Source of the DNA: a virus
IMG/VR virus record: IMGVR_UViG_3300026097_000805
Coordinates: 32,001-96,000 of that record
Length of the DNA: 64,000 nucleotides
Reading direction: 5' to 3' (one strand)
Part shown: one piece after another, positions 1 through 64,000 of the stretch
Layout of the letters: each line of letters starts with the position of its first letter
How positions within the stretch are numbered: position 1 is the stretch's first letter
The notes under the pieces: generated by a model
What the model was told of the DNA's origin: nothing
The model's input: the letters and a program-made list of their open reading frames with translations, nothing else
Database searches by the model: none
Position numbers and translations under genes: made by a program

Positions 1-214
1 CTTCCTCTTGCCAACAGCGTGTACAGCCAGGATGCCGCTCACCGGCAATCATTGATTTTCTTACAGCAGACATTTTTTCGTTGTTAAAATTAAGATCAAT
101 GTCGCCTTCTAACTGTCCGAGATTGCCTTGAAAACGGCAACAGGGTTTTACTCTCCCAGAACCATCAATAAACTGATGATTCCAAATCATCGAACATAAG
201 GTATCTTTTGCCAT
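1..214 (-). CDS. Twitch/SPASM-domain radical SAM protein, N-terminal part (runs off window start)
   Basis: Not in ORF track. Manual translation MAKDTLCSMIWNHQFIDGSGRVKPCCRF...HPGCTRCWQEE has the same C..W/CC/CxxC N-terminal pattern as ORFs 2583 and 6649. Confidence 0.8.
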   Translation of the reverse strand, partial: MAKDTLCSMIWNHQFIDGSGRVKPCCRFQGNLGQLEGDIDLNFNNEKMSAVRKSMIAGERHPGCTRCWQEE

Positions 215-226
215 AAATATATTTAT
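213..226. promoter_or_regulatory. Back-to-back TAAATA late-type promoters forming a perfect 14-bp palindrome
   Basis: ATAAATATATTTAT lies between divergent genes: TAAATA on + at 214-219 and on - at 225-220. Confidence 0.6.
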
Positions 227-253
227 ATACGCACTTAATAATGAGATATCACA

Positions 254-1453
254 TTGAAACCTGTAGCAAGTTATTTTAAGCACAATCCAACCGGGGCATT
301 TAGTGTTGATTGGTACATAGGGAAACGCTGTAATTTCAGTTGTTCTTACTGTGTTGACTATCTGCATGACAATCATTCCCCTCATGTTCCCTATGAAAAC
401 ATGCGGGCCCTTGCTGACACTATCATAGACGCCCACGGCATAAATGTTTTTTGGAGCCTCACGGGCGGTGAACCCACTATCAATCCAGATTTCATGAAAC
501 TGTGTAAGTATATCAAACATGAGCGGGGCGCAAAACATGTTAGTCTAACCACCAACGGCAGCAGAACAGCAGCCTATCTCAAAGAGCTATATCAGTATTT
601 AGACGGTATAACACTTAGCTTTCACTTTGAACACATGAAACATCGTATTGATGAATTCATAGACAAATGTATTCAACTAGAAGATTGGCGCAGGCAGTGG
701 AATGCGGAGCAGGAAGCAAGCAACAACAAGTTTCCAGACTGGGACACAGGTTATATCAAAAAAACACTGATACTTAGATTCATGGTTTATCCAGGACAGT
801 TTGAAAATGTTGAACGCATGGAACAGGCATTTCGCGATCACGGCATCACTAACATAGAACACCGTTATATTCGTCCGCCAGGCGGCAACTCTAACGAATT
901 ATTGCCTGATAAGAAACTAGATTTTAAAACCAACAATGATACAGAATCAAAATACAAACTGTTGAGCAATGCTGACCAGACAGATATCAAAGCTATCGAA
1001 ACCAGAGAGAAAAAGTTTTATCGAGAAGGTGAACAAGAAAAAATCAAACAATTGTACGAAAACAAGATAACTCCAGACAAACGCAAATTAAAGTTTTGGT
1101 TCGACAACGACGGTGATCTAGTTGATCAAGATTTTCATTACAATGAACTAAATTTTGACAAGAAAAACAACTATGAAGGTTGGTTATGCTGGGCTGGGGT
1201 AAAACATTTGAAAGTGACACCCACAGGAGATATCTATATAGGAAGTTGTCATGTGGGAGGCAAGCGTGGTAATATATATGATAGCGGCAGCATTGATTTG
1301 CCAACTGAACCGATTCGTTGCCCTAAATGGCGCTGTACTGATAACCTAGATCTCAAAGTACCAAAGATTCGAGATTGGGAATATTACCATCTAGTTAAAG
1401 ACATGATAGAGTGGAAAGATTCTACGGATTCAATAGATATTGACAAACTATAA
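254..1453 (+). CDS. Radical SAM protein with C-terminal SPASM/twitch-like Cys region
   Basis: CNFSCSYC (CxxxCxxC), TGGEPT, TTNG, C-terminal WLCWAG...SCH...CPKWRC; TTG start. Confidence 0.9.
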   Translation: MKPVASYFKHNPTGAFSVDWYIGKRCNFSCSYCVDYLHDNHSPHVPYENMRALADTIIDAHGINVFWSLTGGEPTINPDFMKLCKYIKHERGAKHVSLTTNGSRTAAYLKELYQYLDGITLSFHFEHMKHRIDEFIDKCIQLEDWRRQWNAEQEASNNKFPDWDTGYIKKTLILRFMVYPGQFENVERMEQAFRDHGITNIEHRYIRPPGGNSNELLPDKKLDFKTNNDTESKYKLLSNADQTDIKAIETREKKFYREGEQEKIKQLYENKITPDKRKLKFWFDNDGDLVDQDFHYNELNFDKKNNYEGWLCWAGVKHLKVTPTGDIYIGSCHVGGKRGNIYDSGSIDLPTEPIRCPKWRCTDNLDLKVPKIRDWEYYHLVKDMIEWKDSTDSIDIDKL

Positions 1454-1468
1454 AGAATATGTTATATT
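1440..1468 (+). promoter_or_regulatory. sigma70-type promoter; transcript probably leaderless
   Basis: TTGACA(1440-1445)-17 nt-TATATT(1463-1468); ATG at 1475 follows 6 nt later with no SD. Confidence 0.75.
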
Positions 1469-1474
1469 AATAGT

Positions 1475-2590
1475 ATGAATGAAAATTTAAAATGGTCCAA
1501 CTATGACTTCACTAAAATACCACTTGATGACATTGTCAGTGTTGGTCAACGCACTTTGCTTTATCGTGATCTTTTTACTGTATCGTGGTTGCTTGGAAGA
1601 TTCTGTAATTACAGATGCTCCTACTGTTGGCCATATGCCCGTTCCGACCGTAAAGACCATAGACCTACCGAGCTCTGCTTGCGCACAGTGGATGAAATTA
1701 AACGTCAAGCCAGACTCAACGGCTTCAATTCTTTCCACTTCTCCCTGTCAGGAGGAGAACCTACTTTCCATCCTGGCTACTTCGACATTTTAAAACATCT
1801 AGCTCAAGATATCGAAAACACAAACTACACCAGTATTCACATGACTTCTAACTGTAGTCGTAAAATGAAATGGTTTGAAGAGTATGTAGAGATAGCAAAG
1901 TCCTTTCACAGAGCTAGTATTACAGCAAGTCTACATACCGAACATGTAGACAACAAAGAAAAAATGCAGGAGTTTGCGGATAAACTTATTCTCTGTCAGG
2001 AAAATGATGTACAAATTACTATTAACATGGTCATGGTCCCAGAATGGTTTGATCGAGATTGGGAAAACGCTCTTTTCTTCCACGAGCAAGGAATAAACGT
2101 CACCCTTAAACCACAGAGCGATCCTACAGCGTCCAGAGTCGTAGAGGGCTACACAGAAGAACAGCTACAAACACTCTACAACGGAATGCCACAGCGAGGA
2201 TATACTGACGTAAAACGCAAGTGGGCAAATAGACCCAAACCAAACTTTCAAATACCCAAAGGAATAATGGGAAAAAATGATGCTAGTGTTCCGTGGAACA
2301 TGCAGGTTGAGCTTGAAGACTCTCAAGGAGAAAAATGGTATATGGATCAAGCAGAACGATTCAATGCCTTTAATTTTAACAAGTTTACTGACTGGAGTTG
2401 TAATGCTGGATATCAAGGCATAATTATAAGAGAGCCTGACGGAAATATCAAAAGGTCCTATAGCTGTCACGACGAACCCTTGGGTCATATTGAGACTGGA
2501 TTTACTTTGTTTAAAGAACCCAAGAAATGTATAACACCTAGTTGTGTAAGCAGTGCCGATAGCAAAATACCAAAGAGAAAATATGGGTAA
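1475..2590 (+). CDS. Radical SAM protein (paralog of 254..1453)
   Basis: CNYRCSYC, SGGEPT, WSCNAG...SCH...CITPSC. Confidence 0.9.
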   Translation: MNENLKWSNYDFTKIPLDDIVSVGQRTLLYRDLFTVSWLLGRFCNYRCSYCWPYARSDRKDHRPTELCLRTVDEIKRQARLNGFNSFHFSLSGGEPTFHPGYFDILKHLAQDIENTNYTSIHMTSNCSRKMKWFEEYVEIAKSFHRASITASLHTEHVDNKEKMQEFADKLILCQENDVQITINMVMVPEWFDRDWENALFFHEQGINVTLKPQSDPTASRVVEGYTEEQLQTLYNGMPQRGYTDVKRKWANRPKPNFQIPKGIMGKNDASVPWNMQVELEDSQGEKWYMDQAERFNAFNFNKFTDWSCNAGYQGIIIREPDGNIKRSYSCHDEPLGHIETGFTLFKEPKKCITPSCVSSADSKIPKRKYG

Positions 2591-3776
2591 AGCAAAAATA
2601 ACCAGCAAAAATAAAGATACTATTTGTACATTTCCGTGGGAGATGTATAGCATAGACACGGGCTTTGGGTGGTATCGTTCCTGTCCTAGAATACCCTATC
2701 AAAAACTAGAAGACTTGGACTTTCACAATCATGGTAAAATTGTTGATTTAAGACAAGGGTTGCGAGACGGTGTAAAACACGACCTTTGTAAAGATTGCTG
2801 GTATGCCGAAGACAACGGCGCAAAGAGCTACAAACAAGTTTTAAAAACTAATTACGCCTACAAAAACAGCGATCAAGATTATGTCGCACATCCTAGAATA
2901 TTAGAAGTAAAGTTTAGCAATCTTTGTAATTTAAGATGTATTTTTTGTAGCAGTAAATGTAGCAGTCTATGGGAAGATGAACAGCCTATTACCGAGGATA
3001 TGTTAGGTTCTAAAAAAGGTGCTGAAGTTAATACAGCCCTATTAAAGTACATTAACGAAAACTATAAAAATCTTGAGATGTTTCAGTTGTTTGGCGGCGA
3101 ACCAGTACTACACAAAGAGTTCAACGATATATTTGACATTATTCTTAAAAAGCCAGAAAGTGACGGGCAAAAAGAAATTAGTTTCAGTACCAATCTATAT
3201 TACAACGACACATACAGGAAAAAATTCGAAGATAACATAAAAGGTTGCCTAGATAAAGGTCATAAGATCTATATGCGAATGAGCATAGACGGTGTATACA
3301 ATCAAGGAAAATATCTAAGACAAGGAATTGACTGGAGCGTATTTGAAAAGAATCTAGACAGTTTCATGGACAAGTTCCACGACTGGCCCAACTTTGGTAG
3401 GCTTAGATGTAATATTGCTTTAAATGCCACAAACATAATGTACTTAGATACAATCATGCACTATCTCAATGATAGAGGTTTAGATAATGTAGAACCGCAT
3501 TATAATTATGTTAGTAATCCTAAATACTTTTATGTTCAAACATATGGCACTCGTTTACAACAAGCTATAGATATTATCAAATCCCAAGACTATAGAATCT
3601 ATGACAAATATAAAACTCATGTATTGGATCTACTAGGTAGCATGGTTCATTTAGAACCACAGACTGATGTAATTGAGCAAGGAAAAGACTGGCTAAATAC
3701 ATATGATATTAAAACCAATCAGAACTTTTTAGAAGTTTTTCCACTTAATAGGTATATGTTTGATGATAGATTGTAG
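2583..3776 (+). CDS. Twitch-domain radical SAM protein
   Basis: N-terminal CTFPW...CKDC, then CNLRCIFCSSKCSSLW and FGGEP. Start moved from 2553 to ATG 2583, which overlaps the upstream stop. Confidence 0.9.
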   Translation: MGKAKITSKNKDTICTFPWEMYSIDTGFGWYRSCPRIPYQKLEDLDFHNHGKIVDLRQGLRDGVKHDLCKDCWYAEDNGAKSYKQVLKTNYAYKNSDQDYVAHPRILEVKFSNLCNLRCIFCSSKCSSLWEDEQPITEDMLGSKKGAEVNTALLKYINENYKNLEMFQLFGGEPVLHKEFNDIFDIILKKPESDGQKEISFSTNLYYNDTYRKKFEDNIKGCLDKGHKIYMRMSIDGVYNQGKYLRQGIDWSVFEKNLDSFMDKFHDWPNFGRLRCNIALNATNIMYLDTIMHYLNDRGLDNVEPHYNYVSNPKYFYVQTYGTRLQQAIDIIKSQDYRIYDKYKTHVLDLLGSMVHLEPQTDVIEQGKDWLNTYDIKTNQNFLEVFPLNRYMFDDRL

Positions 3777-5205
3777 TCTAGTAGCAATTCCTCCCCTTGT
3801 TCTAAATGGACCTCCTATTGGAATTGCCTTACTCAAAGCACTTGCTGAAGAAAATGGCTATAAGTGCCAATGCTTTAATCCGAGTATTGACGTCTGGGAA
3901 AAACTAGAAAAGAATGAGAAAAGAACTTGGCCATATACACGCTTTACAAAAGAGTTTGAAGAAAAATACGATGTAGATGCTTGGGTAGCAGAGATAGTTG
4001 ATAACGCTTTGGCTCCTAATCCAAAATTCATAGGACTGTCATCGCATACCTGGAGCAGTGAATATTTTTTATTGAAAATTTCAAAACGATTCAAAGAAGT
4101 TCGTCCTGACCTAAAACTAGTATTAGGCGGTGCCGCAGCCATGGAACTTTTTGATACTGTGAGAAAACACAATGATATAGATTATATTGTGGTAGGCGAT
4201 GGCGAAAAAGCATTTTTAAATTGTTTGGAAGGCAAATTTGATTTTGAAGGACTTAACACAAAGGTTTCTCATTCTCTAAGTCCGGAAGAATTTAATAATT
4301 TACCATATCCAGATTTTAGTGATTTAAGGGTAGATTGGCACAAAGCAAAAAACCCTAAAGAAAACAGAATATATCTCATAGGCAGCAGAGGTTGTGTGTA
4401 TAACTGTAGTTTTTGTAATGTGCCTACAATGATGAAATATCGTTTCAAAGACGGAGCAAAATTTGCTCATGAAATACGCCACATGCAGAATCTATACACG
4501 CCTACCAATATTGAATTTGGCGACAGCTTAATTAATGGAAGTCTTAGAGAATATAAAAAACTTATATATACGCTAGCAGAATTAAACAAACAAGATCCTG
4601 TTAACAAACCAAAGATAGTCAGTTTCTATAGAATTAGACCAGAAGCACAAAGTCCTGAAGAAGACTTCAAAGCCGCAGCTGAAGCAGGATTTTACAGATT
4701 TAAAATAGGTGTGGAAAGCGGAAGCGATCAAGTTAGAAGTCACATAGGTAAACAAGAAACCAACGAGGACATAGAATACACCCTTAGAATGATGAAGAAG
4801 TATGGCATCAACGCTAACTTATTAATTATTGTTGGATACCCTACCGAAACAGAAAAAGATTTCCAAGAAACACTCGACATGCTTCAGATGATGGTGGATA
4901 CAGGGTTAGACAGTGTTGTTGACAGAGCAGTTGTAAACGAACTATATATCAGCACTGGTACACGCATAAGTGAGCAGATAGATGAGTTGGGCATTAGAGA
5001 TGCCTATGGCAGCGCAGAAGAAAAAATGAGTAGACCGTGGAGTGTGACTCTGCCTAACGGTGAAATCATTGACGAGGAAGTGCGAGAACGCAGACTACAC
5101 ACTGTGCTAGACTTTATTGAAAACAAGTTTCAAAATGCGCAAAACCTCATGGTTTTTAGCGGCAAGGAGGACAGCAGCCGCAACAGGGAAGGTGACAAGA
5201 CCTAA
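3760..5205 (+). CDS. Cobalamin(B12)-binding radical SAM protein (class B methyltransferase-like)
   Basis: N-terminal PPIGIALL, IGLSS, LVLGGAAA, VVGDGE B12-domain pattern; SRGCVYNCSFC; IGVESGS; IVGYPTET. Confidence 0.88.
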   Translation: MMIDCSLVAIPPLVLNGPPIGIALLKALAEENGYKCQCFNPSIDVWEKLEKNEKRTWPYTRFTKEFEEKYDVDAWVAEIVDNALAPNPKFIGLSSHTWSSEYFLLKISKRFKEVRPDLKLVLGGAAAMELFDTVRKHNDIDYIVVGDGEKAFLNCLEGKFDFEGLNTKVSHSLSPEEFNNLPYPDFSDLRVDWHKAKNPKENRIYLIGSRGCVYNCSFCNVPTMMKYRFKDGAKFAHEIRHMQNLYTPTNIEFGDSLINGSLREYKKLIYTLAELNKQDPVNKPKIVSFYRIRPEAQSPEEDFKAAAEAGFYRFKIGVESGSDQVRSHIGKQETNEDIEYTLRMMKKYGINANLLIIVGYPTETEKDFQETLDMLQMMVDTGLDSVVDRAVVNELYISTGTRISEQIDELGIRDAYGSAEEKMSRPWSVTLPNGEIIDEEVRERRLHTVLDFIENKFQNAQNLMVFSGKEDSSRNREGDKT

Positions 5206-6107
5206 TGTGGCCTTACAGCGCAGATCAAGTTGAAAAACTACATCTTGAAACTGGCACCTTTTGTAATCTAGAGTGTCCAGGTTGTCTTCGCACATTTGAT
5301 AACACCGCACAATCGCACCTAAATACTAATTTTCTTACATACAAAAAAGTATCCACATGGTTTCAACCCAATGTATTACCGTCAGTAAACAAAGTAATAT
5401 ATAGCGGGCAGATTGATGAGCCTGCTGCTAATCCAGAAATAAAAGAAATCACAGAATATTTTCTTGACAATTGGAGCCTTAAAGTTCTAATCATGCAGAG
5501 TCACGGAAGCATACGAACCGAAAACTTTTGGACCGAACTAGGCAATCTTAGTAGAGAGTCAGGTCATATTTTTAGAGTAGAATTTAGCATAGACGGATTG
5601 GAAGACTCAAATCATATCTACAGACAAGGCAGTAATTGGCACAGAATTATAAACAATGTTAACGCATACATACAAGCAGGCGGCTATGCCAGCTGGAAGT
5701 TTATTAAATTCAAACACAATGAACATCAAGTGGATCAAGCACTAGAACTTAGTAAGAAGCTAGGCTTTAAACAGTTTGTGACCGTTGACAGTGCTAGGCC
5801 TTCTAGCAAGGAAATAAATACACCTTTTGATTTTAAATCCAACGACAGTGTTAAATGTAGAGCATTTGACGACAAATGGTTGTATGTTCACTATGATGGT
5901 GTTTTACAGCCTTGTTGCTACTTTGGATATGACGAACGCAGTGACGATCCAGAAGATAATTTAAACCACAACACCATAGATAATTATTTTAGTAATAGTA
6001 AATTTTTACATGATCTACAAGATGGTTGGGATACTCCTAGCTGTAATCCAAGATGCTATACCAAATGTAAATTAAATTTACGAGATAACAGGACGGTATA
6101 CGAATGA
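5205..6107 (+). CDS. Radical SAM protein with C-terminal SPASM/twitch region
   Basis: CNLECPGC, FSIDG, C-terminal VKC...PCC...CNPRCYTKC. Confidence 0.88.
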   Translation: MWPYSADQVEKLHLETGTFCNLECPGCLRTFDNTAQSHLNTNFLTYKKVSTWFQPNVLPSVNKVIYSGQIDEPAANPEIKEITEYFLDNWSLKVLIMQSHGSIRTENFWTELGNLSRESGHIFRVEFSIDGLEDSNHIYRQGSNWHRIINNVNAYIQAGGYASWKFIKFKHNEHQVDQALELSKKLGFKQFVTVDSARPSSKEINTPFDFKSNDSVKCRAFDDKWLYVHYDGVLQPCCYFGYDERSDDPEDNLNHNTIDNYFSNSKFLHDLQDGWDTPSCNPRCYTKCKLNLRDNRTVYE

Positions 6108-6649
6108 TAGAAATCTATGACAACTTTTTGGATGAAAAAGTCTTTAAACAAGTTCAACAAGAAGTTCTTGGTTTGAGCTATGAGCCTATACAACACGGCG
6201 ACGATGTAGCATATAAACTAGACAGCGGTACAATTTATAAAACCAAACACAAACAGTGGTCAGATAACCCAACAGCACTACAGGTGTTTTTTGATGCTAT
6301 GGCACAACAAGATTTTCTTCCATCTGATGTATTTTCTATTATGGTTCATGTTTACGAACCAGGAGCAGAAATCAGTTGGCACAGAGATTATGCCTCACTT
6401 GCTTCATATTCTTTTTATATACACGACGAATGGCGCAGTGAGTGGGGAGGACAGTTAATGGTCACAGATTCTTCAGACCGCCACGGAAATAACGGCAATG
6501 TTTTTGACCACAGGCAAGATGTTATGACACCCGGTGTAGGACAATACTATGAACCTATTCCTAATAGACTTGTGATTATAAAAGACTGTCTACACAAAGT
6601 AAACCGTTGTAATCACAGACGCACTAGCCTTACAGGATTTTTCAAATAA
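6104..6649 (+). CDS. 2OG-Fe(II) oxygenase (prolyl-hydroxylase-like)
   Basis: HRD...W..EWGG.L...PNRLV...LHKV...R.SLTGF: HxD...H facial triad plus the conserved Arg. Confidence 0.85.
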   Translation: MIEIYDNFLDEKVFKQVQQEVLGLSYEPIQHGDDVAYKLDSGTIYKTKHKQWSDNPTALQVFFDAMAQQDFLPSDVFSIMVHVYEPGAEISWHRDYASLASYSFYIHDEWRSEWGGQLMVTDSSDRHGNNGNVFDHRQDVMTPGVGQYYEPIPNRLVIIKDCLHKVNRCNHRRTSLTGFFK

Positions 6650-7689
6650 TGGCTTACTGCATGGCACCTTTCAGAAATGTCTACATCAACAACGGCAAAG
6701 CACGGCCCTGCTGTTGGTATGAACGCAGAGAACTCACTAACAAAGTAGACAATCTTATTGAAGTTGTTGATGTATTCAACAGCAATGAATTTGATGCGAT
6801 AAGAAACAACCCCAGCAATAAACCCAGCGGATGTTGGAAGTGTCAGATGCATGAAGACAATGGCGGCGTTAGTCATAGGATGCTATGGAATAAGCGCGAA
6901 AAGGATAACGGAGATGTCAAGCTGACTGATTTAGATATCTACATGGGCAATCTTTGTAATCTTGCTTGTGTGACCTGTAGCAGTCACAACAGTTCTAAAT
7001 GGATCGCTGAAGAAAAACAAATTTATGGATCCAGCTTCAAAGACAAGCAAGACGACATAGACATCAATCTCAACTGGGAGTTGGTAAAGGATTTAAAACG
7101 AATCAAACTAGCTGGAGGGGAAGTCACACTCATGCCCCATCACGAACCATTTTTACAACAGTTGATTGACTTTGATGTGGCAAAAAATATCACCCTAGTT
7201 TATATTGTCAACAGCACACAAGATCCTAGAAAGTTTGAAAATTTGTGGAGCAAATTTAAAAACATAGAATTTATAGTAAGCCTAGACGGTGTTGGCGAGC
7301 TCAGTGACTATATTAGATATCACAGTGATTGGAATACCGTAAGCACAAATATTATTCGCGCCACAGAAATGGGCATTCAAATCAGTGCCAACAGTGTGGT
7401 TAACATTTTGAATGTATACCATTTGCCCGAAATACTGGAGTGGTGGAAACACAAAGGCAGTGTGCTATGGCGCATTTTAGATTATCCGCAACCATTGAGC
7501 ATTGTCAATCTCAAGCCCGAACACAAGGATCTTGTGGCAGAGAGATTGAAAGACTATGATGAGCTTGCGCATGTGATAGAACACATGTACAAAGAACAAG
7601 GCGACTGGAATAGCTTTGTAGATTGGATCACTCCTATAGATAACAACAGAAAGTATAACTGGCAACAGTTTAATCCACAATATGTCTGA
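6649..7689 (+). CDS. Twitch-domain radical SAM protein
   Basis: YCMAPF...PCC...CWKC, then CNLACVTCSSHNSSKW and AGGE. Confidence 0.9.
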   Translation: MAYCMAPFRNVYINNGKARPCCWYERRELTNKVDNLIEVVDVFNSNEFDAIRNNPSNKPSGCWKCQMHEDNGGVSHRMLWNKREKDNGDVKLTDLDIYMGNLCNLACVTCSSHNSSKWIAEEKQIYGSSFKDKQDDIDINLNWELVKDLKRIKLAGGEVTLMPHHEPFLQQLIDFDVAKNITLVYIVNSTQDPRKFENLWSKFKNIEFIVSLDGVGELSDYIRYHSDWNTVSTNIIRATEMGIQISANSVVNILNVYHLPEILEWWKHKGSVLWRILDYPQPLSIVNLKPEHKDLVAERLKDYDELAHVIEHMYKEQGDWNSFVDWITPIDNNRKYNWQQFNPQYV

Positions 7690-8344
7690 ACCACAAGTAA
7701 TAGATTTATTCGACAGCGAAGAGATTACCTATCTAGCAGAAGTTAGGCACAAGTATCCGCTGAAAGAAAAAATGAGCGGGACTCGCAACTGGCAATGGAA
7801 ATCGCATGACGAAGTCTGTCATTTCCTATTAGAAAAACTTGATCCATACATAGGCAAGTGCTTTAGACATGGTGGGAACTATTTTGAAACACCCAATCCC
7901 TTTCATCCGCACACAGACACTACCAAACAATCAGAGTTTCCAAATAGCCAACCATATAAGAATGTTGTAATACCTCTAACAGAAAACCCAAATATATACA
8001 CAGTGATTTTTGAACAAAGATGGACAGGACCAGCCAGTCATTTTTGGCAGGGCAGTCTGTTCGGATATCTTCCAGATCCGCTGTACAATGAAAGGAAAAC
8101 AGATCTAATTGGTGTAGAAAATGTATGCGATGAACCTTTTCCTGTAGAAGATTATATGAAGTATCTTACTCACCTACCATATGAAAGTTTACAAGGGTTC
8201 AGCATACTGGGAGCATACCCTTGGAAAATAGGGCAAGCATTGATATTTGATTGCCAAAACATACATTGCGGAAGCAACTTTAGACACCACGGAATAAACA
8301 ATAAACTAGGACTTAGTCTTTTTACTAGCAGATATGTGGAATAA
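7682..8344 (+). CDS. Putative 2OG-Fe(II) oxygenase
   Basis: FHPHTD...WKIGQALIFDCQNIH: HxD...H in a beta-helix-type context. Confidence 0.65.
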   Translation: MSEPQVIDLFDSEEITYLAEVRHKYPLKEKMSGTRNWQWKSHDEVCHFLLEKLDPYIGKCFRHGGNYFETPNPFHPHTDTTKQSEFPNSQPYKNVVIPLTENPNIYTVIFEQRWTGPASHFWQGSLFGYLPDPLYNERKTDLIGVENVCDEPFPVEDYMKYLTHLPYESLQGFSILGAYPWKIGQALIFDCQNIHCGSNFRHHGINNKLGLSLFTSRYVE

Positions 8345-8861
8345 ATTTCAAACAACACACCCAGGTGTAGGCACACTAGTAGATGTCTACATCGACGAGG
8401 ATCAGCAATACATCAAACGAATATTTGATGCTGACTCAATTACCTGCGACGGTAAGCCCAATCGTTTTAACCAATCTCAGGTTAAAGAATTTTTTGAATG
8501 GGAGTGCTATTGGCTAAACATGTTTAAACACAGTGAATGGGTGCCAGAGTTAATTGAAATAGGCGAAAACTATACCATTCAAAAATATTATAGATCATGT
8601 GTGTTAGATGACCTACATGTAAATATGCCAGACATCACAGATCAAATTGTAGAAATGTACAAGTTCTTTAAAACACAAAAAGTATTTAAACGCAACGGCA
8701 GTTTAAGCAATCTTACCCTTAACGGAGATAAGTTGATTGCGTTTGATTTTAAATGGGCAAGGCCCCGACCAGTGGGTATTAACATGGAACTTAAAAGTTA
8801 TTCACAATGGCTCAACAAGGCTGATCCCACTGTTGAACAGAAATTGTTGGATCTACTATGA
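8334..8861 (+). CDS. Protein-kinase-like fold small protein
   Basis: KRIF, E-helix (EFFEWE), VPELI, KRNGSLSN loop, AFDF metal-binding motif. Confidence 0.55.
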   Translation: MWNKFQTTHPGVGTLVDVYIDEDQQYIKRIFDADSITCDGKPNRFNQSQVKEFFEWECYWLNMFKHSEWVPELIEIGENYTIQKYYRSCVLDDLHVNMPDITDQIVEMYKFFKTQKVFKRNGSLSNLTLNGDKLIAFDFKWARPRPVGINMELKSYSQWLNKADPTVEQKLLDLL

Positions 8862-9697
8862 TAACATACAGAGCAATAGCAGTAAATGATCCAGAAGTCA
8901 AACTAACTATAGAGTCTGTTGATCTACACAATTTCATATATAGTAAGCCGGATCTAGGCGCATTTGTAGAACAATATAGATCATGGTTAGATGAACCGCT
9001 CAATGACTGGCAGGCTTTTGTCACAGACGGAGTCACAGGTGCTTATGATAACTTTGAAAGAGAATATCCCCATCTTCAAACAGTGACATTCAAAGGCGAG
9101 TATCCATATCATCGCAGTTTAGGTGCTGAATGCGTTAACCTAGAACAACTACAAAAAGGCATGAAGTTGGTCATAAGCGATCCATGGGCGGCCACAGGAT
9201 CAAGGCATGAACAGCTCGCAGATATATATCGTGTGTGTAATCAAAAACAAATACCTGTTTTCCTAGATAGGGCATTTTATGGAGCAGCTACCACTGAATT
9301 GTACATAGACGAATGTGTCACGCACATTGCCTACAGTTTCAGCAAAGCATTTTACACAGGGCGTGTAAAAACAGGCATATGCTTTACCAAACAACACACA
9401 GTATCTCCTATGCGGGTATTGAATGAATATGCTTATGTAAACAGTGTTGGGCTAGGACTTCACAAGGTGTTAATGGAAAAGTTTCACAAGTTTTACATAC
9501 ACAATACCTATCGAGATGCGCAATTGGATTATTGTAAAAAGTTGGATATTACGGCCAGTGACACTGTGTTTCTAGGATATACATTTGATGGCAAATACAA
9601 AGGCTTCAATAGAGAAGGCACAGCCAACAGAATATGTTTCAGTAATATATTCAACACAGATATAGATATAACAGCAGTGCCTTGGGAAACAAAATGA
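8858..9697 (+). CDS. PLP-dependent enzyme (aminotransferase fold type I-like)
   Basis: VFLDRAFY (D-x-A-Y-like) and YSFSKAF..GRV (PLP lysine motif). Confidence 0.7.
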   Translation: MITYRAIAVNDPEVKLTIESVDLHNFIYSKPDLGAFVEQYRSWLDEPLNDWQAFVTDGVTGAYDNFEREYPHLQTVTFKGEYPYHRSLGAECVNLEQLQKGMKLVISDPWAATGSRHEQLADIYRVCNQKQIPVFLDRAFYGAATTELYIDECVTHIAYSFSKAFYTGRVKTGICFTKQHTVSPMRVLNEYAYVNSVGLGLHKVLMEKFHKFYIHNTYRDAQLDYCKKLDITASDTVFLGYTFDGKYKGFNREGTANRICFSNIFNTDIDITAVPWETK

Positions 9698-10125
9698 TAG
9701 TCAGACAGATTGAGTTCGAAACACTTAAAAATTATTGGATCGAAGTAGATCATTTTAAAGATCCTAACAAGCGCATTGTGGAAGTTATAAGGCGTCTAGG
9801 ACCGCATACAACGACCTACAGCGACCCTCGACGCATAGCCTATGGGCTTTATGACGATCACAAACTCATAGGTGCTACACAGCTAGTACAGTGGAGTGCT
9901 ACACATATACGATATAGAACATTAAATATTAGAAAAGAATATAGAGGACAAGGACTAGGTTGGAAACTTTTACAATCAGCATATGAACAGGATTGGCTAG
10001 GCAAAGGAAATTTGTTTGGATGGATAAGAGACACACATTATGATTGGGCTCTAGCACATGGATTTACAGATTTAGATGCGGAGTGGACAGAAGATCATAT
10101 TGCTATGGAAAGGAAGATGACGTGA
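9694..10125 (+). CDS. GNAT family acetyltransferase
   Basis: LNIRKEYRGQGLGWKLL acetyl-CoA motif A; ATGA overlap supports start 9694. Confidence 0.85.
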   Translation: MIVRQIEFETLKNYWIEVDHFKDPNKRIVEVIRRLGPHTTTYSDPRRIAYGLYDDHKLIGATQLVQWSATHIRYRTLNIRKEYRGQGLGWKLLQSAYEQDWLGKGNLFGWIRDTHYDWALAHGFTDLDAEWTEDHIAMERKMT

Positions 10126-10685
10126 ATGTAGAACCTTTAGAATATAATTTTGACATACAACAATTAAAAGATGAATGTGAAAATTTAATCAGCACTGTTG
10201 GATTACACAAACATCATAATCAAATCAGTCTCAAACACACCGCTGATGAACTATTAGATAATCCATGGTACCAAGGCTGCGGCAGTTTAAAATATAAATT
10301 TGGCGAGGACTTTATAGACCAAAATGGTAATCTCAAAGAATCTGAAGCCAAACTAGAACAGAGTGATTTTACTAGATTAAATAAAGTACTCACAGGTACA
10401 TATCTAGAAGAAGTACATGATACGGTTGCTCAAGAATACAAGTTTGGACGAATGAGACTAATGGCAATGCCGCATAAAAAATGCATGAGCATACACACTG
10501 ATACAAGCAAGCGTATACATATACCTATAATAACCAATGAAAACTGTCTAATGATAATAGACAATAAAGTGTATCATATGCCTGCCAACGGCAATGCTTA
10601 TTTAACAGATACAACAAAGCCGCACACTGCTCTTAATGCTAATCACAGTTTTATGCGGCTTCATTTATTATTTGATTTATTTTAG
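10122..10685 (+). CDS. Aspartyl/asparaginyl beta-hydroxylase-like 2OG-Fe(II) oxygenase
   Basis: RMRLM..L....SIHTD...RIHIPI...HMPANG.AY..DT.KPHTALN; GTGA overlap supports start 10122. Confidence 0.8.
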   Translation: MNVEPLEYNFDIQQLKDECENLISTVGLHKHHNQISLKHTADELLDNPWYQGCGSLKYKFGEDFIDQNGNLKESEAKLEQSDFTRLNKVLTGTYLEEVHDTVAQEYKFGRMRLMAMPHKKCMSIHTDTSKRIHIPIITNENCLMIIDNKVYHMPANGNAYLTDTTKPHTALNANHSFMRLHLLFDLF

Positions 10686-12163
10686 CTAACAGCATAAGCA
10701 GGCACTACATAATCTGTACCGTCTACATTAATTTTAAAATATGTTGAAGGAGTAGCAGGAAGTGCATTTGCTCCTCCAGCTGCACCAACAGTAGATTGTG
10801 TAGGTACATTTAGCTGGACAGTGCCGGTGCCGCTAGTACGTAATTCTAAATTCGCATTTGAAGATGTTGTAGAAATATAGTTATCATCTATAAGTATTTC
10901 TTCTGCTTGGATAGACCCGGTAAATATTGCATTTCCTCGAACATCTAGTTTAGCAGTTGGGGTATATGTACCGAATCCAAAATTACCTTCTTTGAGTGTA
11001 AAGTATTTTGATTCGTCACTGATAAGTGCAGTTTGAGTATCATGAGCCATACGCATATCTGCTGAACGACCACGAATTGTACAATCTGACCTATCTGTTG
11101 TTGAATCTTCGTATCCAAAATTAATTGACCCATAGTAGCCGCTATAAGATGAAAGGTCTCCTGTTAGATCGACTGTGTTGATATTGACCCTAGATCTTGT
11201 TTGTTTACTTTCGATTCTAAGGTCTAAAATATCTCCGTTATCGGGGCGTGTAATTGTGACTCTAGCTGTATCTGAATTTTTTGGAAGTATTTCAAGTATA
11301 TTAAGACTACTATTTGCGGTATCTAATAATAGCGCATCATCCTGGTGATATATAAATCCATTAACATTTCCTCTATATTCTCCTGTTGGAAAATCAAATA
11401 CTTTTACACCACTTTGATCAAATATATTAGCATGTAAAGGGGCATTTAATTTATTATCAACACCGTCTACTAATAACGTGCTGTCGTCACCAAAAACACT
11501 ACCTACTAGTTCTCCCACTACATTACCAGTTAAAGTACCGTTTAACGTATTACTCACTGCGTCAACAAGTAGTGTGCTGTCGTCACCAAACACAGATCCA
11601 AGTACATCGCCTGTATGAATCCCAGATGTGTTTCCTACGACATTTCCTGTAAATGTTCCTGTAAGAGATTCTGCTCTTAAATTACCAGTGCTAGAATCAA
11701 AAACAACAGTGCTATCGTCACCTATTAAATTTGCATTTATAGAAAGTGCATTTATTTGACCGTCGGCTACTATACTGTGAGCATATACATTGCCCCATCT
11801 TCTAGATAGACTTCCTAAGTCGAACGCAGAATCATTAGTAGGTGTAAGATTGGACCCAATTTGACCGCTTACAATAATATTATCTTCTACACCGTCGCCT
11901 AAATTGATATTACCTGTTGCTGTTATAGTTCCATCGATATTAATATTACCAGTGCCTGTAATATTATTGCCATTTAGATCTAAGTTGCCGCCTAGTTGCG
12001 GTGATGTATCGTCGACAAGGTCGCCACTAATTAATGTACCACCTGCTGTAGTACCATCGCCGATATAAACTTCTTTAGTATCGGTAACATATAATAATTC
12101 GCCTTCTATAGGCGTTATACTTGATCTATCTGCTTCTAAACCACGTCTAATTTGTAGGGCCAT
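10682..12163 (-). CDS. Tail fibre / receptor-binding-like virion protein
   Basis: N-terminal MALQIRRG...GEL.Y.TDT.E.YIGDG (Mtd/hyaluronidase-like fibre N-terminus), DTSPQLGGNLDLNG, Gly/Asn/Thr-rich repeats. Confidence 0.75.
   Translation of the reverse strand: MALQIRRGLEADRSSITPIEGELLYVTDTKEVYIGDGTTAGGTLISGDLVDDTSPQLGGNLDLNGNNITGTGNINIDGTITATGNINLGDGVEDNIIVSGQIGSNLTPTNDSAFDLGSLSRRWGNVYAHSIVADGQINALSINANLIGDDSTVVFDSSTGNLRAESLTGTFTGNVVGNTSGIHTGDVLGSVFGDDSTLLVDAVSNTLNGTLTGNVVGELVGSVFGDDSTLLVDGVDNKLNAPLHANIFDQSGVKVFDFPTGEYRGNVNGFIYHQDDALLLDTANSSLNILEILPKNSDTARVTITRPDNGDILDLRIESKQTRSRVNINTVDLTGDLSSYSGYYGSINFGYEDSTTDRSDCTIRGRSADMRMAHDTQTALISDESKYFTLKEGNFGFGTYTPTAKLDVRGNAIFTGSIQAEEILIDDNYISTTSSNANLELRTSGTGTVQLNVPTQSTVGAAGGANALPATPSTYFKINVDGTDYVVPAYAVS
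11478..11722. repeat. Three-copy coding repeat (GDDST unit) in the fibre gene
   Basis: GTGCTGTCGTCACCAAA at 11478-11494 and 11574-11590; GTGCTATCGTCACC at 11709-11722. Confidence 0.8.
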
Positions 12164-12195
12164 TTATGAACTCCTGGTAAAATATTCTACAACAG

Positions 12196-12201
12196 TATTT
12201 A
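12196..12201 (-). promoter_or_regulatory. TAAATA late-type promoter for the fibre gene
   Basis: Intergenic ATAAATAC upstream of an AGGAG SD and start 12163. Confidence 0.6.
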
Positions 12202-12218
12202 TGCCTTTTGCTACAAAA

Positions 12219-12530
12219 TCATTTGCGTTTTTTCATAAAGATATGCGTTCTGCTTTTGATATCTTGCTTTACCTTTTCAGTGTCCAATCGAAAATCTATA
12301 TTTACAATTACATCTTCATAAACTTCCAACAAGTCCTCTATAGCAGATTCTATATCTACTTCAGGTTTTTCTCTAGAAGATTTTACATCTACATCCCAAA
12401 CCTTGCCATCTTCAAATTCTATACGAACAGAATCTAAATACTCAATAGGTATAACATCAATATTAATTTCATCGAATACCTCCGGCCAGTGATCTATTAC
12501 ATCTGGTGGCAGTTTTTTATTTTTAGGCAC
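12219..12530 (-). CDS. Hypothetical phage protein
   Basis: 103-aa ORF, tightly packed. Confidence 0.75.
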   Translation of the reverse strand: MPKNKKLPPDVIDHWPEVFDEINIDVIPIEYLDSVRIEFEDGKVWDVDVKSSREKPEVDIESAIEDLLEVYEDVIVNIDFRLDTEKVKQDIKSRTHIFMKKRK

Positions 12531-13143
12531 TCTCTGTTTTCTTTGTTGTTTTTTTCTTGGTCGGGCTAAGAGTTTCGGCTTCTTCTCTTAGTCTTTTTGC
12601 TTCCTTAAACATAGCATCTGCTTGTGAACGATATTGAGCCGCAAGTGCTTCGTCGGTAATAACTCCATCGGCACTAGCTTCGGTAGGTGATTTAGTGTAG
12701 TCAGCAACCGGATCGGCTGTAGGTTCTTCTACAGGCGCTTTTACTGTTTGTCCATCTGGACCTTTGATTGCTAACTCGTCAACAGTAAGACCTCGCTGTT
12801 CTGCAATTAAGTTATTCAACTCAGATAACATAACCTTTGTTTTGTTGTCAGGAGTCATCTCAATTGTATTAGTTGGAAACTTTCTAAGCTTGCCTGTTGT
12901 ATGGAATCCTGCTAGCATATTTCTACCATCAGGAAGTGTAGCTCTTGCCATTGCTTCACCAAACTCATATGCTTCTTGACCTGCCGCTGATTCTACAGCT
13001 TTAATCAAAGCATCGTGTTCTCCTGCATCTAGATTTTCTGTTTGTACAACTAAGCAGTGCTCTGGCTCACCAGGTACTACTCTATATGCTACAATTACTT
13101 TTCTTTGATTAGCCGCAATGCGGCCTACATGTTTTAGTGCCAT
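12523..13143 (-). CDS. Hypothetical phage protein
   Basis: 206-aa ORF with SD (GGAG). Confidence 0.8.
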   Translation of the reverse strand: MALKHVGRIAANQRKVIVAYRVVPGEPEHCLVVQTENLDAGEHDALIKAVESAAGQEAYEFGEAMARATLPDGRNMLAGFHTTGKLRKFPTNTIEMTPDNKTKVMLSELNNLIAEQRGLTVDELAIKGPDGQTVKAPVEEPTADPVADYTKSPTEASADGVITDEALAAQYRSQADAMFKEAKRLREEAETLSPTKKKTTKKTESA

Positions 13144-13146
13144 TTT

Positions 13147-13383
13147 TTATTCTCCTTGTGCTTGTCCTTGTTGAGATGCAACAGCGTTTAGGAATAGTTC
13201 TAGCTTGTTATAAGTTGTTCCTATCACAGCCATTTCGTTTGGCTTAAACGCACCTCTGCTACTTGCAACATCAATAATTTGCTTAATAGCACTAAGATCT
13301 GTCACAGTAAGTTCAGGTGCTTGCTCGGTTTGAGATGCAGACTGTTCAACTGATTGTGTCTCAACTGCTTGTTCTTCACTCAT
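13147..13383 (-). CDS. Hypothetical phage protein
   Basis: 78-aa ORF with AAGGAG SD. Confidence 0.8.
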   Translation of the reverse strand: MSEEQAVETQSVEQSASQTEQAPELTVTDLSAIKQIIDVASSRGAFKPNEMAVIGTTYNKLELFLNAVASQQGQAQGE

Positions 13384-13412
13384 TTATTATACTCCTTTTT
13401 AAGTGTCATGTG

Positions 13413-13418
13413 TATTTA
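13413..13418 (-). promoter_or_regulatory. TAAATA late-type promoter
   Basis: TTAAATAC at the upstream stop, about 30 nt before start 13383. Confidence 0.5.
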
Positions 13419-13700
13419 ATTGTATTTTAAGTGTGGACATGCCAAAGTGAAATAAGAACATTCTTTTGGCTCTTCAAATCCAACCTTCATTACTGTATCT
13501 ATATTACCGTCATTTGACAAGTGTACAGCTTTGCCTAAATAATACCTACCCTTTAAATTCTCAGTAATCCATTTAACTAGGCTTTGCTCTAAATTATATG
13601 TAATAGGTATGTGAATATATTCAAAATGAGAGCAAGGCACCTCTTGGCGCCTTATCTCAAAAAAGTTTAAAGGGTTTGGGTCTTTATGTCTCTGCATCAC
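13416..13700 (-). CDS. Hypothetical phage protein
   Basis: 94-aa ORF, ATGA-type overlap with the upstream gene. Confidence 0.7.
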   Translation of the reverse strand: MMQRHKDPNPLNFFEIRRQEVPCSHFEYIHIPITYNLEQSLVKWITENLKGRYYLGKAVHLSNDGNIDTVMKVGFEEPKECSYFTLACPHLKYN

Positions 13701-15022
13701 GCCTCGTCATAGTGTGCTGTCTGTCCAAATGGTGCCTGCAAGTTCTTATCATGGTGACTGTGAATAACAAATACTGTATCGCAGTAGTCATCTTCTCCCC
13801 AGCTATCCCAAGCATACCCGTCTGTAAACATAAGGAACTTCTTAGGCTGGATGTCGTTCTCACGCATATACTTCCAGTTCGCCATAAAGTCAGTGCCACC
13901 ACCGCCTTTGATTTCATATTCCATCAAGTCGCGTCCGTCGTCAGCACTAAAGTCATCTTCACCATATACTTCTGTGTCAAAGCACCAAATCTTAATCTTG
14001 TAGTCTTTGTACTCGTCCATAATGCCTTTTACTTCTCCCAAGAAGTCTTCGGCTTGTGCATTACCAATACTGCCACTCATGTCAAGTGCAATGCAAATAT
14101 CAATAGTTTCGTCAAAATTCATACCAGGCAGTACTGCACCGCTCATCTGACCCTTTCGACTAGGGCGACTAAACGTATAGTCGCTTTTGATAGTACTCTG
14201 GATTTGTTGACGCAACAGTTCACGCCAGTTCATTTTAGGCTCAGTAAGCTCTTTGATCATACGCTGAACGCCTGCAGGAACATTGCCTGCGCCAGCGGCT
14301 TGTGCGGCATTAATTGTAGCTTCTTTGATCTCGTCTTTGATCTTTTTCAATTCTTCTTTAGAATATTTAGCAGGCTTTTTGCTGACATTATTGCCGTTGC
14401 TGTCTTGGCCTTCTTCACCATCTTCGCCTTCACCATCATCGCCTTCGTTGTCGAGGTGCTCGTCCAGCATTTCGCCTTCTTTATCTAGTTCTTTTAACAA
14501 GTCGGCAAGTTCTTTTCCTTGCTCTTCGACCTGCTTAAATAGTTCGTCGTACACTTCCTCTGAAGTCCATCCTTCGTATTTAAAATCTTGGAAACAGTCT
14601 ACAATCTTAGGTGTTTCTCCAATACGATCGCGTACAAGTGTGTTGTTTACAATATAGTCCGCCGCAATATTGTACAGCATGGGACTCCGGTCATCTCTAC
14701 GTCCTAAGTGATCAAACACCATATGCAGAATTTCGTGAGCAACAACAAATTCAATTTCTTTGTTAGACATTGCATTAAAGAACTGTGTGTTATAATACAA
14801 ATTGCGTCCGTCTACAGCGGCAGTAGGCAACCAATCGTCTGCTGCCAAAATACGTAAGCGTGTGGCCATATTACCGAAGAAGGGATGACGCAATAGTAAG
14901 CCTACTCGTGCAACAATAATACGATCGAGTACTTCTACACGCATTTCTTCTAGCTGTTCTTCTGTAATGTTAGGATCAGGTTGCCAGTTTTTAAGTTTAC
15001 TTGCGGTATCTTTAGCTGCCAT
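13697..15022 (-). CDS. DUF2201-like metallopeptidase + vWA domain protein
   Basis: PTAAVDGR, HEILH (HExxH), acidic linker, IALDMSGS (MIDAS DxSxS), GGGGTDF, TDG. Confidence 0.88.
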   Translation of the reverse strand: MAAKDTASKLKNWQPDPNITEEQLEEMRVEVLDRIIVARVGLLLRHPFFGNMATRLRILAADDWLPTAAVDGRNLYYNTQFFNAMSNKEIEFVVAHEILHMVFDHLGRRDDRSPMLYNIAADYIVNNTLVRDRIGETPKIVDCFQDFKYEGWTSEEVYDELFKQVEEQGKELADLLKELDKEGEMLDEHLDNEGDDGEGEDGEEGQDSNGNNVSKKPAKYSKEELKKIKDEIKEATINAAQAAGAGNVPAGVQRMIKELTEPKMNWRELLRQQIQSTIKSDYTFSRPSRKGQMSGAVLPGMNFDETIDICIALDMSGSIGNAQAEDFLGEVKGIMDEYKDYKIKIWCFDTEVYGEDDFSADDGRDLMEYEIKGGGGTDFMANWKYMRENDIQPKKFLMFTDGYAWDSWGEDDYCDTVFVIHSHHDKNLQAPFGQTAHYDEA

Positions 15023-15054
15023 GTTGCACCTTTATTGCTAGTTTCTATAGTATA

Positions 15055-15083
15055 ACTATAACATTATTTACAGGGTTTGTCAA
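15055..15083 (-). promoter_or_regulatory. sigma70-type promoter with TAAATA embedded in the spacer
   Basis: TTGACA-aaccctgTAAATAatgt-TATAGT, 17-nt spacer. Confidence 0.75.
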
Positions 15084-15088
15084 CCGAG

Positions 15089-15122
15089 AAAAGAAAAAGT
15101 GGGCCCATAAGAGCCCACTTTT
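15089..15122 (-). terminator. Rho-independent terminator after the MoxR ATPase gene
   Basis: AAAAGTGGGC-ccataaga-GCCCACTTTT stem (15095-15122); T-rich tail on the minus strand. Confidence 0.8.
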
Positions 15123-15128
15123 GGAACA

Positions 15129-16208
15129 TTATGCAGACTGTGCTGCCTTAATGTATTTGCCATAACGCTCGTGGAACTCGTCAAAACACTCCACTTCGTC
15201 TGGATCAATGGGCAATTGATACTGGGTAAGTGCAAGTTTAATGCCCATAACTACTAGTTCAGTATCAAAATTGTCCATTGCAAAGCGCAAGAAGTTATTA
15301 ACTTTATCGTCGAACTTCTTGTCGCCGTTATCGCAGGCTTCTTTAAGTTCGTAGCAGAGTGAGACAGTTAAGGAATACATAGCACTGATTTCTTTTGCCT
15401 TCATCTCTTTTACTTTGCCTGCAAGAATATCAGTTGGATTAGGCATACTCGCCGCTACTTTACGGTGAGCCATAAACTTCACAGCCAAACCCTCGCCAAC
15501 CGAACCGGACACAAGATCAGTAGTAGTATTTTCGTCTAGCTCGTCCTCGACTAATTCGCTTACAAAAGACCAGGAACGAGGTGTTGCAAACGAACGACTT
15601 GGGCTCTTAGGATCAAAATCGTACAAATCCTTCTTACTAAAAGTAAGGAACCCTACTACATCTTTGTGAATATTATTATTAACTGCCCACTGGAACCAGT
15701 CGTCAAAGTCAACACGCATTTCCAAGTGTACAAAGCGGTTAGCCAACGGAGCAGGCATACGATATGTGACTCCTTTGTCAGCTTCGCGATTACCTGCCGC
15801 AACAATATAAACATTGTCTGGCAAGTGATACTGTCCTACCTTGCGGTTAAGAATCAACTGATATGCTGCCGCTTGTACAGCAGGTGCCGCTGAGTTCATT
15901 TCGTCAAGGAAAAGCACAATAGCTTCATGTTGTGTTGCCATTTCTGTGTCGGGCAGTTCTGCAGGAGCACCCCATACCATTTTGTTAGCATTACTATCAA
16001 AGTAAGGAATGCCTTTAATGTCAGTAGGCTCCCAAAGTGACAAGCGAATGTCGATAACATGTGCATTAATAGTGTCGGCAATCTGATGAACAATGTCAGA
16101 TTTACCAATACCCGGAGGTCCCCAAAGAAAGATAGGACGTTTTTTAGCAATAGCGTGTTTAATAGAAGCCTTTGCGGCATTTGGGCTTACAGTACGTGCA
16201 GTATCCAT
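15129..16208 (-). CDS. MoxR-like AAA+ ATPase
   Basis: GPPGIGKS Walker A, LFLDE Walker B, AAGN, APLANRF. Confidence 0.9.
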   Translation of the reverse strand: MDTARTVSPNAAKASIKHAIAKKRPIFLWGPPGIGKSDIVHQIADTINAHVIDIRLSLWEPTDIKGIPYFDSNANKMVWGAPAELPDTEMATQHEAIVLFLDEMNSAAPAVQAAAYQLILNRKVGQYHLPDNVYIVAAGNREADKGVTYRMPAPLANRFVHLEMRVDFDDWFQWAVNNNIHKDVVGFLTFSKKDLYDFDPKSPSRSFATPRSWSFVSELVEDELDENTTTDLVSGSVGEGLAVKFMAHRKVAASMPNPTDILAGKVKEMKAKEISAMYSLTVSLCYELKEACDNGDKKFDDKVNNFLRFAMDNFDTELVVMGIKLALTQYQLPIDPDEVECFDEFHERYGKYIKAAQSA

Positions 16209-16256
16209 AGTATATTCCTCTTAGTTGGATCAGTGCTTATTTCTAACTATGTATTT

Positions 16257-16285
16257 AATATAGCAAATGATTGCTACTCTGTCAA
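16257..16285 (-). promoter_or_regulatory. sigma70-type promoter with overlapping downstream TAAATA
   Basis: TTGACA-gagtagcaatcatttgc-TATATT(aaatac), 17-nt spacer. Confidence 0.75.
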
Positions 16286-16680
16286 CCGTTATCTGAATCT
16301 TTCTTGTGCCGATTCATTGCTTTTAACAAGCCGTATTTACGTATGTCACCAGAAAAAAGATGCAATTCCATAGCTTTCTTTTCGTCTGTGACTGTGATAC
16401 CGTTGCGTCCCATAAAGTAAGGACAATCGATAAATTTATCTAAGAAGATTATTACTTGAGTAGTTATGTCAAAGTTTGCAGGATACGGAATATCATAAGT
16501 AGCAAGGTTTAATTCTTCTGATACAAAACGAAACCCCTCCTCAGTGAGTCGCAAGCCTCCACTGTCTTTTAATCTTATGTTTTGCCACCATACCGGCATA
16601 TGTTCTTTTATAGTAGCTTCTGTGACAGCTTTATTTGCCTGTTTCAGAAATATCTTAGTATATACTTCTTTCCAGTTCAT
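16282..16680 (-). CDS. Hypothetical phage protein
   Basis: 132-aa ORF. Confidence 0.75.
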   Translation of the reverse strand: MNWKEVYTKIFLKQANKAVTEATIKEHMPVWWQNIRLKDSGGLRLTEEGFRFVSEELNLATYDIPYPANFDITTQVIIFLDKFIDCPYFMGRNGITVTDEKKAMELHLFSGDIRKYGLLKAMNRHKKDSDNG

Positions 16681-16967
16681 TCTTCTTCAACTATTTCGCC
16701 TGCGGTAAGTTTTACTACCACAAAATCTTCGCATTTGAACATGTCGTTCAATTTTTTTGCTAGATTATGAGCGTGACCTGGATTTGAAAATGAAACTTTT
16801 TTATATTTAGGTCCTGGATAATTAGTAAGTACATTTGCAGACTTTAAATTGAAAGGTTTGTTTTTAAAAAATACAGCCCAGATAGCTTCTGCTTCTAAGA
16901 TTTGTTCAGTTTTATATGTTTTTTTATCTACGTATTCTACGAGTACCGTAGGTTTAGGCCTGCTCAT
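16677..16967 (-). CDS. Hypothetical phage protein
   Basis: 96-aa ORF with AAGGA SD. Confidence 0.8.
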   Translation of the reverse strand: MSRPKPTVLVEYVDKKTYKTEQILEAEAIWAVFFKNKPFNLKSANVLTNYPGPKYKKVSFSNPGHAHNLAKKLNDMFKCEDFVVVKLTAGEIVEEE

Positions 16968-17004
16968 ATGCGTAATTCCTTTAAATTAACTACGCATATA
17001 TTTA
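16966..17004 (-). promoter_or_regulatory. TAAATA late-type promoter overlapping an RBS/start-codon hairpin
   Basis: Inverted repeat ATATGCGTA (16966-16974) / TACGCATAT (16991-16999); TAAATA at 17004-16999. Confidence 0.65.
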
Positions 17005-17034
17005 TCTCTTTTGTTTAATTATCTACGCACATTA

Positions 17035-17277
17035 TTACCAACCACTACCTGAATCCATATTAATTTGAATAATTTGGTCTTCATTAGAGCCTTGCTTTGC
17101 TAATATTTTTTCTAGATCTCCATTTAATCTGCTCATTACTTCTCCTAGTGTAAAAGCAAGGCGTTTAGCATTTTGTATATCTAGTTTCAATTCTCTAGAA
17201 TTACTCAAATCAGCACTTTTTACCTGTGCGATGAACTGTTGAATTGGTGCTGTATTCAAAGGTTCATTTGTTGACAC
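17035..17277 (-). CDS. Hypothetical phage protein
   Basis: 80-aa ORF. Confidence 0.7.
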   Translation of the reverse strand: MSTNEPLNTAPIQQFIAQVKSADLSNSRELKLDIQNAKRLAFTLGEVMSRLNGDLEKILAKQGSNEDQIIQINMDSGSGW

Positions 17278-17728
17278 GACTTAACTCCTGACGCATTTCG
17301 ATATCAGTTTTGAACGGTCCGCGTGTTTCATATCGCTCTACCGTAATTAACTTAGGGCAAAAACTTTTAACCCAACCTTTATCAAAGTGTATGATATAAT
17401 ACCCTGCACAATATAAGCTTTTAGACTTTTCGCTTTTTGTAAAAAGCGGCAGTTTACGCTTTACATCGTACATATTATTATATGGCTCACAGCTCGTAGG
17501 AAATCCGTGAACTTCCTTGGGTAGTGTTTCTGTTATATTTAATTGTGTCCATTTAATACTGCTTTTAAAAGATTTTTGCAATTGTTTTGTGTTCTGAAAA
17601 AACTTAGTCCCTTGAACATCACTAAGCATATATTGATCTTCTGAAATACTTAATGTACCTATGCGCACACCGTTATCTTCTACGATCCAAAATTTATCTT
17701 TTACGATTTCTTTTGCATTAATTGTCAT
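17264..17728 (-). CDS. Hypothetical phage protein
   Basis: ORF track start 17803 lies deep inside RNase H; MTINAKE at 17728 preferred. Confidence 0.7.
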   Translation of the reverse strand: MTINAKEIVKDKFWIVEDNGVRIGTLSISEDQYMLSDVQGTKFFQNTKQLQKSFKSSIKWTQLNITETLPKEVHGFPTSCEPYNNMYDVKRKLPLFTKSEKSKSLYCAGYYIIHFDKGWVKSFCPKLITVERYETRGPFKTDIEMRQELSRVNK

Positions 17729-18707
17729 TCGAGTACCTCGCTTGTAGTGGTTCCGCAAAACTTGCCGCTTGATCTGCAATTCTCTGCATATCCCATTTAG
17801 CACAAAATTTCATAAGACGCATTCCGACTTGTGTAATGTCCTTAGGTTGTACTTCTCTAATGGTATTATTAATTATCTCTCTAATATCTGTAGGCTGTGC
17901 TGTTAAGTCACATAATGTCACATTGCGACTGTAATCATCTAACACACGATGTTCTACACCTTCGTGATCTGTCCAACGCTGTAGCATCATGTTGTTCCAG
18001 TTGAAGCCTTTTGTGCCTTTATCTTCAAATGCTTCGATCAAACCAACTTTGTTCTTAGTGCCTTTCTTGCGTACACCAGGATAAGCACTGAATACGTTAT
18101 CACTAGTATCGCCACGCATACACTTCTCAAACAGCATAAACGCAGGATCAGGAGCAGGCTTTGCTTCTTTAGTCTTCTTGTCAATTACAGGAGCACCTTT
18201 GTCGTCAAAGTAGCCTTCGTGTGTAATTGTAGTATTGCTAACACCATTATATTGCTTTACATTAGGAGCAATCAGCTGTGCAAAGTCCCCGTCTGTACTA
18301 ATAATCACATGATTGTCCTTAGGATGGTTCTGTACCCATCCGGCAATAAGATCATCTGCTTCTAGTTGCGGATGTTGAATTACAGTGCAATTAGTTTTTT
18401 CTGCAACAAAATTTTTAAACTCATCAAAAATTTCAAAGAACACAGCATCTTCTTCAGCTTCTTTAGGACTCATTGCATCGCGTGTTTCTTTACGATTACG
18501 CTTGTATGGCTCGTAATAGTCCTTACGCCAGCTACGTCCTTCTAAGCAGAAAACAACATGATCTGCATCAAAGTCTGTCCACGCTTTCTTAATACTATTA
18601 AGTGTAATATGAATTGCCATACCTACTTTTGTGTCAATGTCGCCGCGTACTACATGCCGTGCTCTAAAGAAAGTATTAAGTGTGTCTACTATAACATATG
18701 TGCTCAT
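17718..18707 (-). CDS. rnh: RNase H / 5'-3' flap exonuclease (T4 Rnh-like)
   Basis: VIVD..N, EG.SWRK..Y..YK.NR, LEADD.IA, ISTDGDF.QL, GDTSDNV...PG. Confidence 0.9.
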   Translation of the reverse strand: MSTYVIVDTLNTFFRARHVVRGDIDTKVGMAIHITLNSIKKAWTDFDADHVVFCLEGRSWRKDYYEPYKRNRKETRDAMSPKEAEEDAVFFEIFDEFKNFVAEKTNCTVIQHPQLEADDLIAGWVQNHPKDNHVIISTDGDFAQLIAPNVKQYNGVSNTTITHEGYFDDKGAPVIDKKTKEAKPAPDPAFMLFEKCMRGDTSDNVFSAYPGVRKKGTKNKVGLIEAFEDKGTKGFNWNNMMLQRWTDHEGVEHRVLDDYSRNVTLCDLTAQPTDIREIINNTIREVQPKDITQVGMRLMKFCAKWDMQRIADQAASFAEPLQARYSNDN

Positions 18708-19096
18708 GATACTGAACTACGTCCTTTGTCTATTGGTACTACATTAATATAACCCATTTCCCGCTGTGTGTCAAGTCCTTCTTCTTCCAACATCTGAACG
18801 ACAATGGTGCGGAACCAAGCATCTACAATTTCTTCGTTGCTTTCTCCGCTATAACCTGCATCTAATAGCTGTTCAATAAACTCATTGTTCCAGTCGAGTT
18901 CAAAGAAGCCGTTTCGGATATTATCAGGATTTACCTGTGTGTCTAATACAGCAACCCATGGTTCACCTGCTTCAGTAGCAGCCGCTTTGTCTGCATCTAG
19001 TGCCTCGCGACGAATTTGTTCTGAAGTCTTCTCAATAGGTTCTTCAACTTGCTCTTGCGTCTTCTTATCTCTTACGAGTTTGTTCCACCAACCCAT
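18704..19096 (-). CDS. Hypothetical phage protein
   Basis: 130-aa acidic ORF with AGGAG SD. Confidence 0.75.
   Translation of the reverse strand: MGWWNKLVRDKKTQEQVEEPIEKTSEQIRREALDADKAAATEAGEPWVAVLDTQVNPDNIRNGFFELDWNNEFIEQLLDAGYSGESNEEIVDAWFRTIVVQMLEEEGLDTQREMGYINVVPIDKGRSSVS
18746..18774 (-). promoter_or_regulatory. sigma70-type promoter for rnh (inside the upstream gene)
   Basis: TTGACA-cacagcgggaaatgggt-TATATT, 17-nt spacer. Confidence 0.7.
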
Positions 19097-19168
19097 TATA
19101 TATTTCTCCTAATACGTTCAAATTCTTCTTGTGATTGAATGCCACGTGGCATTTCTTTTAATTTTTTA

Positions 19169-20065
19169 TTAAGTTCCCCAGGCATTTCCGAATAGTGATA
19201 TGTGGAGTCGGGGACTGAATCGCCATCCTCGTTGCATACAGAGGTCTGCGACTTCTTGAACATTGAGGGTATATTCTTCACTGCGTCCGCCCATCGGCAT
19301 AAGATATACTGGACATTCCACCCCGGCATCCCTGTATAACTGAACAGCTCGAGTAACTTCGTCAACGTCATCTTGATCGGCAACCACAAACTTAAAGTAA
19401 ATGTCACCACCACGTACACCAGCGTATTGGCGAGCAACTTCAGGCTTAATAGCATCTTCCCAAGATTCTCCCGAAACGGAGAGCTTTGGAGAGCATGAAA
19501 ATGTGACCGTGAAGCGTCCTTGAGTGCTGAGGTATTCCGCAAAATCGCTATGTAGCGGCTGTGTTGTATTTGTTTCAATAGTGACATTTTTTAAGTCCTT
19601 CATTTTAGGATGTTCAAACAATTCTACATATAGCCGTTGCCAAGCTAACAAAGGCTCGCCGCCAGTTAGGATAAGGTGAACATCTTGCCCATTATCCATA
19701 GTCCACTTGCCTTCGGGCAACAAACTAAGCAAGTGATCTACTACTTCGTCCACTTCTGCTTGTCTATTTAGGTGCTTAAACTCTGCGTAGATGCTTGCAT
19801 ATGTATCACAACCTGTGTGTACAATAGGCAAGTCCTCAAATCGTTTTGCTGTATTATGTACATCTTTAGCAATCAAATCTGCTACTTCTGGGTTATACTT
19901 TTCGCCTCGTGCATGTTTGTCCCAACGGTTGCCATCTTCTTTAGGTAATCCAAAGTTCATACAGCGGAAATTACAACCAAATGTACGTAGGAATACGCTA
20001 GGCACTCCTACAAACTTGCCTTCGCCTTGTACTGAATAAAACGCCTCAGTGTAATGTAGTTTCAT
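19169..20065 (-). CDS. queE: 7-carboxy-7-deazaguanine synthase QueE (radical SAM)
   Basis: FYSVQGEG..VG.PSVFLRTFGCNFRC...CDT, TGGEP, ETN, SPK, KFVV, RLH..L.GN..GT. Confidence 0.9.
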   Translation of the reverse strand: MKLHYTEAFYSVQGEGKFVGVPSVFLRTFGCNFRCMNFGLPKEDGNRWDKHARGEKYNPEVADLIAKDVHNTAKRFEDLPIVHTGCDTYASIYAEFKHLNRQAEVDEVVDHLLSLLPEGKWTMDNGQDVHLILTGGEPLLAWQRLYVELFEHPKMKDLKNVTIETNTTQPLHSDFAEYLSTQGRFTVTFSCSPKLSVSGESWEDAIKPEVARQYAGVRGGDIYFKFVVADQDDVDEVTRAVQLYRDAGVECPVYLMPMGGRSEEYTLNVQEVADLCMQRGWRFSPRLHISLFGNAWGT

Positions 20066-20255
20066 CTTTAATCTCCCAATAGAACACTTTTTTACCTGTG
20101 CGTTCTTCTACAGCTGGCAAAGCAATATAATTATCGTCTACTTCAGTGCGTCCTACATAGTGCCAACTGTGTCCTTGTGCTTGACGCTCTTCTACCATCT
20201 CAAAAAATTCTGCATTGTCTGCTGCAAACAATGCTACAAATACCGCCCAAATCAT
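20046..20255 (-). CDS. Hypothetical phage protein
   Basis: 69-aa ORF. Confidence 0.6.
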   Translation of the reverse strand: MIWAVFVALFAADNAEFFEMVEERQAQGHSWHYVGRTEVDDNYIALPAVEERTGKKVFYWEIKDETTLH

Positions 20256-20362
20256 AGCGGCAACCTTCCTGTATAAAGTTCGATACCTAAACTGATCATG
20301 CCCATTATAAACACTGCTACAATAAACACTTGTGCCATACGCACTGCAATATAATCACTCAT
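20252..20362 (-). CDS. Small membrane protein (36 aa)
   Basis: Not in ORF track. MSDYIAVRMAQVFIVAVFIMGMISLGIELYTGRLPL; overlaps both neighbours by TAATG/ATGA coupling. Confidence 0.6.
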   Translation of the reverse strand: MSDYIAVRMAQVFIVAVFIMGMISLGIELYTGRLPL

Positions 20363-21045
20363 TAGCAACTAAACTCCTGCTGTAGTTTAATGTTGTCAAA
20401 GAACTCTTTCTTTGTACCAGGATCGTCTTTGAATGAACCCTTTAGCACAGTTGTCTGTGTAAGACTGCTATGTGCCATAATACCACGATTCTCGCAACAG
20501 CCGTGTGTTGCTTGAATGTATACACCCAAGTGTTCTGCACCAGTTGAGTATGCAATCTCACGTGCAATATCATTTGCAAGTTCTTCTTGCAGTGTGCCGC
20601 GTCGAGCGCACCACTGTGCAATGCGTGTGTACTTAGATAGTCCGATAAGTTTGTCTGCGGCAATAATACCAATATATGCAACACCGCTTACTGGCTGGTG
20701 ATGGTGCGAACACATACTCTTTAGCTCTGAGCGTACCACAAGCATGCCTTCGTAGCGGTCTTCTGAATCATTAGGAAATGCAGTTGCATCTGGACGATAA
20801 TCATAACGTCCTGCCATAATCTCATTGAAGTACATCTTAGCCAGTCGACGTGCTGTACCCTTGCTGTTAGGATCAGTATGTCGATCAATCACTAGCGTGT
20901 CTAGTACAGTTTCAAATGCTTCTGTAGCTTCTTCAATCAATTGTTCTTTGTCGCCACTCTGTAGCAAGCGAGCAATGTTGTCGCCCGCCCAATAACGCTT
21001 GTCTGCGTTCTTACAGCGTTCGATAATTTCTTCGTATTTTTTCAT
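20362..21045 (-). CDS. folE: GTP cyclohydrolase I
   Basis: TARRLAKMY, SMCSHH, GLSK..R, LQE, HGCCENRG, TT...G.F. Confidence 0.95.
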   Translation of the reverse strand: MKKYEEIIERCKNADKRYWAGDNIARLLQSGDKEQLIEEATEAFETVLDTLVIDRHTDPNSKGTARRLAKMYFNEIMAGRYDYRPDATAFPNDSEDRYEGMLVVRSELKSMCSHHHQPVSGVAYIGIIAADKLIGLSKYTRIAQWCARRGTLQEELANDIAREIAYSTGAEHLGVYIQATHGCCENRGIMAHSSLTQTTVLKGSFKDDPGTKKEFFDNIKLQQEFSC

Positions 21046-21102
21046 TTAGTTCTCCGAGTTAAAGACGAGGATGTCATAAAAAATGGTATACTCATATTAT
21101 TA

Positions 21103-21131
21103 AGTATACCATATATTTAGGCTTTTGTCAA
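21103..21131 (-). promoter_or_regulatory. sigma70-type promoter with TAAATA embedded in the spacer
   Basis: TTGACA-aaagccTAAATAtatgg-TATACT, 17-nt spacer. Confidence 0.78.
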
Positions 21132-21331
21132 GCATTAAAATATTTTTTTGCCATTTCTAGCATATCATCATATTCTGCAATCTGTTTCATTTCTGTTTCG
21201 ATTGCTTCAATGATGTCTGGGTGCTCGCCGATACCTGCTGGATTATGTAGATATACTTCTACATTTGCTCGATGCTTTTCGATGTGTCCCTTTGCGTGTG
21301 ACACAAACGCTTGTAATAGTTGTTCTCTCAT
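21128..21331 (-). CDS. Hypothetical phage protein
   Basis: MREQLL... start at 21331 has an AAGGA SD (ORF track start 21367). Confidence 0.75.
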   Translation of the reverse strand: MREQLLQAFVSHAKGHIEKHRANVEVYLHNPAGIGEHPDIIEAIETEMKQIAEYDDMLEMAKKYFNA

Positions 21332-21344
21332 ATTTTTTTCCTTT

Positions 21345-21743
21345 CTAACAACCGTCGCCGTAAACAATGTCTACAACTTCATCTATATTTAGATTATCTT
21401 TTTTGTAATTTCCTTTTTCTGGAATTACATGTCTTACTCCACCGCGCGGATCATCCATATCGCCTTTGCGTCTTGGAATAAGGTGTACATGAGGATAGTC
21501 AACAGTTTGCCCTGCTTCTGTGCCTACATTCTGCCCGACATTATAAGCATCACAGTAGCCTGATTGCACCCAGTCATAACCCCATGCATATGCTGCCTTA
21601 TAACACTTTGCAAGATGTTCCCAGTCTTCTACTTTAGGAACAAAAAGGACATGGCCTTCTGTCACAGGGTATCCATCTTCAAACACAGTAAATTCTCTAC
21701 AATCTAAAACTACATCAGTCCAAGGTATTTCGTTAAACTCCAT
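21345..21743 (-). CDS. HIT family nucleotide hydrolase
   Basis: YPVTEGHVLFVPK, AGQTVDYPHVHLIPRR.GD (first His of the triad replaced by Tyr). Confidence 0.85.
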   Translation of the reverse strand: MEFNEIPWTDVVLDCREFTVFEDGYPVTEGHVLFVPKVEDWEHLAKCYKAAYAWGYDWVQSGYCDAYNVGQNVGTEAGQTVDYPHVHLIPRRKGDMDDPRGGVRHVIPEKGNYKKDNLNIDEVVDIVYGDGC

Positions 21744-22146
21744 AAAATTCTTCCTCGATATATCGTTTAAGTTCGTGGTCCCCTACATTATTAGGAACAC
21801 GTTTTTTATAAAATAATTCATAACTATCCGAGCCGTACTTACCAATACCATATAATTTAGTAGCATCTTCTCCGTCCCATTTGAGGTAATCTTCGGTCAT
21901 TCTCCGTAAACGGTTTGCTCTAACATTTACCATACCTAAAGATTCTATAATATCCTTGATGATATCTTCTGGTGCTTGCAAAAACAATTCAGGTGTTGGA
22001 CAAACTAAAAATAGTTGTGGTAAAACCCTTTTTACCTGTTTACGATTGGTTAAGTTTAAACAAATAACACCTACCATGTGTTGCCATACTGTAGATACCT
22101 GCTGTTGCACCATTAGATCGTCTCTCATTTTTTTATGTTCTTTCAT
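21733..22146 (-). CDS. MBD4-like HhH-GPD DNA glycosylase
   Basis: W..MVGVICLN.T...V..VL..LF...P, LGM...RA..L, LYGIGKYGSDSY.LF, DHEL..Y: closely follows the MBD4 glycosylase domain. Confidence 0.8.
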   Translation of the reverse strand: MKEHKKMRDDLMVQQQVSTVWQHMVGVICLNLTNRKQVKRVLPQLFLVCPTPELFLQAPEDIIKDIIESLGMVNVRANRLRRMTEDYLKWDGEDATKLYGIGKYGSDSYELFYKKRVPNNVGDHELKRYIEEEFYGV

Positions 22147-22742
22147 GAATAATCATCCTGCACTGTGAAGTTAAAAGCAATTGTTATTCTTTCATTGTCA
22201 GAAGTTTGTTGTTCTACTTCGTGATCTAGATAACTTGGGAAAATAATAAGACTACCTGTTTTTGGCTGTAGTCTGAATAAAGTAGAATTTAATTCGTTTG
22301 CTTCTATCCTATTACAATACGGCCAAGCGTTATCTAGATTTTTGTTTATAAATGTAATTTCTGAATCTTGTTCGTCGCATTGAACATAGTACACACCACT
22401 CCATGTACACGGTAAATGATTGTGCTTACCGTGAAATGCATATTTTCTATTAATACTAAACCAACTATCCTGTAATACTACATTCCCTGCTAATCCATTA
22501 TGTGCATGGAAATTAGCCACATTGATTCCAATAAAATCTAATAACTCACTACATTCTTTCCAAAAAAGTATATTTTCATTATTTCCATATGAGGTGTATC
22601 CTCCGTAACAGTAGTTTTCACACGGGTTATTTTTTTCATATTCTTTGAATAAAGGAACTAGCGTATCTTTTGTATTGGAAAAATTTTCAAAATCTCCTAA
22701 CACAACTGGAACAGGAAAGATATTAAAAATAGTAAAATTCAA
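22143..22742 (-). CDS. 2OG-Fe(II) oxygenase-like protein (TIGR02466-like)
   Basis: HNH...WSGVYYV, P..G.LIIFPSYL.H.V, RITIAFN. Confidence 0.8.
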   Translation of the reverse strand: MNFTIFNIFPVPVVLGDFENFSNTKDTLVPLFKEYEKNNPCENYCYGGYTSYGNNENILFWKECSELLDFIGINVANFHAHNGLAGNVVLQDSWFSINRKYAFHGKHNHLPCTWSGVYYVQCDEQDSEITFINKNLDNAWPYCNRIEANELNSTLFRLQPKTGSLIIFPSYLDHEVEQQTSDNERITIAFNFTVQDDYS

Positions 22743-23302
22743 CTACCTACGTTCTCCCAAGGATATACAAGCCAAACAGGATCTTCAGCTTTGTTAACTT
22801 CGTGTGTATAATATCGTACACCACCAAATTCGCTTGACAAGTTTTCTGTAATAACAGCAAAACGAACATTTGCTCGATCGCCTTCCCATACAGCATTCCA
22901 TGCATTTTCTTCGTTGGGCAAACAACTGCTCTGCCAGTCTTGCTTGATCCAGTTAAACGTAGCACCAGTATCATTGATATCATCTACTATCAAAATGTTC
23001 TTACGTTGCTTAATGTCCCAACGAGCACCAGTGACACCAGTTTCTTCAGGATAGTTATAACCAAACGCATCCTCGCTCATCCAGCAGTTAGTTTCTGGAC
23101 CCATACTATCATCACGCAAACTAACCTTAAGTGCTTCACAACGTATGCCTAACATGTTGCTGAGGATAGTAGCAGGAACATTGCCGCCGCGTGTAATGCC
23201 TACAATATAGTCAGGACACCACGCATCCTTGTACATCTGTAGAGCAATGTTAGTACAAGCGTTCTCAACGTCTTGCCACGAATAATAATGTTTTTTAATC
23301 AT
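22739..23302 (-). CDS. Type I phosphoribosyltransferase (xanthine/guanine PRT-like)
   Basis: YIVGITRGG, ILIVDDINDTGAT PRPP loop, WLVYPWE; ATGA overlap supports start 23302. Confidence 0.85.
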   Translation of the reverse strand: MIKKHYYSWQDVENACTNIALQMYKDAWCPDYIVGITRGGNVPATILSNMLGIRCEALKVSLRDDSMGPETNCWMSEDAFGYNYPEETGVTGARWDIKQRKNILIVDDINDTGATFNWIKQDWQSSCLPNEENAWNAVWEGDRANVRFAVITENLSSEFGGVRYYTHEVNKAEDPVWLVYPWENVGS

Positions 23303-23541
23303 TTTATTGCTTCCCAAGTTTTGTATTTTTCAAGTTGTGCCTCGTAAGCATCCTTTAGTTTTTTCAGTTTAGGATACTTTGATTCCATGTCTACGTCACG
23401 CTTTAATAATAACAGAGCATCACGCATTTCGTCAAGTTCTTTCATAACGTCTCTGCCATCTACTATTAGTGTAGGGTTAACAGTATCTTCTCTAATAGTG
23501 ATATCGTTAGGAGCATATGTGTAGTCCTGCATACTAATCAT
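23299..23541 (-). CDS. Hypothetical coiled-coil phage protein
   Basis: ORF track start 23667 overlaps the upstream gene; MISMQDY at 23541 preferred. Confidence 0.65.
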   Translation of the reverse strand: MISMQDYTYAPNDITIREDTVNPTLIVDGRDVMKELDEMRDALLLLKRDVDMESKYPKLKKLKDAYEAQLEKYKTWEAIK

Positions 23542-23980
23542 CTTTGGCGCCCCTAGCAAGGTATTGTTCATTGTGTATCCATTCTCCGTCTTTGAGGAAA
23601 CCCCAAGAACCTGCCTTACGCCCCATAAAGAAAAGACTCCAACAAGGTTTTTCATTACCTTCCGCATCTCGTTCTAACTCCAACCAATGTAAGTCACTTG
23701 CCTTGCGATAGCGAAAGTGTCCTGGACCTCTCCAGTAGCGTCCTTGAGGAGTGTTCTCCCAATAGCCGCCTGCGATAATAAATGTAGCATACGACCAAGG
23801 ATGATCGTGTAGCGTAGGTTCATCACTTACCAACACTTTGTGCAGTGTGATGTTAAAAGGAAAACGCTTTCTGTCTTTCAAGAACACGTAGTAGCGGATT
23901 AGATAAGGTACGTCACTATCACGTTCTGTAATAACTCGACGTCTGCCAAGTTTGTCCATAATGTTAGAAAGAAAAGTCAT
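23534..23980 (-). CDS. Cupin-like phage protein
   Basis: LHDHPW...GGYWE...H.LEL: His-rich cupin-type motifs. Confidence 0.65.
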   Translation of the reverse strand: MTFLSNIMDKLGRRRVITERDSDVPYLIRYYVFLKDRKRFPFNITLHKVLVSDEPTLHDHPWSYATFIIAGGYWENTPQGRYWRGPGHFRYRKASDLHWLELERDAEGNEKPCWSLFFMGRKAGSWGFLKDGEWIHNEQYLARGAKDD

Positions 23981-24347
23981 CGTCTACTTCACCTGCTTTC
24001 TTTTTACCTTCCCAGTCTTGTTTAACCATGTCGTATACGCTTTTAAAGTTGCGCCAAGTTTTTTCTAAACTAGGATACTCTTTACACATACGTTCAACTT
24101 CATTAGGATCTATATTCATATTATTGTAGATCCAATTAATATCGATAGTATTCGCTGTATCTATACCAACAGTAAATGTAGGATCAGATACAGTTATAGT
24201 ATCGTTTGACCACATTGTTGTAGTTGCTCCATAGGTATCATCTAGATTGATAGTAATAGTATCATCGTTCGATAAACCTAGATCACTCAAATCTAATTCA
24301 TCAATATTAATTGTACTTTCAAAGTCAGTCTTCTTTGATTGCGTCAT
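23964..24347 (-). CDS. Hypothetical phage protein
   Basis: 127-aa Thr/Asp-rich ORF. Confidence 0.7.
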   Translation of the reverse strand: MTQSKKTDFESTINIDELDLSDLGLSNDDTITINLDDTYGATTTMWSNDTITVSDPTFTVGIDTANTIDINWIYNNMNIDPNEVERMCKEYPSLEKTWRNFKSVYDMVKQDWEGKKKAGEVDDDFSF

Positions 24348-25416
24348 ACAGTGCCGCTCCGCTAAAAAATTCTTTGTTTAATCGAGTACGTTGCTTGTCT
24401 AAACTTACTAGATAGTCGTTGTAGTTTTCCATATAGTCGCGAATCTTAGCAACAAGCTCTCCGCGATATTTTACATAACTAGACCAGTCTTCTGTCCATT
24501 TGCTAGGATACTTAAACTCAGGCAGTGCCATTTCTGTATAGCTGAGTCTATCCGGAACCATAGGAATAGCATTTACAAGAGATCCTTCGTACCAACTAAT
24601 ACCAAGTGTTTCCTGCAAGTTAGCACTGAACACCAACTTTGCTTCACCAAGCAAGTTGTGATACTCGTTCTTAGTAAGTTCACGTTCTTGACACACAACA
24701 AACTCATACTCGGGTAGATGTTGTGCAAGGTCACGGAAGATGTCTACTTGTTTCTCAGGAGCAATACGATGTGGGAATAAAATAACATCACGCTTGTCCA
24801 TACCACTGTAGGATACAAGGCTATCACGCAAATACTCCATAGGCCAACCTACACGAGAAATACGATCTTCTTCACCGTTGAGTGCTTCTTCTACCATGTC
24901 TTCAACATACGGATCGTCTGCAAACAGTGTGCGTACAAACATCTCAATATGAAAGTTTGTTGCAAAGAAATTGTCATCATATGTGTAGTACATGCTCTTT
25001 TCAGCATGTCTTACCCAAGGTGCATCTCCTATGAGACGACCCAGGAAATCGTGAGGATCATAACTACCAGCATGCCAAAGGCCACCGATTCCAATGTCGA
25101 CCCCAAGGAGTTCAGCCATGTAGCGCAACTGGATAACAGTTGGGTTCCACGCATCTGTATATAGGAAATAATCTCCATCTTTAATTTCTCCGTTGCAAAA
25201 CCTCTCACCAATCTGTTCCAGCTGTTTCGATTTATAAACGTTAGTACCGCCAAAGTTAAGGAAAGCCCCAGGCGTAGTTGCCTGAGGCGTTTCCCCGCCA
25301 CTGATAACAACCACATCGTTGTTTGTAGCATTACGCACTTGTCTAGGCAAATAGTCCTTCCATTGCTTAGTATAGCGTGTGTCCACTGCTTCGATATCAA
25401 CGATGTAAATAGTCAT
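24325..25416 (-). CDS. Glycosyltransferase (GT-B fold)
   Basis: FPHRIAPEKQ, S.NLQET.GIS.YE...P...RLSY.E: GT-B donor-binding Ex7E-like motif. Confidence 0.75.
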   Translation of the reverse strand: MTIYIVDIEAVDTRYTKQWKDYLPRQVRNATNNDVVVISGGETPQATTPGAFLNFGGTNVYKSKQLEQIGERFCNGEIKDGDYFLYTDAWNPTVIQLRYMAELLGVDIGIGGLWHAGSYDPHDFLGRLIGDAPWVRHAEKSMYYTYDDNFFATNFHIEMFVRTLFADDPYVEDMVEEALNGEEDRISRVGWPMEYLRDSLVSYSGMDKRDVILFPHRIAPEKQVDIFRDLAQHLPEYEFVVCQERELTKNEYHNLLGEAKLVFSANLQETLGISWYEGSLVNAIPMVPDRLSYTEMALPEFKYPSKWTEDWSSYVKYRGELVAKIRDYMENYNDYLVSLDKQRTRLNKEFFSGAALYDAIKED

Positions 25417-25622
25417 TAGTTTCTCCGCTGATTCACATTACGACTTGCATTGCGAGCCTTCGCACGTAGCCATCCTTGATATTTTTGATAAGCAATCCAG
25501 TTAGGATCTTGCTTGTTATAAAGTGCTCGTTCGTCAAACACTTTGCCTTCGAAACGACAAAAATCACGATATGCATCCAAGTCATTGAATACTTTGTTTA
25601 CAGTGGGATTTGCGATTGTCAT
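25416..25622 (-). CDS. Hypothetical phage protein
   Basis: 68-aa ORF. Confidence 0.7.
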   Translation of the reverse strand: MTIANPTVNKVFNDLDAYRDFCRFEGKVFDERALYNKQDPNWIAYQKYQGWLRAKARNASRNVNQRRN

Positions 25623-25640
25623 AATTTATAATTCCTCTTG

Positions 25641-26096
25641 TTATGACTTAGGGTAAAAAATAGAACAGCCATTTTCGTTGTCTTCAGCGACACTAATCTC
25701 TACAAATCGGCCGGGATATTTTGCAGAAATTTCTTTATACAAGTCATCTGCGATCATCTCACAGCTCTTGTGGTTTAACTCTAGTACGCCTTCGACGTCA
25801 TAGAGTCGTTGCATCCAGCGTTTAAACTGAATGAACTCAATATCGCGATCGTTATGAAATACTTCAATACGCACACGAAAGTGAAAGATATGACGATGTG
25901 GAACACCAAGGAACGATACGTCATCCCAATCGCCTGTTGCTAGTTTAGGATCAGTATCTGCACCTGGGTACATATGTACCCCTTCTTTCGAAAAAGTGAC
26001 CCAGATACTTCTTTCTGCTTTTGTCATAAGATTACTCATTTTGTAGTCTTCTTCTCTCATTCTACGTTGCATATAATCGTGATAGCGTTCTTGCAT
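25641..26096 (-). CDS. QueD-like / 6-pyruvoyl-tetrahydropterin-synthase-like T-fold protein
   Basis: H.YP...PHRHIFHF.V, DRDIEF, SCEM.A, V.V.EDNENG; lies among queE/folE/tgt-like genes. Confidence 0.65.
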   Translation of the reverse strand: MQERYHDYMQRRMREEDYKMSNLMTKAERSIWVTFSKEGVHMYPGADTDPKLATGDWDDVSFLGVPHRHIFHFRVRIEVFHNDRDIEFIQFKRWMQRLYDVEGVLELNHKSCEMIADDLYKEISAKYPGRFVEISVAEDNENGCSIFYPKS

Positions 26097-26103
26097 TCTT
26101 TAT

Positions 26104-26132
26104 AGTATACTTTCATGTAATAACATTGTCAA
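26104..26132 (-). promoter_or_regulatory. sigma70-type promoter; near-leaderless for the QueD-like gene
   Basis: TTGACA-atgttattacatgaaag-TATACT; ATG 7 nt downstream. Confidence 0.75.
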
Positions 26133-26631
26133 GGCCATATTTGCTCCAATCTGTGAATTTATCACGATCCATTAGATCATGCAGACTGTGACACCATACG
26201 CCAGGATTAGTTGCCTTGAAATCTACATCATCAATCTTAACCATTGTGTTGTAGTTCCAAAGCTTCGTGTAAGGCAACGGAACACGAATTTGCGGAATAA
26301 AGTTATCGTATTCAGCAAGTCCGCCGTCATGGAACTCGCGACAAGTATCTAACGGAAGATCAAGAGTACAAAGATAGTCTTTCTTAAGGAAGTGTTCGAT
26401 CATGTCTTCCCACGCTTCCCAGTCATCGTTAACAACTGGATTGTATGAGTGATTAGCACCGAAGAAGATGTGTTCGCACTGTTCTTCGTCGTAATGTTTT
26501 TGTACAACATCACAAGGTTGTACGCCTGTCACAAACAGCGTCTTCATTCCAAATGCAGGAGTCTTTTCAACTTCTACACCCGTAAAGAATGTAATATTGT
26601 CCGCTGTACCTGTTTCGTAATCTCGTTTCAT
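26113..26631 (-). CDS. Hypothetical protein within the deazaguanine cluster
   Basis: 172-aa ORF; no recognisable family motif. Confidence 0.75.
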   Translation of the reverse strand: MKRDYETGTADNITFFTGVEVEKTPAFGMKTLFVTGVQPCDVVQKHYDEEQCEHIFFGANHSYNPVVNDDWEAWEDMIEHFLKKDYLCTLDLPLDTCREFHDGGLAEYDNFIPQIRVPLPYTKLWNYNTMVKIDDVDFKATNPGVWCHSLHDLMDRDKFTDWSKYGLDNVIT

Positions 26632-26837
26632 TCTAAACCTTTTTGTACAAGATATGCATTGATTCGGTGCATTTCGTCTTTTAAGTATAACTTCATAGTC
26701 TTCATACGTCTAGCTTCTTCTGTAGCTGACTCGTTATTATAACGCTCTAGTAAGTCCTTGTCAAGTTCTCTATGCTTGCGCTCCAATTCTTCATAATGTG
26801 CTAGAAGTTTGTCTTTAGTTTCAGTCCAGTTGCTCAT
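26628..26837 (-). CDS. Small coiled-coil protein (DUF465-like)
   Basis: LERKHRELDK...KLYLKDE pattern. Confidence 0.6.
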   Translation of the reverse strand: MSNWTETKDKLLAHYEELERKHRELDKDLLERYNNESATEEARRMKTMKLYLKDEMHRINAYLVQKGLE

Positions 26838-28368
26838 CTAGTTTCTCCAACTTAGTTTCTTCCTCTTCAGAGAAAACACCGTCTTCGTGCTCGTCTTCAG
26901 GCTCAGGTTCTTCTACATCAAAGAGTGCGTTAAAGTGTGTACTAGCGTTTACAGTCTTTTTACCAATTGCACCTCTAGTACCAGGTATTGCCATCCAAAA
27001 CTTTGAATAGTCATCTATCTTAGCTAGTGCTTCGTCTCTGTCTGTGATTGCAAATATTTCTTCCACAACATCTCTAAATAGAATCCTGTCAAACTGTTCT
27101 TGCACAAGCATCCGTGGAATAACTCCTGCATCGTATTGTCTGTTTGCTTCTTGTACAGCATTGATATGACTCCATACGTTATGGCCCATCTGAATAGCAT
27201 AGCTAAAGCTATCCCAAGACGTTTTACCTTCTTTGCCGATTTTGTTTAGATCTCCGGGAGCATAAGTGCAAACGTCAGATACTTTGAGTTCGGCAGTGAG
27301 CGGACTGTCTTCAAAGTTTTTAAATATCCCATCTGATATAACAGCATCTCTGAACAGTCTGTTGTCTGTAGCATATTTTTTATCGTCAACACTTGGCACC
27401 ATTCGATATGTCCATTTCGACCGATCCTCAGTTTCATTCTGGATGTAAATCTGTCCGTTTGCGGTTGCGAGGAAAGGACTTGCACAGTCAAAAGTAATAG
27501 TAAAGTTCTCATTATAGTTTTTCCGTACAGCACGTTGAATATCAGTAAGCAAACAAGCCCACTCTAACTTTGATGTTCCTAGGAAGTGCATTACATCGTG
27601 TATGCCTTTTTCTAATAAGCCGTCAAAGTGCATAGTCACAATACGTTTTAGTACCAAGTGTACGTCACACATGTTCTGTCCACCCATTGCCCACCCATTA
27701 AAGTGATTGTCTGGATACTGCTTAGGATCGCAGTACTTCTTCATGCGATCATACCAATCATCTGCTTCTGCGTGATTCTCACCTTGTAGCACGTTTAAGA
27801 ACTTACAAGCACCTGTGCGATTGGCAATCCAATAGTCATTGTTGATGTATGTGCCTTCAACAGCTTCCATATATGATGTAATGCCAGTAGCTTCACGTCC
27901 TGCTGGCGAGCGACATACCCAAGCAGGAATATCAAGGATCATACCATAGTCCATATAAGCATCCATCCAACGGAGAACTTGTTCTCTTTTCTTTTGTGCT
28001 TTAGGACAGTTAGGATTTTTCCAGTCTCCTTCCCATACGCCTTTACCAATCTGGAAGCCACCTGAGTCACCCAAGATCCAGCTATTCTGTCTATCTCTAT
28101 TACGCACCATGTCTTCTTTAGGTGCGTGTTTGTTTACATCAAGTTCAGCATGTCCTGCTGAGTACAGTGTCCATTGATACTGGAACTGTCCTTCTTGTTG
28201 ATTAAGATAGTTTAGACTTTCAACACCGTGTGTAAAGTTGCTAGGAACACGAGACTTATCCACATATTCGTCATAACGCTGTTTGCCCACATAAGTTGCA
28301 TAGAAGCCACTCAGTGCAGGTAGGAATCTAGCGTAATCCTTTTGTTCTGCGGTTAAGTCTTTTTTCAT
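26821..28368 (-). CDS. TGT-fold base-exchange enzyme (DpdA-like deazaguanine DNA transglycosylase)
   Basis: LGDSGGFQI, MILDIP, VLQG, AMGG, HFLG, TFDCASP, HN TGT motifs; no CxCxxC Zn site seen. Confidence 0.8.
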   Translation of the reverse strand: MKKDLTAEQKDYARFLPALSGFYATYVGKQRYDEYVDKSRVPSNFTHGVESLNYLNQQEGQFQYQWTLYSAGHAELDVNKHAPKEDMVRNRDRQNSWILGDSGGFQIGKGVWEGDWKNPNCPKAQKKREQVLRWMDAYMDYGMILDIPAWVCRSPAGREATGITSYMEAVEGTYINNDYWIANRTGACKFLNVLQGENHAEADDWYDRMKKYCDPKQYPDNHFNGWAMGGQNMCDVHLVLKRIVTMHFDGLLEKGIHDVMHFLGTSKLEWACLLTDIQRAVRKNYNENFTITFDCASPFLATANGQIYIQNETEDRSKWTYRMVPSVDDKKYATDNRLFRDAVISDGIFKNFEDSPLTAELKVSDVCTYAPGDLNKIGKEGKTSWDSFSYAIQMGHNVWSHINAVQEANRQYDAGVIPRMLVQEQFDRILFRDVVEEIFAITDRDEALAKIDDYSKFWMAIPGTRGAIGKKTVNASTHFNALFDVEEPEPEDEHEDGVFSEEEETKLEKLDEQLD

Positions 28369-29096
28369 TACTTACTCTGCGCTGGAAGAATATAATCGTA
28401 TTTTACCATACCTGAATCTACACTAATCTTCATAGCGCCTTGATCCGAAATACTCATAGTCAAGTCACCATCTAAGTTTAGAATAGCTTGCGTTTGTGCT
28501 ACAGGCCAACTCCATGTGTGCTGTAGTGTGCCTGCTACGCCTGCTTCAAATACAAACTCACCTGCGTGTGTGCTTGCATCACCAAACGAGAATACCAAGT
28601 TGCCGTCTTTTGTGCTTACATTAAACGTAGGCTCTTCGCTGTGTGCTGCACTCATCAACTTCATACGTGCAATAGCAGCCATGCTTGGAGTAAACTCTAC
28701 ATTCCAGCTAGCACCTTTAAACTTAACAGTTTTTAACTTCTCCTCAATAATTGCTTTGTTCATAAAGCGATAGTCATTCTGGAAGTCACCTGCGGCATTC
28801 TCAAAGTGAATGTGTGTAGGAATAGTTTCACCGTTGCGTTCTGCTTGCACAACGTCAATCTTTGCATCATCCTTGTACTCTGGATTCTTCAAATGCAATG
28901 CAAGTTTGTCTAAGTTAGGCATACCAAATGTGCCTACAAATTCGTTAACAGGCGAGTGTGTTTCCGCTGAAAGAATAACACTACGATCCTCTGCCATTGA
29001 GTCAATTGCTGTGCCGTCTTCGTTGCTTACTTTAACAAGCGACAGGAAGCCTAGTGCGTGAGTATGTGCTACTACGTCTTGTAAGATGTCTTTCAT
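28368..29096 (-). CDS. Sliding clamp (T4 gp45-like), putative
   Basis: 242 aa, two-domain beta-rich clamp-like pattern ending YILPAQ; DNA polymerase B and clamp loader are in the window. Confidence 0.6.
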   Translation of the reverse strand: MKDILQDVVAHTHALGFLSLVKVSNEDGTAIDSMAEDRSVILSAETHSPVNEFVGTFGMPNLDKLALHLKNPEYKDDAKIDVVQAERNGETIPTHIHFENAAGDFQNDYRFMNKAIIEEKLKTVKFKGASWNVEFTPSMAAIARMKLMSAAHSEEPTFNVSTKDGNLVFSFGDASTHAGEFVFEAGVAGTLQHTWSWPVAQTQAILNLDGDLTMSISDQGAMKISVDSGMVKYDYILPAQSK

Positions 29097-29860
29097 TTAG
29101 TTTCTCCGTTGAATAGTTTAAGTATATTGCCTAAGTTGTTGTTTGTCAAGAACTTTTCTACCGTAATCTTCGGTTCCCATCCTAGTGCTCTCATTTGCTC
29201 TATGTTAGCACAAGTATATTCTCTCTCTCCTGGGGTATTTAGACGAACCGGTAGATCAGGCGCCAAATCTTGGATCCTAACAGGATTCCCCGTACCAATG
29301 TCTAATACACCTTTTACATGATCTTTGACAATAAGTATTTCTATAGCATCTAATACATCTTCTAGATGTACAAAGTCTCTATAGTGTTTAGTTGTATATT
29401 CTAGTGTACCATTAAAAAGTTTTTTAAAGAACATATTTTCTCTAGGACAATCTGCTGAATAAACTGTATGAAAACGCATACCTAGCGTATTTGAGTGACG
29501 TACGGCAAGTTCTTCTAGAATATATTTACTTGCAGCATAAGGATTTAAATCTGGTTCGTAGGCTGTGCTACTACTGGCATAGATAATACGTGTATCAGCA
29601 TAGCGTTCGAAAAGTCGTCTACTTGCTTCTACATTACTAAACCAATAGGATGCAGGGTCTTTATGGCTCTCTCTAACACCACTTTTACCTGCAAGATGTA
29701 TGACTAAGTCAACTTTTGTAGGCCAATCTGTATAGTTTACTAAATCGAATTGAGGACCGTCCTTAATATCAATTCCATGTATATTATGTCCCAATTTCTC
29801 TAAGCGTTTTTGTAATGCGCTTCCAACAAATCCTTTATTTCCTGTTATTAGTATATTCAT
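29093..29860 (-). CDS. NAD-dependent epimerase/dehydratase (extended SDR)
   Basis: ILITGNKGFVG, HLAG, ASSS..Y, YAASK, RFHTVY. Confidence 0.9.
   Translation of the reverse strand: MNILITGNKGFVGSALQKRLEKLGHNIHGIDIKDGPQFDLVNYTDWPTKVDLVIHLAGKSGVRESHKDPASYWFSNVEASRRLFERYADTRIIYASSSTAYEPDLNPYAASKYILEELAVRHSNTLGMRFHTVYSADCPRENMFFKKLFNGTLEYTTKHYRDFVHLEDVLDAIEILIVKDHVKGVLDIGTGNPVRIQDLAPDLPVRLNTPGEREYTCANIEQMRALGWEPKITVEKFLTNNNLGNILKLFNGETK
29121..29149 (-). promoter_or_regulatory. sigma70-type promoter for the clamp gene
   Basis: TTGACA-aacaacaacttaggcaa-TATACT, 17-nt spacer. Confidence 0.75.
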
Positions 29861-30557
29861 TTTGTAATATCTCCCATGTTTCTTTCCAATCTGTTGTCCA
29901 ATGGTTCTTTCCTTGATAAGAGTTTTTATTTAAAGTATTTGCTAATGGATAATCATTGCCGCCTTCATCCATTCGATCTCCAAAGAATACGATAAAATCA
30001 TCCTTGCTGAAGTCTTGGAGTATTTGACTTTTATCTGCACCCTTAGGAGCAATATCAATACCAGTTTCGCCGCCTACAGTTGCAGTAATATCTGGGAATA
30101 GTTGATTAAACTCGTCTGCTATCCTACGCCTATCGCCATTCCACGCTTCATAGTCAACCCAAGATCGACGCTGTTCTAGTGTAGCATTGCGTCCTACGAT
30201 ACTAAAGTTTACCATGCCCGGTCGATGTTCAAAATGCGAGCCTGTGCGAATGTTAAAATCACATTTAGTTAACTGCGTAGTTAACCATTCGTGTGCAGAC
30301 TCTGGCAATGTCCAATTGTTTCTACGCACATTTACATCACCTTCATAAACATCACTGCCACTGCAATTGTATACACGCTTGCACTTATGATATATAAACT
30401 CGCCAACTTGCTCTACAGTCTTTGCACGATCTGATCCGGTTACTAAGTATACATCGTTGTCTTCACAAAACTTACTAAACCACGAAGCAAAGTGTTTGTT
30501 CATGCGACCTCTACTGGGTGTTAGTGTGCCGTCTACGTCAAATATAAACTTATTCAT
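29835..30557 (-). CDS. Phosphomannomutase (HAD IIB, eukaryotic-PMM-like)
   Basis: FDVDGTLT, VTGSD, E.R.GMVNFSIVGR, GG..GIDI.P.G.DK, FFGD....GGNDY. Confidence 0.85.
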   Translation of the reverse strand: MNKFIFDVDGTLTPSRGRMNKHFASWFSKFCEDNDVYLVTGSDRAKTVEQVGEFIYHKCKRVYNCSGSDVYEGDVNVRRNNWTLPESAHEWLTTQLTKCDFNIRTGSHFEHRPGMVNFSIVGRNATLEQRRSWVDYEAWNGDRRRIADEFNQLFPDITATVGGETGIDIAPKGADKSQILQDFSKDDFIVFFGDRMDEGGNDYPLANTLNKNSYQGKNHWTTDWKETWEILQNEYTNNRK

Positions 30558-30774
30558 TCTCTTGTTTTAATCTCCATTGGCAGTAAGCCTCCCAACCAAA
30601 CTCATAAAGTGCGTATGCTGCAACAAAGCCTACATACGGAATAGTAAACGCCATAGTTAGCATTATGTCTGCGGCTAGCAATGCTGCTGGATAATCATAC
30701 CATCTAATCATACTAATAAAACTCCTGCAACTAATGATACTATCGCTACGATAGCAAGAGTACCTAATATCCAC
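30550..30774 (-). CDS. Hypothetical membrane protein
   Basis: Hydrophobic 74-aa ORF; exact start uncertain. Confidence 0.55.
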   Translation of the reverse strand: MDIRYSCYRSDSIISCRSFISMIRWYDYPAALLAADIMLTMAFTIPYVGFVAAYALYEFGWEAYCQWRLKQENE

Positions 30775-30783
30775 GGCATAATT

Positions 30784-30966
30784 TTATCTATCATTGCCTA
30801 AACCAAAGCAAGGCGTAGCAAGTGACATATGACATTTTCGAGCATACTCTTCTGGTCCCATAATAGCAATGTTCATTAGCAACGGTACGCCTACCATAAA
30901 AAATGTAACGATTAAAATTGCCCAACCAAGACCTTTTAGTGTGCAATAATTTGTTTGTTCAGCCAT
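30784..30966 (-). CDS. Hypothetical membrane protein
   Basis: 60 aa, one TM-like segment. Confidence 0.6.
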   Translation of the reverse strand: MAEQTNYCTLKGLGWAILIVTFFMVGVPLLMNIAIMGPEEYARKCHMSLATPCFGLGNDR

Positions 30967-31378
30967 TGTTTTGTCTTTCTGCTACTCTAGCTCTAAGATC
31001 GCTGCTACTAAAGCGATGATCACGTTTGTTAAAGTACAGTTCGATATCACGTTTTGCACAGATTGCTCTTCCTGTGAACTTTCCGTCTCTATACTCTTCT
31101 CCTATTACTCTAACATCAATATGATACATTGTCAAGATATCTTCTAGATCTTGTTCTGTGCTATACGGAATAATTTCGTCTACATAGCCAACTGCTTTGA
31201 GTTGTGTGTAGCGTTCTACAATAGTCTGAACTGGAGAGTTTTTTTCTTTCCTGTCCACACTAGGATCAATTTGTAATCCACATATTAGGTAATCACACTG
31301 TTGCTTTGCTTCACGCAACATTTGTACATGTCCTGCGTGAAGTAAATCGAAGGTTGATGCGGTAAATCCTACTCTCAT
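30959..31378 (-). CDS. Cytidylyltransferase (TagD/glycerol-3-phosphate CT-like)
   Basis: STFDLLHAGH (HIGH), ER...L...YVDE.IPY, R.H.FSSS.LR. Confidence 0.9.
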   Translation of the reverse strand: MRVGFTASTFDLLHAGHVQMLREAKQQCDYLICGLQIDPSVDRKEKNSPVQTIVERYTQLKAVGYVDEIIPYSTEQDLEDILTMYHIDVRVIGEEYRDGKFTGRAICAKRDIELYFNKRDHRFSSSDLRARVAERQNNG

Positions 31379-32184
31379 CCTACAAATGCCTTTTCTAATA
31401 CATATGACCCTTGCTCTTTTTTAGTGCCTTCGGACCATCCGTTCTTGTCTAACATTTCTTTGATGTCCAAATTAAACTCCATATTACCACAAAGCATAAC
31501 TTTATCTGTTTCAGGAGTAGCATTTGTCATAATCGCACCGTTTTTGACTAAATCTGTTATACGATCACTTGTGCCGTTCCACCCATCGCCTCGAGTAACC
31601 ACAGGAGTATAGTCAATGTCTTGTTCCTGTAAAAACTCATTGTATGCTAGTATTTCTGCTTCTGTTCTCACACTCCATACAACGTGTATACGCTTGTATT
31701 TAGATCGTGTAGCAGGATCACGCAACAAACTGATAAACGGAGCAATGCCTGTACCAGTTGCTAACAGCCATAGATTGTCACCTTCTGTTAGATTGTCAAT
31801 CAGCAATGTACCTGTGGGTTTATTGCCTACACTAACAGTATCACCTGGTTGAATCTTTTGCAGTTTACTTGTAAGAGGACCGTCCGGTACTTTGATGCTG
31901 TAAAACTCAACAAAGTCGTCTTCTGGTCCGCTTGTAATACTGTAAGCACGTTTAGGAGCGTCTTCTACACTAATCATAGTAAACTCGCCTGCACGGAACT
32001 TGAAGTTATTAGGCTTAGTCAACCTAAAGCGGAACAAACTATCTGTGTAGTGTTCTACTTCTGTGACTGTAAGTTGTCCTTGTTCTTCTTCAAGATACTT
32101 TTTATATTCAATTTGATATTCTTCTTCGCTAAGAGAGTGCCACCCACGGCATCCGTCTGGTGAACGTCCACATCCACAAGCCAT
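31375..32184 (-). CDS. fpr: Ferredoxin-NADP+ reductase with N-terminal CDGSH-like Cys/His motif
   Basis: RAYSITS, GPLTSKL, ATGTGIAPF, MLCGN..., EKAFVG terminus; N-terminal CGCGRSPDGCRGWH. Confidence 0.88.
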   Translation of the reverse strand: MACGCGRSPDGCRGWHSLSEEEYQIEYKKYLEEEQGQLTVTEVEHYTDSLFRFRLTKPNNFKFRAGEFTMISVEDAPKRAYSITSGPEDDFVEFYSIKVPDGPLTSKLQKIQPGDTVSVGNKPTGTLLIDNLTEGDNLWLLATGTGIAPFISLLRDPATRSKYKRIHVVWSVRTEAEILAYNEFLQEQDIDYTPVVTRGDGWNGTSDRITDLVKNGAIMTNATPETDKVMLCGNMEFNLDIKEMLDKNGWSEGTKKEQGSYVLEKAFVG

Positions 32185-32306
32185 TACTCGTCCTCCTCGT
32201 AGTTTAATTGTTCTTTTAGTTCGTTTACAAGATCAGCAACTTTCTCAATAAGTGCTACATCTTGATCGCTTTCTGTGTCTAGTTCCACTTCAATTTTAAT
32301 TTTCAT
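32184..32306 (-). CDS. Small acidic protein (40 aa)
   Basis: Not in ORF track. MKIKIEVELDTESDQDVALIEKVADLVNELKEQLNYEEDE fills the gap exactly. Confidence 0.65.
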   Translation of the reverse strand: MKIKIEVELDTESDQDVALIEKVADLVNELKEQLNYEEDE

Positions 32307-32307
32307 A

Positions 32308-34977
32308 TTACTCTCCAAAGTCAAACAAACTGTTAAATGTAGTGTGCTGCTTTGTATCTTCTAGTGGATAGTTCAACACACCAATCAAGTTGTCTAACTT
32401 ATTATCAATAATAGTTTCTGCCATTGCCGCATCATCAAATGGCAACTCTTTGAACCAATCGGGCAAACGCAACTCATCTGTAGGATACGCAACACTTGTA
32501 TAGCCTAGCGGATTTTGCTTGAGCTTGCAAACAATAACTTTCATACCATCTACAATCTCTTGAGAGTATTTGTCTCCATTCATGCGCTTGAGTGTATTCC
32601 AATTAATACTTGCTCTAACGTGTCCGGGCATATTCGCTTTGCCTTGCTTTTGCTCCAGTCGCTGATAGTGTCCGATCTTGTTTGCACGTTTGGGCGAACC
32701 TTTTTCCCAACCCGGCATTTCTTGAAACTCTTTGCGGAACTGTGTAATACGCTCTAGTACATCTGCCTGCGGAACATCTGTTAGCACCATTAGCAATAGT
32801 TCTTTCAAGAAGTCCTGCATAAACACAGGTGTATCCGAACGGCGCAAGTCCAAGCCCATGGCCTTTACCTTACCCGGACTTCCTTCTTGGTCTGTTCTAA
32901 AGCCTTCGTTATCTACTACTAGTGCCGCATAACGCTTCTTAGTAATATACAAACCGCTTACAGCAACAATCTCACGTCCTGCTGCAATTACGTCTGCACG
33001 ACTTTTAGGACAGTGAAACGCACGACCCATAAAGTCAACAAACGTTGTGTCTACTTGCTCACAGATTTGATCATACAGCGCAATAGCCTTTTCAGTCGAC
33101 CATTCTAGTTTACCAGACTCTACGTCATCTTTTAGAATAGGCCATGCACTAAAATACACAGAGTCAGTATCACCGTAAATAACAGCCTTGCCTACATGAT
33201 CATACTCGCCTGCAATAGTCTTGTTTGCTTCTGCACTCATGTGCTTAACAATCTGTCTACCTGTAAGTGTAGTTGACTGTCCGATACGTTTATCGAAGAA
33301 TCTACAACCAGGATTGAGAATCGCACCATACAAACTGTTCAAGTTAATCTTCTTAACTAACTGTCGTTTGTCCCAGTATTCAATCTCAGCATCGTTCTTA
33401 GCATCCTTTGCTTTTTTCAGCATCTTCTGCATGTCTTTACGTTCAGCATACCAACGCTTTAGAATACCTGGAATTACACCTTCAAACTCAGTTGTAAATA
33501 TAGTACCGTTAGCACTAAGCATCCAAGGCATATGTGAGTCGAATATAAGTTGATAAATCTCCGCACCTGATAGTACATCCGACCTACCATCCTCCCAATC
33601 AACTGTAAGTGCAACATCCTTTCGTTGATCCATAACTGCTTCGTATTCTTCTGTCGCAAATCTACCTTCCCAACTGCCTGCAAAGCTCTTTTTCTTTAGT
33701 GTCATGTCTTCATGCACACGAGCATCGCTGATCTCTGCTCGAATCTGTCCTACAATAGTTTCTGGCGCCATGTTCAACGCACGAATCACACTAGGATACA
33801 GTGAATTCAAGTCCATTGACGCCACCCACTTGTGTAAGCCCTTCTTAGGAAACGCAACATACGCACCCGCTGCCTGTGTGTTCTCGTCGTCACGTTGTTT
33901 GCGATTGGGTACTTGTAGCCCACGATTGTGTGCTTCGTTGATAATGCCTTGCTCTGTGACAGCAACAGCGCCCATTGTAGTTTGTAATAGTACTGTATTT
34001 TCGTGTGCAACTGTATTACTCAGGTCAATGAAGCGCAGTTTCTTGTCTAGCTTGTCAAGTAGTGCAGTATCCTGAATATTATATTCAATAAACTTACGGA
34101 AATCGTTGTTGTACAGTTGATCCAGTGTACCTTCATATGGTACTTTGTTTTCACCTACTTCAATCTCGCCGATAGCATCCAGTCGATATGTGTGACGTTC
34201 TTCATAGGTGTACTTGCGATACAGTTCAAGACTGTCCAAGTGTACACGACCTACTAGATCAAACGTGACAGCTTGCTTCCCATATTTTTCATATTCACGC
34301 TTCTTGGGCAATTGTCCCCATAAGCAGAATCTACGTGTATCATCTTTGCTTAATACACGCATTGTTCTATTAACAGTGTAGGGAATATCATAACCTTCAC
34401 TGTTCCAGCCACTTAAAATATCAGCATCTTCAATTAGTGTCAAGAAAGTGTCAATCATCTCACTTTCTTTTTCAAACAACATTACATTGTCAATGCCTTC
34501 AAGTTCTACCTTTGCTTGCTCCATAGTAAGTGTCTTAGGCGGAACAGCAAGACACACCATTGTTTCCATCCACTGCAAATATACAGATATTGATGTAATG
34601 GGCATAAACGGATCCGCAGGATCAGCAAAGCCTCGTTCCGGATCAAAGTCCGTCTCGATATCGAAGAACGCAATGTTTAGTTTGGGTGCATCTTGATTGA
34701 GATAGTGTTCGCTTAAACACTGAAAGATTGGATTTACATCGCTTTCAAAAAGTGTTTTATCTTTGTTGATAGCAACTTCTTTGCGAAAGTCTTTTGTGTT
34801 CTTACACACAATGCGAGATAACGGATCGCCGTACACACTCTTGTACTTGCCGCGTTCGTCCTTGTAATAAAAAGTATATTTTGCTTGATATTCTTGGAAG
34901 TGTCTTTTGCCGTCTCGTCGTTCTACGACACGGATAATATCTTGATCGCGATCGAACATCGCGTCTACATATGGCAT
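32308..34977 (-). CDS. Family B DNA polymerase (T4 gp43-like)
   Basis: Exo FFDIETD, GWNSEGYDIPY, YNIQD; Pol MDLNSLYPS, K...NSLYG, YGDTDS, KKRY. Confidence 0.97.
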   Translation of the reverse strand: MPYVDAMFDRDQDIIRVVERRDGKRHFQEYQAKYTFYYKDERGKYKSVYGDPLSRIVCKNTKDFRKEVAINKDKTLFESDVNPIFQCLSEHYLNQDAPKLNIAFFDIETDFDPERGFADPADPFMPITSISVYLQWMETMVCLAVPPKTLTMEQAKVELEGIDNVMLFEKESEMIDTFLTLIEDADILSGWNSEGYDIPYTVNRTMRVLSKDDTRRFCLWGQLPKKREYEKYGKQAVTFDLVGRVHLDSLELYRKYTYEERHTYRLDAIGEIEVGENKVPYEGTLDQLYNNDFRKFIEYNIQDTALLDKLDKKLRFIDLSNTVAHENTVLLQTTMGAVAVTEQGIINEAHNRGLQVPNRKQRDDENTQAAGAYVAFPKKGLHKWVASMDLNSLYPSVIRALNMAPETIVGQIRAEISDARVHEDMTLKKKSFAGSWEGRFATEEYEAVMDQRKDVALTVDWEDGRSDVLSGAEIYQLIFDSHMPWMLSANGTIFTTEFEGVIPGILKRWYAERKDMQKMLKKAKDAKNDAEIEYWDKRQLVKKINLNSLYGAILNPGCRFFDKRIGQSTTLTGRQIVKHMSAEANKTIAGEYDHVGKAVIYGDTDSVYFSAWPILKDDVESGKLEWSTEKAIALYDQICEQVDTTFVDFMGRAFHCPKSRADVIAAGREIVAVSGLYITKKRYAALVVDNEGFRTDQEGSPGKVKAMGLDLRRSDTPVFMQDFLKELLLMVLTDVPQADVLERITQFRKEFQEMPGWEKGSPKRANKIGHYQRLEQKQGKANMPGHVRASINWNTLKRMNGDKYSQEIVDGMKVIVCKLKQNPLGYTSVAYPTDELRLPDWFKELPFDDAAMAETIIDNKLDNLIGVLNYPLEDTKQHTTFNSLFDFGE

Positions 34978-35005
34978 TTATTTCTCCTTGTTGATTATGG
35001 CCAAC

Positions 35006-35278
35006 TTAACCATCTACATGCTCTTTTGAGCGAGACTTGTACCATTGTACCAGTCCGTAAATACTTAGCGCAAACCAAAATATCTCAATAATAATACTGG
35101 ATAGGTTAGGTTTGAAGTATAAGTTAATGCCAAGCAGTACAGCAACAACCATGTTATTGAAGCTATACCAAAAGCCCTTGGCATCTAGTTTGCCAAACTG
35201 TAGTAAGGCAAACGTTCCAACTAGTATGACAACACCTACGTTGCCTACAAAGTCGCTCCATTCATAAGTGTATTCCAT
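35006..35278 (-). CDS. Small multi-TM membrane protein
   Basis: Three hydrophobic helices, 90 aa. Confidence 0.7.
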   Translation of the reverse strand: MEYTYEWSDFVGNVGVVILVGTFALLQFGKLDAKGFWYSFNNMVVAVLLGINLYFKPNLSSIIIEIFWFALSIYGLVQWYKSRSKEHVDG

Positions 35279-35281
35279 CCA

Positions 35282-35515
35282 TCACCTAATAAAATAATTG
35301 TATATTCCGTATGCATCTACAAATAGAAACACAAAGTTTTGTATAAACATGGGCTTGTCTTTTAAATAAAAGAACAAACTACTCAAAACCACATGTCCTA
35401 GTGCAAATACAATAAATCCATAGCGACTGTATTCAAAGTTCGAACTTAGTAGTATAGCCGCAATGAAAAATAATATTGTGCCGGTCCACTTGGCAGTCTC
35501 TTGGTAGCGTATCAC
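35282..35515 (-). CDS. Small multi-TM membrane protein
   Basis: Hydrophobic 77 aa. Confidence 0.65.
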   Translation of the reverse strand: MIRYQETAKWTGTILFFIAAILLSSNFEYSRYGFIVFALGHVVLSSLFFYLKDKPMFIQNFVFLFVDAYGIYNYFIR

Positions 35516-35772
35516 TTATCGTATCCGAGTGTAGCAACAAGTGTTTCGAGATCTTCGTGTGCATCTGCATGATTGTCCCAGTCACGATTCTTAGCAATTT
35601 TAATTGCTTTGTTAATAAGTGCAGGTTTGATATCGAGTTCTTCTGCAACAGCTTTTACAGTTTCTTTAAGGCCGCCCTGCAAGTCTTCTACTTCTTGCAT
35701 GACAGTTACTCCTTCACGCACAAGACGTTCTAATTTTGCTTTTTCTTCTGGTCCGTAGGTACGGTCACTCAT
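35512..35772 (-). CDS. DsbA/GapR-like dsDNA-binding protein
   Basis: Helical L..LV.E...QE..DL...LKE..K...EE.DI.P..I.KAIK pattern; strong GGAGG SD. Confidence 0.6.
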   Translation of the reverse strand: MSDRTYGPEEKAKLERLVREGVTVMQEVEDLQGGLKETVKAVAEELDIKPALINKAIKIAKNRDWDNHADAHEDLETLVATLGYDK

Positions 35773-35800
35773 TAGGATACTCCTCCGTTAATTTATAACT

Positions 35801-35829
35801 AGTATATGATATATTTAGGTAGATGTCAA
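35801..35829 (-). promoter_or_regulatory. sigma70-type promoter with TAAATA embedded in the spacer
   Basis: TTGACA-tctaccTAAATAtatca-TATACT, 17-nt spacer. Confidence 0.78.
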
Positions 35830-35833
35830 GTAT

Positions 35834-36466
35834 TTAAAATACTTTTTTGTTGTCGAACGCACGATCCCATCCAAAGAACTGTGCCTTATAGTCCGAATGG
35901 TCGTCACTTGAAAGATTGATCCATTCGTCTTTGCGTTGCCATAGTTTGACAGCGCCTTCATACCAATCGGTATTGTCGATAATGTTTTCTAGTTTTTCTT
36001 TAGCATCATATGCATCTTCTATTCGATCAAAGTCTTGTTCGATGTGTATTACTTCCATTACTAGATCGTGACTTACAAAGTCCAGACTAAAGTCTATCCC
36101 CCATTTAGGTTTGATGTTGAGCAGCTTTTGTAGTATAGGACGACTGCGACAAATTTCTTCAATCTGTTCTCTTGCTTCTCCTGCAAATGCATATCGTGTT
36201 AGCAGCATACAGTGATCTAATACTAGATTCTGTTCAGTTTGCTCTGTGTCACGATACCACTCTTGTACAGGCGCTATATGGAACTGTATTTCTCGATTAA
36301 GTTCGACACCGTTTGCTTCGTAATGCAAGTGTTCTAGAGGAGTAGGAACTTCGTATCCATCCTTATCAAAGTCTTTGAAAGGAAGTGTTTCTACTAAAGA
36401 TCGCTCTATTGGTTTAGTAAGGAATGGATTGTTTGTAAACTTGGGATGTAAGTTTACTAGATTCAT
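35834..36466 (-). CDS. Hypothetical phage protein
   Basis: 210-aa ORF. Confidence 0.8.
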   Translation of the reverse strand: MNLVNLHPKFTNNPFLTKPIERSLVETLPFKDFDKDGYEVPTPLEHLHYEANGVELNREIQFHIAPVQEWYRDTEQTEQNLVLDHCMLLTRYAFAGEAREQIEEICRSRPILQKLLNIKPKWGIDFSLDFVSHDLVMEVIHIEQDFDRIEDAYDAKEKLENIIDNTDWYEGAVKLWQRKDEWINLSSDDHSDYKAQFFGWDRAFDNKKVF

Positions 36467-36774
36467 CCTATCTCCTGGGCTCCCATTTTACGAATAGCTT
36501 CGTCTATGTATAATGCAAGTTCAAAGTCTAACTGTGTCAAACCGCCTACATCGTGGGTATACACCATTAACACTACTTCGTTATAAAAGAATCCTATGTC
36601 TGCAAAATGGTCTAGTTTTACTTGTGGCTTTTCGATGTACAAAAGGAAGCGTAGCACACTGTTGTAGTCATCGAACGCTACTTTCTTGTATAGATACTTA
36701 CCCTTGCGAATTTCCCAGTCGGAAGCAAACTTTCTACGAATAGGTTCAGCTTGTTCAATGTCTAGTCGCTTCAT
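36463..36774 (-). CDS. Pterin-4-alpha-carbinolamine dehydratase-like protein
   Basis: W......L.K...F..Y, DHFADI..FYN.V...YTHDVGGLT.LDF.LA..ID. Confidence 0.8.
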   Translation of the reverse strand: MKRLDIEQAEPIRRKFASDWEIRKGKYLYKKVAFDDYNSVLRFLLYIEKPQVKLDHFADIGFFYNEVVLMVYTHDVGGLTQLDFELALYIDEAIRKMGAQEIG

Positions 36775-37190
36775 TGTGTTCTGTCCTTATCATCGATTGC
36801 ACCACCACTAACCCAGGCAGTGCAACTACGTGTACCTGCACACTTGAAGTGGAGGAAGTTGCAGTATCCCAAATCTGCTTTATGGATTGTAGCCATTGCA
36901 TCAGCTTCTTTTTCATCACCTTGAATTCCACCTTCTATACAGTTCCACATTTTATCTGATACATCAAATGCTGCACAGTTGTTGCACTGCATGGTCTTAG
37001 CAGTTGTTTCATCTATGCCCCATTTCTTAGCATAGTCTTTCCAGTAAGTGCCTGGCTTTTCAGGATTTGCAGGACCGTACATATAATCGTGGATTGCACG
37101 TTGACGATTTTTAAGATTTACATCAATGTCTTGTGTAGCAACAGGACAGCCTTTGTTAGCTGCTTCTACAAGATTGATGTAAGATCTCAT
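36771..37190 (-). CDS. Cys-rich putative virion internal protein
   Basis: N-terminal MRSYINLVE; CPVAT, CNNC, GYC...HFKC...RSC. Confidence 0.7.
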   Translation of the reverse strand: MRSYINLVEAANKGCPVATQDIDVNLKNRQRAIHDYMYGPANPEKPGTYWKDYAKKWGIDETTAKTMQCNNCAAFDVSDKMWNCIEGGIQGDEKEADAMATIHKADLGYCNFLHFKCAGTRSCTAWVSGGAIDDKDRTQ

Positions 37191-37810
37191 TTATAATCCT
37201 TTAGTGCTGCATACAAACGATCTTTAATTGATTCGGTTGTTGATTCTCTAGGAGCAGATCTTTCAAGGTCATCCATACCTTTAGCTTGACGCATTAGATC
37301 TTGGAAGTCAGTATCTTGCATTTGTTCCGGACTTGCACCGATTGCTTTTCTATCGTCGTTAAAATGCATATAGGCAATTTGTGCAAACATTCTTGCAGCT
37401 TTTTTCGGCATGCCTTTGTTCACAAATTTTTCAATTAATTTGTCTAGCTCTGGATTTTGTTCTGTGTTTTCATCTTCTCCCACGAGCTTGTCTTTCAAAG
37501 GATGTGGTTGTTCGCCGCTTGTGCTAGGAGTGCTTGTTGCGGGCATAGGATCTTTTCCTCTTGCATAGTCTCCGTGTTTTTGTGCTTCATTTACTTGTAC
37601 CCCTGCAAGCGCAGCAAAATCTGCAACACTATCTAGGCCTAAAGGCATAGATCCTTGCGGTACTTGTACTGACTCATTTACATAGTCTTTGGTAGGCGGA
37701 ACATCAGCTACCGCACCGCCTTGTGCTTGAGACTGCAACTTTGCTAGATCTTCTCTAGGATCCGTGGGGTCTAATTCAAATAGTTTACGTTGTAAGTCGT
37801 GATAATCCAT
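37187..37810 (-). CDS. Putative virion internal protein
   Basis: N-terminal MDYHDLQRKLFE; low-complexity modules. Confidence 0.7.
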   Translation of the reverse strand: MDYHDLQRKLFELDPTDPREDLAKLQSQAQGGAVADVPPTKDYVNESVQVPQGSMPLGLDSVADFAALAGVQVNEAQKHGDYARGKDPMPATSTPSTSGEQPHPLKDKLVGEDENTEQNPELDKLIEKFVNKGMPKKAARMFAQIAYMHFNDDRKAIGASPEQMQDTDFQDLMRQAKGMDDLERSAPRESTTESIKDRLYAALKDYK

Positions 37811-37811
37811 A

Positions 37812-38300
37812 TTACATCTTCACACAGTTGTCTACAGTTTTGCCGCCCTTTTTCTTAGTGCCCATACGCTTGTAGCCTTTCCAGCATACTTTGCCGTCTA
37901 CACCTTTTTGCTTTTCTTCAGGTAGGGTAGTATAACTAGGCTTACCACAGTCTGAACAAACACCTTCAGTTTTTTCTGCTAGTTTTGAACGCAGGGCATC
38001 GACATAGTTTTTAGATTCTACAGGCATTTCTGCAGGCATTGCTTGCCCACCGTTTGCAAACTTCATATCATAATCTAGTGCATGGTATACACTTGACATA
38101 TAATCTGCTGCTTTAGTAATTTTGCTCTGCTGCCAGCCCTCGATGCCCTCTGCTTCTGAAACAGTTTTTAACATCTCGTGTAGCTTTACAGCATACTTTG
38201 CAATTTTATATAGGTCTGAACGAGCCATCTGAACTTCGTGATCACGTTCTGCACGATCGGCTAATTCACCTAGACCTTCTTGTATTTTTTTCATTCTCAT
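37812..38300 (-). CDS. Putative virion internal protein with C-terminal Cys/basic module
   Basis: MRMKKIQE; CSDC; CWKGYKRMGTKKKGGKTVDNCVKM. Confidence 0.7.
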   Translation of the reverse strand: MRMKKIQEGLGELADRAERDHEVQMARSDLYKIAKYAVKLHEMLKTVSEAEGIEGWQQSKITKAADYMSSVYHALDYDMKFANGGQAMPAEMPVESKNYVDALRSKLAEKTEGVCSDCGKPSYTTLPEEKQKGVDGKVCWKGYKRMGTKKKGGKTVDNCVKM

Positions 38301-38326
38301 TGAAGCACTCCAATATACGTATAATG

Positions 38327-38332
38327 TATTTA
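38327..38332 (-). promoter_or_regulatory. TAAATA late-type promoter
   Basis: ATAAATAC at the stop of 38330..38848, upstream of a GGAG SD and start 38300. Confidence 0.55.
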
Positions 38333-38848
38333 TCGTTTGAGCGTTTGACCTGACATTAAATTAGCACCGCTGTCTAGTGCATTTGGCGCAACACCCTTGC
38401 GCTTTTTAGGCTTTTTAGCATTACGAGTGACACTTGGATTGGATACTGTGGCAATTGCGCCGCCCCCTACACTTGTTGCACCGCTAGTTGCAGTTTCGTT
38501 ATATACATTTCCTACACTTCGGCTTTGTGCAATTATTTTATCTCCACGTTTAAGTACATAACTTGGAACTGGAGTATCGTGCTTTGAATACACATTTTCA
38601 ATTGCTTTGCCAAAATTCGTCCATTTTTCTTTTGCTGTATTTCCTTCGAAATCTGTAAGGTCAAATTCTTTACCATTATCCATTACAATTACTAAAGTTG
38701 CTTGGCTATCGGCTGTGTTGTCTCTTAATTTTTTCTTGCGACGACGACCACTTGCTTTTGCGGCTTTATAGCTTTTCTTATAGCTTTTTGATTTTAAACG
38801 ACCTTCTGTTTCAATCGATTCTTCGCTTAAAATTTCATTTACTCTCAT
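38330..38848 (-). CDS. Putative virion internal protein (basic)
   Basis: MRVNEILSE start at 38848 (ORF track 38878 extension overlaps a small upstream ORF). Confidence 0.7.
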   Translation of the reverse strand: MRVNEILSEESIETEGRLKSKSYKKSYKAAKASGRRRKKKLRDNTADSQATLVIVMDNGKEFDLTDFEGNTAKEKWTNFGKAIENVYSKHDTPVPSYVLKRGDKIIAQSRSVGNVYNETATSGATSVGGGAIATVSNPSVTRNAKKPKKRKGVAPNALDSGANLMSGQTLKR

Positions 38849-38939
38849 AGTGCTGTCTCCAAAATGCATTACGCTCATTAGTACTTAGTCTTTGCGCTTC
38901 GTGTTCTTTATACTTTTTAACGTAATATGCAATATCCAT
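38835..38939 (-). CDS. Small protein (34 aa)
   Basis: Not in ORF track. MDIAYYVKKYKEHEAQRLSTNERNAFWRQHYESK; TAATG-coupled to the upstream gene. Confidence 0.55.
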   Translation of the reverse strand: MDIAYYVKKYKEHEAQRLSTNERNAFWRQHYESK

Positions 38940-39967
38940 TATTTCTTTCTACCTGATTTCATATTAGCACACCAGTGATACATTTTAGCCTTCTCACCAC
39001 TTGCGTTCTTAGCACGTTTGCGAAGTGCTGTCACTGATCCATTGCAACTAGCACCTGAACGTTTTACACGCCCTGGTCTGCTTTTGCCTTTTTCCTTACC
39101 GTCAGCAAAGTTTTCTTTGACCATTGAACGAGCCTTGTCTAATGCCGCAGCAGCCTTAATAGTCATTGATCCTGCTAGACCAATCTCAAGACCATCTTTA
39201 TCTCTTATAGTAAGGTCCTGCGCAACATCAGCACCTACTTCAACTTCTCCTGCTTTCACTGCTTGTGCTAACCATCTTCTTGCAGCCTTTAGTTCATTCC
39301 ACATCATTTTGTATGTAGCACCACCCTGAAGTTTAAAGCCAGCACCTTTTTTAAAATATTTGTTTATTAAATTTTTGTATTGTTCTTCTGTAGTTGAATC
39401 TCCTGCAGAGTTTTCTTCTACAGGCTCTTGCATATGCTGTTTGATTGCTTTTGCTGTTCTTTCAAATTTATGATCTTTGTACTTAAATCCTATACCACCA
39501 GCTGCTTCCCAGTTGTTGATGTTAACACCATAGTCGTCAATCAGTATGTTAGGTGTGCCGTCTTCGTGTTTAGCATATTGTGGTTTGTTGTGAGTGACAT
39601 ATACTTCTTTGGGCGGGAAAAATGCTAGATTTTCTTCTACCCAAGTACGCTTGTGTCTTTCTGAATTAGGGTCGTCTGCTAAAGGACTGGTACAAATATA
39701 GTATTCACCTTTGACTTGTTTGATTAAATTTAGTAATTCTTTTGCCTGAGGTAGTACGGGAAGTCTTAACCAAAAGTCGTCTGTATCACGTATTTTTTGT
39801 AATGCATCGTCAATGTCATGCTGTTTGTTAATTTGTGTAAAATGATCTACATCCATTAGTCTTGCCCACTCGCCAAAGAAGTCAGCAAGTACACCATCCA
39901 TATCCACATATATTTCACTCGCACTTGCAATCTCGCCAAGATTTTCAAAAATCTCATGTACTCGCAT
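38939..39967 (-). CDS. HAD 5'(3')-deoxyribonucleotidase-like protein with basic C-terminal modules
   Basis: MRVHEIFE; IYVDMDGVLADF, ICTSP, K..W, K..YA, ILIDD...N...W...GG.G. Confidence 0.85.
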   Translation of the reverse strand: MRVHEIFENLGEIASASEIYVDMDGVLADFFGEWARLMDVDHFTQINKQHDIDDALQKIRDTDDFWLRLPVLPQAKELLNLIKQVKGEYYICTSPLADDPNSERHKRTWVEENLAFFPPKEVYVTHNKPQYAKHEDGTPNILIDDYGVNINNWEAAGGIGFKYKDHKFERTAKAIKQHMQEPVEENSAGDSTTEEQYKNLINKYFKKGAGFKLQGGATYKMMWNELKAARRWLAQAVKAGEVEVGADVAQDLTIRDKDGLEIGLAGSMTIKAAAALDKARSMVKENFADGKEKGKSRPGRVKRSGASCNGSVTALRKRAKNASGEKAKMYHWCANMKSGRKK

Positions 39968-40520
39968 CTGCGTTTTCCTTTAATGTAATAACACCACAGG
40001 CTAATCTATCTCCAGCATTGCCTGTTTTTAAACTTTCGTCGTCCCTGCCTTGGCCTAGATCATCTTCGTCACTGTGTACTACAACAGCACGACCTACTAC
40101 ACTGCGTTCACCTGTGAGGTCCACACGTTTTGCTGCTATACTGATGTTAGCAACACCGTCTTCGTCTGCTGTTATATTACCCAGATCGCCTACGTGTCCT
40201 TCGTCCAAATCCCCATGATCAACTCCATCCGGATTATAGTGTCCGCCTGCACTCTCACAACCTTGACTTAAATCACCAAACTCGTGAATATGGAATCCGT
40301 GTTCACCTGGAGTTAGTCCAGTTATCTTGCCTACTATGAGAGTAGGACCGTTTGCTTGTTGCTTGAATAAGATTGTGCCTTCAACTGTGTCTGAATGTTC
40401 TAGCACACATACCGCTGTGACGGTTTCTTGTGCTTCTGTGATCTTGTTTACGCTTTCGCATTGACATGCACTGGCTTTGGTTCTAGGACATTGTGTCGTT
40501 AGCACTTCATAAATTTTCAT
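39954..40520 (-). CDS. sodC: Cu/Zn superoxide dismutase
   Basis: HGFHIHEFGD, GGHYNP, DHG, HVGDLGN, VHSDEDDLG, GNAGDRLACG: all metal ligands recognisable. Confidence 0.93.
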   Translation of the reverse strand: MKIYEVLTTQCPRTKASACQCESVNKITEAQETVTAVCVLEHSDTVEGTILFKQQANGPTLIVGKITGLTPGEHGFHIHEFGDLSQGCESAGGHYNPDGVDHGDLDEGHVGDLGNITADEDGVANISIAAKRVDLTGERSVVGRAVVVHSDEDDLGQGRDDESLKTGNAGDRLACGVITLKENADAST

Positions 40521-41335
40521 TTTTTACGTCCTTGACAATGTGCTTTTTGACTGAAGCCTTTTGGATTAGAGCAATTAATACTGTCTTTATATTTTTTACT
40601 CCATTTTTCTTCTATACTCTCAACCTGTGACATTGCTTTTTGCATTTGCTTTTGACTAAACTTTATACCTTGTCTAACAAGAAATTTTTGTAAGAAGGTT
40701 AAGTGTGCCAAACCAATAGCTGCTGCAATCATTATAAGGATATTTGGTGCAAACTTTTTTATTAGTTCAGCTAATGCACTAGGTTTTTTATTTTTATATC
40801 TAGCTACTATTTGATCAAAATTCTTAGGACGTAGTTGAGGTACTGGAGCAGTTGCTGGTGCTGCTTCAGTTTGTAGCACATCTCGTGCAGTCTTAATAGC
40901 ATCAGGTCCTTGAGGATGTTTCGGATTAATACTTACTACTTCACCATTTATGAGTTCTGAAATGTTAGCCGCTTTGCCTACGCTATCTAGCACTTGATGT
41001 AATTTGTCTTGTGCATCATAGTTGCCACGTTCATAACCTTTTTTACCACGAACTTCTATACGATGTTTATTGTTAGTATCCATGATATGTAAAACATCTA
41101 TTTCGTCGTCTCTTTCTAAACGAAGCTTAATGCCTTCTGTCAGGCCTAAATTAAAAAGAACATTAGTGCTTTTACCTTTGACTTTTTTGCTTAGTGTAGG
41201 CGGACGTCCGTCTCGGTCTACTGTATTGCCAAATTTCTTTGCTTGTTTAGTGATTTCATCAGGGCCTACGTCAGGCGTTGTGTTTACACCTTTTACAATT
41301 CTGCCTACGCCTTCGTATAACTCGTAAACCTTCAT
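40517..41335 (-). CDS. Putative virion internal protein with C-terminal Cys/His basic module
   Basis: MKVYELYE; EKWSKKYKDSINCSNPKGFSQKAHCQGRKK. Confidence 0.7.
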   Translation of the reverse strand: MKVYELYEGVGRIVKGVNTTPDVGPDEITKQAKKFGNTVDRDGRPPTLSKKVKGKSTNVLFNLGLTEGIKLRLERDDEIDVLHIMDTNNKHRIEVRGKKGYERGNYDAQDKLHQVLDSVGKAANISELINGEVVSINPKHPQGPDAIKTARDVLQTEAAPATAPVPQLRPKNFDQIVARYKNKKPSALAELIKKFAPNILIMIAAAIGLAHLTFLQKFLVRQGIKFSQKQMQKAMSQVESIEEKWSKKYKDSINCSNPKGFSQKAHCQGRKK

Positions 41336-41550
41336 TTCTTTTTACGACCCCTAAATTGTACCTGCCCTGTCATATAAGGTTTACTAAACCATAACTGAAA
41401 CCATTCTGGATCACCTGGGCGTATATTCATTTCACGTTCTTTTTTCTTGATAGCTGCCGCTGTCTCGCTAGGATTTTCGTCTAACACATATTCTGTGTAG
41501 CCTTTGAATTCATTTATTCCAGCAAGTTTGCGAAGCTCATCTAGATCCAT
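41332..41550 (-). CDS. Putative virion internal protein
   Basis: MDLDELRKLAGINE; 72 aa. Confidence 0.7.
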   Translation of the reverse strand: MDLDELRKLAGINEFKGYTEYVLDENPSETAAAIKKKEREMNIRPGDPEWFQLWFSKPYMTGQVQFRGRKKK

Positions 41551-43718
41551 TATAGCCCCTGTTCAACTGCTTGAGCTAGTTGCTCCGCACCTACTTCTTT
41601 ACCGTCTAAGTAAATTTTTGCTGTACCTTTGTCTAGCAAGGGCTTTACGGCCATAGGATCCTTGAGAATAGCAAGAGGATCTCCGCCTAGTATCTGTGTC
41701 ATCATTGTTCTAGGATTTTTGTGAAATGCTGGACGATCTAAGACTTTACCGGTAAGTGCTACTTTAAGTCTGCCTATTGTTATACTACCTTTAATTACAG
41801 GTTGACCTTTTCTTGCATCGAAAATAAATCTAGCACCGCCGAACGCATATGACAAATAATCAGCCTCACTCGGTTTGTTTCCTTCTAATGGTCCTCTTGC
41901 TTCTAATCCACCACCGCTAAAAATATAACGAGCTTTACCATCTGCATACTTTATTGTAGACAGGCCATTAACAACGGGAGTTTGCGTTTTGATTAGTTTT
42001 CCATTAGCATCATAAAACTTTTTACCCCATGCTCCACTGTGTGTATAGCTTCCGTCTGCGGCATAGTCTTTTGTGCTCCCGTCTGGTAATTCTTCAGATC
42101 TTTCTTCGTTAAATTCTGCACTCACGTCTGCTGTGTCTTTATCTAATTGTCTTTGGCCTAAATCAATTAATTTTTCTACTGATAATCCGCTCAATTTTTG
42201 TGCTTGTGTTATCATTTGATTTGCTTTTTTCTTTGCTGAAGGTGATAAAATTACAGTTGTATCCATTTCATCTCCGCCAGTGAGGCTACCTTGTAATAAA
42301 TTTTGTGCCCCCATAGCTAGTGCAATTGCTCTTTCTAAATTAGGATTAGAAGATTCACGCATTTTCTTTTTACGATTTTTACAACTTGCTTCAAACGCGG
42401 TTATAACATCTTCGCTTGTAATTTGATAACGCTTGCCGCGGCTCTTAATTTCTTTGCCAACAAGTATTTTAAGAACTTTAGAAAGTTTGGCAATATCTTG
42501 TTCTTTATCAATAGCATCGTCAATTAGCATACGTAGATATTGACGTAGTTGTACAGGGTCGATCACAACATCGCTTTCGTTGGTTTTCTTTTTCTTCTTA
42601 TTATGTTGTGCCCAAGCTATAGCATATGGCGCACCTTCGTCATCCGGAAATTCTTTTTTAAGAGCTTTTACTTGATCTTCTCTTCCTGGAGGTGCTTCTT
42701 CATCAGTCTTTTTATATTTCTTTAGCATCTTCTCCTCATCTGGAGAATCACCAAAATATTTGTGTACTAAATCATCTAATTCGTTGTGAAATTTATCTTC
42801 GTCTTTAGGTGATACATCTTCTTTTTTAAACAAATCATTCAATGAATCATCGGAGTAGCCTGGACCGCTTCCTAACCAACTACGCTGTGACATTCTTGTC
42901 TTTTCGTCCGGTATTAACCCTAACTTTTCGTAGTATTGTCTTAACTCCGATCTTGACATTTCCTGAGATTTTTTAGCATAGTCTGCCATTATTAATTCTT
43001 CTGCTCTTTTTGGATCTATACCATTGTCAATCATCTTCTGTTTTATTCTAGCAAATATATTATTACTATTTTCTGCTACATTTTCGCTTACAGGTGCTTC
43101 TGGATCGCCTAATGCTTTGTTAAGCAGTTGCGTAGCTGTTTGTGCATTCCCTGGATACATTAGTTCGGCGGCCTGTAATTTGTCTTCGTCTGACATTTCT
43201 GGCCATGCTGCTCGTAGCTCACTAGCACTTTTAATGCTCATGCCGCTAAAATTAAAGTCAATTGTAGGACCGTATGCTAGATAACCGTGGGTATCTGCTG
43301 TTTCTAATTCACCGTCATTATAAGAAATTAAGTATCCCATGTTGCCATCACTTTTACGCACTTGATCAGGTAAAGGATGACTTGTTTTATCTTTTTCGCT
43401 ACGCACAAATACAAGTGCTGTCTGTGATGCGTCACTTATAATATCGTTATAGGATAACGCATTAAAAGGTGACTTGACCTGTATAAATCTGTTAGCAGGA
43501 ACACCAGCCATTTGTGCAAGTTTTATCTTTACATCGAATGGAAAAGGCCTTGATTTTGTATCATTAGTTGCTGCAACATATACATTATCTTTACCAAATG
43601 TTTCTACAGCCCAGTCATACAGACTTTTGTGCCCGGGATGAAAAGGATGAAATCCACCAGGCATAACTGCTATTACTTTTTGTGCAGGTGCTGCTTCAAA
43701 TAGTTGACGTAGTCTCAC
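41550..43718 (-). CDS. HIGH-motif nucleotidyltransferase fused to multiple C-terminal modules
   Basis: MRLRQLFE; VMPGGFHPFHPGH, RPFPFDVK, SASELR (KMSKS-like); 722 aa. Confidence 0.75.
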   Translation of the reverse strand: MRLRQLFEAAPAQKVIAVMPGGFHPFHPGHKSLYDWAVETFGKDNVYVAATNDTKSRPFPFDVKIKLAQMAGVPANRFIQVKSPFNALSYNDIISDASQTALVFVRSEKDKTSHPLPDQVRKSDGNMGYLISYNDGELETADTHGYLAYGPTIDFNFSGMSIKSASELRAAWPEMSDEDKLQAAELMYPGNAQTATQLLNKALGDPEAPVSENVAENSNNIFARIKQKMIDNGIDPKRAEELIMADYAKKSQEMSRSELRQYYEKLGLIPDEKTRMSQRSWLGSGPGYSDDSLNDLFKKEDVSPKDEDKFHNELDDLVHKYFGDSPDEEKMLKKYKKTDEEAPPGREDQVKALKKEFPDDEGAPYAIAWAQHNKKKKKTNESDVVIDPVQLRQYLRMLIDDAIDKEQDIAKLSKVLKILVGKEIKSRGKRYQITSEDVITAFEASCKNRKKKMRESSNPNLERAIALAMGAQNLLQGSLTGGDEMDTTVILSPSAKKKANQMITQAQKLSGLSVEKLIDLGQRQLDKDTADVSAEFNEERSEELPDGSTKDYAADGSYTHSGAWGKKFYDANGKLIKTQTPVVNGLSTIKYADGKARYIFSGGGLEARGPLEGNKPSEADYLSYAFGGARFIFDARKGQPVIKGSITIGRLKVALTGKVLDRPAFHKNPRTMMTQILGGDPLAILKDPMAVKPLLDKGTAKIYLDGKEVGAEQLAQAVEQGL

Positions 43719-44041
43719 TTGTAGTCACCTCGCTTGATTTGTTCCATTTCTTCGGAGAATAGTTTATCAATTAGCGCATCGCGGTCTGGCTGTTTAAAAA
43801 CATCTTCAGCAGAACGACCTAGGTTATACTTTTTAACATAACCATTGATACCCTGTTCAATCATATCCATTATCATAGTACGATCAACTTTTTTACCCTC
43901 GCTATGATTATCAGCTAATTTAGCCATACACGGAAAATACTGTTTGCGATAGAAATTAGGGTCGTTGCGCATGTAGTAGCTAGCATCGTCTACAAGATCA
44001 AAAGGTAAGCTATTTTCTGTGACTTCATAAATCTTTACCAT
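43715..44041 (-). CDS. Hypothetical (putative internal) protein
   Basis: MVKIYEVTE start at 44041. Confidence 0.7.
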   Translation of the reverse strand: MVKIYEVTENSLPFDLVDDASYYMRNDPNFYRKQYFPCMAKLADNHSEGKKVDRTMIMDMIEQGINGYVKKYNLGRSAEDVFKQPDRDALIDKLFSEEMEQIKRGDYK

Positions 44042-44595
44042 TTTCTGCAACTCCAATAGCGAGCTTTATGACGAGGTCCCGGATTGTCACAATTGTGTCT
44101 TGCTCTAAAGCTTCTACGTCTTTCTGGATTAGATTTTTTTATCTTAGCACCCTTTTGGCCAAAGTTTACTTTAACTACATTACCTTTTGGATTTTTTACA
44201 TATACTTTGAACTTTTTAACATCGCCCGCCATAGGCTTGCCCAATTTGACTTTGCGACCTTGATACTCTGCTTCGTCTAAGTCATTGTCCTCGTTAAACC
44301 ACATTACTCCGAATTCTTCGTAAAAGTCATCGTCATCATCAAACGTGACTTCCTCTATGTCTTCATCTTCTTCGCCTACATATATATCAAAATCTTCATA
44401 ACCTTGTTCAAACATATAATTAGCAAGCTTTTGTGCATATTCGTCAGATTCATCTAATGTAAGAGCTCTTGCAAGAGGTATTTGAATGACTGTGGTATCT
44501 TGTTCTGTATCATATGATTCAAAAACAGGAAAAATACTTTCGTCCAATTTAGTTGACTCTTGTTTTTCCATTACTACTCTTACAAAATATTCCAT
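44035..44595 (-). CDS. Acidic N-terminal / basic Cys-His C-terminal phage protein
   Basis: LDEAEYQGRKVKLGKP...KVNFG...RARHNC...RYWSCRKW. Confidence 0.75.
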   Translation of the reverse strand: MEYFVRVVMEKQESTKLDESIFPVFESYDTEQDTTVIQIPLARALTLDESDEYAQKLANYMFEQGYEDFDIYVGEEDEDIEEVTFDDDDDFYEEFGVMWFNEDNDLDEAEYQGRKVKLGKPMAGDVKKFKVYVKNPKGNVVKVNFGQKGAKIKKSNPERRRSFRARHNCDNPGPRHKARYWSCRKW

Positions 44596-44604
44596 GATTT
44601 TACC

Positions 44605-44961
44605 TTAGTGATTTAGTTTGATAAAGTTAATTACGCCGTCAGTGTACTCTATATATGCCCGTACCCAAACATAATTTCCTGTAAAATTTGCAATAACACT
44701 CGAAGTAGTGCCTTCATCTGCACTTACAGGGTGAGCTTGCGTGTAAACAGCAAACCAGTCAGCTTCGACCGGATCAATAGCTAGAGTACCTTGTATATTC
44801 ACAGTGCCAATGAATCCTGAGATATCGTATTGAATAGTATGGAGACCGTCACTACGACCGTAGTATCCGTCTCCTTTATATTTGTCACCTGTGATTGTAG
44901 CAACTGAGCTATCACTTGGGTGTGTATTTTGACTTAAGATTATTTCACTGTTATTTGGCAT
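44605..44961 (-). CDS. Putative structural beta-rich protein
   Basis: MPNNSE start at 44961, 5 nt after TAAATA. Confidence 0.7.
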   Translation of the reverse strand: MPNNSEIILSQNTHPSDSSVATITGDKYKGDGYYGRSDGLHTIQYDISGFIGTVNIQGTLAIDPVEADWFAVYTQAHPVSADEGTTSSVIANFTGNYVWVRAYIEYTDGVINFIKLNH

Positions 44962-44965
44962 ACTA

Positions 44966-45610
44966 TTATTTATCAAGATCTTGCTTACAGACAATTTTGT
45001 CTACACGACCAAGACTGCCGAGCATAAGTCCTACAATGTTAAGGATTTTTTCATCTCTTACATAAAAGTATAAACCTTTAGAATATCCACTATTTGCCAC
45101 TTCGTTAAGAAACACAGGGCCTGCTTTTGAAAGTTTTGGATTATTTTGTATCCATTTAGCTAAACTAGGATCAGGCTTAGAGTTTAGTGTTATTCTATAT
45201 TGATAATCACTAGGTTTTTCTACAAGTATGGTATTTTTTGCTAGTATTACAGGAGGTTCATAAAACTCCGTTGGTGCGTTGACTTGAGATGCTATATACA
45301 GAAGCCAATCTTTGTCTTGACTATATAATTGTAGCATAGGATATTCTACGCGGATCTTATAGTCATTCCTTTTAATTAATTCTTTGTATAACCATTTACA
45401 CTCAGTAAAAGTAGCTAAATCATATTCCTTCTTACGATACGTTCCTAACACTAGAGGTTTATTCATTTCCACCATGACTTCGAGTCTAGACAGTTCTTCT
45501 CGAGCAAATCTAAACTTTTTTTCACGGAAAATATAAGCTAGAGAATTATATAACCCTAGCTTATATGGATATTCATTATAGAATAGCTTTTTGGTTTCAA
45601 GAGTTCGCAA
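44966..45610 (-). CDS. Hypothetical phage protein
   Basis: TTG start at 45610 with GGAGAGG SD preferred over the ORF track start 45658. Confidence 0.65.
   Translation of the reverse strand: MRTLETKKLFYNEYPYKLGLYNSLAYIFREKKFRFAREELSRLEVMVEMNKPLVLGTYRKKEYDLATFTECKWLYKELIKRNDYKIRVEYPMLQLYSQDKDWLLYIASQVNAPTEFYEPPVILAKNTILVEKPSDYQYRITLNSKPDPSLAKWIQNNPKLSKAGPVFLNEVANSGYSKGLYFYVRDEKILNIVGLMLGSLGRVDKIVCKQDLDK
44967..44972 (-). promoter_or_regulatory. TAAATA late-type promoter, leaderless (TAAATA-N5-ATG)
   Basis: gaTAAATAatagtATG. Confidence 0.6.
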
Positions 45611-47837
45611 CAACTTCCTCTCCAACACTTTCGAGGCGTAGTTCGCCATCAGCAACATCTATTTTTACACTGCCACCGTGCTTAAGATTGCCAAACAAAA
45701 GTTGTCTAGAAAGAGGACGCTTAATTTCGTTGTCGATAACACGTTGTAGTGGTCTTGCACCCATTTTCTTGTTAAAACCCTTATCGACTAGATAATCAAG
45801 TGCTTCGTCTGATACAGTAATACTAACACCTTTTCCAACTACCATTTCTTTAAGTTCAACTAGGAACTTGCCCACAATCTTAATCATAACTTCCTTGCCA
45901 AGTTTAGCAAAGGTTATTGTTCCGTCTAATCGATTACGGAATTCAGGTGCAAAGAATTTTTTCAGTTCAGTATCTTCGTATTCTTTATCAGTTTCGTCTG
46001 TAAAGCCAATAGTATTCTTTTCTGCTTCCTGTGCGCCTAAATTAGTTGTTAGGATAAGAACACAATTACGGGCATCTGCTTCCTTGCCATTAGATCCAGT
46101 AATTTTACCATTGTCCATAACTTGTAGTAAAATTTGTGAAACATCAGGGTGTGCTTTCTCGATTTCGTCCAGCAATAATACACAGTTAGGATTTTCTTGT
46201 AGTTTAGTTATAAGCAATCCGTTGTTTTCTTCATACCCTACATAGCCCGGAGGAGATCCGATTAGTTTAGCAACAGCATGCTTTTCTTGATATTCGCTCA
46301 TATCAAAACGTACAAGTTTTACACCTAAGTTATTAGCAAGAGCTTTAGCTGTCTCCGTTTTACCTGTACCAGTCGGACCCATAAACACAAAACTGCCAAT
46401 TGGTTTATCATCCGGTTTCAAACCAGCTTGTGCTACAAGAATTTTATCTACAATACTTTCGATAGCTGTGTCCTGACCGTAAACAACACCTTTCAAATTC
46501 TTTTCAAGATTTACAAGATTTTCTGTTTCACGTTCTGCAACTTGCTCCTCAGGTAAATTTATAGTCTTTGCAAGTTCAAATTCAATTTCTTTTTCGCTAA
46601 CAATTTTTTCATCAACAGGGTCTTTTAGATTAAATCTTGAACACGCCTGGTCAATTAGATCAATTGCTTTGTCAGGAAGTTTTTTATCAGATTGATATTT
46701 TACACTTAACTTAACAGCCGCTTCTATAGCATCGTCAGTAATTGTTGTATTATGGTAGTCTTCATAATACTTTTTAATACCTTGCAAAATATCGTTAGCT
46801 ACTTCTGGGCTCGGCTCGTCTACGGTCACACGCTGGAAGCGACGCATCAGCGCACGATCCTTTTCAAAGTATTTGCGATATTCTTCCCAGGTAGTACTAG
46901 CAACAACTTTTAAGTCGCCTTTTGTAAGAGCAGGCTTTAACATATTTGCTAGATCGTTTGAACTATTTTGTCCACCAGCGCCGGCACCGTTCATCATGTG
47001 TGCTTCATCTACGAACATAATGGTTTTACCTTTTTTACGAAGTCCTGCAAGCACAAGTTTAAACCGTTCTTCAAAATCTCCGCGATATTTACTACCAGCT
47101 AACATAGCACCAATATCTAGATTGTAAACTTGATATTCGTTTAAAAATTCAGGAACATTTCCTTGTACGATGTTAAAAGCCATACCTTCAGCAATAGCTG
47201 TTTTACCAACACCTGGCTCGCCTACTAGTAGTACATTATTTTTACTACGGCGCCCTAGTGCAAGCGCAATACTATCAAGCTCTTCCGATCTTCCAATTAC
47301 AGGATCTATTCTATTACGTTTTACTTCATCATTTAAGTTAGTTGTGAATGAACGTAAAGCACGTTGTGCAGCGCCGCTGATCTCTTCATCTTCAATAATC
47401 TCTTCTACTTCATTATCTAAGTAATCTGCAAATTGTTCTTTGGTGACACCACCCTTTTGTAAGAAGTAGTAAGAGTGACTTTTCTTTTCTGATAACATAC
47501 TCATTGCAACATCGCATAGTTCTATATTATTTCTACCGGCAAACAATACTTGAGTAAATGCTCTATTTAAAACTCTTTCTACAGTTTGTGTTTTTTTAGG
47601 TTTAAATTTGGTTGTGTCTATTTTTATATCGTCTAAATTATTTTTCAAATAATGTTCTAAATTAGCTTTGATAAAATCAACGTCCGCACCATAACCTTTT
47701 AAAATATTAAAAAAGTTTTCACTGCACATCATGCTAAACAAAAGATGTTCTAATGTAACATATTCGTGTTTTAATTTTTGTGCATCTTTAACTGCTTTGT
47801 CAAATACTAATTGTAGCTCTTTGCTCGGTTCAACCAT
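45597..47837 (-). CDS. clpA: ATP-dependent Clp protease ATPase subunit ClpA
   Basis: Clp N-domain (HEYVTLEHLL), GEPGVGKT, AGSKYRGDFEER, GPTGTGKT, LLDEIEK, GARPLQR; no ClpB middle coiled-coil. Confidence 0.93.
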   Translation of the reverse strand: MVEPSKELQLVFDKAVKDAQKLKHEYVTLEHLLFSMMCSENFFNILKGYGADVDFIKANLEHYLKNNLDDIKIDTTKFKPKKTQTVERVLNRAFTQVLFAGRNNIELCDVAMSMLSEKKSHSYYFLQKGGVTKEQFADYLDNEVEEIIEDEEISGAAQRALRSFTTNLNDEVKRNRIDPVIGRSEELDSIALALGRRSKNNVLLVGEPGVGKTAIAEGMAFNIVQGNVPEFLNEYQVYNLDIGAMLAGSKYRGDFEERFKLVLAGLRKKGKTIMFVDEAHMMNGAGAGGQNSSNDLANMLKPALTKGDLKVVASTTWEEYRKYFEKDRALMRRFQRVTVDEPSPEVANDILQGIKKYYEDYHNTTITDDAIEAAVKLSVKYQSDKKLPDKAIDLIDQACSRFNLKDPVDEKIVSEKEIEFELAKTINLPEEQVAERETENLVNLEKNLKGVVYGQDTAIESIVDKILVAQAGLKPDDKPIGSFVFMGPTGTGKTETAKALANNLGVKLVRFDMSEYQEKHAVAKLIGSPPGYVGYEENNGLLITKLQENPNCVLLLDEIEKAHPDVSQILLQVMDNGKITGSNGKEADARNCVLILTTNLGAQEAEKNTIGFTDETDKEYEDTELKKFFAPEFRNRLDGTITFAKLGKEVMIKIVGKFLVELKEMVVGKGVSITVSDEALDYLVDKGFNKKMGARPLQRVIDNEIKRPLSRQLLFGNLKHGGSVKIDVADGELRLESVGEEVVANS

Positions 47838-48336
47838 TTATTAACCTCTTTTGTTTTTCTAGCTTTTTGTTAGCCATTGCTAATTTTAATTTCGATACTC
47901 TATCAGTGAAAGTGACACCGTTAAGATGGTCATACTCATGCAAAAAGCATCTAGCATCTATTCCACTAAATTCTATTATACATTCTTTTGCGTCTAAGTC
48001 AAGAAATTGTGCAATTATTTTACTAGGTCTCTTGACATGTAATACTAATCCTGGATAACTTAGACACCCTTCTGGTCCGTTAACAGTCTCTTCATCTACT
48101 TCTAAAATCACAGGATTAATGATAGCAAATGGCTTTTTAATTTCAGGGTGTTCGATCGGACGCATCACAAAGATTTGTGCATCTAAACCTACTTGATTTG
48201 CACTCAACCCAATACCGTTTTGTGCCATCATAATCTCACACATCTTTCCAGATATATCCACAGCATCTAAAGTATCAAAATTAAAAGGCTTAACAGATTT
48301 ATCAAGCCATTCATCGGGTGCTTTAACTAATTGCAT
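47830..48336 (-). CDS. def: Peptide deformylase
   Basis: [23 protein letters not shown]. Confidence 0.95.
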
Positions 48337-49141
48337 TTTTTATTTCCTCTATTTTGTCAAGTAAGTCTTTGTCTTCGATTTTTGGAATATTTGCATCTAT
48401 TTTTATGTATAAATTTCCCTTCCTACCTGTATTTACATTAGGAACACCGTGACCTGCGATACTAAAGGTAGTTCCTGGTTTTGTTCCTTTGGGCACATTT
48501 AAATTTAGCAAATTTCCTGCTGGCGATTCTATTACTATCTCTGTCCCTAATAGTAAGTCGAAGACTGATATTTTTTTTGTAGTTGTAAGATTGTCTTCTG
48601 TGCGTTTCCATATTGAGTTTGGAGGTATCCGAATTTTTAAATTTAAGTTGCCTTTTGGTATATTTGAAAATGTGTCATCTCCGTATCCTGCGAAATTTAT
48701 CACATCGCCGTCTTTCACTCCTGGAGGAATCTTAACATCTAAAAATTGTTGCTTACCGCTAGGCAGTTTATAAGCAATACTTACACCTCTACCTGTAAAG
48801 ATATCTATAAAATCTAAGTTGTATTGAATTTGTATATCTTTATTTTTTCGTATACTATTATGTCTCGGTCCTCCAAAACCAAAAACTTGAGAAAATACGT
48901 CTTCAAAATTATGCATATTATGCATATTAGATGTGTTAAAATTTCCTTGATGACTAGGACTGTCGTATTGCTTACGTTTTGTAGGATCTTTCAAGACATC
49001 ATAAGCTTCGTTCACTTGCTGCAATTTTTCTGCAGATCCGCCACGATCGGGATGATGCTTCATCGCAAGCTTGCGGTAAGCTTTTTTAATATCATCTTGA
49101 GAGGCGGTTTTACCTACGCCTAGGATAGAATAATAGTCCAT
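48323..49141 (-). CDS. DnaJ-class co-chaperone (type II, no Zn finger; CbpA-like)
   Basis: [25 protein letters not shown]-terminal DnaJ beta domains; start at 49141. Confidence 0.9.
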
Positions 49142-49146
49142 ACAGT

Positions 49147-49152
49147 TATTTA
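49147..49152 (-). promoter_or_regulatory. TAAATA late-type promoter, leaderless (TAAATA-N5-ATG)
   Basis: ggTAAATAactgtATG. Confidence 0.6.
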
Positions 49153-49184
49153 CCGCATGGACCATTGTGTAAAGTTAGTACTGA

Positions 49185-49532
49185 TTATTCTTTAGGCTTG
49201 CTCTTACCTTTAATTGCATCAGCGCCAAAGAATGCTGCAACCAACGCAGAGATAGCAACAAAATATGTAGGCGCAATATCACCAATAATCTGTGCAGCAT
49301 TGTCTGCTCCTAATAGAGATGTTGCAACAATAGTAAATGGATATAGTAGCATACCAAATAGTGCAAACCAAGTCATGTTGCGCATTGCATCACGCTGTGC
49401 ATCTTGATCTTCTAGAGCCTTTCTTTTGAACTCTAGATGCATTTCCATTTCTTCTTTTGAAATATGTCCGTCACCATTTGTGTCAATACCCTCTACAGCT
49501 GATGCGTCAATTGTTTTCTTTTCGTCTGCCAT
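49185..49532 (-). CDS. EF-hand + two-TM membrane protein (holin candidate)
   Basis: DTNGDGHISKEE canonical EF-hand loop, two hydrophobic helices, basic tail. Confidence 0.6.
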   Translation of the reverse strand: MADEKKTIDASAVEGIDTNGDGHISKEEMEMHLEFKRKALEDQDAQRDAMRNMTWFALFGMLLYPFTIVATSLLGADNAAQIIGDIAPTYFVAISALVAAFFGADAIKGKSKPKE

Positions 49533-49813
49533 TAGTCTTTCCCCTCTAGTTTAGCAATGCGAGCTTCTAGCTCATCAATCTTTGAAGTTATTTTAGGATA
49601 CTTTATACGCCATGCGGTTGGATCGTTTTGAAGCCAAGTCCATCCCCAACGCATTGCAAGATATTCTAGTGTACTGTCAAACTTTTGTACGCCCCATATT
49701 GCCATTCTTGTATCTTTGAACCAGAACAAAAATGCTGCACCAAATAGTGAACCAGCAATACTAGTATAAATCCACAGACGGTCGCCTGCCATCTGTTGTA
49801 TCATTTCCCACAT
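49532..49813 (-). CDS. Small membrane protein (holin/antiholin candidate)
   Basis: One N-terminal TM helix and a C-terminal coiled coil; next to the spanins. Confidence 0.55.
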   Translation of the reverse strand: MWEMIQQMAGDRLWIYTSIAGSLFGAAFLFWFKDTRMAIWGVQKFDSTLEYLAMRWGWTWLQNDPTAWRIKYPKITSKIDELEARIAKLEGKD

Positions 49814-49838
49814 ACTAACCCCTCTTGTTAACTATGTG

Positions 49839-49844
49839 TATTTA
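49839..49844 (-). promoter_or_regulatory. TAAATA late-type promoter
   Basis: Intergenic ATAAATAC upstream of a GAGG SD and start 49813. Confidence 0.55.
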
Positions 49845-49890
49845 TCTTACAATGCTAATAGCACTGAACATGGACAGAGAAGGAGGAAGT

Positions 49891-50346
49891 TTAGAATATC
49901 TTGAAAAAAGATTGGTCTTTGGTCTCTGTTTGTTCTTCGATCTCTTTTTGAGCGTCTTCGATGCCGGCATTGGCAGCATCAAGTGCTTCGTTCGCGTTCT
50001 TGTAGTAGTTTTCGTATGCAGCAATAATTGCTTGCTGTTGTTGAATGTATGCTCTAATGCTAGAGAAGTTTAATGAGATATTTTCGTAGCCTTCGTCTGT
50101 TAGCGCAAAGAACACAACTGGACGTCCTGTAGCTTCAATTTCAGCTACCTTTTCTTCGAAGTTTTCAGGAGTGAGTAGTACCCATTCTACATCCTTCATG
50201 CGAATGCCATCTGCATTTGGAAGTACAAGTTCGGGTTTGTCTACAGGTTTAGCACTAACCTCAATCTTCTGAGGCATGCTGGTACAACCGCTAAGGATTG
50301 CTAGGATCAGTCCAAAGCCAAGGACATTCTTTATTAAATTGGTCAC
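49891..50346 (-). CDS. Outer-membrane spanin (Rz1-like lipoprotein)
   Basis: Signal with lipobox LSGC, Pro-rich linker, helical C-terminus; overlaps the i-spanin 3' end. Confidence 0.75.
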   Translation of the reverse strand: MTNLIKNVLGFGLILAILSGCTSMPQKIEVSAKPVDKPELVLPNADGIRMKDVEWVLLTPENFEEKVAEIEATGRPVVFFALTDEGYENISLNFSSIRAYIQQQQAIIAAYENYYKNANEALDAANAGIEDAQKEIEEQTETKDQSFFKIF

Positions 50347-50752
50347 CGCTTGTTGCCTCCTTTTCTTTGTCTGTTAGTTCTGCGCCTGCTAGTATTTCAA
50401 AACATCTGCCTGCGTTAACTGTGCCTCTGTTTACTAGTCTTTCTACTAATCCAGGTTTCCCTGCGCCTAGCACAGCCAAGTCGTGTTTTGCAAGTTTATC
50501 TGCTAGTACGTTGTTTTGCGCACGTATAGCAGCAAACTCTTGATTAACACGATTTAGCTCTTGGTTTGCCTTTGCGAAATCAGCCTGCAAAGTCGAAACA
50601 GCCTCTTCACTTATAGCTACTGCTGTTTCTAACTTTGCATTGTTTTGATTAAGGATAGCAATGCGTTCTTGTGTATCGTTATAATACCAATAGAACGCAC
50701 CGCATAAAACTAGCATCATCATTGCCATTGCACCTGCTAGTTTCATTCCCAT
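50291..50752 (-). CDS. Inner-membrane spanin (Rz-like)
   Basis: N-terminal TM, long coiled coil, C-terminal Cys pair; directly after the endolysin. Confidence 0.75.
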   Translation of the reverse strand: MGMKLAGAMAMMMLVLCGAFYWYYNDTQERIAILNQNNAKLETAVAISEEAVSTLQADFAKANQELNRVNQEFAAIRAQNNVLADKLAKHDLAVLGAGKPGLVERLVNRGTVNAGRCFEILAGAELTDKEKEATSGDQFNKECPWLWTDPSNP

Positions 50753-50753
50753 T

Positions 50754-51629
50754 TTAGTCGTCCAATAGTTTCGCAAATGTAGCCGGACCTGCAATACCGT
50801 CTGCTGTGAGACCGTTTGCTGCCTGCCATTCTTTTAACGCACGTTCTGTGCCAGGACCAAATGCACCGTCTGCACTAATGCCTAGTGCTTCTTGCATGAT
50901 CTTAACACCTTCGCCACGTGAACCTTTGCGTAGTACACCGATGTCATCAATGATATCTTCTGCACTGTTGTCGTCCTCGCCTAAGTCTTCTACACTCATG
51001 CCTAGCACTTCCATTGCATGTGCATAGCGTCTCTGACGATCTTCTAGTCCAATAGTGCCGCCATTGATCTTTTTAGTCATACGCACAACATCATCACCGT
51101 CAGCAATGTCGTTTAGGTTTCTGCTTTCCCAGTACCAGCAAGCTGATTCAACTGCACCTGCAGGAGTTGCTACATATTCTGCGGCTTCCTCTGCGGTCAT
51201 GTCTACACTTGCGCCAAAGCGTGTGTAGTTTTCACGTCCAGTCAATTGCTTTAAGCCACGCCCGCGGAATCTCCAGCCATCACCTTCTTCAACGTTGCCC
51301 ATTTTGTACTTACGGAACTCGTCCATGTATACATAGTTTGCAATCATCTCTGGGTTGCGGTGATACTCGTCTGCATCACGCTTCGGAGCTTCACCAAAAT
51401 AGCGTCCAAACACTGCACGAAGTGCTTTTGCTGAATAGTTCAAGTTTTCTTCTAGGCGCTTAAATCCGCCTGATTCGTGAGCGCACTGGCTTAGAAAGTG
51501 TGCTACTCTACGTTCTGTAGTAATACCATATTTAGGTAAAATGTCACACAGTGCATCATACCAATCGTCTGCATCTGCTGAAATAATTTCAGCTAGATGT
51601 TCTTTTGTAAAATCAAATTCAAAGCTCAT
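50754..51629 (-). CDS. GH19 (chitinase-like) endolysin with C-terminal peptidoglycan-binding domain
   Basis: AHFLSQCAHESGGF, EENLNY, FRGRGLKQLTGRENY, INGG..GL.DR; LRKGSRGEGVK..Q..LG..ADG.FGP.T PG_binding_1. Confidence 0.92.
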   Translation of the reverse strand: MSFEFDFTKEHLAEIISADADDWYDALCDILPKYGITTERRVAHFLSQCAHESGGFKRLEENLNYSAKALRAVFGRYFGEAPKRDADEYHRNPEMIANYVYMDEFRKYKMGNVEEGDGWRFRGRGLKQLTGRENYTRFGASVDMTAEEAAEYVATPAGAVESACWYWESRNLNDIADGDDVVRMTKKINGGTIGLEDRQRRYAHAMEVLGMSVEDLGEDDNSAEDIIDDIGVLRKGSRGEGVKIMQEALGISADGAFGPGTERALKEWQAANGLTADGIAGPATFAKLLDD

Positions 51630-51783
51630 CTTTTGTATCCTTTAGGTTTGTACATTTTTTACATCTGCAAGACTTGCAGACTACAACTTCATTTATGCCA
51701 AGTTCGTCGGCTTGCACTTTCATCTTAGCGTCAGTACCACAATGTGATTCTCTACCACAATTTTCACAGAATGTTGTACCCAT
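51619..51783 (-). CDS. Small Cys-rich protein (54 aa)
   Basis: Not in ORF track. MGTTFCENCGRESHC...VCKSCRCKKC...; fills the gap upstream of the endolysin. Confidence 0.6.
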   Translation of the reverse strand: MGTTFCENCGRESHCGTDAKMKVQADELGINEVVVCKSCRCKKCTNLKDTKDEL

Positions 51784-51789
51784 ATTTAT

Positions 51790-52503
51790 TTACAGCCTTT
51801 CAACTACCAATGTTTTTCCGGCGTTTTCGAATGTTAATTTTTGGCCGTATTTGGTTATGTTATAATCACCTATATATTTAGATAGAAAAATTATCTCGGC
51901 AAATTCATTTACATTAATACTTTCAGCGAGTGATTCTATTGTTTCGACTGTATCTCCAAAATCTACAAAACGGAAATTTAGTGGATCTGCATACTTTTTA
52001 TTGATTGTTAGAATGTCATCTGACATATCTACACTTTCTAGATAGCTTCTATTAAAGAAGTTTTTATAGTTTTCTAGATTTGATTCATTTACTTTAACAC
52101 CATAGTTATCAGGGTCTAATGGAACCTCTTCGTCAAGTGCTATCTGTGTTGCCGATTGGCTGCGCCAATTCTTATAATAGCGGAATTTAATATCATCTAA
52201 ATCTGCTAGCTTAGATACACCATCTACGATTTCCATTATGTTTTCAGTTGCGCCACGTTCTCTTTGCAGTTCTACAAATACTTTATAAGTACCGTCTTTT
52301 TGTTCTCCTGTAGTTGCATCTGCGTCTAGAACAAAACTGTATCCTGATTCTAAGAACTTTACAAGATCATCAGCGGGTGCTTTATCTTTGACACTAAAGC
52401 TAATAGTAATGATATTTTTATCATCACCCATTTTGCTTGCAAAACTATCAATTTCAAAGATGTGATATACTAGATCTTTTAAGTCGCCTGCTCTAAGTCC
52501 CAT
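51790..52503 (-). CDS. Hypothetical phage protein
   Basis: 237-aa ORF. Confidence 0.8.
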   Translation of the reverse strand: MGLRAGDLKDLVYHIFEIDSFASKMGDDKNIITISFSVKDKAPADDLVKFLESGYSFVLDADATTGEQKDGTYKVFVELQRERGATENIMEIVDGVSKLADLDDIKFRYYKNWRSQSATQIALDEEVPLDPDNYGVKVNESNLENYKNFFNRSYLESVDMSDDILTINKKYADPLNFRFVDFGDTVETIESLAESINVNEFAEIIFLSKYIGDYNITKYGQKLTFENAGKTLVVERL

Positions 52504-52504
52504 A

Positions 52505-53065
52505 TTATATTGCTCCGTCTAATGGTAGTTCTCCACCGCCCGCTGGTGCCTCTCCCGGTGCAGGTGCTGCTGCCATATCTGCAGGTTGTGGAGCTACTTC
52601 TCCTGCTTGCGGAGTATCAGTAGCAGGTTCTAAACTTAGTTCTTCAATTTTAGAAGTCCCACCATAAACGTCTGCAATTAATTTTTTCGGCATTTTTATC
52701 TGCACCAACCAAATAGGATGTCGATCTAACTTACCTTTTTTTGAACCAGGACGAATGTCATCAGGTTCACGAATTTTTCTAGGTTTAATTACGTAATCTT
52801 TTTTATATCCAACTTTGCAATCATAATCGAGTAGTCTTTTGCCGCCCATAGGATCAGGCATTTTATTTCTGTCCCACATAAATGTGCATGTCACAAAATG
52901 TCTCGTTATTTTCGGACCAGCAGCTAATTCACCGTCTTGCCAATTTTCATAAACATAGACATCTAGCTCGTCTATAACTCTTTCAAAATCCTTCAGCACT
53001 TGAAATGCTGTGTTAGAGTCATAAATTCTTTCAATGTTTTGTACAATGTCAGCTGAATCTTGCAT
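52505..53065 (-). CDS. Hypothetical phage protein
   Basis: 186-aa ORF with Pro/Ala-rich tail. Confidence 0.8.
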   Translation of the reverse strand: MQDSADIVQNIERIYDSNTAFQVLKDFERVIDELDVYVYENWQDGELAAGPKITRHFVTCTFMWDRNKMPDPMGGKRLLDYDCKVGYKKDYVIKPRKIREPDDIRPGSKKGKLDRHPIWLVQIKMPKKLIADVYGGTSKIEELSLEPATDTPQAGEVAPQPADMAAAPAPGEAPAGGGELPLDGAI

Positions 53066-53091
53066 TTGGATATCCTATATTCTTACATACT

Positions 53092-53150
53092 TATTTATCG
53101 CATGTTAATCATTAACAATAAGTTTTTCTGCAGGACCTCTTAGCTAAATA
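53092..53150. promoter_or_regulatory. Divergent TAAATA late-type promoters flanking a palindrome
   Basis: TAAATA on - at 53097-53092; TGTTAAT-C-ATTAACA at 53103-53117; TAAATA on + at 53145-53150. Confidence 0.55.
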
Positions 53151-53215
53151 CTTTGTAGGGCAAATGCCCATCCGGCACAGTGTCCTATTTGAACCTAATC
53201 CATAAGGAGGACTTA

Positions 53216-53932
53216 ATGGGTGCAAAAAGAAAGTCTCGTCAGAGACAGGATAACTTCTCAAACGTTGTAAATATCAACACTTTCACTAAAAAACAATCAG
53301 TCCAGATACTTCCAAGAAATAGGAATCAAGAGCAATATGTACTAAAACTGTTAGACCCAAAGAAAGATATTGTCTTTGGTATTGGTCCTGCAGGCACAGG
53401 TAAAACACTGCTAGCAGTACAAGTTGCAGTAAAACTATTCAAAGAAGGCACAATCGACAAAATTATTGTGACAAGGCCAGCAGTTAGTGTAGACGAAGAT
53501 CTAGGATTTTTACCAGGCACACTAGAGCAGAAAATGGCACCATGGACCAGGCCAATTTTTGATGTATTAAGAGAGTACTTTAATGCAAAAGAAATCGAAG
53601 GCATGATCGAAGAAGGAATTATAGAAATAGCGCCTCTGGCATATATGAGAGGACGAACTTTTAAAAATAGTTTTATTCTAGCAGATGAGATGCAAAATGC
53701 AACCCCAAACCAAATGAAAATGCTTTTAACAAGATTAGGAGAAGGCTCAATGATGGCCGTTACAGGCGACCTAGCTCAAGCAGATAGGCTCAAGGATAAT
53801 GGTTTAATTGACTTCACTAAACTGTTAGAATCAAGCAATTCAGCCCATTTGGACATAGTCCACTTTGAACAAGGAGATATTGAAAGACACGAGGCAGTGA
53901 AAGAGGTACTAAAAGTTTACGGAGACGAATAA
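53216..53932 (+). CDS. phoH: PhoH-like ATPase
   Basis: GPAGTGKT, TRPAV...E.LGFLPG, PLAYMRGRTF, DEMQN, GD..Q.D; TAAGGAGG SD before ATG 53216. Confidence 0.95.
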   Translation: MGAKRKSRQRQDNFSNVVNINTFTKKQSVQILPRNRNQEQYVLKLLDPKKDIVFGIGPAGTGKTLLAVQVAVKLFKEGTIDKIIVTRPAVSVDEDLGFLPGTLEQKMAPWTRPIFDVLREYFNAKEIEGMIEEGIIEIAPLAYMRGRTFKNSFILADEMQNATPNQMKMLLTRLGEGSMMAVTGDLAQADRLKDNGLIDFTKLLESSNSAHLDIVHFEQGDIERHEAVKEVLKVYGDE

Positions 53933-54297
53933 ACTCTTTCCCATGTATGTTCGGCAGTTAATTTAAAACTGCCGAACAATTTCTTCTCCCATTTTTCAGG
54001 TTCGATCATACTTAAAAATAATCCATCATTACCTTCATAAAGGTAGTACACATTTCCTACTACAGGATTAAAGTTACAACGAGCACTGTATACCATTTCG
54101 GTGTCTTCAGCAAGCCTGCATAGTCTAAAATACTCCTCCTTTAGTTGTTCGAATTTTGTTTCAAGTTGATGTGTAGCATTGACACCCCTCTCTTTTTTTC
54201 GGCCTATAACATCGGGCACAGTAAACGCCGGCGCACCTACATTAGTAGGATAATTCATTGACATAGGATTAGCAACTACATTGTCGGGTTTTTTCAT
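53917..54297 (-). CDS. DUF2452-like protein
   Basis: YPTNVGAPAF.VP, F.PV.G..YYLY pattern. Confidence 0.6.
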   Translation of the reverse strand: MKKPDNVVANPMSMNYPTNVGAPAFTVPDVIGRKKERGVNATHQLETKFEQLKEEYFRLCRLAEDTEMVYSARCNFNPVVGNVYYLYEGNDGLFLSMIEPEKWEKKLFGSFKLTAEHTWERVYSSP

Positions 54298-54605
54298 TCT
54301 TGAAACAATCTTCCATATTTGCTGGCCCAGGTCATCTGCCTGTAAATTCTTGCCCTATGGGCGTATAAGTCTTTTTTTTTTGAATCGTAGCTTAACTGAT
54401 ATACAAGATATTCGTTAGGTGTAAGAATACGGTCCCACGACAATCCTTTGATAGGCGGACGTCCCATTGAATCGTAAAATGTTTTTATAAGCACATACTT
54501 CTTGCCAGGCCATACAAGTTTACCAGAGGCTGTGCGCTTCCACCACCAAGCACGTTTTTCTTCCGCTCGTTCTTGAGGATCGCCCACGGCGTTAGCACCC
54601 ATCAT
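54294..54605 (-). CDS. Hypothetical phage protein
   Basis: 103-aa ORF, coupled to neighbours. Confidence 0.6.
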   Translation of the reverse strand: MMGANAVGDPQERAEEKRAWWWKRTASGKLVWPGKKYVLIKTFYDSMGRPPIKGLSWDRILTPNEYLVYQLSYDSKKKDLYAHRARIYRQMTWASKYGRLFQE

Positions 54606-55456
54606 ACAGCCATTGGCGCCTTAATACTATCCATTGGATTATAGTTTAAAAGTTTGTAGTCATTTACGTTTGTTTCTAAAATACGATCCAAACTTCCAAA
54701 CGCAGGCATTTCAAGTTTAGGCATTTTTTTAGGTCTACGTTTGATTTGCTGTTCTACTTGTTCGATGTGGTTATTATAAATATGACAGTCCCCGCCAGTC
54801 CATATAAACTCGCCTACTTCTAGTCCACAAATTTGTGCAATCATGTGGGTAAGCAAACTATAGCTTGCAATATTAAACGGAACGCCTAAAAACATATCAG
54901 CACTACGCTGATATAGTTGACAACTTATTTTGCCATTGATTATTCTAAACTGTGCCATTGTATGACAAGGCGGAAGTGCCATTTCAGGAATCTCTGGAAC
55001 ATTCCATGCATTTAAAATTATACGTCTACTGTCAGCATTAGTATTGATTTCATCTATAATCTTAGCAATCTGGTCAACACCGCCAAAGTTGCGCCATTGT
55101 TTGCCGTATACAGGTCCTAAAGCTTTAATAGTATCCGTATTAGTATAACCTAGTTCTTTACCTTGTGCATCTGCATTAGCTGTCCAAATAGTATTTTTTC
55201 CATTTAGATTTTCCCTAGTATCTCCGTAAAGGATTTCGGCAAGCCTGCGCTCATCTGTGCCTCCTTCTAAAAACCATAAAAGTTCGCTTACTACACTCTT
55301 CCAGGCAAGACGTTTTGTGGTCACAGCAGGAAATCCTTTTTGCAGATCAAAACGCATTTGATAGCCGAATACTGTAAGTGTCCCTACACCTGTACGGTCA
55401 TTAACTTGTTCTCCGTTTTTTAGAACGTATTTTAATGCATCTAAATATTGTTTCAT
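54602..55456 (-). CDS. thyA: Thymidylate synthase
   Basis: DRTGVGT, ELLWF, GPVYG.QWR, MALPPCH, YQRSADMFLGVPFNIASY, GDCHIY.NH. Confidence 0.97.
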   Translation of the reverse strand: MKQYLDALKYVLKNGEQVNDRTGVGTLTVFGYQMRFDLQKGFPAVTTKRLAWKSVVSELLWFLEGGTDERRLAEILYGDTRENLNGKNTIWTANADAQGKELGYTNTDTIKALGPVYGKQWRNFGGVDQIAKIIDEINTNADSRRIILNAWNVPEIPEMALPPCHTMAQFRIINGKISCQLYQRSADMFLGVPFNIASYSLLTHMIAQICGLEVGEFIWTGGDCHIYNNHIEQVEQQIKRRPKKMPKLEMPAFGSLDRILETNVNDYKLLNYNPMDSIKAPMAV

Positions 55457-55938
55457 TACTTCTTCCAAATTTGAAATGTGACTTCAGGATGTTCTTCCTC
55501 ATGTGTCAAAAAGAATTTTTCCTCGATAGCTTCTAATGGCAAATATGCATCGCATTCAAACTCTCCGGGAATACGACTGATGTAAAACTCGTCGATAATA
55601 TCTAAAGTTTGTTCAATAATCTTAGGGCCGCCGATGATCCAAGTAATCAAGCTGCTATACTTTTGTTCGACACTGCGTATACCTTCAACTACATCACCGT
55701 TGATAAAATCATCTGCTAGTGGACAGTTTTCAGGCTTGCTGGTCACAACAACGTTCTTGCGCTTAGGCATAGGCTTGGGCATATCCGGGTCAAGATATGT
55801 TGCACTGCCCATTACTACCACGTGTCCTAAAGTATTGTCTTTAAACCATTGGAAGTCTCGCTTGACGTGTGGCCATGGCAGTGTGCCTTTGTTTCCTACT
55901 CCGCCTTTTTCGTCACACGCTAAGATTGCTTTTATCAT
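55456..55938 (-). CDS. folA: Dihydrofolate reductase
   Basis: G.LPW...D..WFK..T, VVMG..T, P.P.R.NVV, IIGG. Confidence 0.93.
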
Positions 55939-56288
55939 TCTATCTCCATTATGGGTATACTCTTTTCGATATATTGTTCGTACTTGTTAGGAATACCGTT
56001 AAATTTCTCTGCATCTGGAGGAGAATCTTTTACTTCTGTGATATTTTCTCCCTGACCGCTAAGAACTTCGTTAATAGCATACCATTTATCGTGTTCTGCA
56101 CCTTCTAGTGCATTATCAGGAACAATTGCATCTACAGGACATTCCGGCTCGCATACTCCGCAATCAATACATTCAAGAGGATTAATCACTAGCATATCGT
56201 CTACTTCGTAGAAACAGTCTACAGGACAAACTGAGACACAGTCTGTATGCTTACATTTTACACAATTATCTGTGACTAGATATGTCAT
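55935..56288 (-). CDS. fdxA: 7Fe-type ferredoxin (FdxA-like)
   Basis: [28 protein letters not shown]...[12 protein letters not shown]. Confidence 0.9.
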
Positions 56289-56383
56289 TGGCAAAGATCC
56301 TCATACATGATAGTATACTGTCTGTGTTTGCTCATATCACGTTTAAACACAGGTACAAATTCTAATAACTTTTTTAAAATCAT
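56285..56383 (-). CDS. Small protein (32 aa)
   Basis: Not in ORF track. [32 protein letters not shown]; coupled at both ends. Confidence 0.5.
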
Positions 56384-57298
56384 TTAAATCCTCGCCAGGC
56401 GAATAAGTGTCGCCGCTAAATTTATTTCAGGGTCTGCTACTAGCGTATGATCTACTAGCCCTTGTTTAATAGTTAGTACTGCGGTATCTTGTTGTTCTTC
56501 ATTTCCGAACAACGTAATATTGTCATACAGCCAGCGATAGATTTCTTCCATCTCTTCTGGACGCACTGCACCACACAACAGTTTACGTGCATCTTGAATC
56601 TTGCCTGCTTTAAACAGTTCTACCATTTCAATCTTCCAGTCTTGCTCTCCTGTGTCACCTTCGTGTGGTGCAAGCAAAACTCCATCCTGACAGTTCATCT
56701 GTACTGTGTTGATGCACTTTCTTAAGTCTGGATATGTTGCTTTGACATAAGTGTCGAGAGTATCCAAATCCGGAGTGATACCTTCAGTGATGAGGATCTC
56801 AGCGACCCTAGCAGTAAATTCTGTTTGATCGATCTTGGCAATATGGAAACCTTGGCACCTACTATGCAAAGCCGGAATAATACGGTTAGGATAATTGCAA
56901 GTAAGGATAAAACGTGCAGTAGTATGATACTCCTCCATAACTCCACGTAGTGCTGCCTGTGCGTTTGGAGATAAGTAATCTGCCTCATCTAATAATACCA
57001 CCTTAAAGTCGCCAAACGGAATCATTTGTACAAAGTTTACAATCTTATCGCGTACATCATCCACACTGTTTGTTCGCGATGCGTTAATTTCTAAGATGTC
57101 TAAGTCGTTGATGTCCAACTCATTAAACAACAGTTTAGCAAGTGTAGTCTTACCAATACCTGCATTACCACTAAACAGCAAATGCGGAATAGTTTTGTCT
57201 TTGATCCATGTGTTTACCTGTGCTCGTTGTGCTTCATCACGAAACACATAACCGCCTACTGTTTTAGGACGATACTTTTCTACCCATAATTCTTTCAT
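56384..57298 (-). CDS. Clamp loader ATPase subunit (RFC-small / T4 gp44-like)
   Basis: LWVEKYRP, GNAGIGKT, EINAS, LLDEAD, AQAALR..ME, SRC, DLRK.IN. Confidence 0.93.
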   Translation of the reverse strand: MKELWVEKYRPKTVGGYVFRDEAQRAQVNTWIKDKTIPHLLFSGNAGIGKTTLAKLLFNELDINDLDILEINASRTNSVDDVRDKIVNFVQMIPFGDFKVVLLDEADYLSPNAQAALRGVMEEYHTTARFILTCNYPNRIIPALHSRCQGFHIAKIDQTEFTARVAEILITEGITPDLDTLDTYVKATYPDLRKCINTVQMNCQDGVLLAPHEGDTGEQDWKIEMVELFKAGKIQDARKLLCGAVRPEEMEEIYRWLYDNITLFGNEEQQDTAVLTIKQGLVDHTLVADPEINLAATLIRLARI

Positions 57299-57459
57299 TC
57301 GTCTGCCTTCTTTTTCTTACTACCATAAAAACTACGTTTAAATTCAAGATTCTCTGTACGCTCTCCGGGAGGACATTTAGTAATAGTGCCGCCTTTGTCC
57401 AAGTATTCTTGTAATTGTTCTTTGGTTAACCCGCCATCTTTTGATTGTCGATCTATCAT
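57295..57459 (-). CDS. Small protein (54 aa)
   Basis: Not in ORF track. MIDRQSKDGGLTKEQLQEYLDKGGTITKCPPG...; ATGA overlaps at both ends. Confidence 0.65.
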   Translation of the reverse strand: MIDRQSKDGGLTKEQLQEYLDKGGTITKCPPGERTENLEFKRSFYGSKKKKADE

Positions 57460-58001
57460 CTTGCCTTTACTCCAAAATGTTTATATGATTGTTGTACACA
57501 TTTAGCCTGATAATAACAGTCTGCTAATGCATTGTGAAGACTTTCTTGTATTGCTTTACGCGGATCTTGAGGCATCATAGCAAACAATGTTCTACTATCT
57601 CTAATCTGCCAGTAATTCCATGGAGCAGGTTTTTCTGCTTCTTTGTATAAATGTTGCAATATTACAAAGTCAAATGTAGGACCTTGACACCAAATGTAAT
57701 CTAGTCCAACACACCATTTGTTTAATTGACGTAGCATTTCTTGGACACTTACTCTTTCTAAGTCTTCGCTAAATGCTTCATCTTGAATTTCTTGAGGCTG
57801 TTTGCTCCACCAAGCAAGTGTATTATCATCAATACTACGATTATAGTCAGTAGTTTGTTCCTCAACGTCGCCTCGTAGATATAGAGGACTATGCGGTTCT
57901 GCATCTGTAAACGGGTCAAACTTAATAGCACCTAGCGTCATAACAACACTGTCAGGCTCTACACCTAGTGTTTCTAAGTCAATCATTCCATGTGTAGCCA
58001 A
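57456..58001 (-). CDS. DEDDh 3'-5' exonuclease (T4 DexA-like)
   Basis: MIDLETLG, QG.TFD..IL, RD.RT, HNAL.D; TTG start with AGGAG SD. Confidence 0.85.
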   Translation of the reverse strand: MATHGMIDLETLGVEPDSVVMTLGAIKFDPFTDAEPHSPLYLRGDVEEQTTDYNRSIDDNTLAWWSKQPQEIQDEAFSEDLERVSVQEMLRQLNKWCVGLDYIWCQGPTFDFVILQHLYKEAEKPAPWNYWQIRDSRTLFAMMPQDPRKAIQESLHNALADCYYQAKCVQQSYKHFGVKAR

Positions 58002-58007
58002 AAGAAA

Positions 58008-58057
58008 ACTCCTAACAATTTATACTATATTATAGCGTATAAACTGTTAGGAGTCAA
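58008..58057 (-). promoter_or_regulatory. sigma70-type promoter inside a long hairpin that sequesters the SD
   Basis: TTGACT-17-TATAAT (58057-58029); arms ACTCCTAACA (58008-58017) / TGTTAGGAGT (58045-58054) plus TTTATAC/GTATAAA. Confidence 0.75.
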
Positions 58058-58060
58058 GTA

Positions 58061-58414
58061 TTATTTTACAAACTGTGCTAGTTCTGGAGCCTTCCAACCT
58101 TCTGGCTTGAGCACTTTACCGTCTTCACGCTTGCGTACCTTGCCTGTTTCTGGATCAATCTTTGCAAAGTTTGTGTCCATTACTTCTCGCCAAGCAGCTT
58201 CACTATCCCAGCCTGCTGCTCTAATAGCACCCATAGTAACAACTAAGATGTCCACTAGTGCATCGAGTTGTTCTACCTTGTCATTTGCTGCTACAGCATC
58301 AACAAGTTCTGCCACTTCTTCGTCAATAAGCGACAAGTACATTTTGTAGTTTGCGTCACTAGGTTCTTGGTCACACGCTGTCTGAAACGTGTCAATATCT
58401 TTAAATGGATTCAT
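58061..58414 (-). CDS. MazG-like / all-alpha NTP pyrophosphohydrolase
   Basis: LIDEEVAEL, EQLDALVD..VV..G, V..TN..K, RKREDGKVLKPEGW. Confidence 0.8.
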   Translation of the reverse strand: MNPFKDIDTFQTACDQEPSDANYKMYLSLIDEEVAELVDAVAANDKVEQLDALVDILVVTMGAIRAAGWDSEAAWREVMDTNFAKIDPETGKVRKREDGKVLKPEGWKAPELAQFVK

Positions 58415-58423
58415 TTTTTCCTC

Positions 58424-58822
58424 TTAAACAAATGCGCTCGGGTCTACAGTTGCATGTTCACCGTCATTATACTCGGCTCCAATTTGGACGCCTGCAGGCT
58501 TTTCATCGGAGAACGCAAGTATACTTTCTGCCTCAACCATACGTATATCCTTTTCGCCTTGAGAAGTTTCAATTTTCATACTCCGTGTCCATCTGCCATG
58601 TTCTATAAGGATCCAATCTCCAATGTTATATTCATCTAAATTGTCAGGACCTTTTGAGTATACTTTACCCCAACGCGGATATATTCCCCTAGTTGTTCCG
58701 TCATCGTCTTTTATGATTAATCCGCTAGCAGTTTTTTGCTCTCCAAAGTACATATCAACTACTAGAACTCTATTTCCGATTGCTCGTAGTTCACCTTTAA
58801 TTGTATTTAAATTAATAGCCAT
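58424..58822 (-). CDS. GroES-like co-chaperonin (T4 gp31 analogue)
   Basis: LRAIGNRVLV, KTASGLII, G.V...GP, GD.IL, E..IL. Confidence 0.75.
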   Translation of the reverse strand: MAINLNTIKGELRAIGNRVLVVDMYFGEQKTASGLIIKDDDGTTRGIYPRWGKVYSKGPDNLDEYNIGDWILIEHGRWTRSMKIETSQGEKDIRMVEAESILAFSDEKPAGVQIGAEYNDGEHATVDPSAFV

Positions 58823-59142
58823 TATTCACCTTTTTTTATAAAGTTTCCGTCATCGTCTTCTTCCCACTCTGCTAATTCAGCAGCAGTTGGTTCAGTAGTA
58901 GTTGCACCTTTTTTAACCGCATGTTCGTCTACTACACCTTGGCTTGATGCATAATAATCTTTTAGCACTTCTTCTTTCTTTCGGACAATTTGACCACCAG
59001 AACCTAGTTCGTCGCCTCGAGCATTTACCTTAGCATTACCTACAGCAGGGGTTAATTCATTACGCTGACGCAGCAAGTCCATGTCAATTTGTTTACCTTG
59101 CATACTTTTGTAGACCTTGCGGCCTGTTTGTTTCATTGGCAT
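58822..59142 (-). CDS. Hypothetical phage protein
   Basis: 106 aa, strong AGGAGG SD. Confidence 0.8.
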   Translation of the reverse strand: MPMKQTGRKVYKSMQGKQIDMDLLRQRNELTPAVGNAKVNARGDELGSGGQIVRKKEEVLKDYYASSQGVVDEHAVKKGATTTEPTAAELAEWEEDDDGNFIKKGE

Positions 59143-59169
59143 TTTGTATACCTCCTAATATATACTTAC

Positions 59170-59688
59170 TTATCTCAAGAACTCTTGCCAATCCAGGCCA
59201 TACTGGATTGAATTGATACGATGTACACCTATCAAATACAGTACATAACTTGCTACACTTGATCCACGTCCTACACCCCATACAATATCATTCTCACGCA
59301 TGTAGTCTACAAGATAGATCATATAGCGTAAAAGATTTCCCATGCCACGCTTTTCAAACTCATTTAATTCTTCAAAGCATCTTTCAAAATATTCGCCTGG
59401 ACATTTTTTAATAACGTAATCACGCACATCCATATTCTTGTATTCATCGGGCATAAACCATTCACCTTGACATACACCGTCAAAAGTCTTTTGATCTACA
59501 TCTAGGGGAATATACTTTTGTAGTTTGTCTAGACCCTGTTCTTCCATAGCGGCATTGAACTTGTCTACATCATCGTCGGCATCACACAATACCACATGCA
59601 CTTTGTCCGCATGGCCACTATAGATCATATCGACAAGATCGCGATTAGAGAATCGTGGAATACCTAGTTCATCTGTTTTCATAAGCAT
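59170..59688 (-). CDS. Stand-alone fragment of DNA polymerase III alpha (DnaE-like)
   Basis: R..EEL..F...G...L......VD..R...I.WGVGRGSS..S.V.Y.IG..RI..I.Y.L....FLR follows the DnaE GRGS region. Confidence 0.75.
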   Translation of the reverse strand: MLMKTDELGIPRFSNRDLVDMIYSGHADKVHVVLCDADDDVDKFNAAMEEQGLDKLQKYIPLDVDQKTFDGVCQGEWFMPDEYKNMDVRDYVIKKCPGEYFERCFEELNEFEKRGMGNLLRYMIYLVDYMRENDIVWGVGRGSSVASYVLYLIGVHRINSIQYGLDWQEFLR

Positions 59689-59694
59689 GCACTT

Positions 59695-59723
59695 AGTTTA
59701 ATTGATATTGATTAAATTGTCAA
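59695..59723 (-). promoter_or_regulatory. sigma70-type promoter, leaderless for the DnaE fragment
   Basis: TTGACA-atttaatcaatatcaat-TAAACT, then 6 nt to ATG 59688. Confidence 0.65.
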
Positions 59724-59934
59724 GTCCGTTTTCACCGGTTTGTTCTTGATCTTTTAGTTTGGCTTTTGCTGTGCGTAATTGTAATTCTTGTTTATACATA
59801 TCTAAAATTACAGAAATCTGCTGTTGCACTTGGGGATTGCGAGAAATAAAATATTTCCTAGATAATTCGGAAACTTTATTTTCAATCTCTGAATCACTTA
59901 GGTCATTAAAATTATCTACTAGCGGGTTAAACAT
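59698..59934 (-). CDS. Hypothetical phage protein
   Basis: 78-aa helical ORF. Confidence 0.75.
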   Translation of the reverse strand: MFNPLVDNFNDLSDSEIENKVSELSRKYFISRNPQVQQQISVILDMYKQELQLRTAKAKLKDQEQTGENGLDNLININ

Positions 59935-60503
59935 TAACTAAATGATCCATACGATTGACGCAAAACTGTTAATCCTGCATCTGAAGTCCAAAAATCTACA
60001 ATAACAGGATTAGAGTCACTAACCACAGTAAACGATCCGGGCCAGTCAGTATGACTTTTGAATGATCCGCCTCCGCCTGCGGCCCACGAAATAGTATAAG
60101 TGGCCGTACCATCAGTAACAATTTCTAAACGTAATTTCGCAAGTTTTCCTGACTCTGGCCAATCCGTTAGTGTAAGTGTTAGATTGCCGCCTACTTCTAC
60201 TTTTTGATAATGACCATTTGCAAAACTAATATTTTGACTAGTGGTAATATTACCTGTTTCATAAACAGTTTCTGTAGTTGCAATGAAATCAGCTTCCTGG
60301 ATTTTATTCCCATTAAAATCATTGTCAGCATTTTTCTTAGCTGTATTGGTATCTAAGCTTGCTAGATCGGCTGCTGCTGCACTTAGGCTGTTTTTGATTG
60401 ATGTAAAGTTGTCACGAAACCCCTGCGAATCATTATCTACACCTGCAACAGGATATGTTGCATCAATATCGTTAATAGTAGTTGTGCTTATTGTAATGGC
60501 CAT
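59934..60503 (-). CDS. Putative virion structural protein
   Basis: ID.TYPVAG.DNDSQGFRDNF N-terminus, beta-rich C-terminus; late-type promoter upstream. Confidence 0.65.
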   Translation of the reverse strand: MAITISTTTINDIDATYPVAGVDNDSQGFRDNFTSIKNSLSAAAADLASLDTNTAKKNADNDFNGNKIQEADFIATTETVYETGNITTSQNISFANGHYQKVEVGGNLTLTLTDWPESGKLAKLRLEIVTDGTATYTISWAAGGGGSFKSHTDWPGSFTVVSDSNPVIVDFWTSDAGLTVLRQSYGSFS

Positions 60504-60524
60504 TTATTATTTCTCCTGCAACAT

Positions 60525-60530
60525 TATTTA
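60525..60530 (-). promoter_or_regulatory. TAAATA late-type promoter
   Basis: Intergenic, upstream of an AGGAG SD and start 60503. Confidence 0.6.
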
Positions 60531-60536
60531 TCGTAG

Positions 60537-63308
60537 TTAAATGTTAAATTTATAATTTGCGAACAGCACATACTGTTCTTCTGAATTTCCAGTTGTGCTG
60601 TCGATAATATACCTGTCCATATCAAAGTTAAACTGTGTAAAATCTGGATCTACAAAATCTAATGCGTTTTTCACAATAGCACTAGTTCCTGGTTTACAAT
60701 ATACCAAAGGAATAGCATTTACAAATCCTAATTCGTTGACACTGTCTACTTGTGCTGTACGCATCCATAGAGGAAGAAAATTTCGTTCTGTACTTCCTAG
60801 GTCTCGTATAGCATCTCTCATGTGACTAATATTGGATATGTATCTCACATGATCACCTGCTCCGTCGACTGTTATTGCATTTGTATCAACCGTAATAGTA
60901 TTTGCCGGATCTGGTCTATATTTTTTACTTATAGGAGTTCCTAAAGTAAATGGAACTTCAATTTCTGACCCGTCTCTAAGGGTAATCAGTAATTTAGTAG
61001 ATACAGGGTAGGTCACCTTAAAGTCTCTTGTAAACAAGTCAATGCCAGGTCCAAAATCTACATCTGCTATGTCACCGTTTCGGGTAGTAATTTTTGTTAT
61101 ATTTGGTAAGGCATCGTACAGTTCGTTTACACTTGTATATTTGACAGAGTTAACAATCTGGGGTGATTTATTTTTTATTTTAATTTGTTTTTGTACATCG
61201 CCGACGGCACTTTCATATGGATCAATTACTTCAATATAAATTACTTCATATACAATATCATTCGTTCCAGGCGTTTTAGCAACAGCCGTTTTTACTTCGC
61301 CTAATTTTAATTGACGTCTAGAATGGTTTTTTGCTGCTGCTGCCACATATTCTTGTATACTCTTTGTTTCAATTCCCGAATATAACAACATTTTTAATTT
61401 TCTTTGTAAGCCGAAGTTTGGATCATTGGGTCTATATATATAATCAGGATTAAAAACTTCGCCATTGTTGATTAGGTCGATCAAGTTTTGACGTTTTTCA
61501 CTTTTCATAAATGGCTGTACATATATATTGCTGTATTGTTTATTACCAGGGTCTGACACTGTTATATTGAAATGTCTTTGTATCGCACTATATCCAAATT
61601 GATCTTGTGCTTTTATTGTAAAACTATACTTCCTGTCAACCGTAGTTGTATTACCATCTAGAATTAGATCTTTTCCGTCAAAAACAGTTAGTCCTGGATT
61701 CAATTCAGTTCCAAAAGGTCTAATTTTACCTATAATTTCTCCATCTAAGCTTAGACTTAATCCTGGAGGAAGTGTTCCGCTTTCAAGTGAGTATATTAAT
61801 CTTGCATTAGGCACTGTGGTTTGCGCACTAACGCTTAAAGTACTGATATAGTTTGCACTAATGCTTCCTAGATTCTCTGGAGTTAGCCATTGTATTGTAC
61901 TATCTATTTCACCGATCAGGCTGATTGTAAACGTTTTAGATTTTTCGGCAATTTCTTGTGCAGCTACATCTACAGTGCCTAAATCAATAGTATCACCTAT
62001 ACCGACGTTCTCAGTTAGGACTTTATCTAAAGTGAGTACGTCATATAAGCTATTGACTGTGTTTATACTTATTACTTTATAGGCTGTAGTCCCTACGCGA
62101 AATTCTTGATTTAAAGCATATGATGAAAATTCACCTAATTTGTTTATTTTAATTGTATTTGTGCCCTGGGTAGTATCCTCATACGCAAACTGTTGAAACT
62201 GTATTGTATCAGAACCTGAATCGATTCTTCTTGCATTTATTGTGAATTTGTATTCTTTTGTAATTGCAGGTTGGTACGGAGTATATCCTGCTACTTCACC
62301 TGTAGTGCTGTCAAGTGTCAACCCAGGCGGCAATAAACTATCGCTCCCGTCGTCGTTTTTACTTGCTAAATTGTAAACAACGACTCCAGTTAATGTATTA
62401 GGATCAATTACGTCTAATTTTAAGGTCACGTAATTATTGGCTCTGCGGAAGCCGAAGTCTCTAGGTGTAATCCAAATAGGAGTTCTTACATGTGTGATAT
62501 CTGCTGTAAAAGTTCCTGTGCCTACTTGCATTATAGTTGTATCAGCACGGAAGAAATCATCACCTACTACATAAATTCTAAATGTTCTTCTTGCTATAGT
62601 ATCACCATCTGAGACATTTACTGTAAATTGATAATATCTATTTAATTTCTTAGGAGAACGAGTAGGTGTGCTAAAGTCATAAGTTGTTGTATCGTAAAAA
62701 TAACTATCATAGCCATTGTTAGATCTCACACTCCAGTCATATCCAATTTTAGACAAATAGTCAAACGGGCCATCGTCATAATAACCGCTCGATGCTGCTT
62801 TCTCTATTGCTAGAATAGGATCTACTATACCTATCAATCTTCCATCAGTAGTAAGCTGAATACCTGGCGGAAGTTGTCCGTCTCTATTACCTATAAAATA
62901 TTCTAAGGATTGACCTGTACTAGTATCTTGATCAGTTGCCTCTAATTGGAATTCTATTGGAGCACTGTCTAAGATAAAGTATTGTCCATTTATGCCAACA
63001 GGTAAAAGATCTTCTGCCGTCACCCACTGAGGCGCATCTTCTCCTTGTATTACTATTTTGAAAGTTCTATCACTAATAGCGCCTTGATATGATGCTCTTA
63101 ACACAAAAGTAAAAGTAGTCTCTCTAGGAACTTCAAATGGTGTTCCTACAATTTGATTAGAATCTAACCGCATGCCATCAGGCAAAGACCCACTAATCAG
63201 TGTTGTTGTAGCTGAGTTTTCTGTAAGTGGTAAAGCAACACTGGTTGTTCTTCTCTCTTGAAGTGTTGCAATTATTTCACCTGATGATCTTGACCATAGT
63301 CCTGACAT
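60537..63308 (-). CDS. Large baseplate/tail structural protein with Ig-like (He_PIG-type) repeats
   Basis: Repeated SG.LPPG..L...G.I.G.P...Y.FTV units, 923 aa. Confidence 0.7.
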   Translation of the reverse strand: MSGLWSRSSGEIIATLQERRTTSVALPLTENSATTTLISGSLPDGMRLDSNQIVGTPFEVPRETTFTFVLRASYQGAISDRTFKIVIQGEDAPQWVTAEDLLPVGINGQYFILDSAPIEFQLEATDQDTSTGQSLEYFIGNRDGQLPPGIQLTTDGRLIGIVDPILAIEKAASSGYYDDGPFDYLSKIGYDWSVRSNNGYDSYFYDTTTYDFSTPTRSPKKLNRYYQFTVNVSDGDTIARRTFRIYVVGDDFFRADTTIMQVGTGTFTADITHVRTPIWITPRDFGFRRANNYVTLKLDVIDPNTLTGVVVYNLASKNDDGSDSLLPPGLTLDSTTGEVAGYTPYQPAITKEYKFTINARRIDSGSDTIQFQQFAYEDTTQGTNTIKINKLGEFSSYALNQEFRVGTTAYKVISINTVNSLYDVLTLDKVLTENVGIGDTIDLGTVDVAAQEIAEKSKTFTISLIGEIDSTIQWLTPENLGSISANYISTLSVSAQTTVPNARLIYSLESGTLPPGLSLSLDGEIIGKIRPFGTELNPGLTVFDGKDLILDGNTTTVDRKYSFTIKAQDQFGYSAIQRHFNITVSDPGNKQYSNIYVQPFMKSEKRQNLIDLINNGEVFNPDYIYRPNDPNFGLQRKLKMLLYSGIETKSIQEYVAAAAKNHSRRQLKLGEVKTAVAKTPGTNDIVYEVIYIEVIDPYESAVGDVQKQIKIKNKSPQIVNSVKYTSVNELYDALPNITKITTRNGDIADVDFGPGIDLFTRDFKVTYPVSTKLLITLRDGSEIEVPFTLGTPISKKYRPDPANTITVDTNAITVDGAGDHVRYISNISHMRDAIRDLGSTERNFLPLWMRTAQVDSVNELGFVNAIPLVYCKPGTSAIVKNALDFVDPDFTQFNFDMDRYIIDSTTGNSEEQYVLFANYKFNI

Positions 63309-63329
63309 ACGTTTTTCCCTATTATAACG

Positions 63330-63335
63330 TATTTA
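63330..63335 (-). promoter_or_regulatory. TAAATA late-type promoter
   Basis: Intergenic ATAAATAC upstream of start 63308. Confidence 0.6.
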
Positions 63336-63344
63336 TCGTAAATT

Positions 63345-64000
63345 TTAGATTGTTGGATTTGTAAATGTACCGTAGTCTGATGCAAGACCTGCAGGTGCAG
63401 AAAATGTACCGTAGTCTACTGATGCTGTTGCTATAACTAAATCTATACCACTTGTAGCTTCGTTTATAAATCCGCCATAATCTACTCCGAACAGTGTTCT
63501 ACCTAATGCTGCTTCATAGAATCTTAAATCAATATCATGTACATTACCTACATAATTTGGGGCTGTTATTTCTGTGTTTGCTGTAATAGTATTTACAGTT
63601 AGTATATTGACATTATTAATATCGTTCGCAGCGGCGTTCAATACACCACTAAGAACTGGACTAGGGTCTTGCGATACTAGATCTGTACCATTAATAGCTA
63701 TAGTTAACGTGTTTCCAGAAAATGTTGTATCAATATTTTGTCCACCTAGCAGATTAATTGCATCACTTCCTGTGAAGGCTAGGTTTCCTGTGTCAGCATT
63801 AAACTGAATATTTCTTAGGCTATCCGGCACACTTACGGTAATATCATTTGCTGTTGAAGTTAATGTAACGTTGTCTCCTGCAACAAGACTTTTAAATTCT
63901 AAAGTATTACCGTCTTTTACATAAAAAACGCCTTCCCCAGATCCTAAATTCTCTGCATCAGTGGCTACTGTGACTCTGCTATCAATGTCTGTAAAATTAC
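63345..64000 (-). CDS. Tail/fibre-like structural protein (5' end outside window)
   Basis: The frame of ORF 63345..63830 stays open to the window end (NFTDIDSRV...NLGSGEG...LEFKSLVAG). Confidence 0.75.
   Translation of the reverse strand, partial: NFTDIDSRVTVATDAENLGSGEGVFYVKDGNTLEFKSLVAGDNVTLTSTANDITVSVPDSLRNIQFNADTGNLAFTGSDAINLLGGQNIDTTFSGNTLTIAINGTDLVSQDPSPVLSGVLNAAANDINNVNILTVNTITANTEITAPNYVGNVHDIDLRFYEAALGRTLFGVDYGGFINEATSGIDLVIATASVDYGTFSAPAGLASDYGTFTNPTI

Follow-up and report, generated by a model that had tools for sequence, protein, structure and literature searches.

A conserved 43-kb island with 22 radical SAM genes in a large marine T4-like phage, possibly involved in glycan tailoring

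Introduction

What would a bacteriophage do with a dense row of radical SAM (rSAM) enzymes? The question is raised by a stretch of 64,000 nucleotides (positions 32,001 to 96,000 of IMG/VR record IMGVR_UViG_3300026097_000805; hereafter, the window), at the start of which an operon of 12 genes encoding only modifying enzymes, with seven rSAM genes in or next to it, had been predicted. This original prediction left a virion protein, a glycan, a DNA base and a small molecule as options for the substrate; glycan was thus among them, with no choice made. We found no paper describing phage rSAM arrays of this kind.

Results

Extent and composition of the island

Window 1-10685 corresponds to the last (3') quarter of a conserved ~43-kb island in a marine T4-like phage of ~350 kb. 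The island occupies record 7-42685 (42.7 kb), so that the block runs on for 32 kb upstream of the window, and its layout is compact: 34 of 41 junctions between its 43 + strand genes overlap, and only two intergenic gaps exceed 30 bp. Roughly one-eighth of the estimated genome is given to the island, with its 22 oxygen-sensitive radical enzymes. The 12 consecutive + strand reading frames were correctly placed by the original prediction, with overlaps at 10 of 11 junctions and a 21-bp gap at the remaining one; what had been taken for a self-contained operon with seven rSAM genes is, however, the tail of an island with 22. The phage origin of the DNA is borne out by the T4-type DNA polymerase and exonuclease encoded in the window, as well as by RegA, gp45 and gp44 in relatives. 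About ten island proteins had no detectable family.

We observed 23 matches to PF04055 in the record; 22 of these, including 16 that exceed the Pfam cut-off, fall within the island, and the CxxxCxxC motif is kept in all 22 reading frames. The 22 enzymes comprise 13 members of NF033640 (N_Twi_rSAM), six of a second family with an auxiliary cluster, two of a third family and one of the B12-binding type. The 13 NF033640 copies score 212-419 bits against the full model (curated cut-off 170 bits), while no protein from 14 model genomes scored above that cut-off. Aligned, these paralogues share as invariant features four twitch Cys upstream of CxxxCxxC, CxxxCxxC itself and GGE; to judge from the alignment, the N-terminal four-Cys domain is a twitch-type auxiliary Fe-S domain that precedes the rSAM core. 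It is homologous to the twitch of BtrN, the butirosin 2-deoxy-scyllo-inosamine dehydrogenase and prototype twitch rSAM enzyme, which acts on an aminocyclitol, a sugar-like ring: profile positions 7-102 match BtrN residues 165-262 with an E-value of 1.5e-6. The likeness is confined to the twitch domain and the generic core, and in BtrN the twitch is C-terminal.

NF033640 is a named sequence model for which we found neither a characterised member nor a paper in the literature, and the family comprises >8,000 diverged clusters in metagenomes. In contrast to the 14 model genomes, this phage has a set of 13 old paralogues side by side, 11 of which have an orthologue clade of their own, with members from 3-47 other phage loci each.

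Genes of the block

At its left edge the window holds the first 71 codons (window 1-214, - strand) of an N_Twi_rSAM gene at record 31093-32214, which scores 324 bits against NF033640 at record 31102-32205 and is the seventh rSAM gene that had been placed on the opposite strand. It is the only minus-strand rSAM gene of the island, and the family alignment starts at its ATG at record 32214; the SPASM match in the fragment corresponds to the N-terminal twitch domain. The other genes of the block are on the + strand. Those at 254-1453 (PF04055, 54.5 bits; CNFSCSYC at residue 26) and 1475-2590 (58.7 bits; 85% identical to its orthologue in the related genome G001) are paralogues that make up the third rSAM family, in whose alignment a C-terminal Cys cluster is invariant. 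Two more N_Twi_rSAM genes follow, at 2553-3776 (212 bits; N-terminal twitch, then rSAM core, invariant Cys and GGE present) and 6649-7689 (253.7 bits; G001 orthologue 65% identical). Between them lie a B12-binding-domain rSAM gene of class B, methylase-like type (3760-5205; PF02310 45.3 bits against a cut-off of 32.1, PF04055 72.1 bits) and a short rSAM gene of the second family (5205-6107; CNLECPGC at residue 20), which by family alignment is paralogous to five other copies. The best NCBIfam match of the B12-type protein was TIGR03975, the RiPP maturation rSAM C-methyltransferase model, an assignment that we rejected at 103.3 bits against a cut-off of 281.85.

Among the remaining genes, two of the three 2-oxoglutarate (2OG) oxygenases that had been predicted are supported by Pfam: the Fe(II)/2OG oxygenase at 6104-6649 (PF13640, 42 bits against a cut-off of 27) and the Asp/Arg beta-hydroxylase-like cupin oxygenase at 10044-10685 (PF05118, 38.7 bits against 22.6), the last gene of the island. 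The third is probably the gene at 7682-8344, which was recognised by motif alone as a probable Fe(II)/2OG-type oxygenase (HxD...H; H77, D79 and H195 invariant in 6 homologues). Neither this protein nor that encoded at 8334-8861 has a match in Pfam, NCBIfam or PHROGs. The latter, a small protein, does carry the motif NGSLSNLTL...AFDF for which it had been called kinase-like; in the alignment, though, Ser stands in place of the catalytic Asp. The predicted PLP enzyme and GNAT were both recovered: a short, aminotransferase-like fold-type-I PLP enzyme at 8858-9697 (PF00155 weak at 25.6 bits; SxSK with K163, and D137, invariant in 15 homologues) and a GNAT acyltransferase at 9682-10125 (PF13508 and PF00583 above cut-offs; G001 orthologue 78% identical by BLASTP). 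As had been noted, no transporter, regulator or precursor peptide was detected by Pfam in the block.

Conservation and the neighbouring fibre gene

Arrays of this kind recur: 25 of 27 related IMG/VR contigs tested carry 6-25 rSAM genes. The island's gene order is collinear with that of a relative and dN/dS against G001 orthologues is 0.04-0.26. With CxxxCxxC intact throughout, we saw no sign of the decay or shuffling that had been named as grounds for dismissing the operon; the view of the block as a set of modifying enzymes held up, and the block is under purifying selection.

The island adjoins a convergent gene for a tail-fibre-like protein with an Mtd_N domain (window 10682-12163, - strand; PF18454, 44.7 bits), not the replication module. 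This phage, G001 and a further 11 of 28 relatives share such a gene where the array ends on its 3' side; the array is closed by it in every relative with Mtd_N on its contig (all 11), and no contig is arranged otherwise. T4-like genomes being strongly syntenic, the position next to a fibre gene carries little weight.

Sugar-linked genes

The island encodes a UDP-Glc/GDP-Man dehydrogenase (UDP-sugar 6-dehydrogenase; record 12387-13628) and two glycosyltransferase-like proteins of GT-A fold. One of them, a conserved protein of 306 aa (record 2539-3459) with an invariant D-x-D (D64, D66), gave a predicted model of pLDDT 89.7. By Foldseek the top matches of this model were the S-glycosyltransferases SunS and ThuS and the PBCV-1 capsid glycosyltransferase (A64R), with low TM-scores (0.2-0.36); VIA-align gave Z 10.2 to B4GALNT1 and STIV A197, and Z 9.0-9.3 to ThuS and SunS. 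The nucleotidyltransferases MobA and IspD, which have the GT-A fold too, reach Z 8-9. We classify the protein, on the predicted fold and its DxD, as a putative glycosyltransferase of divergent GT2-like type. Its homologues in relatives reach the GT2 Pfam cut-off in 2 of 28, with weak matches in seven more; in this phage Glycos_transf_2 is matched weakly at record 14593-14796 (12.7 bits, E 0.0097). By fold, a neighbour of the GT-A-type gene (record 15260-15961) encodes a class I SAM methyltransferase, whose model (pLDDT 89.6) matched at least 500 PDB methyltransferase chains with E < 1e-3.

Relatives add genes for a carbamoyltransferase, SIS and APS kinase. Together with the GT-A transferases, the UDP-sugar dehydrogenase and the GT8 genes of Vibrio phage K566 (see below), these make the context point to sugars. 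On the other side, we found in the island neither a canonical nucleotidyltransferase nor a flippase, a polymerase or a lipid-carrier transferase, which speaks against this reading.

Discussion

A proposal of glycan tailoring

We consider it about an even bet (probability ∼0.5) that the island carries out radical tailoring of a glycan, which is possibly borne on the virion. Sugars from nucleotide-sugar precursors, supplied with the help of the UDP-sugar 6-dehydrogenase and, in relatives, also of SIS, carbamoyltransferase and APS kinase, would be attached by the divergent GT-A (GT2-like) transferases and then edited position by position. Each rSAM enzyme (all 22 are predicted to have an auxiliary Fe-S domain; for 13 of them it would be a BtrN-like, N-terminal twitch) may take hydrogen from a particular sugar C-H, leading to oxidation, epimerisation, deoxygenation or C-methylation, the last being presumably the work of the single B12 enzyme. 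The Fe/2OG-type hydroxylases, the PLP aminotransferase-like enzyme, the GNAT and the class I methyltransferase could introduce hydroxyl, amino, acetyl and methyl groups. The acceptor would be encoded outside the island and could be a virion protein; our best guess for a candidate is the adjacent Mtd_N tail fibre. This agrees with the original prediction in placing the substrate outside the coordinates of the block.

As no NF033640 member has a known substrate, it is gene context by itself that suggests sugars as the substrates of these enzymes. Also, oxygen damages rSAM enzymes but is required by 2OG oxygenases, which makes their joint action on one substrate puzzling and counts against glycan tailoring. 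One could speculate further, with more doubt than belief, that the N_Twi_rSAM enzymes are a large, so far unrecognised class that edits carbohydrates by radical chemistry, with arrays of 10-25 of them being used by big aquatic phages to rewrite a virion-attached glycan one position at a time. If this were true, the sugar structures would have no counterpart in cellular glycobiology, and diversification of the arrays among phages could serve as a host-range or anti-recognition device.

Alternative interpretations

The best-known role of SPASM/twitch rSAM enzymes is peptide maturation, and the rSAM enzymes of the island could instead cross-link, epimerise or C-methylate amino acids in a phage protein, or in a precursor whose gene lies elsewhere, with the oxygenases, the PLP enzyme and the GNAT as further peptide tailoring enzymes, as in proteusin (polytheonamide) clusters. 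The secondary NCBIfam matches (PapB, StsB, SkfB, mycofactocin; all far under cut-offs), the RiPP C-methyltransferase model as best match of the B12 enzyme (103 bits) and the peptide S-glycosyltransferases among the top Foldseek matches of the GT-A protein are in line with such RiPP-like maturation. A highly conserved 74-aa protein in the island core of 36 of 55 relatives could suggest a precursor; yet it is absent from this phage, is conserved over its full length and has no Cys. The few intergenic gaps of the island hold no precursor-like reading frame, neither a leader peptidase nor an exporter turned up, and PF05402 detected no PqqD/RRE domain in the 180-kb record (control genomes were matched; divergent RREs may escape the model). 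The RiPP analogy of the original prediction found no support: the extension to the left revealed no precursor peptide, and sugar enzymes and glycosyltransferase genes recur in the context instead. We regard maturation of a peptide or protein as unlikely.

Rather than decorating the virion, the island could make a diffusible small molecule (aminoglycoside-, nucleoside- or sugar-derived) or remodel the host envelope (LPS, capsule) in infection. The characterised sugar-acting rSAM enzymes BtrN, GenK and AprD4 belong to aminoglycoside and nucleoside antibiotic pathways, in which genes for a carbamoyltransferase, an aminotransferase-like enzyme and an acetyltransferase commonly occur, and it is the twitch of BtrN that is matched here; for the envelope speak the kinship of the Asp/Arg-hydroxylase family, which includes the lipid A hydroxylase LpxO, and a PagP gene near the K566 cluster. 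Still, we saw neither an exporter nor a resistance gene nor a lipid-carrier enzyme, and the conserved place beside the fibre gene would be left unexplained; these roles appear quite unlikely to us. Far less probable is hypermodification of the phage DNA, in which bases would receive sugar or amino-acid adducts. Thymidine-hypermodification clusters are reported to include a 5-hmdU DNA kinase, an amino-acid:DNA transferase, a PLP enzyme, an rSAM enzyme and an acetyltransferase; the island's final genes (kinase-like, PLP, GNAT) resemble this set, and T4-like phages do glycosylate their own DNA. However, 22 diverged rSAM genes are far more than any known DNA-modification pathway has, the only kinase-like protein has Ser for the catalytic Asp, and the island is linked to a fibre gene rather than to the replication module. 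The island yielded no DNA-binding or base-exchange enzyme, and no match to the general family models of Pfam, NCBIfam or PHROGs supports a DNA-acting enzyme.

Working out one NF033640 reaction would allow thousands of genes to be annotated and would probably reveal new radical chemistry of sugars or proteins; if the product decorates tail fibre or capsid, it would bear on host recognition or evasion by large marine phages.

Comparison with known systems

In proteusin clusters of the polytheonamide type, one substrate receives many modifications from rSAM enzymes, B12-dependent C-methylases and a 2OG hydroxylase acting together, and the island combines the same kinds of enzymes. In contrast to its 22 separate rSAM genes, with no precursor and no RRE, these clusters have few, iterative enzymes, an adjacent long-leader precursor and a protease. 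With regard to virion decoration, the chlorovirus PBCV-1 (A64R, among the top fold matches above) and the mimivirus fibril glycan clusters are precedents for viruses whose own GT-A transferases and sugar-tailoring enzymes decorate virion proteins. Such virus glycosylation systems use conventional sugar enzymes and are not known to employ radical SAM chemistry, let alone at least 20 such enzymes.

A close parallel is provided by Vibrio phages K566 and K567 (GenBank OZ196521 and OZ196593), two cultured, large T4-like phages with N_Twi-type rSAM genes in one operon-like block, as here. The cluster is annotated as hypothetical or generic rSAM, and we found no published function for it. It has just four rSAM genes, whose products are 21-25% identical to the two island rSAM proteins used as queries; in K566, two GT8 genes (47 and 33 bits; cut-off 24.3) and one weak GT4-like gene are interspersed among these four. 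Canonical GT8 transferases thus stand where the present island has a divergent GT-A family. As both phages are in culture with this four-enzyme version, the question can be tested at the bench.

Extent and gene content of the radical SAM island

The original prediction described, at window positions 1-10685, a block of 12 consecutive plus-strand genes, nearly all of them overlapping or abutting, and one divergent gene, with seven radical SAM (rSAM) genes in total. All 12 ORFs were found in place, 10 of their 11 junctions being overlaps; still, the block turned out to be a part of a larger island, which occupies positions 7-42685 of the whole virus record (179,647 bp, completeness of ∼50% by CheckV estimate) and carries 22 rSAM genes. 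Search of the record with PF04055 produced 23 matches, 22 of them within 3.9-39.4 kb. The ORF map of the island contains 43 plus-strand genes and one minus-strand gene; overlaps were observed at 34 of the 41 scored plus-strand junctions, with only two gaps longer than 30 bp. The left edge of the island coincides with the end of the contig, so that it may extend further.

The seven rSAM genes expected in the block are all present. Six on the plus strand were assigned by Pfam/NCBIfam: window 254-1453, 1475-2590, 2553-3776, 3760-5205 (with a B12-binding domain), 5205-6107 and 6649-7689. The seventh, on the minus strand, has its first 71 codons in window 1-214 and reaches record position 31093; it belongs to the N_Twi type (NCBIfam NF033640, N-terminal twitch domain before the rSAM core). 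Its start is separated by a mere 39 bp (window 215-253) from the divergent start of the first plus-strand gene, whose start codon appears to be TTG.

Pfam/NCBIfam also assigned a 2OG-Fe(II) oxygenase (window 6104-6649), an Asp/Arg-hydroxylase-like protein (10044-10685) and the predicted GNAT (9682-10125), all on the plus strand. The other three plus-strand genes were placed by alignments with homologues from related contigs. The gene at window 7682-8344 is probably the third of the oxygenases suggested earlier because its HxD...H triad is invariant. The protein at 8334-8861 does carry a kinase-like motif (NGSLSNLTL...AFDF), as was proposed, but the position of the catalytic Asp is held by Ser. 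At 8858-9697 lies the expected PLP enzyme, a short protein of fold type I with invariant SxSK motif and Asp; sequence-profile search of PDB with this family gave marginal aminotransferase matches only.

Phage origin was confirmed: among the other genes of the window are those for a T4-type DNA polymerase, an exonuclease and AAA proteins, and in relatives RegA, gp45, gp44 and RNR adjoin the rSAM arrays. About ten island proteins could not be placed in any family; PHROGs had no match for ten of unknown function, and for ten the NCBIfam search gave no useful match. No Pfam domain was seen in homologues of a 391-aa protein (record 10600-11775), and no flavodoxin was found in the record. The 23rd rSAM match lies outside the island (window 19169-20065, minus strand; record about 51.2-52.1 kb) and is weakly QueE-like (25.6 bits); TGT (PF01702) had no match in the record. 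On the minus strand at window 13697-16208, 3 kb from the island, a DUF2201 metallopeptidase/VWA-like protein adjoins a MoxR-type AAA ATPase (PHROG 1297).

Families and conservation of the radical SAM genes

The 22 rSAM ORFs of the island, all retaining CxxxCxxC, fall into four groups: 13 N_Twi proteins, six members of a second family, two of a third one and a single B12-binding protein. The N_Twi proteins score 212-419 bits against NF033640 (cut-off 170), and all 13 share CxxxCxxC, GGE and four invariant cysteines in the N-terminal part. In the second family CxxxCxxC is located close to residue 20, and four cysteines are conserved in the C-terminal part; a C-terminal Cys cluster is present in the third family as well. 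For both families sequence-profile searches of PDB returned generic rSAM matches only.

When 1.84 billion representatives (clustered at 50% identity) were searched with the profile built from the 13 N_Twi paralogues, 8,422 clusters matched at E ≤ 1e-30. Many metagenomic proteins of 770-1400 aa (P0209-P0239) are tandem fusions of two or three complete N_Twi_rSAM units. Literature searches turned up no account of rSAM arrays in phages and none of what NF033640 proteins do.

Recent tandem amplification was considered as the origin of the array and rejected: the paralogues are 19-52% identical to each other and, when 226 N_Twi proteins were placed in a tree, 11 of this phage's 13 fell into clades of their own with orthologues from 3-47 other loci. 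The only pair resembling a recent duplicate in this tree is 15948/17297. In comparison with a related contig (G001, 36.8 kb, 20 rSAM genes), gene order is collinear with the island up to the same convergent fibre gene at the end; dS is saturated, and dN/dS ranges from 0.04 to 0.26 in the 11 of 16 orthologue pairs with estimable dS. Given the orthologue clades, the dN/dS values and the collinearity, we characterized the array as old and composed of enzymes that are each maintained individually, neither recently amplified nor decaying. Thus, the shuffling, decay and loss of CxxxCxxC that the original prediction had named as signs against it were not seen.

The N_Twi paralogue at record 21734-23131 shows 64-86% identity across 53 IMG/VR contigs and is also conserved in Tara and other marine assemblies; a scan of species-genome contigs with it revealed no close relative among the genomes covered. 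In 27 related contigs tested we observed 2-25 rSAM genes apiece, with at least six in 25 of them; a 76.8-kb contig, for instance, had 25 and one of 275 kb had 18. GenBank phages contain distant relatives only (21-25% identity), in Vibrio phages K566/K567 and Ralstonia phage RsoM2USA; in the latter all surrounding genes encode hypothetical proteins.

Possible function of the island

As the most likely role of the island (about an even chance, ∼50%) we consider the building of a glycan and its editing by radical chemistry; the glycan may be carried by a virion protein, for example the fibre encoded next to the island, and each old rSAM paralogue would then be specific to one position or one sugar. 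Sugar as the substrate is suggested by gene context: a dehydrogenase, a GT-A family, a methyltransferase, genes in arrays of relatives, GT8 genes in phage K566 and the fibre neighbour. The dehydrogenase (UDP-Glc/GDP-Man type) is encoded at record 12387-13628. Among 55 related loci, two non-rSAM families are the commonest. One consists of proteins of ∼300 aa, with 65 copies spread over 45 loci; this phage encodes two of them, one at record 2539-3459 and the other inside 13648-15273. The second (∼230-280 aa; 52 copies, 50 loci) is represented in this phage by 15260-15961 and is, as modelled, a class I SAM methyltransferase. The ∼300-aa family, with invariant DxD, has a predicted GT-A fold (pLDDT 89.7); the best Foldseek matches of the model were the SunS and ThuS peptide S-glycosyltransferases and a PBCV-1 capsid glycosyltransferase, and VIA-align gave Z of 10.2 to B4GALNT1 and the STIV A197 glycosyltransferase. 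Its homologues have weak GT2 Pfam matches, two of them at cut-off. Nevertheless, the GT-A fold is common to glycosyltransferases and nucleotidyltransferases, which counts against the sugar assignment; sequence-profile searches of PDB gave nothing for the ∼300-aa family or for the methyltransferase family. A canonical GT2 glycosyltransferase (63 bits) is located at record 173580-174050 (minus strand), outside the window and far from the island.

Arrays of relatives (e.g. related locus L014, positions 5694-7193) carry extra genes for a NodU/CmcH-type carbamoyltransferase, a SIS-domain protein, APS kinase, nitroreductase and the PNP_UDP_1 family; the 179,647-bp record yielded no such gene. The PNP_UDP_1 product might dispose of 5'-deoxyadenosine, the rSAM by-product. 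A convergent Mtd_N tail-fibre gene borders the array on its 3' side in this phage and G001, and likewise in all 11 relatives whose contig has Mtd_N.

Direct maturation of a protein or peptide appears unlikely, as neither a precursor-like ORF nor a peptidase was found in the island, nor a PqqD/RRE domain in the record. A 74-aa protein, conserved over full length and free of Cys, occurs in 36 of the 55 related loci (L014:8673-8897, plus strand, L061:8674-8898 and 34 others) between the methyltransferase and a second-family rSAM; in this phage two N_Twi rSAM genes fill its slot and, because the gene is absent, we rejected it as the precursor here. Synthesis of a small metabolite or remodelling of the host envelope seems slightly less probable still, given that no transporter was found in the island; the lack of a transporter and of an obvious precursor peptide had already been noted in the original prediction. 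A TctA-family transporter lies directly 3' of the rSAM array in two related loci (L014:20726-21416, L015:20702-21416), on metagenome contigs of 78 kb and 258 kb that are either phage or cellular. DNA hypermodification we regard as quite improbable.

For glycan editing, the cultured Vibrio phage K566 offers an experimental entry point: four N_Twi-type rSAM genes (two above cut-off) alternate there with two GT8 glycosyltransferase genes and one that is weakly GT4-like. Some 2 kb from this cluster (L070:16865-17314) lies a gene with the annotation PagP (lipid A acylation). Among known rSAM enzymes, the N-terminal domain of the N_Twi proteins is homologous to the twitch domain of BtrN (E 1.5e-6); in BtrN, however, this domain is C-terminal, while in the island proteins it precedes the rSAM core.

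Follow-up and report, generated by a model that had tools for sequence, protein, structure and literature searches.

The window, the whole 64,000-nt stretch analysed, belongs to a T4-related giant (jumbo) marine phage whose record is ~50% complete, or about half of the genome. At 36.5-45.0 kb this T4-superfamily phage carries a cassette of internal-protein type, in which most genes would encode cargo headed at the N-terminus by a peptide of 8-10 residues, M-[KR]-h-x-[ED]-h-x-E (h being hydrophobic), here called the tag. Since the tag resembles the one that loads proteins into the T4 head, the capsid probably carries the cassette proteins and delivers them together with its DNA. All the indirect tests run point towards the T4-type capsid-targeting and propeptide tag proposed in the first-pass annotation, and we favour with reasonable confidence a variable internal-protein cassette of the T4 superfamily whose products are docked by the tag, cut after Glu by an S77 protease, kept in the head and delivered. 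The tag would dock cargo on the scaffolding core during prohead formation, as the T4 capsid-targeting sequence does, and a T4-type (S77) prohead protease would cut after the Glu of h-x-Glu and so remove it. The same protease may free individual modules, namely the dismutase core after I-T-E and small basic Cys-containing end-modules. Mature proteins would then remain beside the DNA inside the head and pass into the host along with it. Among those delivered would be a Cu/Zn dismutase, a 5'-deoxynucleotidase, a nucleotidyltransferase-like protein and some further proteins that are basic. For the source phage we infer packaging, cleavage and injection, and the enzymes are candidate effectors.

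The features of the cassette are collected in the table. Eleven minus-strand ORFs with tag-like N-termini had been listed at the outset and all are present in the sequence. Each start chosen then has a Shine-Dalgarno-like site 7-11 nt upstream, g4 with its internal ATG, g9 with its GTG and g10 with its second start among them, and orthologues in related contigs share their start points with the cassette genes. For g4, GGAG precedes the internal ATG, and the HFGD[NS]T read upstream of it recurs in the orthologues and corresponds to the ribosome-binding site. The proteins are mutually unrelated beyond the tag, as had been claimed, with a sole all-against-all match at E = 0.08, and small C-terminal modules are common to several of them. 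A search of the phage collection for near-identical DNA gave no match, and a scan for sigma-70 promoter sites and terminators in the cassette found them at chance level, with no excess.

Features of the internal-protein-type cassette, from high to low coordinate. Coordinates are those of the window; a slash marks a putative cut.
Feature	Coordinates	Strand	Length (aa)	N-terminus or position	Description
GATAAATA promoter-like motif	44967..44974	-		5 nt ahead of g12 ATG	Cassette head
g12	44605..44961	-	118	No tag	Conserved; no family match; first gene after the motif
g11	44035..44595	-	186	MEYFVRVVME, family-specific, V-M-E end	
g10	43715..44041	-	108	Tag MVKIYEVTE; GGAG 9 nt upstream	No family match
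g9	41550..43718	-	722	Tag MRLRQLFE; GTG start	PF01467
g8	41332..41550	-	72	MDLDELRKLAGINE, 14-residue family-specific variant ending I-N-E	Basic; RGRKKK end
g7	40517..41335	-	272	Tag MKVYELYE	
g6	39954..40520	-	188	Tag MKIYE	Cu/Zn superoxide dismutase; PF00080, E = 6e-49
g5	38939..39967	-	342	Tag MRVHEIFE	5'-deoxynucleotidase (NT5C); PF06941, phrog_2643
g4	38330..38848	-	172	Tag MRVNEILSE from internal ATG; ORF up to 38878	Basic (pI 10); no family match
Second GATAAATA motif	38327..38334	-		27 nt ahead of g3 start	
g3	37812..38300	-	162	Tag MRMKKIQE	C-terminal Cys-rich basic module (CWKGY...NCVKM)
g2	37187..37810	-	207	MDYHDLQRKLFE, doubtful tag	Acidic; no family match
g1	36771..37190	-	139	Tag MRSYINLVE/A, near T4 form	7 Cys; no family match
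g0	36463..36774	-	103	MKRLDIEQAE	Pterin-4a-carbinolamine dehydratase-like; PF01329, E = 4e-16

The consensus that the first-pass annotation drew from the best cases among the eleven N-termini holds for part of the set. Seven are canonical (g3, g4, g5, g6, g7, g9 and g10) and g1 is T4-like; g8 and g11 carry family-specific variants, and the tag of g2 is doubtful because the Glu of its L-F-E is not conserved in the orthologues, which read MDFNALQHKLF[AE]LDPSDP and mostly have L-F-A at that place. Orthologues of g9 start with ATG and read MRLRELFE, those of g10 start MRIDEF or MRINEF, and no g1 orthologue was found across 12 related loci. The tag is a short peptide rich in common residues, and its enrichment, which the first-pass annotation had marked for testing, was found: [LI]-x-E lies in the first 14 residues of 10 of the 11 cassette proteins (binomial P ~1e-9) against a background of 10-11%, measured in internal windows (10-11%) and in the genome's other genes (~11%, tagged clusters set aside). 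With M[KR]h.[EDQ]h as a strict query, 8 of 252 N-termini fit and none of 1026 internal Met windows. When a scoring matrix trained on related contigs alone was applied to the source genome, its top 12 N-termini all fell within three clusters, with g4 scoring highest; the tag also heads two further gene clusters, at 142 kb and 164-172 kb, and at least 15 genes are tagged in this half-genome. The pterin dehydratase-like g0, beyond the range first described, is a possible extra cassette member; its matrix score is just 2.4, and L020 encodes this domain as a fusion to the AHCAGRKK module.

Comparison with relatives indicates that the tag is retained as the cargo changes. A syntenic cassette, flanked by a ClpA-like gene and DNA polymerase, is found in 12 related contigs, where gene sets differ, domains are shuffled and almost all genes are tagged; the same synteny occurs on a 370-kb JGI contig. 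The relatives' cassettes encode proteins of 712-984 aa with peptidoglycan-binding domains, which are typical of ejected proteins. In 85 of 120 clusters the dismutase homologues retain a tag of varying sequence, and codon choice varies freely from tag to tag, which together argue that selection acts on the tag as amino acids rather than as DNA.

The cassette head bears a promoter-like motif. A TAAATA late promoter had been placed at 44967, and the positional signal there is real, although these letters form only part of the full GATAAATA motif at 44974-44967. The genome holds 17 copies of GATAAATA, 16 of them on the main coding strand and 12 lying 20-32 nt ahead of a start codon, a set that includes five tail-fibre genes; the motif is common to cassette, tail-fibre and lysis genes, as would suit co-expression with the late genes. 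Its position at the cassette head is kept in five relatives, and before the g3 orthologues in four. The T4 late promoter TATAAATA was rejected as the cassette promoter because its 15 copies show no positional bias, unlike the variant GATAAATA.

The hydrophobic-x-Glu signature recurs inside the proteins, at the pro-region junction of the dismutase and ahead of basic modules. The three enzyme domains named as cargo at the outset were all matched in Pfam (the dismutase by PF00080, the nucleotidase by PF06941 and the nucleotidyltransferase-like protein by PF01467). In g6 the tag is followed by a Cys-rich stretch (CPRT..C.C) and then by I-T-E/A directly ahead of the enzyme core, and the alignment with human SOD1 begins at residue 35, with metal ligands retained. 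The Cu and Zn ligands, the disulfide pair and the active-site Arg are present and invariant in 50 homologues, and a fixed [LIV]-x-E directly precedes the core in 117 of 118. An AlphaFold model gives the core a pLDDT above 90; the pro-region is low-confidence and modelled as disordered, so the model is silent on the role of the Cys-x-Cys motif. Basic end-modules of three kinds occur on unrelated carriers, always with a Glu directly before the module: the g11-type is preceded by h-D-E/AEYQGR throughout (9 relatives), and the residues ahead of the C-terminal module are SIEE/ in g7 and MVKE/ in g5. The modules themselves are a KWS...AHCQGRKK module at the C-terminus of g7, which also has a conserved GVGRIVKGVNTT module and one hydrophobic segment (the ESM Atlas gave no usable match for g7), NFADGK...CANMKSGRKK at the end of g5, and in g11 a basic Cys module (weak DUF5754; end ARYWSCRKW) behind an acidic N-terminal part.

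The largest cassette protein, g9, combines a cytidylyltransferase-like HxGH domain, a AIAWAQHNKKKK module and a C-terminal half with no family match. Its body contains no [LI]xE where 6.3 would be expected (P = 0.0004) and 14 [LI]xD against 7.9 expected, and its orthologues have 5 [LI]xE against 12.7 expected. By these counts the g9 family appears to avoid the cut motif, an argument that its mature protein survives. Across tagged proteins in general no depletion of internal [LI]xE was seen (ratios 0.85-1.21, against 1.07-1.26 in untagged proteins), so that it is confined to the g9 family; in two of three sets the tagged proteins have the lower [LI]xE-to-[LI]xD ratio (P = 0.017, 0.08 and 0.88 for the three), a weak signal.

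The proposed cut after Glu would be made by the T4-type protease. The Pfam S77 (Peptidase_S77) and Gp23 models and a Vibrio phage protease, used as queries, gave no match in the ~50%-complete record or in three larger relatives, and neither the record nor a 275-kb, 77%-complete relative has the genes for protease, portal and capsid; the head module simply lies off the searched fragments. T4-type S77 prohead proteases are encoded by G004, Vibrio phage 2.275.O and PA5oct (the PA5oct enzyme is 55% identical to that of G004), and across the 120 best metagenomic clusters conservation of the protease is 87-100%. Because the protease, portal and capsid genes are off the record and off the 275-kb relative, we infer them in the source phage only from more distant relatives. 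In all three of the phages just named the gene at the gp67 position, between portal and protease, is itself tagged (MKLKSLIE in G004, MKLVELFE in Vibrio phage 2.275.O and MKINDIITE in PA5oct), and h-x-Glu occurs in the first 12 residues of 75 of 82 representatives of this family, mostly as M-x-[LI]-x-E-h. Vibrio phage 2.275.O is a weaker model than hoped, with just eight scattered strict tags and few genes in common with the source phage. PA5oct, a cultured phage, provides virion data: 4 of its 6 tagged proteins were detected in virions by ESI-MS/MS, compared with 93 of 461 (20%) overall (P ~0.017).

The tag system would be a variation on a known T4-type mechanism. In the T4 record IPII and IPIII start MKTYQEFIAE, gp24 starts MAKINELLRE and the gene order is 20-67-68-21-22-23; the literature describes the T4 N-terminal tag as a capsid-targeting sequence and the gp24 propeptide as 10 residues long. 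The cassette shares with IPII, IPIII and gp24 a short N-terminal peptide on unrelated proteins (7-8 of the 11 genes here and most cassette genes in the 12 relatives), a basic position 2, spaced hydrophobics and a hydrophobic-x-Glu end, and with the T4 internal proteins a variable gene cassette and a T4-type protease in the lineage. It differs in that the tag is mostly 8 rather than 10 residues, in that at least 15 genes are tagged in half a genome rather than a handful, and in its putative cargo, which ranges over a dismutase, a nucleotidase and a nucleotidyltransferase-like protein and is in part apparently multi-module with putative internal cut sites. The gp67-position family has the same N-terminal signature, and its PA5oct member gp333 is a virion protein by MS, but it is a conserved, single-copy head gene rather than variable cargo; T4's own gp67 starts with the shorter form MEGLIE. 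PA5oct gp254, gp105 and gp104 carry the same tag and are virion proteins without assigned function, although that phage has just six tagged genes, scattered and including no recognisable enzyme. A parallel is found in the ejection proteins of phiKZ, 201phi2-1 and SPN3US, which lie inside the head, are processed after Glu by a prohead protease of related type and pass into the host. They are cut at A/S/G-x-Glu and mostly have propeptides of more than 100 residues, whereas the present tags span 5-14 residues with Leu, Ile, Val or Phe at P3, so the long-propeptide type does not describe this cassette.

The tag might load the prohead core with cargo that consists of assembly or scaffold accessories, broken down and expelled as the head matures or serving inside the virion in DNA condensation or protection of the DNA from oxidation, rather than effectors. 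The best-conserved tag bearer is indeed the gp67-position head-core protein, the core proteins of T4 are reported to be cut into fragments that exit the head, and many cassette proteins have small basic modules resembling DNA binders. Enzyme domains that are intact, with catalytic residues retained, and a large protein purged of cut sites (g9) speak against it, as does the high turnover of the cassette, which resembles that of T4 internal-protein loci, involved in host conflict according to the literature; we regard the accessory role as unlikely. That the peptide instead addresses another machine, such as a ClpA-like unfoldase (encoded two genes upstream) acting with ClpP, or a modifying enzyme of the radical-SAM kind, would fit the block of DnaJ-like, peptide deformylase and ClpA-like genes that invariably lies directly upstream of the cassette, and a ClpP-like ORF in the genome, named by sequence only. 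We consider it very unlikely, since the tagged clusters at 142 kb and 164-172 kb and the tagged proteins of PA5oct do not adjoin Clp genes and the tag also marks a head-module gene between portal and protease. A radical-SAM/SPASM leader was rejected: the tag is short and degenerate, and a radical-SAM-like gene lies inside just 2 of 12 cassettes.

The shared start could also be a feature of the nucleic acid, such as a context for translation initiation or a junction of recombination, with no peptide function. Neighbouring genes have ATGA overlaps, the Lys/Arg-rich end of one gene also serves as ribosome-binding site for the next, and AT-rich AAA, ATT and GAA codons are favoured at 5' ends, all of which would suit this explanation. 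Set against it are the codon variation between tags, the recurrence of h-x-Glu within proteins at module boundaries, and the lack of the pattern in ~230 other genes, including tail-fibre genes with the cassette's promoter motif, and it appears highly improbable.

Returning to the internal-protein cassette as the preferred reading, a broader proposal can be made tentatively. An abundant clade of marine jumbo phages may have turned the T4 tag into a general delivery system, with at least 15-20 sequence-recognisable proteins per genome, multi-module precursors cut at hydrophobic-x-Glu, and module swapping between the tag and the basic ends. Its cargo might include a Cu/Zn dismutase of eukaryote type that is active, with a Cys-x-Cys pro-region that may aid its maturation in a bacterial cell, and nucleotide enzymes acting before phage expression. 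For annotation, the tag together with the Glu sites offers a simple rule by which T4-superfamily proteins located inside the head could be marked. Should the tag act as it does in T4, what uncultured ocean phages inject would be listable from sequence alone, giving a ready list of candidate counter-defence and host-takeover proteins, and natural enzyme cargo would extend far beyond T4's Alt protein, to a dismutase, a nucleotidase and a nucleotidyltransferase-like protein, as well as module-cut precursors.

The eleven N-termini quoted in the first-pass annotation match the sequence exactly, and their genes (g1–g11) form a tight minus-strand run. Every chosen start has a Shine-Dalgarno-like site 7–11 nt upstream and coincides with the orthologue starts, also where g4 is read from an internal ATG, g9 from a GTG and g10 from its ATG. 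The description of these products as otherwise unrelated proteins also holds: in an all-against-all comparison the cassette proteins had no relationship to one another beyond the N-terminal tag, M-[KR]-h-x-[ED]-h-x-E, where h is hydrophobic. Enrichment of the motif over background is borne out, with [LI]-x-E within residues 1–14 of 10/11 cassette proteins against 10–11% of internal windows, and a stricter pattern in 8/252 N-termini against 0/1026 internal Met windows. With a scoring matrix derived from related contigs only, the top 12 N-termini of the genome fall in three places: the cassette, a cluster at 164–172 kb of the record and a single gene at 142 kb. Tags are canonical in g3, g4, g5, g6, g7, g9 and g10, and the g1 N-terminus (MRSYINLVE) is similar to the T4 form. 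Conserved N-termini of another kind, each with an h-x-E end, are found in g8 and g11. The g2 tag is doubtful since Ala replaces its Glu in most orthologues. Among the products of the second tagged cluster is a DUF6267 protein whose N-terminus reads MRYKEFRLVE. Cyanophage S-PM2 and pelagiphage HTVC008M have an untagged DUF6267 near a cytidylyltransferase gene, and the HTVC008M transferase begins MKTLKELL.

The record (179,647 bp, ~50% complete by CheckV), of which the window covers bases 32001–96000, is, on sequence grounds, a fragment of a T4-superfamily jumbo myovirus, as its DNA polymerase is nearest to those of Sinorhizobium phage Phosso (49%), Agrobacterium phage Atu_ph07 (45%) and Vibrio phage 2.275.O (43%). 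The Tara samples from which several homologues come point to a marine origin. Twelve related IMG/VR loci, and a JGI contig of 370 kb, have a cassette in the same place, flanked on one side by a DnaJ-like/deformylase/ClpA-like block and on the other by a small gene with a weak T4 DsbA match that adjoins the DNA polymerase. For the 86-aa gene at 35512–35772, the weak DsbA match was seen in a relative's annotation only. Gene content varies between loci and domains are shuffled, with the GVGRIVKGVNTT module joined to NT5C, ParB_N or dismutase in different relatives. The tag begins nearly all genes of the relatives' cassettes, some of which encode proteins of 712–984 aa with peptidoglycan-binding domains. 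The annexin repeats of one 833-aa protein are unusual for phage.

Features of the cassette and its surroundings (window positions unless a record or related locus, L, is named; G000 is the present record)
Feature	Position	Strand	Basis or remark
Small basic Cys-containing C-terminal modules	38939-39100, 40517-40600, 44035-44280, 37812-37960	-	Recurrence on unrelated carriers
Pterin-4a-carbinolamine dehydratase-like gene (g0), last of cassette	36463-36774	-	Domain match
Cu/Zn dismutase (g6)	39954-40520	-	Pfam match, alignment to human SOD1
GATAAATA before g3	38334-38327	-	Kept in relatives
GATAAATA at cassette head	44974-44967	-	Kept in relatives
GATAAATA to g12 ATG	44961-44974	-	Spacing exactly 5 nt
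Sigma-70 promoter, near-consensus (TTGACA, 17 nt, TATACT)	35801-35829	-	Precedes 86-aa gene 35512-35772
Protein-handling block	45597-49165	-	Gene matches; directly upstream of cassette in all relatives
ClpA-like ATPase	45597-47837	-	Part of block
Peptide deformylase	47830-48336	-	Part of block
DnaJ-like	48323-49165	-	Part of block
ClpP-like ORF	record 119928-120545		Named from sequence only
Second tagged cluster and gene	G000 164-172 kb and 142153-143847 (outside window); L184, L185		Matrix score
833-aa cassette protein, peptidoglycan-binding domain and two annexin repeats	L012:4533-7034	+	Pfam E = 4e-16 (annexin)
534-aa gene, cassette end in two relatives	L011:15291-16895, L017:4946-6550	+	24% identity to a radical-SAM-island gene of this genome

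Pfam recognises only three cassette products, namely the NT5C nucleotidase, the Cu/Zn dismutase and a protein with a weakly matching cytidylyltransferase-like domain. The dismutase is of eukaryotic SOD1 type (~55% identity to the human enzyme), lacks a signal peptide and retains all ligands, with the alignment to human SOD1 beginning at residue 35. Residues 1–31 form an extension comprising the tag, a CPRT..C.C stretch and I-T-E|A. [LIV]-x-E directly precedes the dismutase core at the same offset in 117/118 homologues, and C-P-R-T-x-A-x-x-C-x-C is conserved in all. Since a C-x-C motif serves the copper chaperone for SOD1, a role of the pro-region in metal loading or disulfide formation is possible, a question that the structure model, in which the region is disordered, did not settle. 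The 707-residue body of g9, the cytidylyltransferase-like protein, contains no [LI]xE against an expected 6.3 (P = 0.0004) and 14 [LI]xD, a trend shared by its orthologues; its few [VF]xE sites lie at 212 and 216, where the transferase domain ends, and at 538. General [LI]xE depletion was not seen in the tagged proteins as a group.

The C-terminal modules take the forms NFADGK...CANMKSGRKK, KWS...AHC.GRKK (here KWS...AHCQGRKK), AEYQGR...ARYWSCRKW and CWKGY...NCVKM. On unrelated carriers the NFADGK, AEYQGR and KWS modules always start directly after Glu, mostly in h-x-E context, and a 674-aa protein of one relative has two basic modules in series with a ParB-like domain between them. Both features fit the cutting of cassette precursors into modules, and the basic modules are candidate DNA-binding peptides that would be freed inside the head. 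CWKGY...NCVKM was noted as a fourth Glu-following form. The Lys/Arg codons ending the basic modules double as the next gene's ribosome-binding site, and in one relative (L020) a basic AHCAGRKK module is joined to a pterin-4a-carbinolamine dehydratase-like domain.

In the T4 literature, a 10-residue tag brings nearly any protein into the prohead, with positions 4 and 7 serving targeting and positions 8 and 10 cutting, which Asp at position 10 blocks; the tag is the sole feature shared by T-even internal proteins. In the T4 record MKTYQEFIAE begins two genes and MAKINELLRE begins gp24, and the gene order is 20, 67, 68, 21, 22, 23. The small gene after the portal bears a cassette-type tag in three relatives, namely MKLKSLIE (G004), MKLVELFE (Vibrio phage 2.275.O) and MKINDIITE (PA5oct), each with a Peptidase_S77 protease downstream. 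Across the gp67-position family, 75/82 representatives have h-x-Glu in the first 12 residues, mostly as M-x-[LI]-x-E-h. The protease is 87–100% conserved among the best 120 metagenomic clusters, some on contigs of at least 300 kb; this phage's own was not found on the ~50% complete record. The PA5oct proteins marked in its record as detected in virions by ESI-MS/MS include 4/6 tagged proteins against 93/461 overall (binomial P ~0.017).

The late promoter proposed ahead of the cassette is a candidate in modified form. The canonical T4 late promoter has no positional pattern in this genome and was rejected as the cassette signal; a GATAAATA motif heads the cassette instead. Its 17 copies lie on the coding strand in 16 cases and 20–32 nt before a start codon in 12, and the genes behind them include five tail-fibre genes and lysis-region genes. 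The 5-nt spacing to the ATG of g12, the first gene after the motif, recurs in L013, L014, L016, L018 and L020. With a transcription start placed as in T4 late promoters, it would make the g12 mRNA leaderless. Scans inside the cassette gave sigma-70-like promoter sites and terminators no more often than chance predicts.

Three other readings of the tag each fit fewer of these facts. As a nucleic-acid feature without peptide function it would have to accommodate codons that vary freely between genes, from which the tag is conserved as protein. Recognition by the ClpA-like machine encoded nearby, or by a modifying enzyme, would suit the protein-handling block, and leaves aside the tagged genes beside the portal. 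Head-core accessories without delivery would suit those same genes, and account less well for enzyme domains whose catalytic residues are kept. The best explanation is probably capsid loading and processing of the T4 type, extended to a larger and more diverse cargo whose members would be packaged, cleaved and injected.
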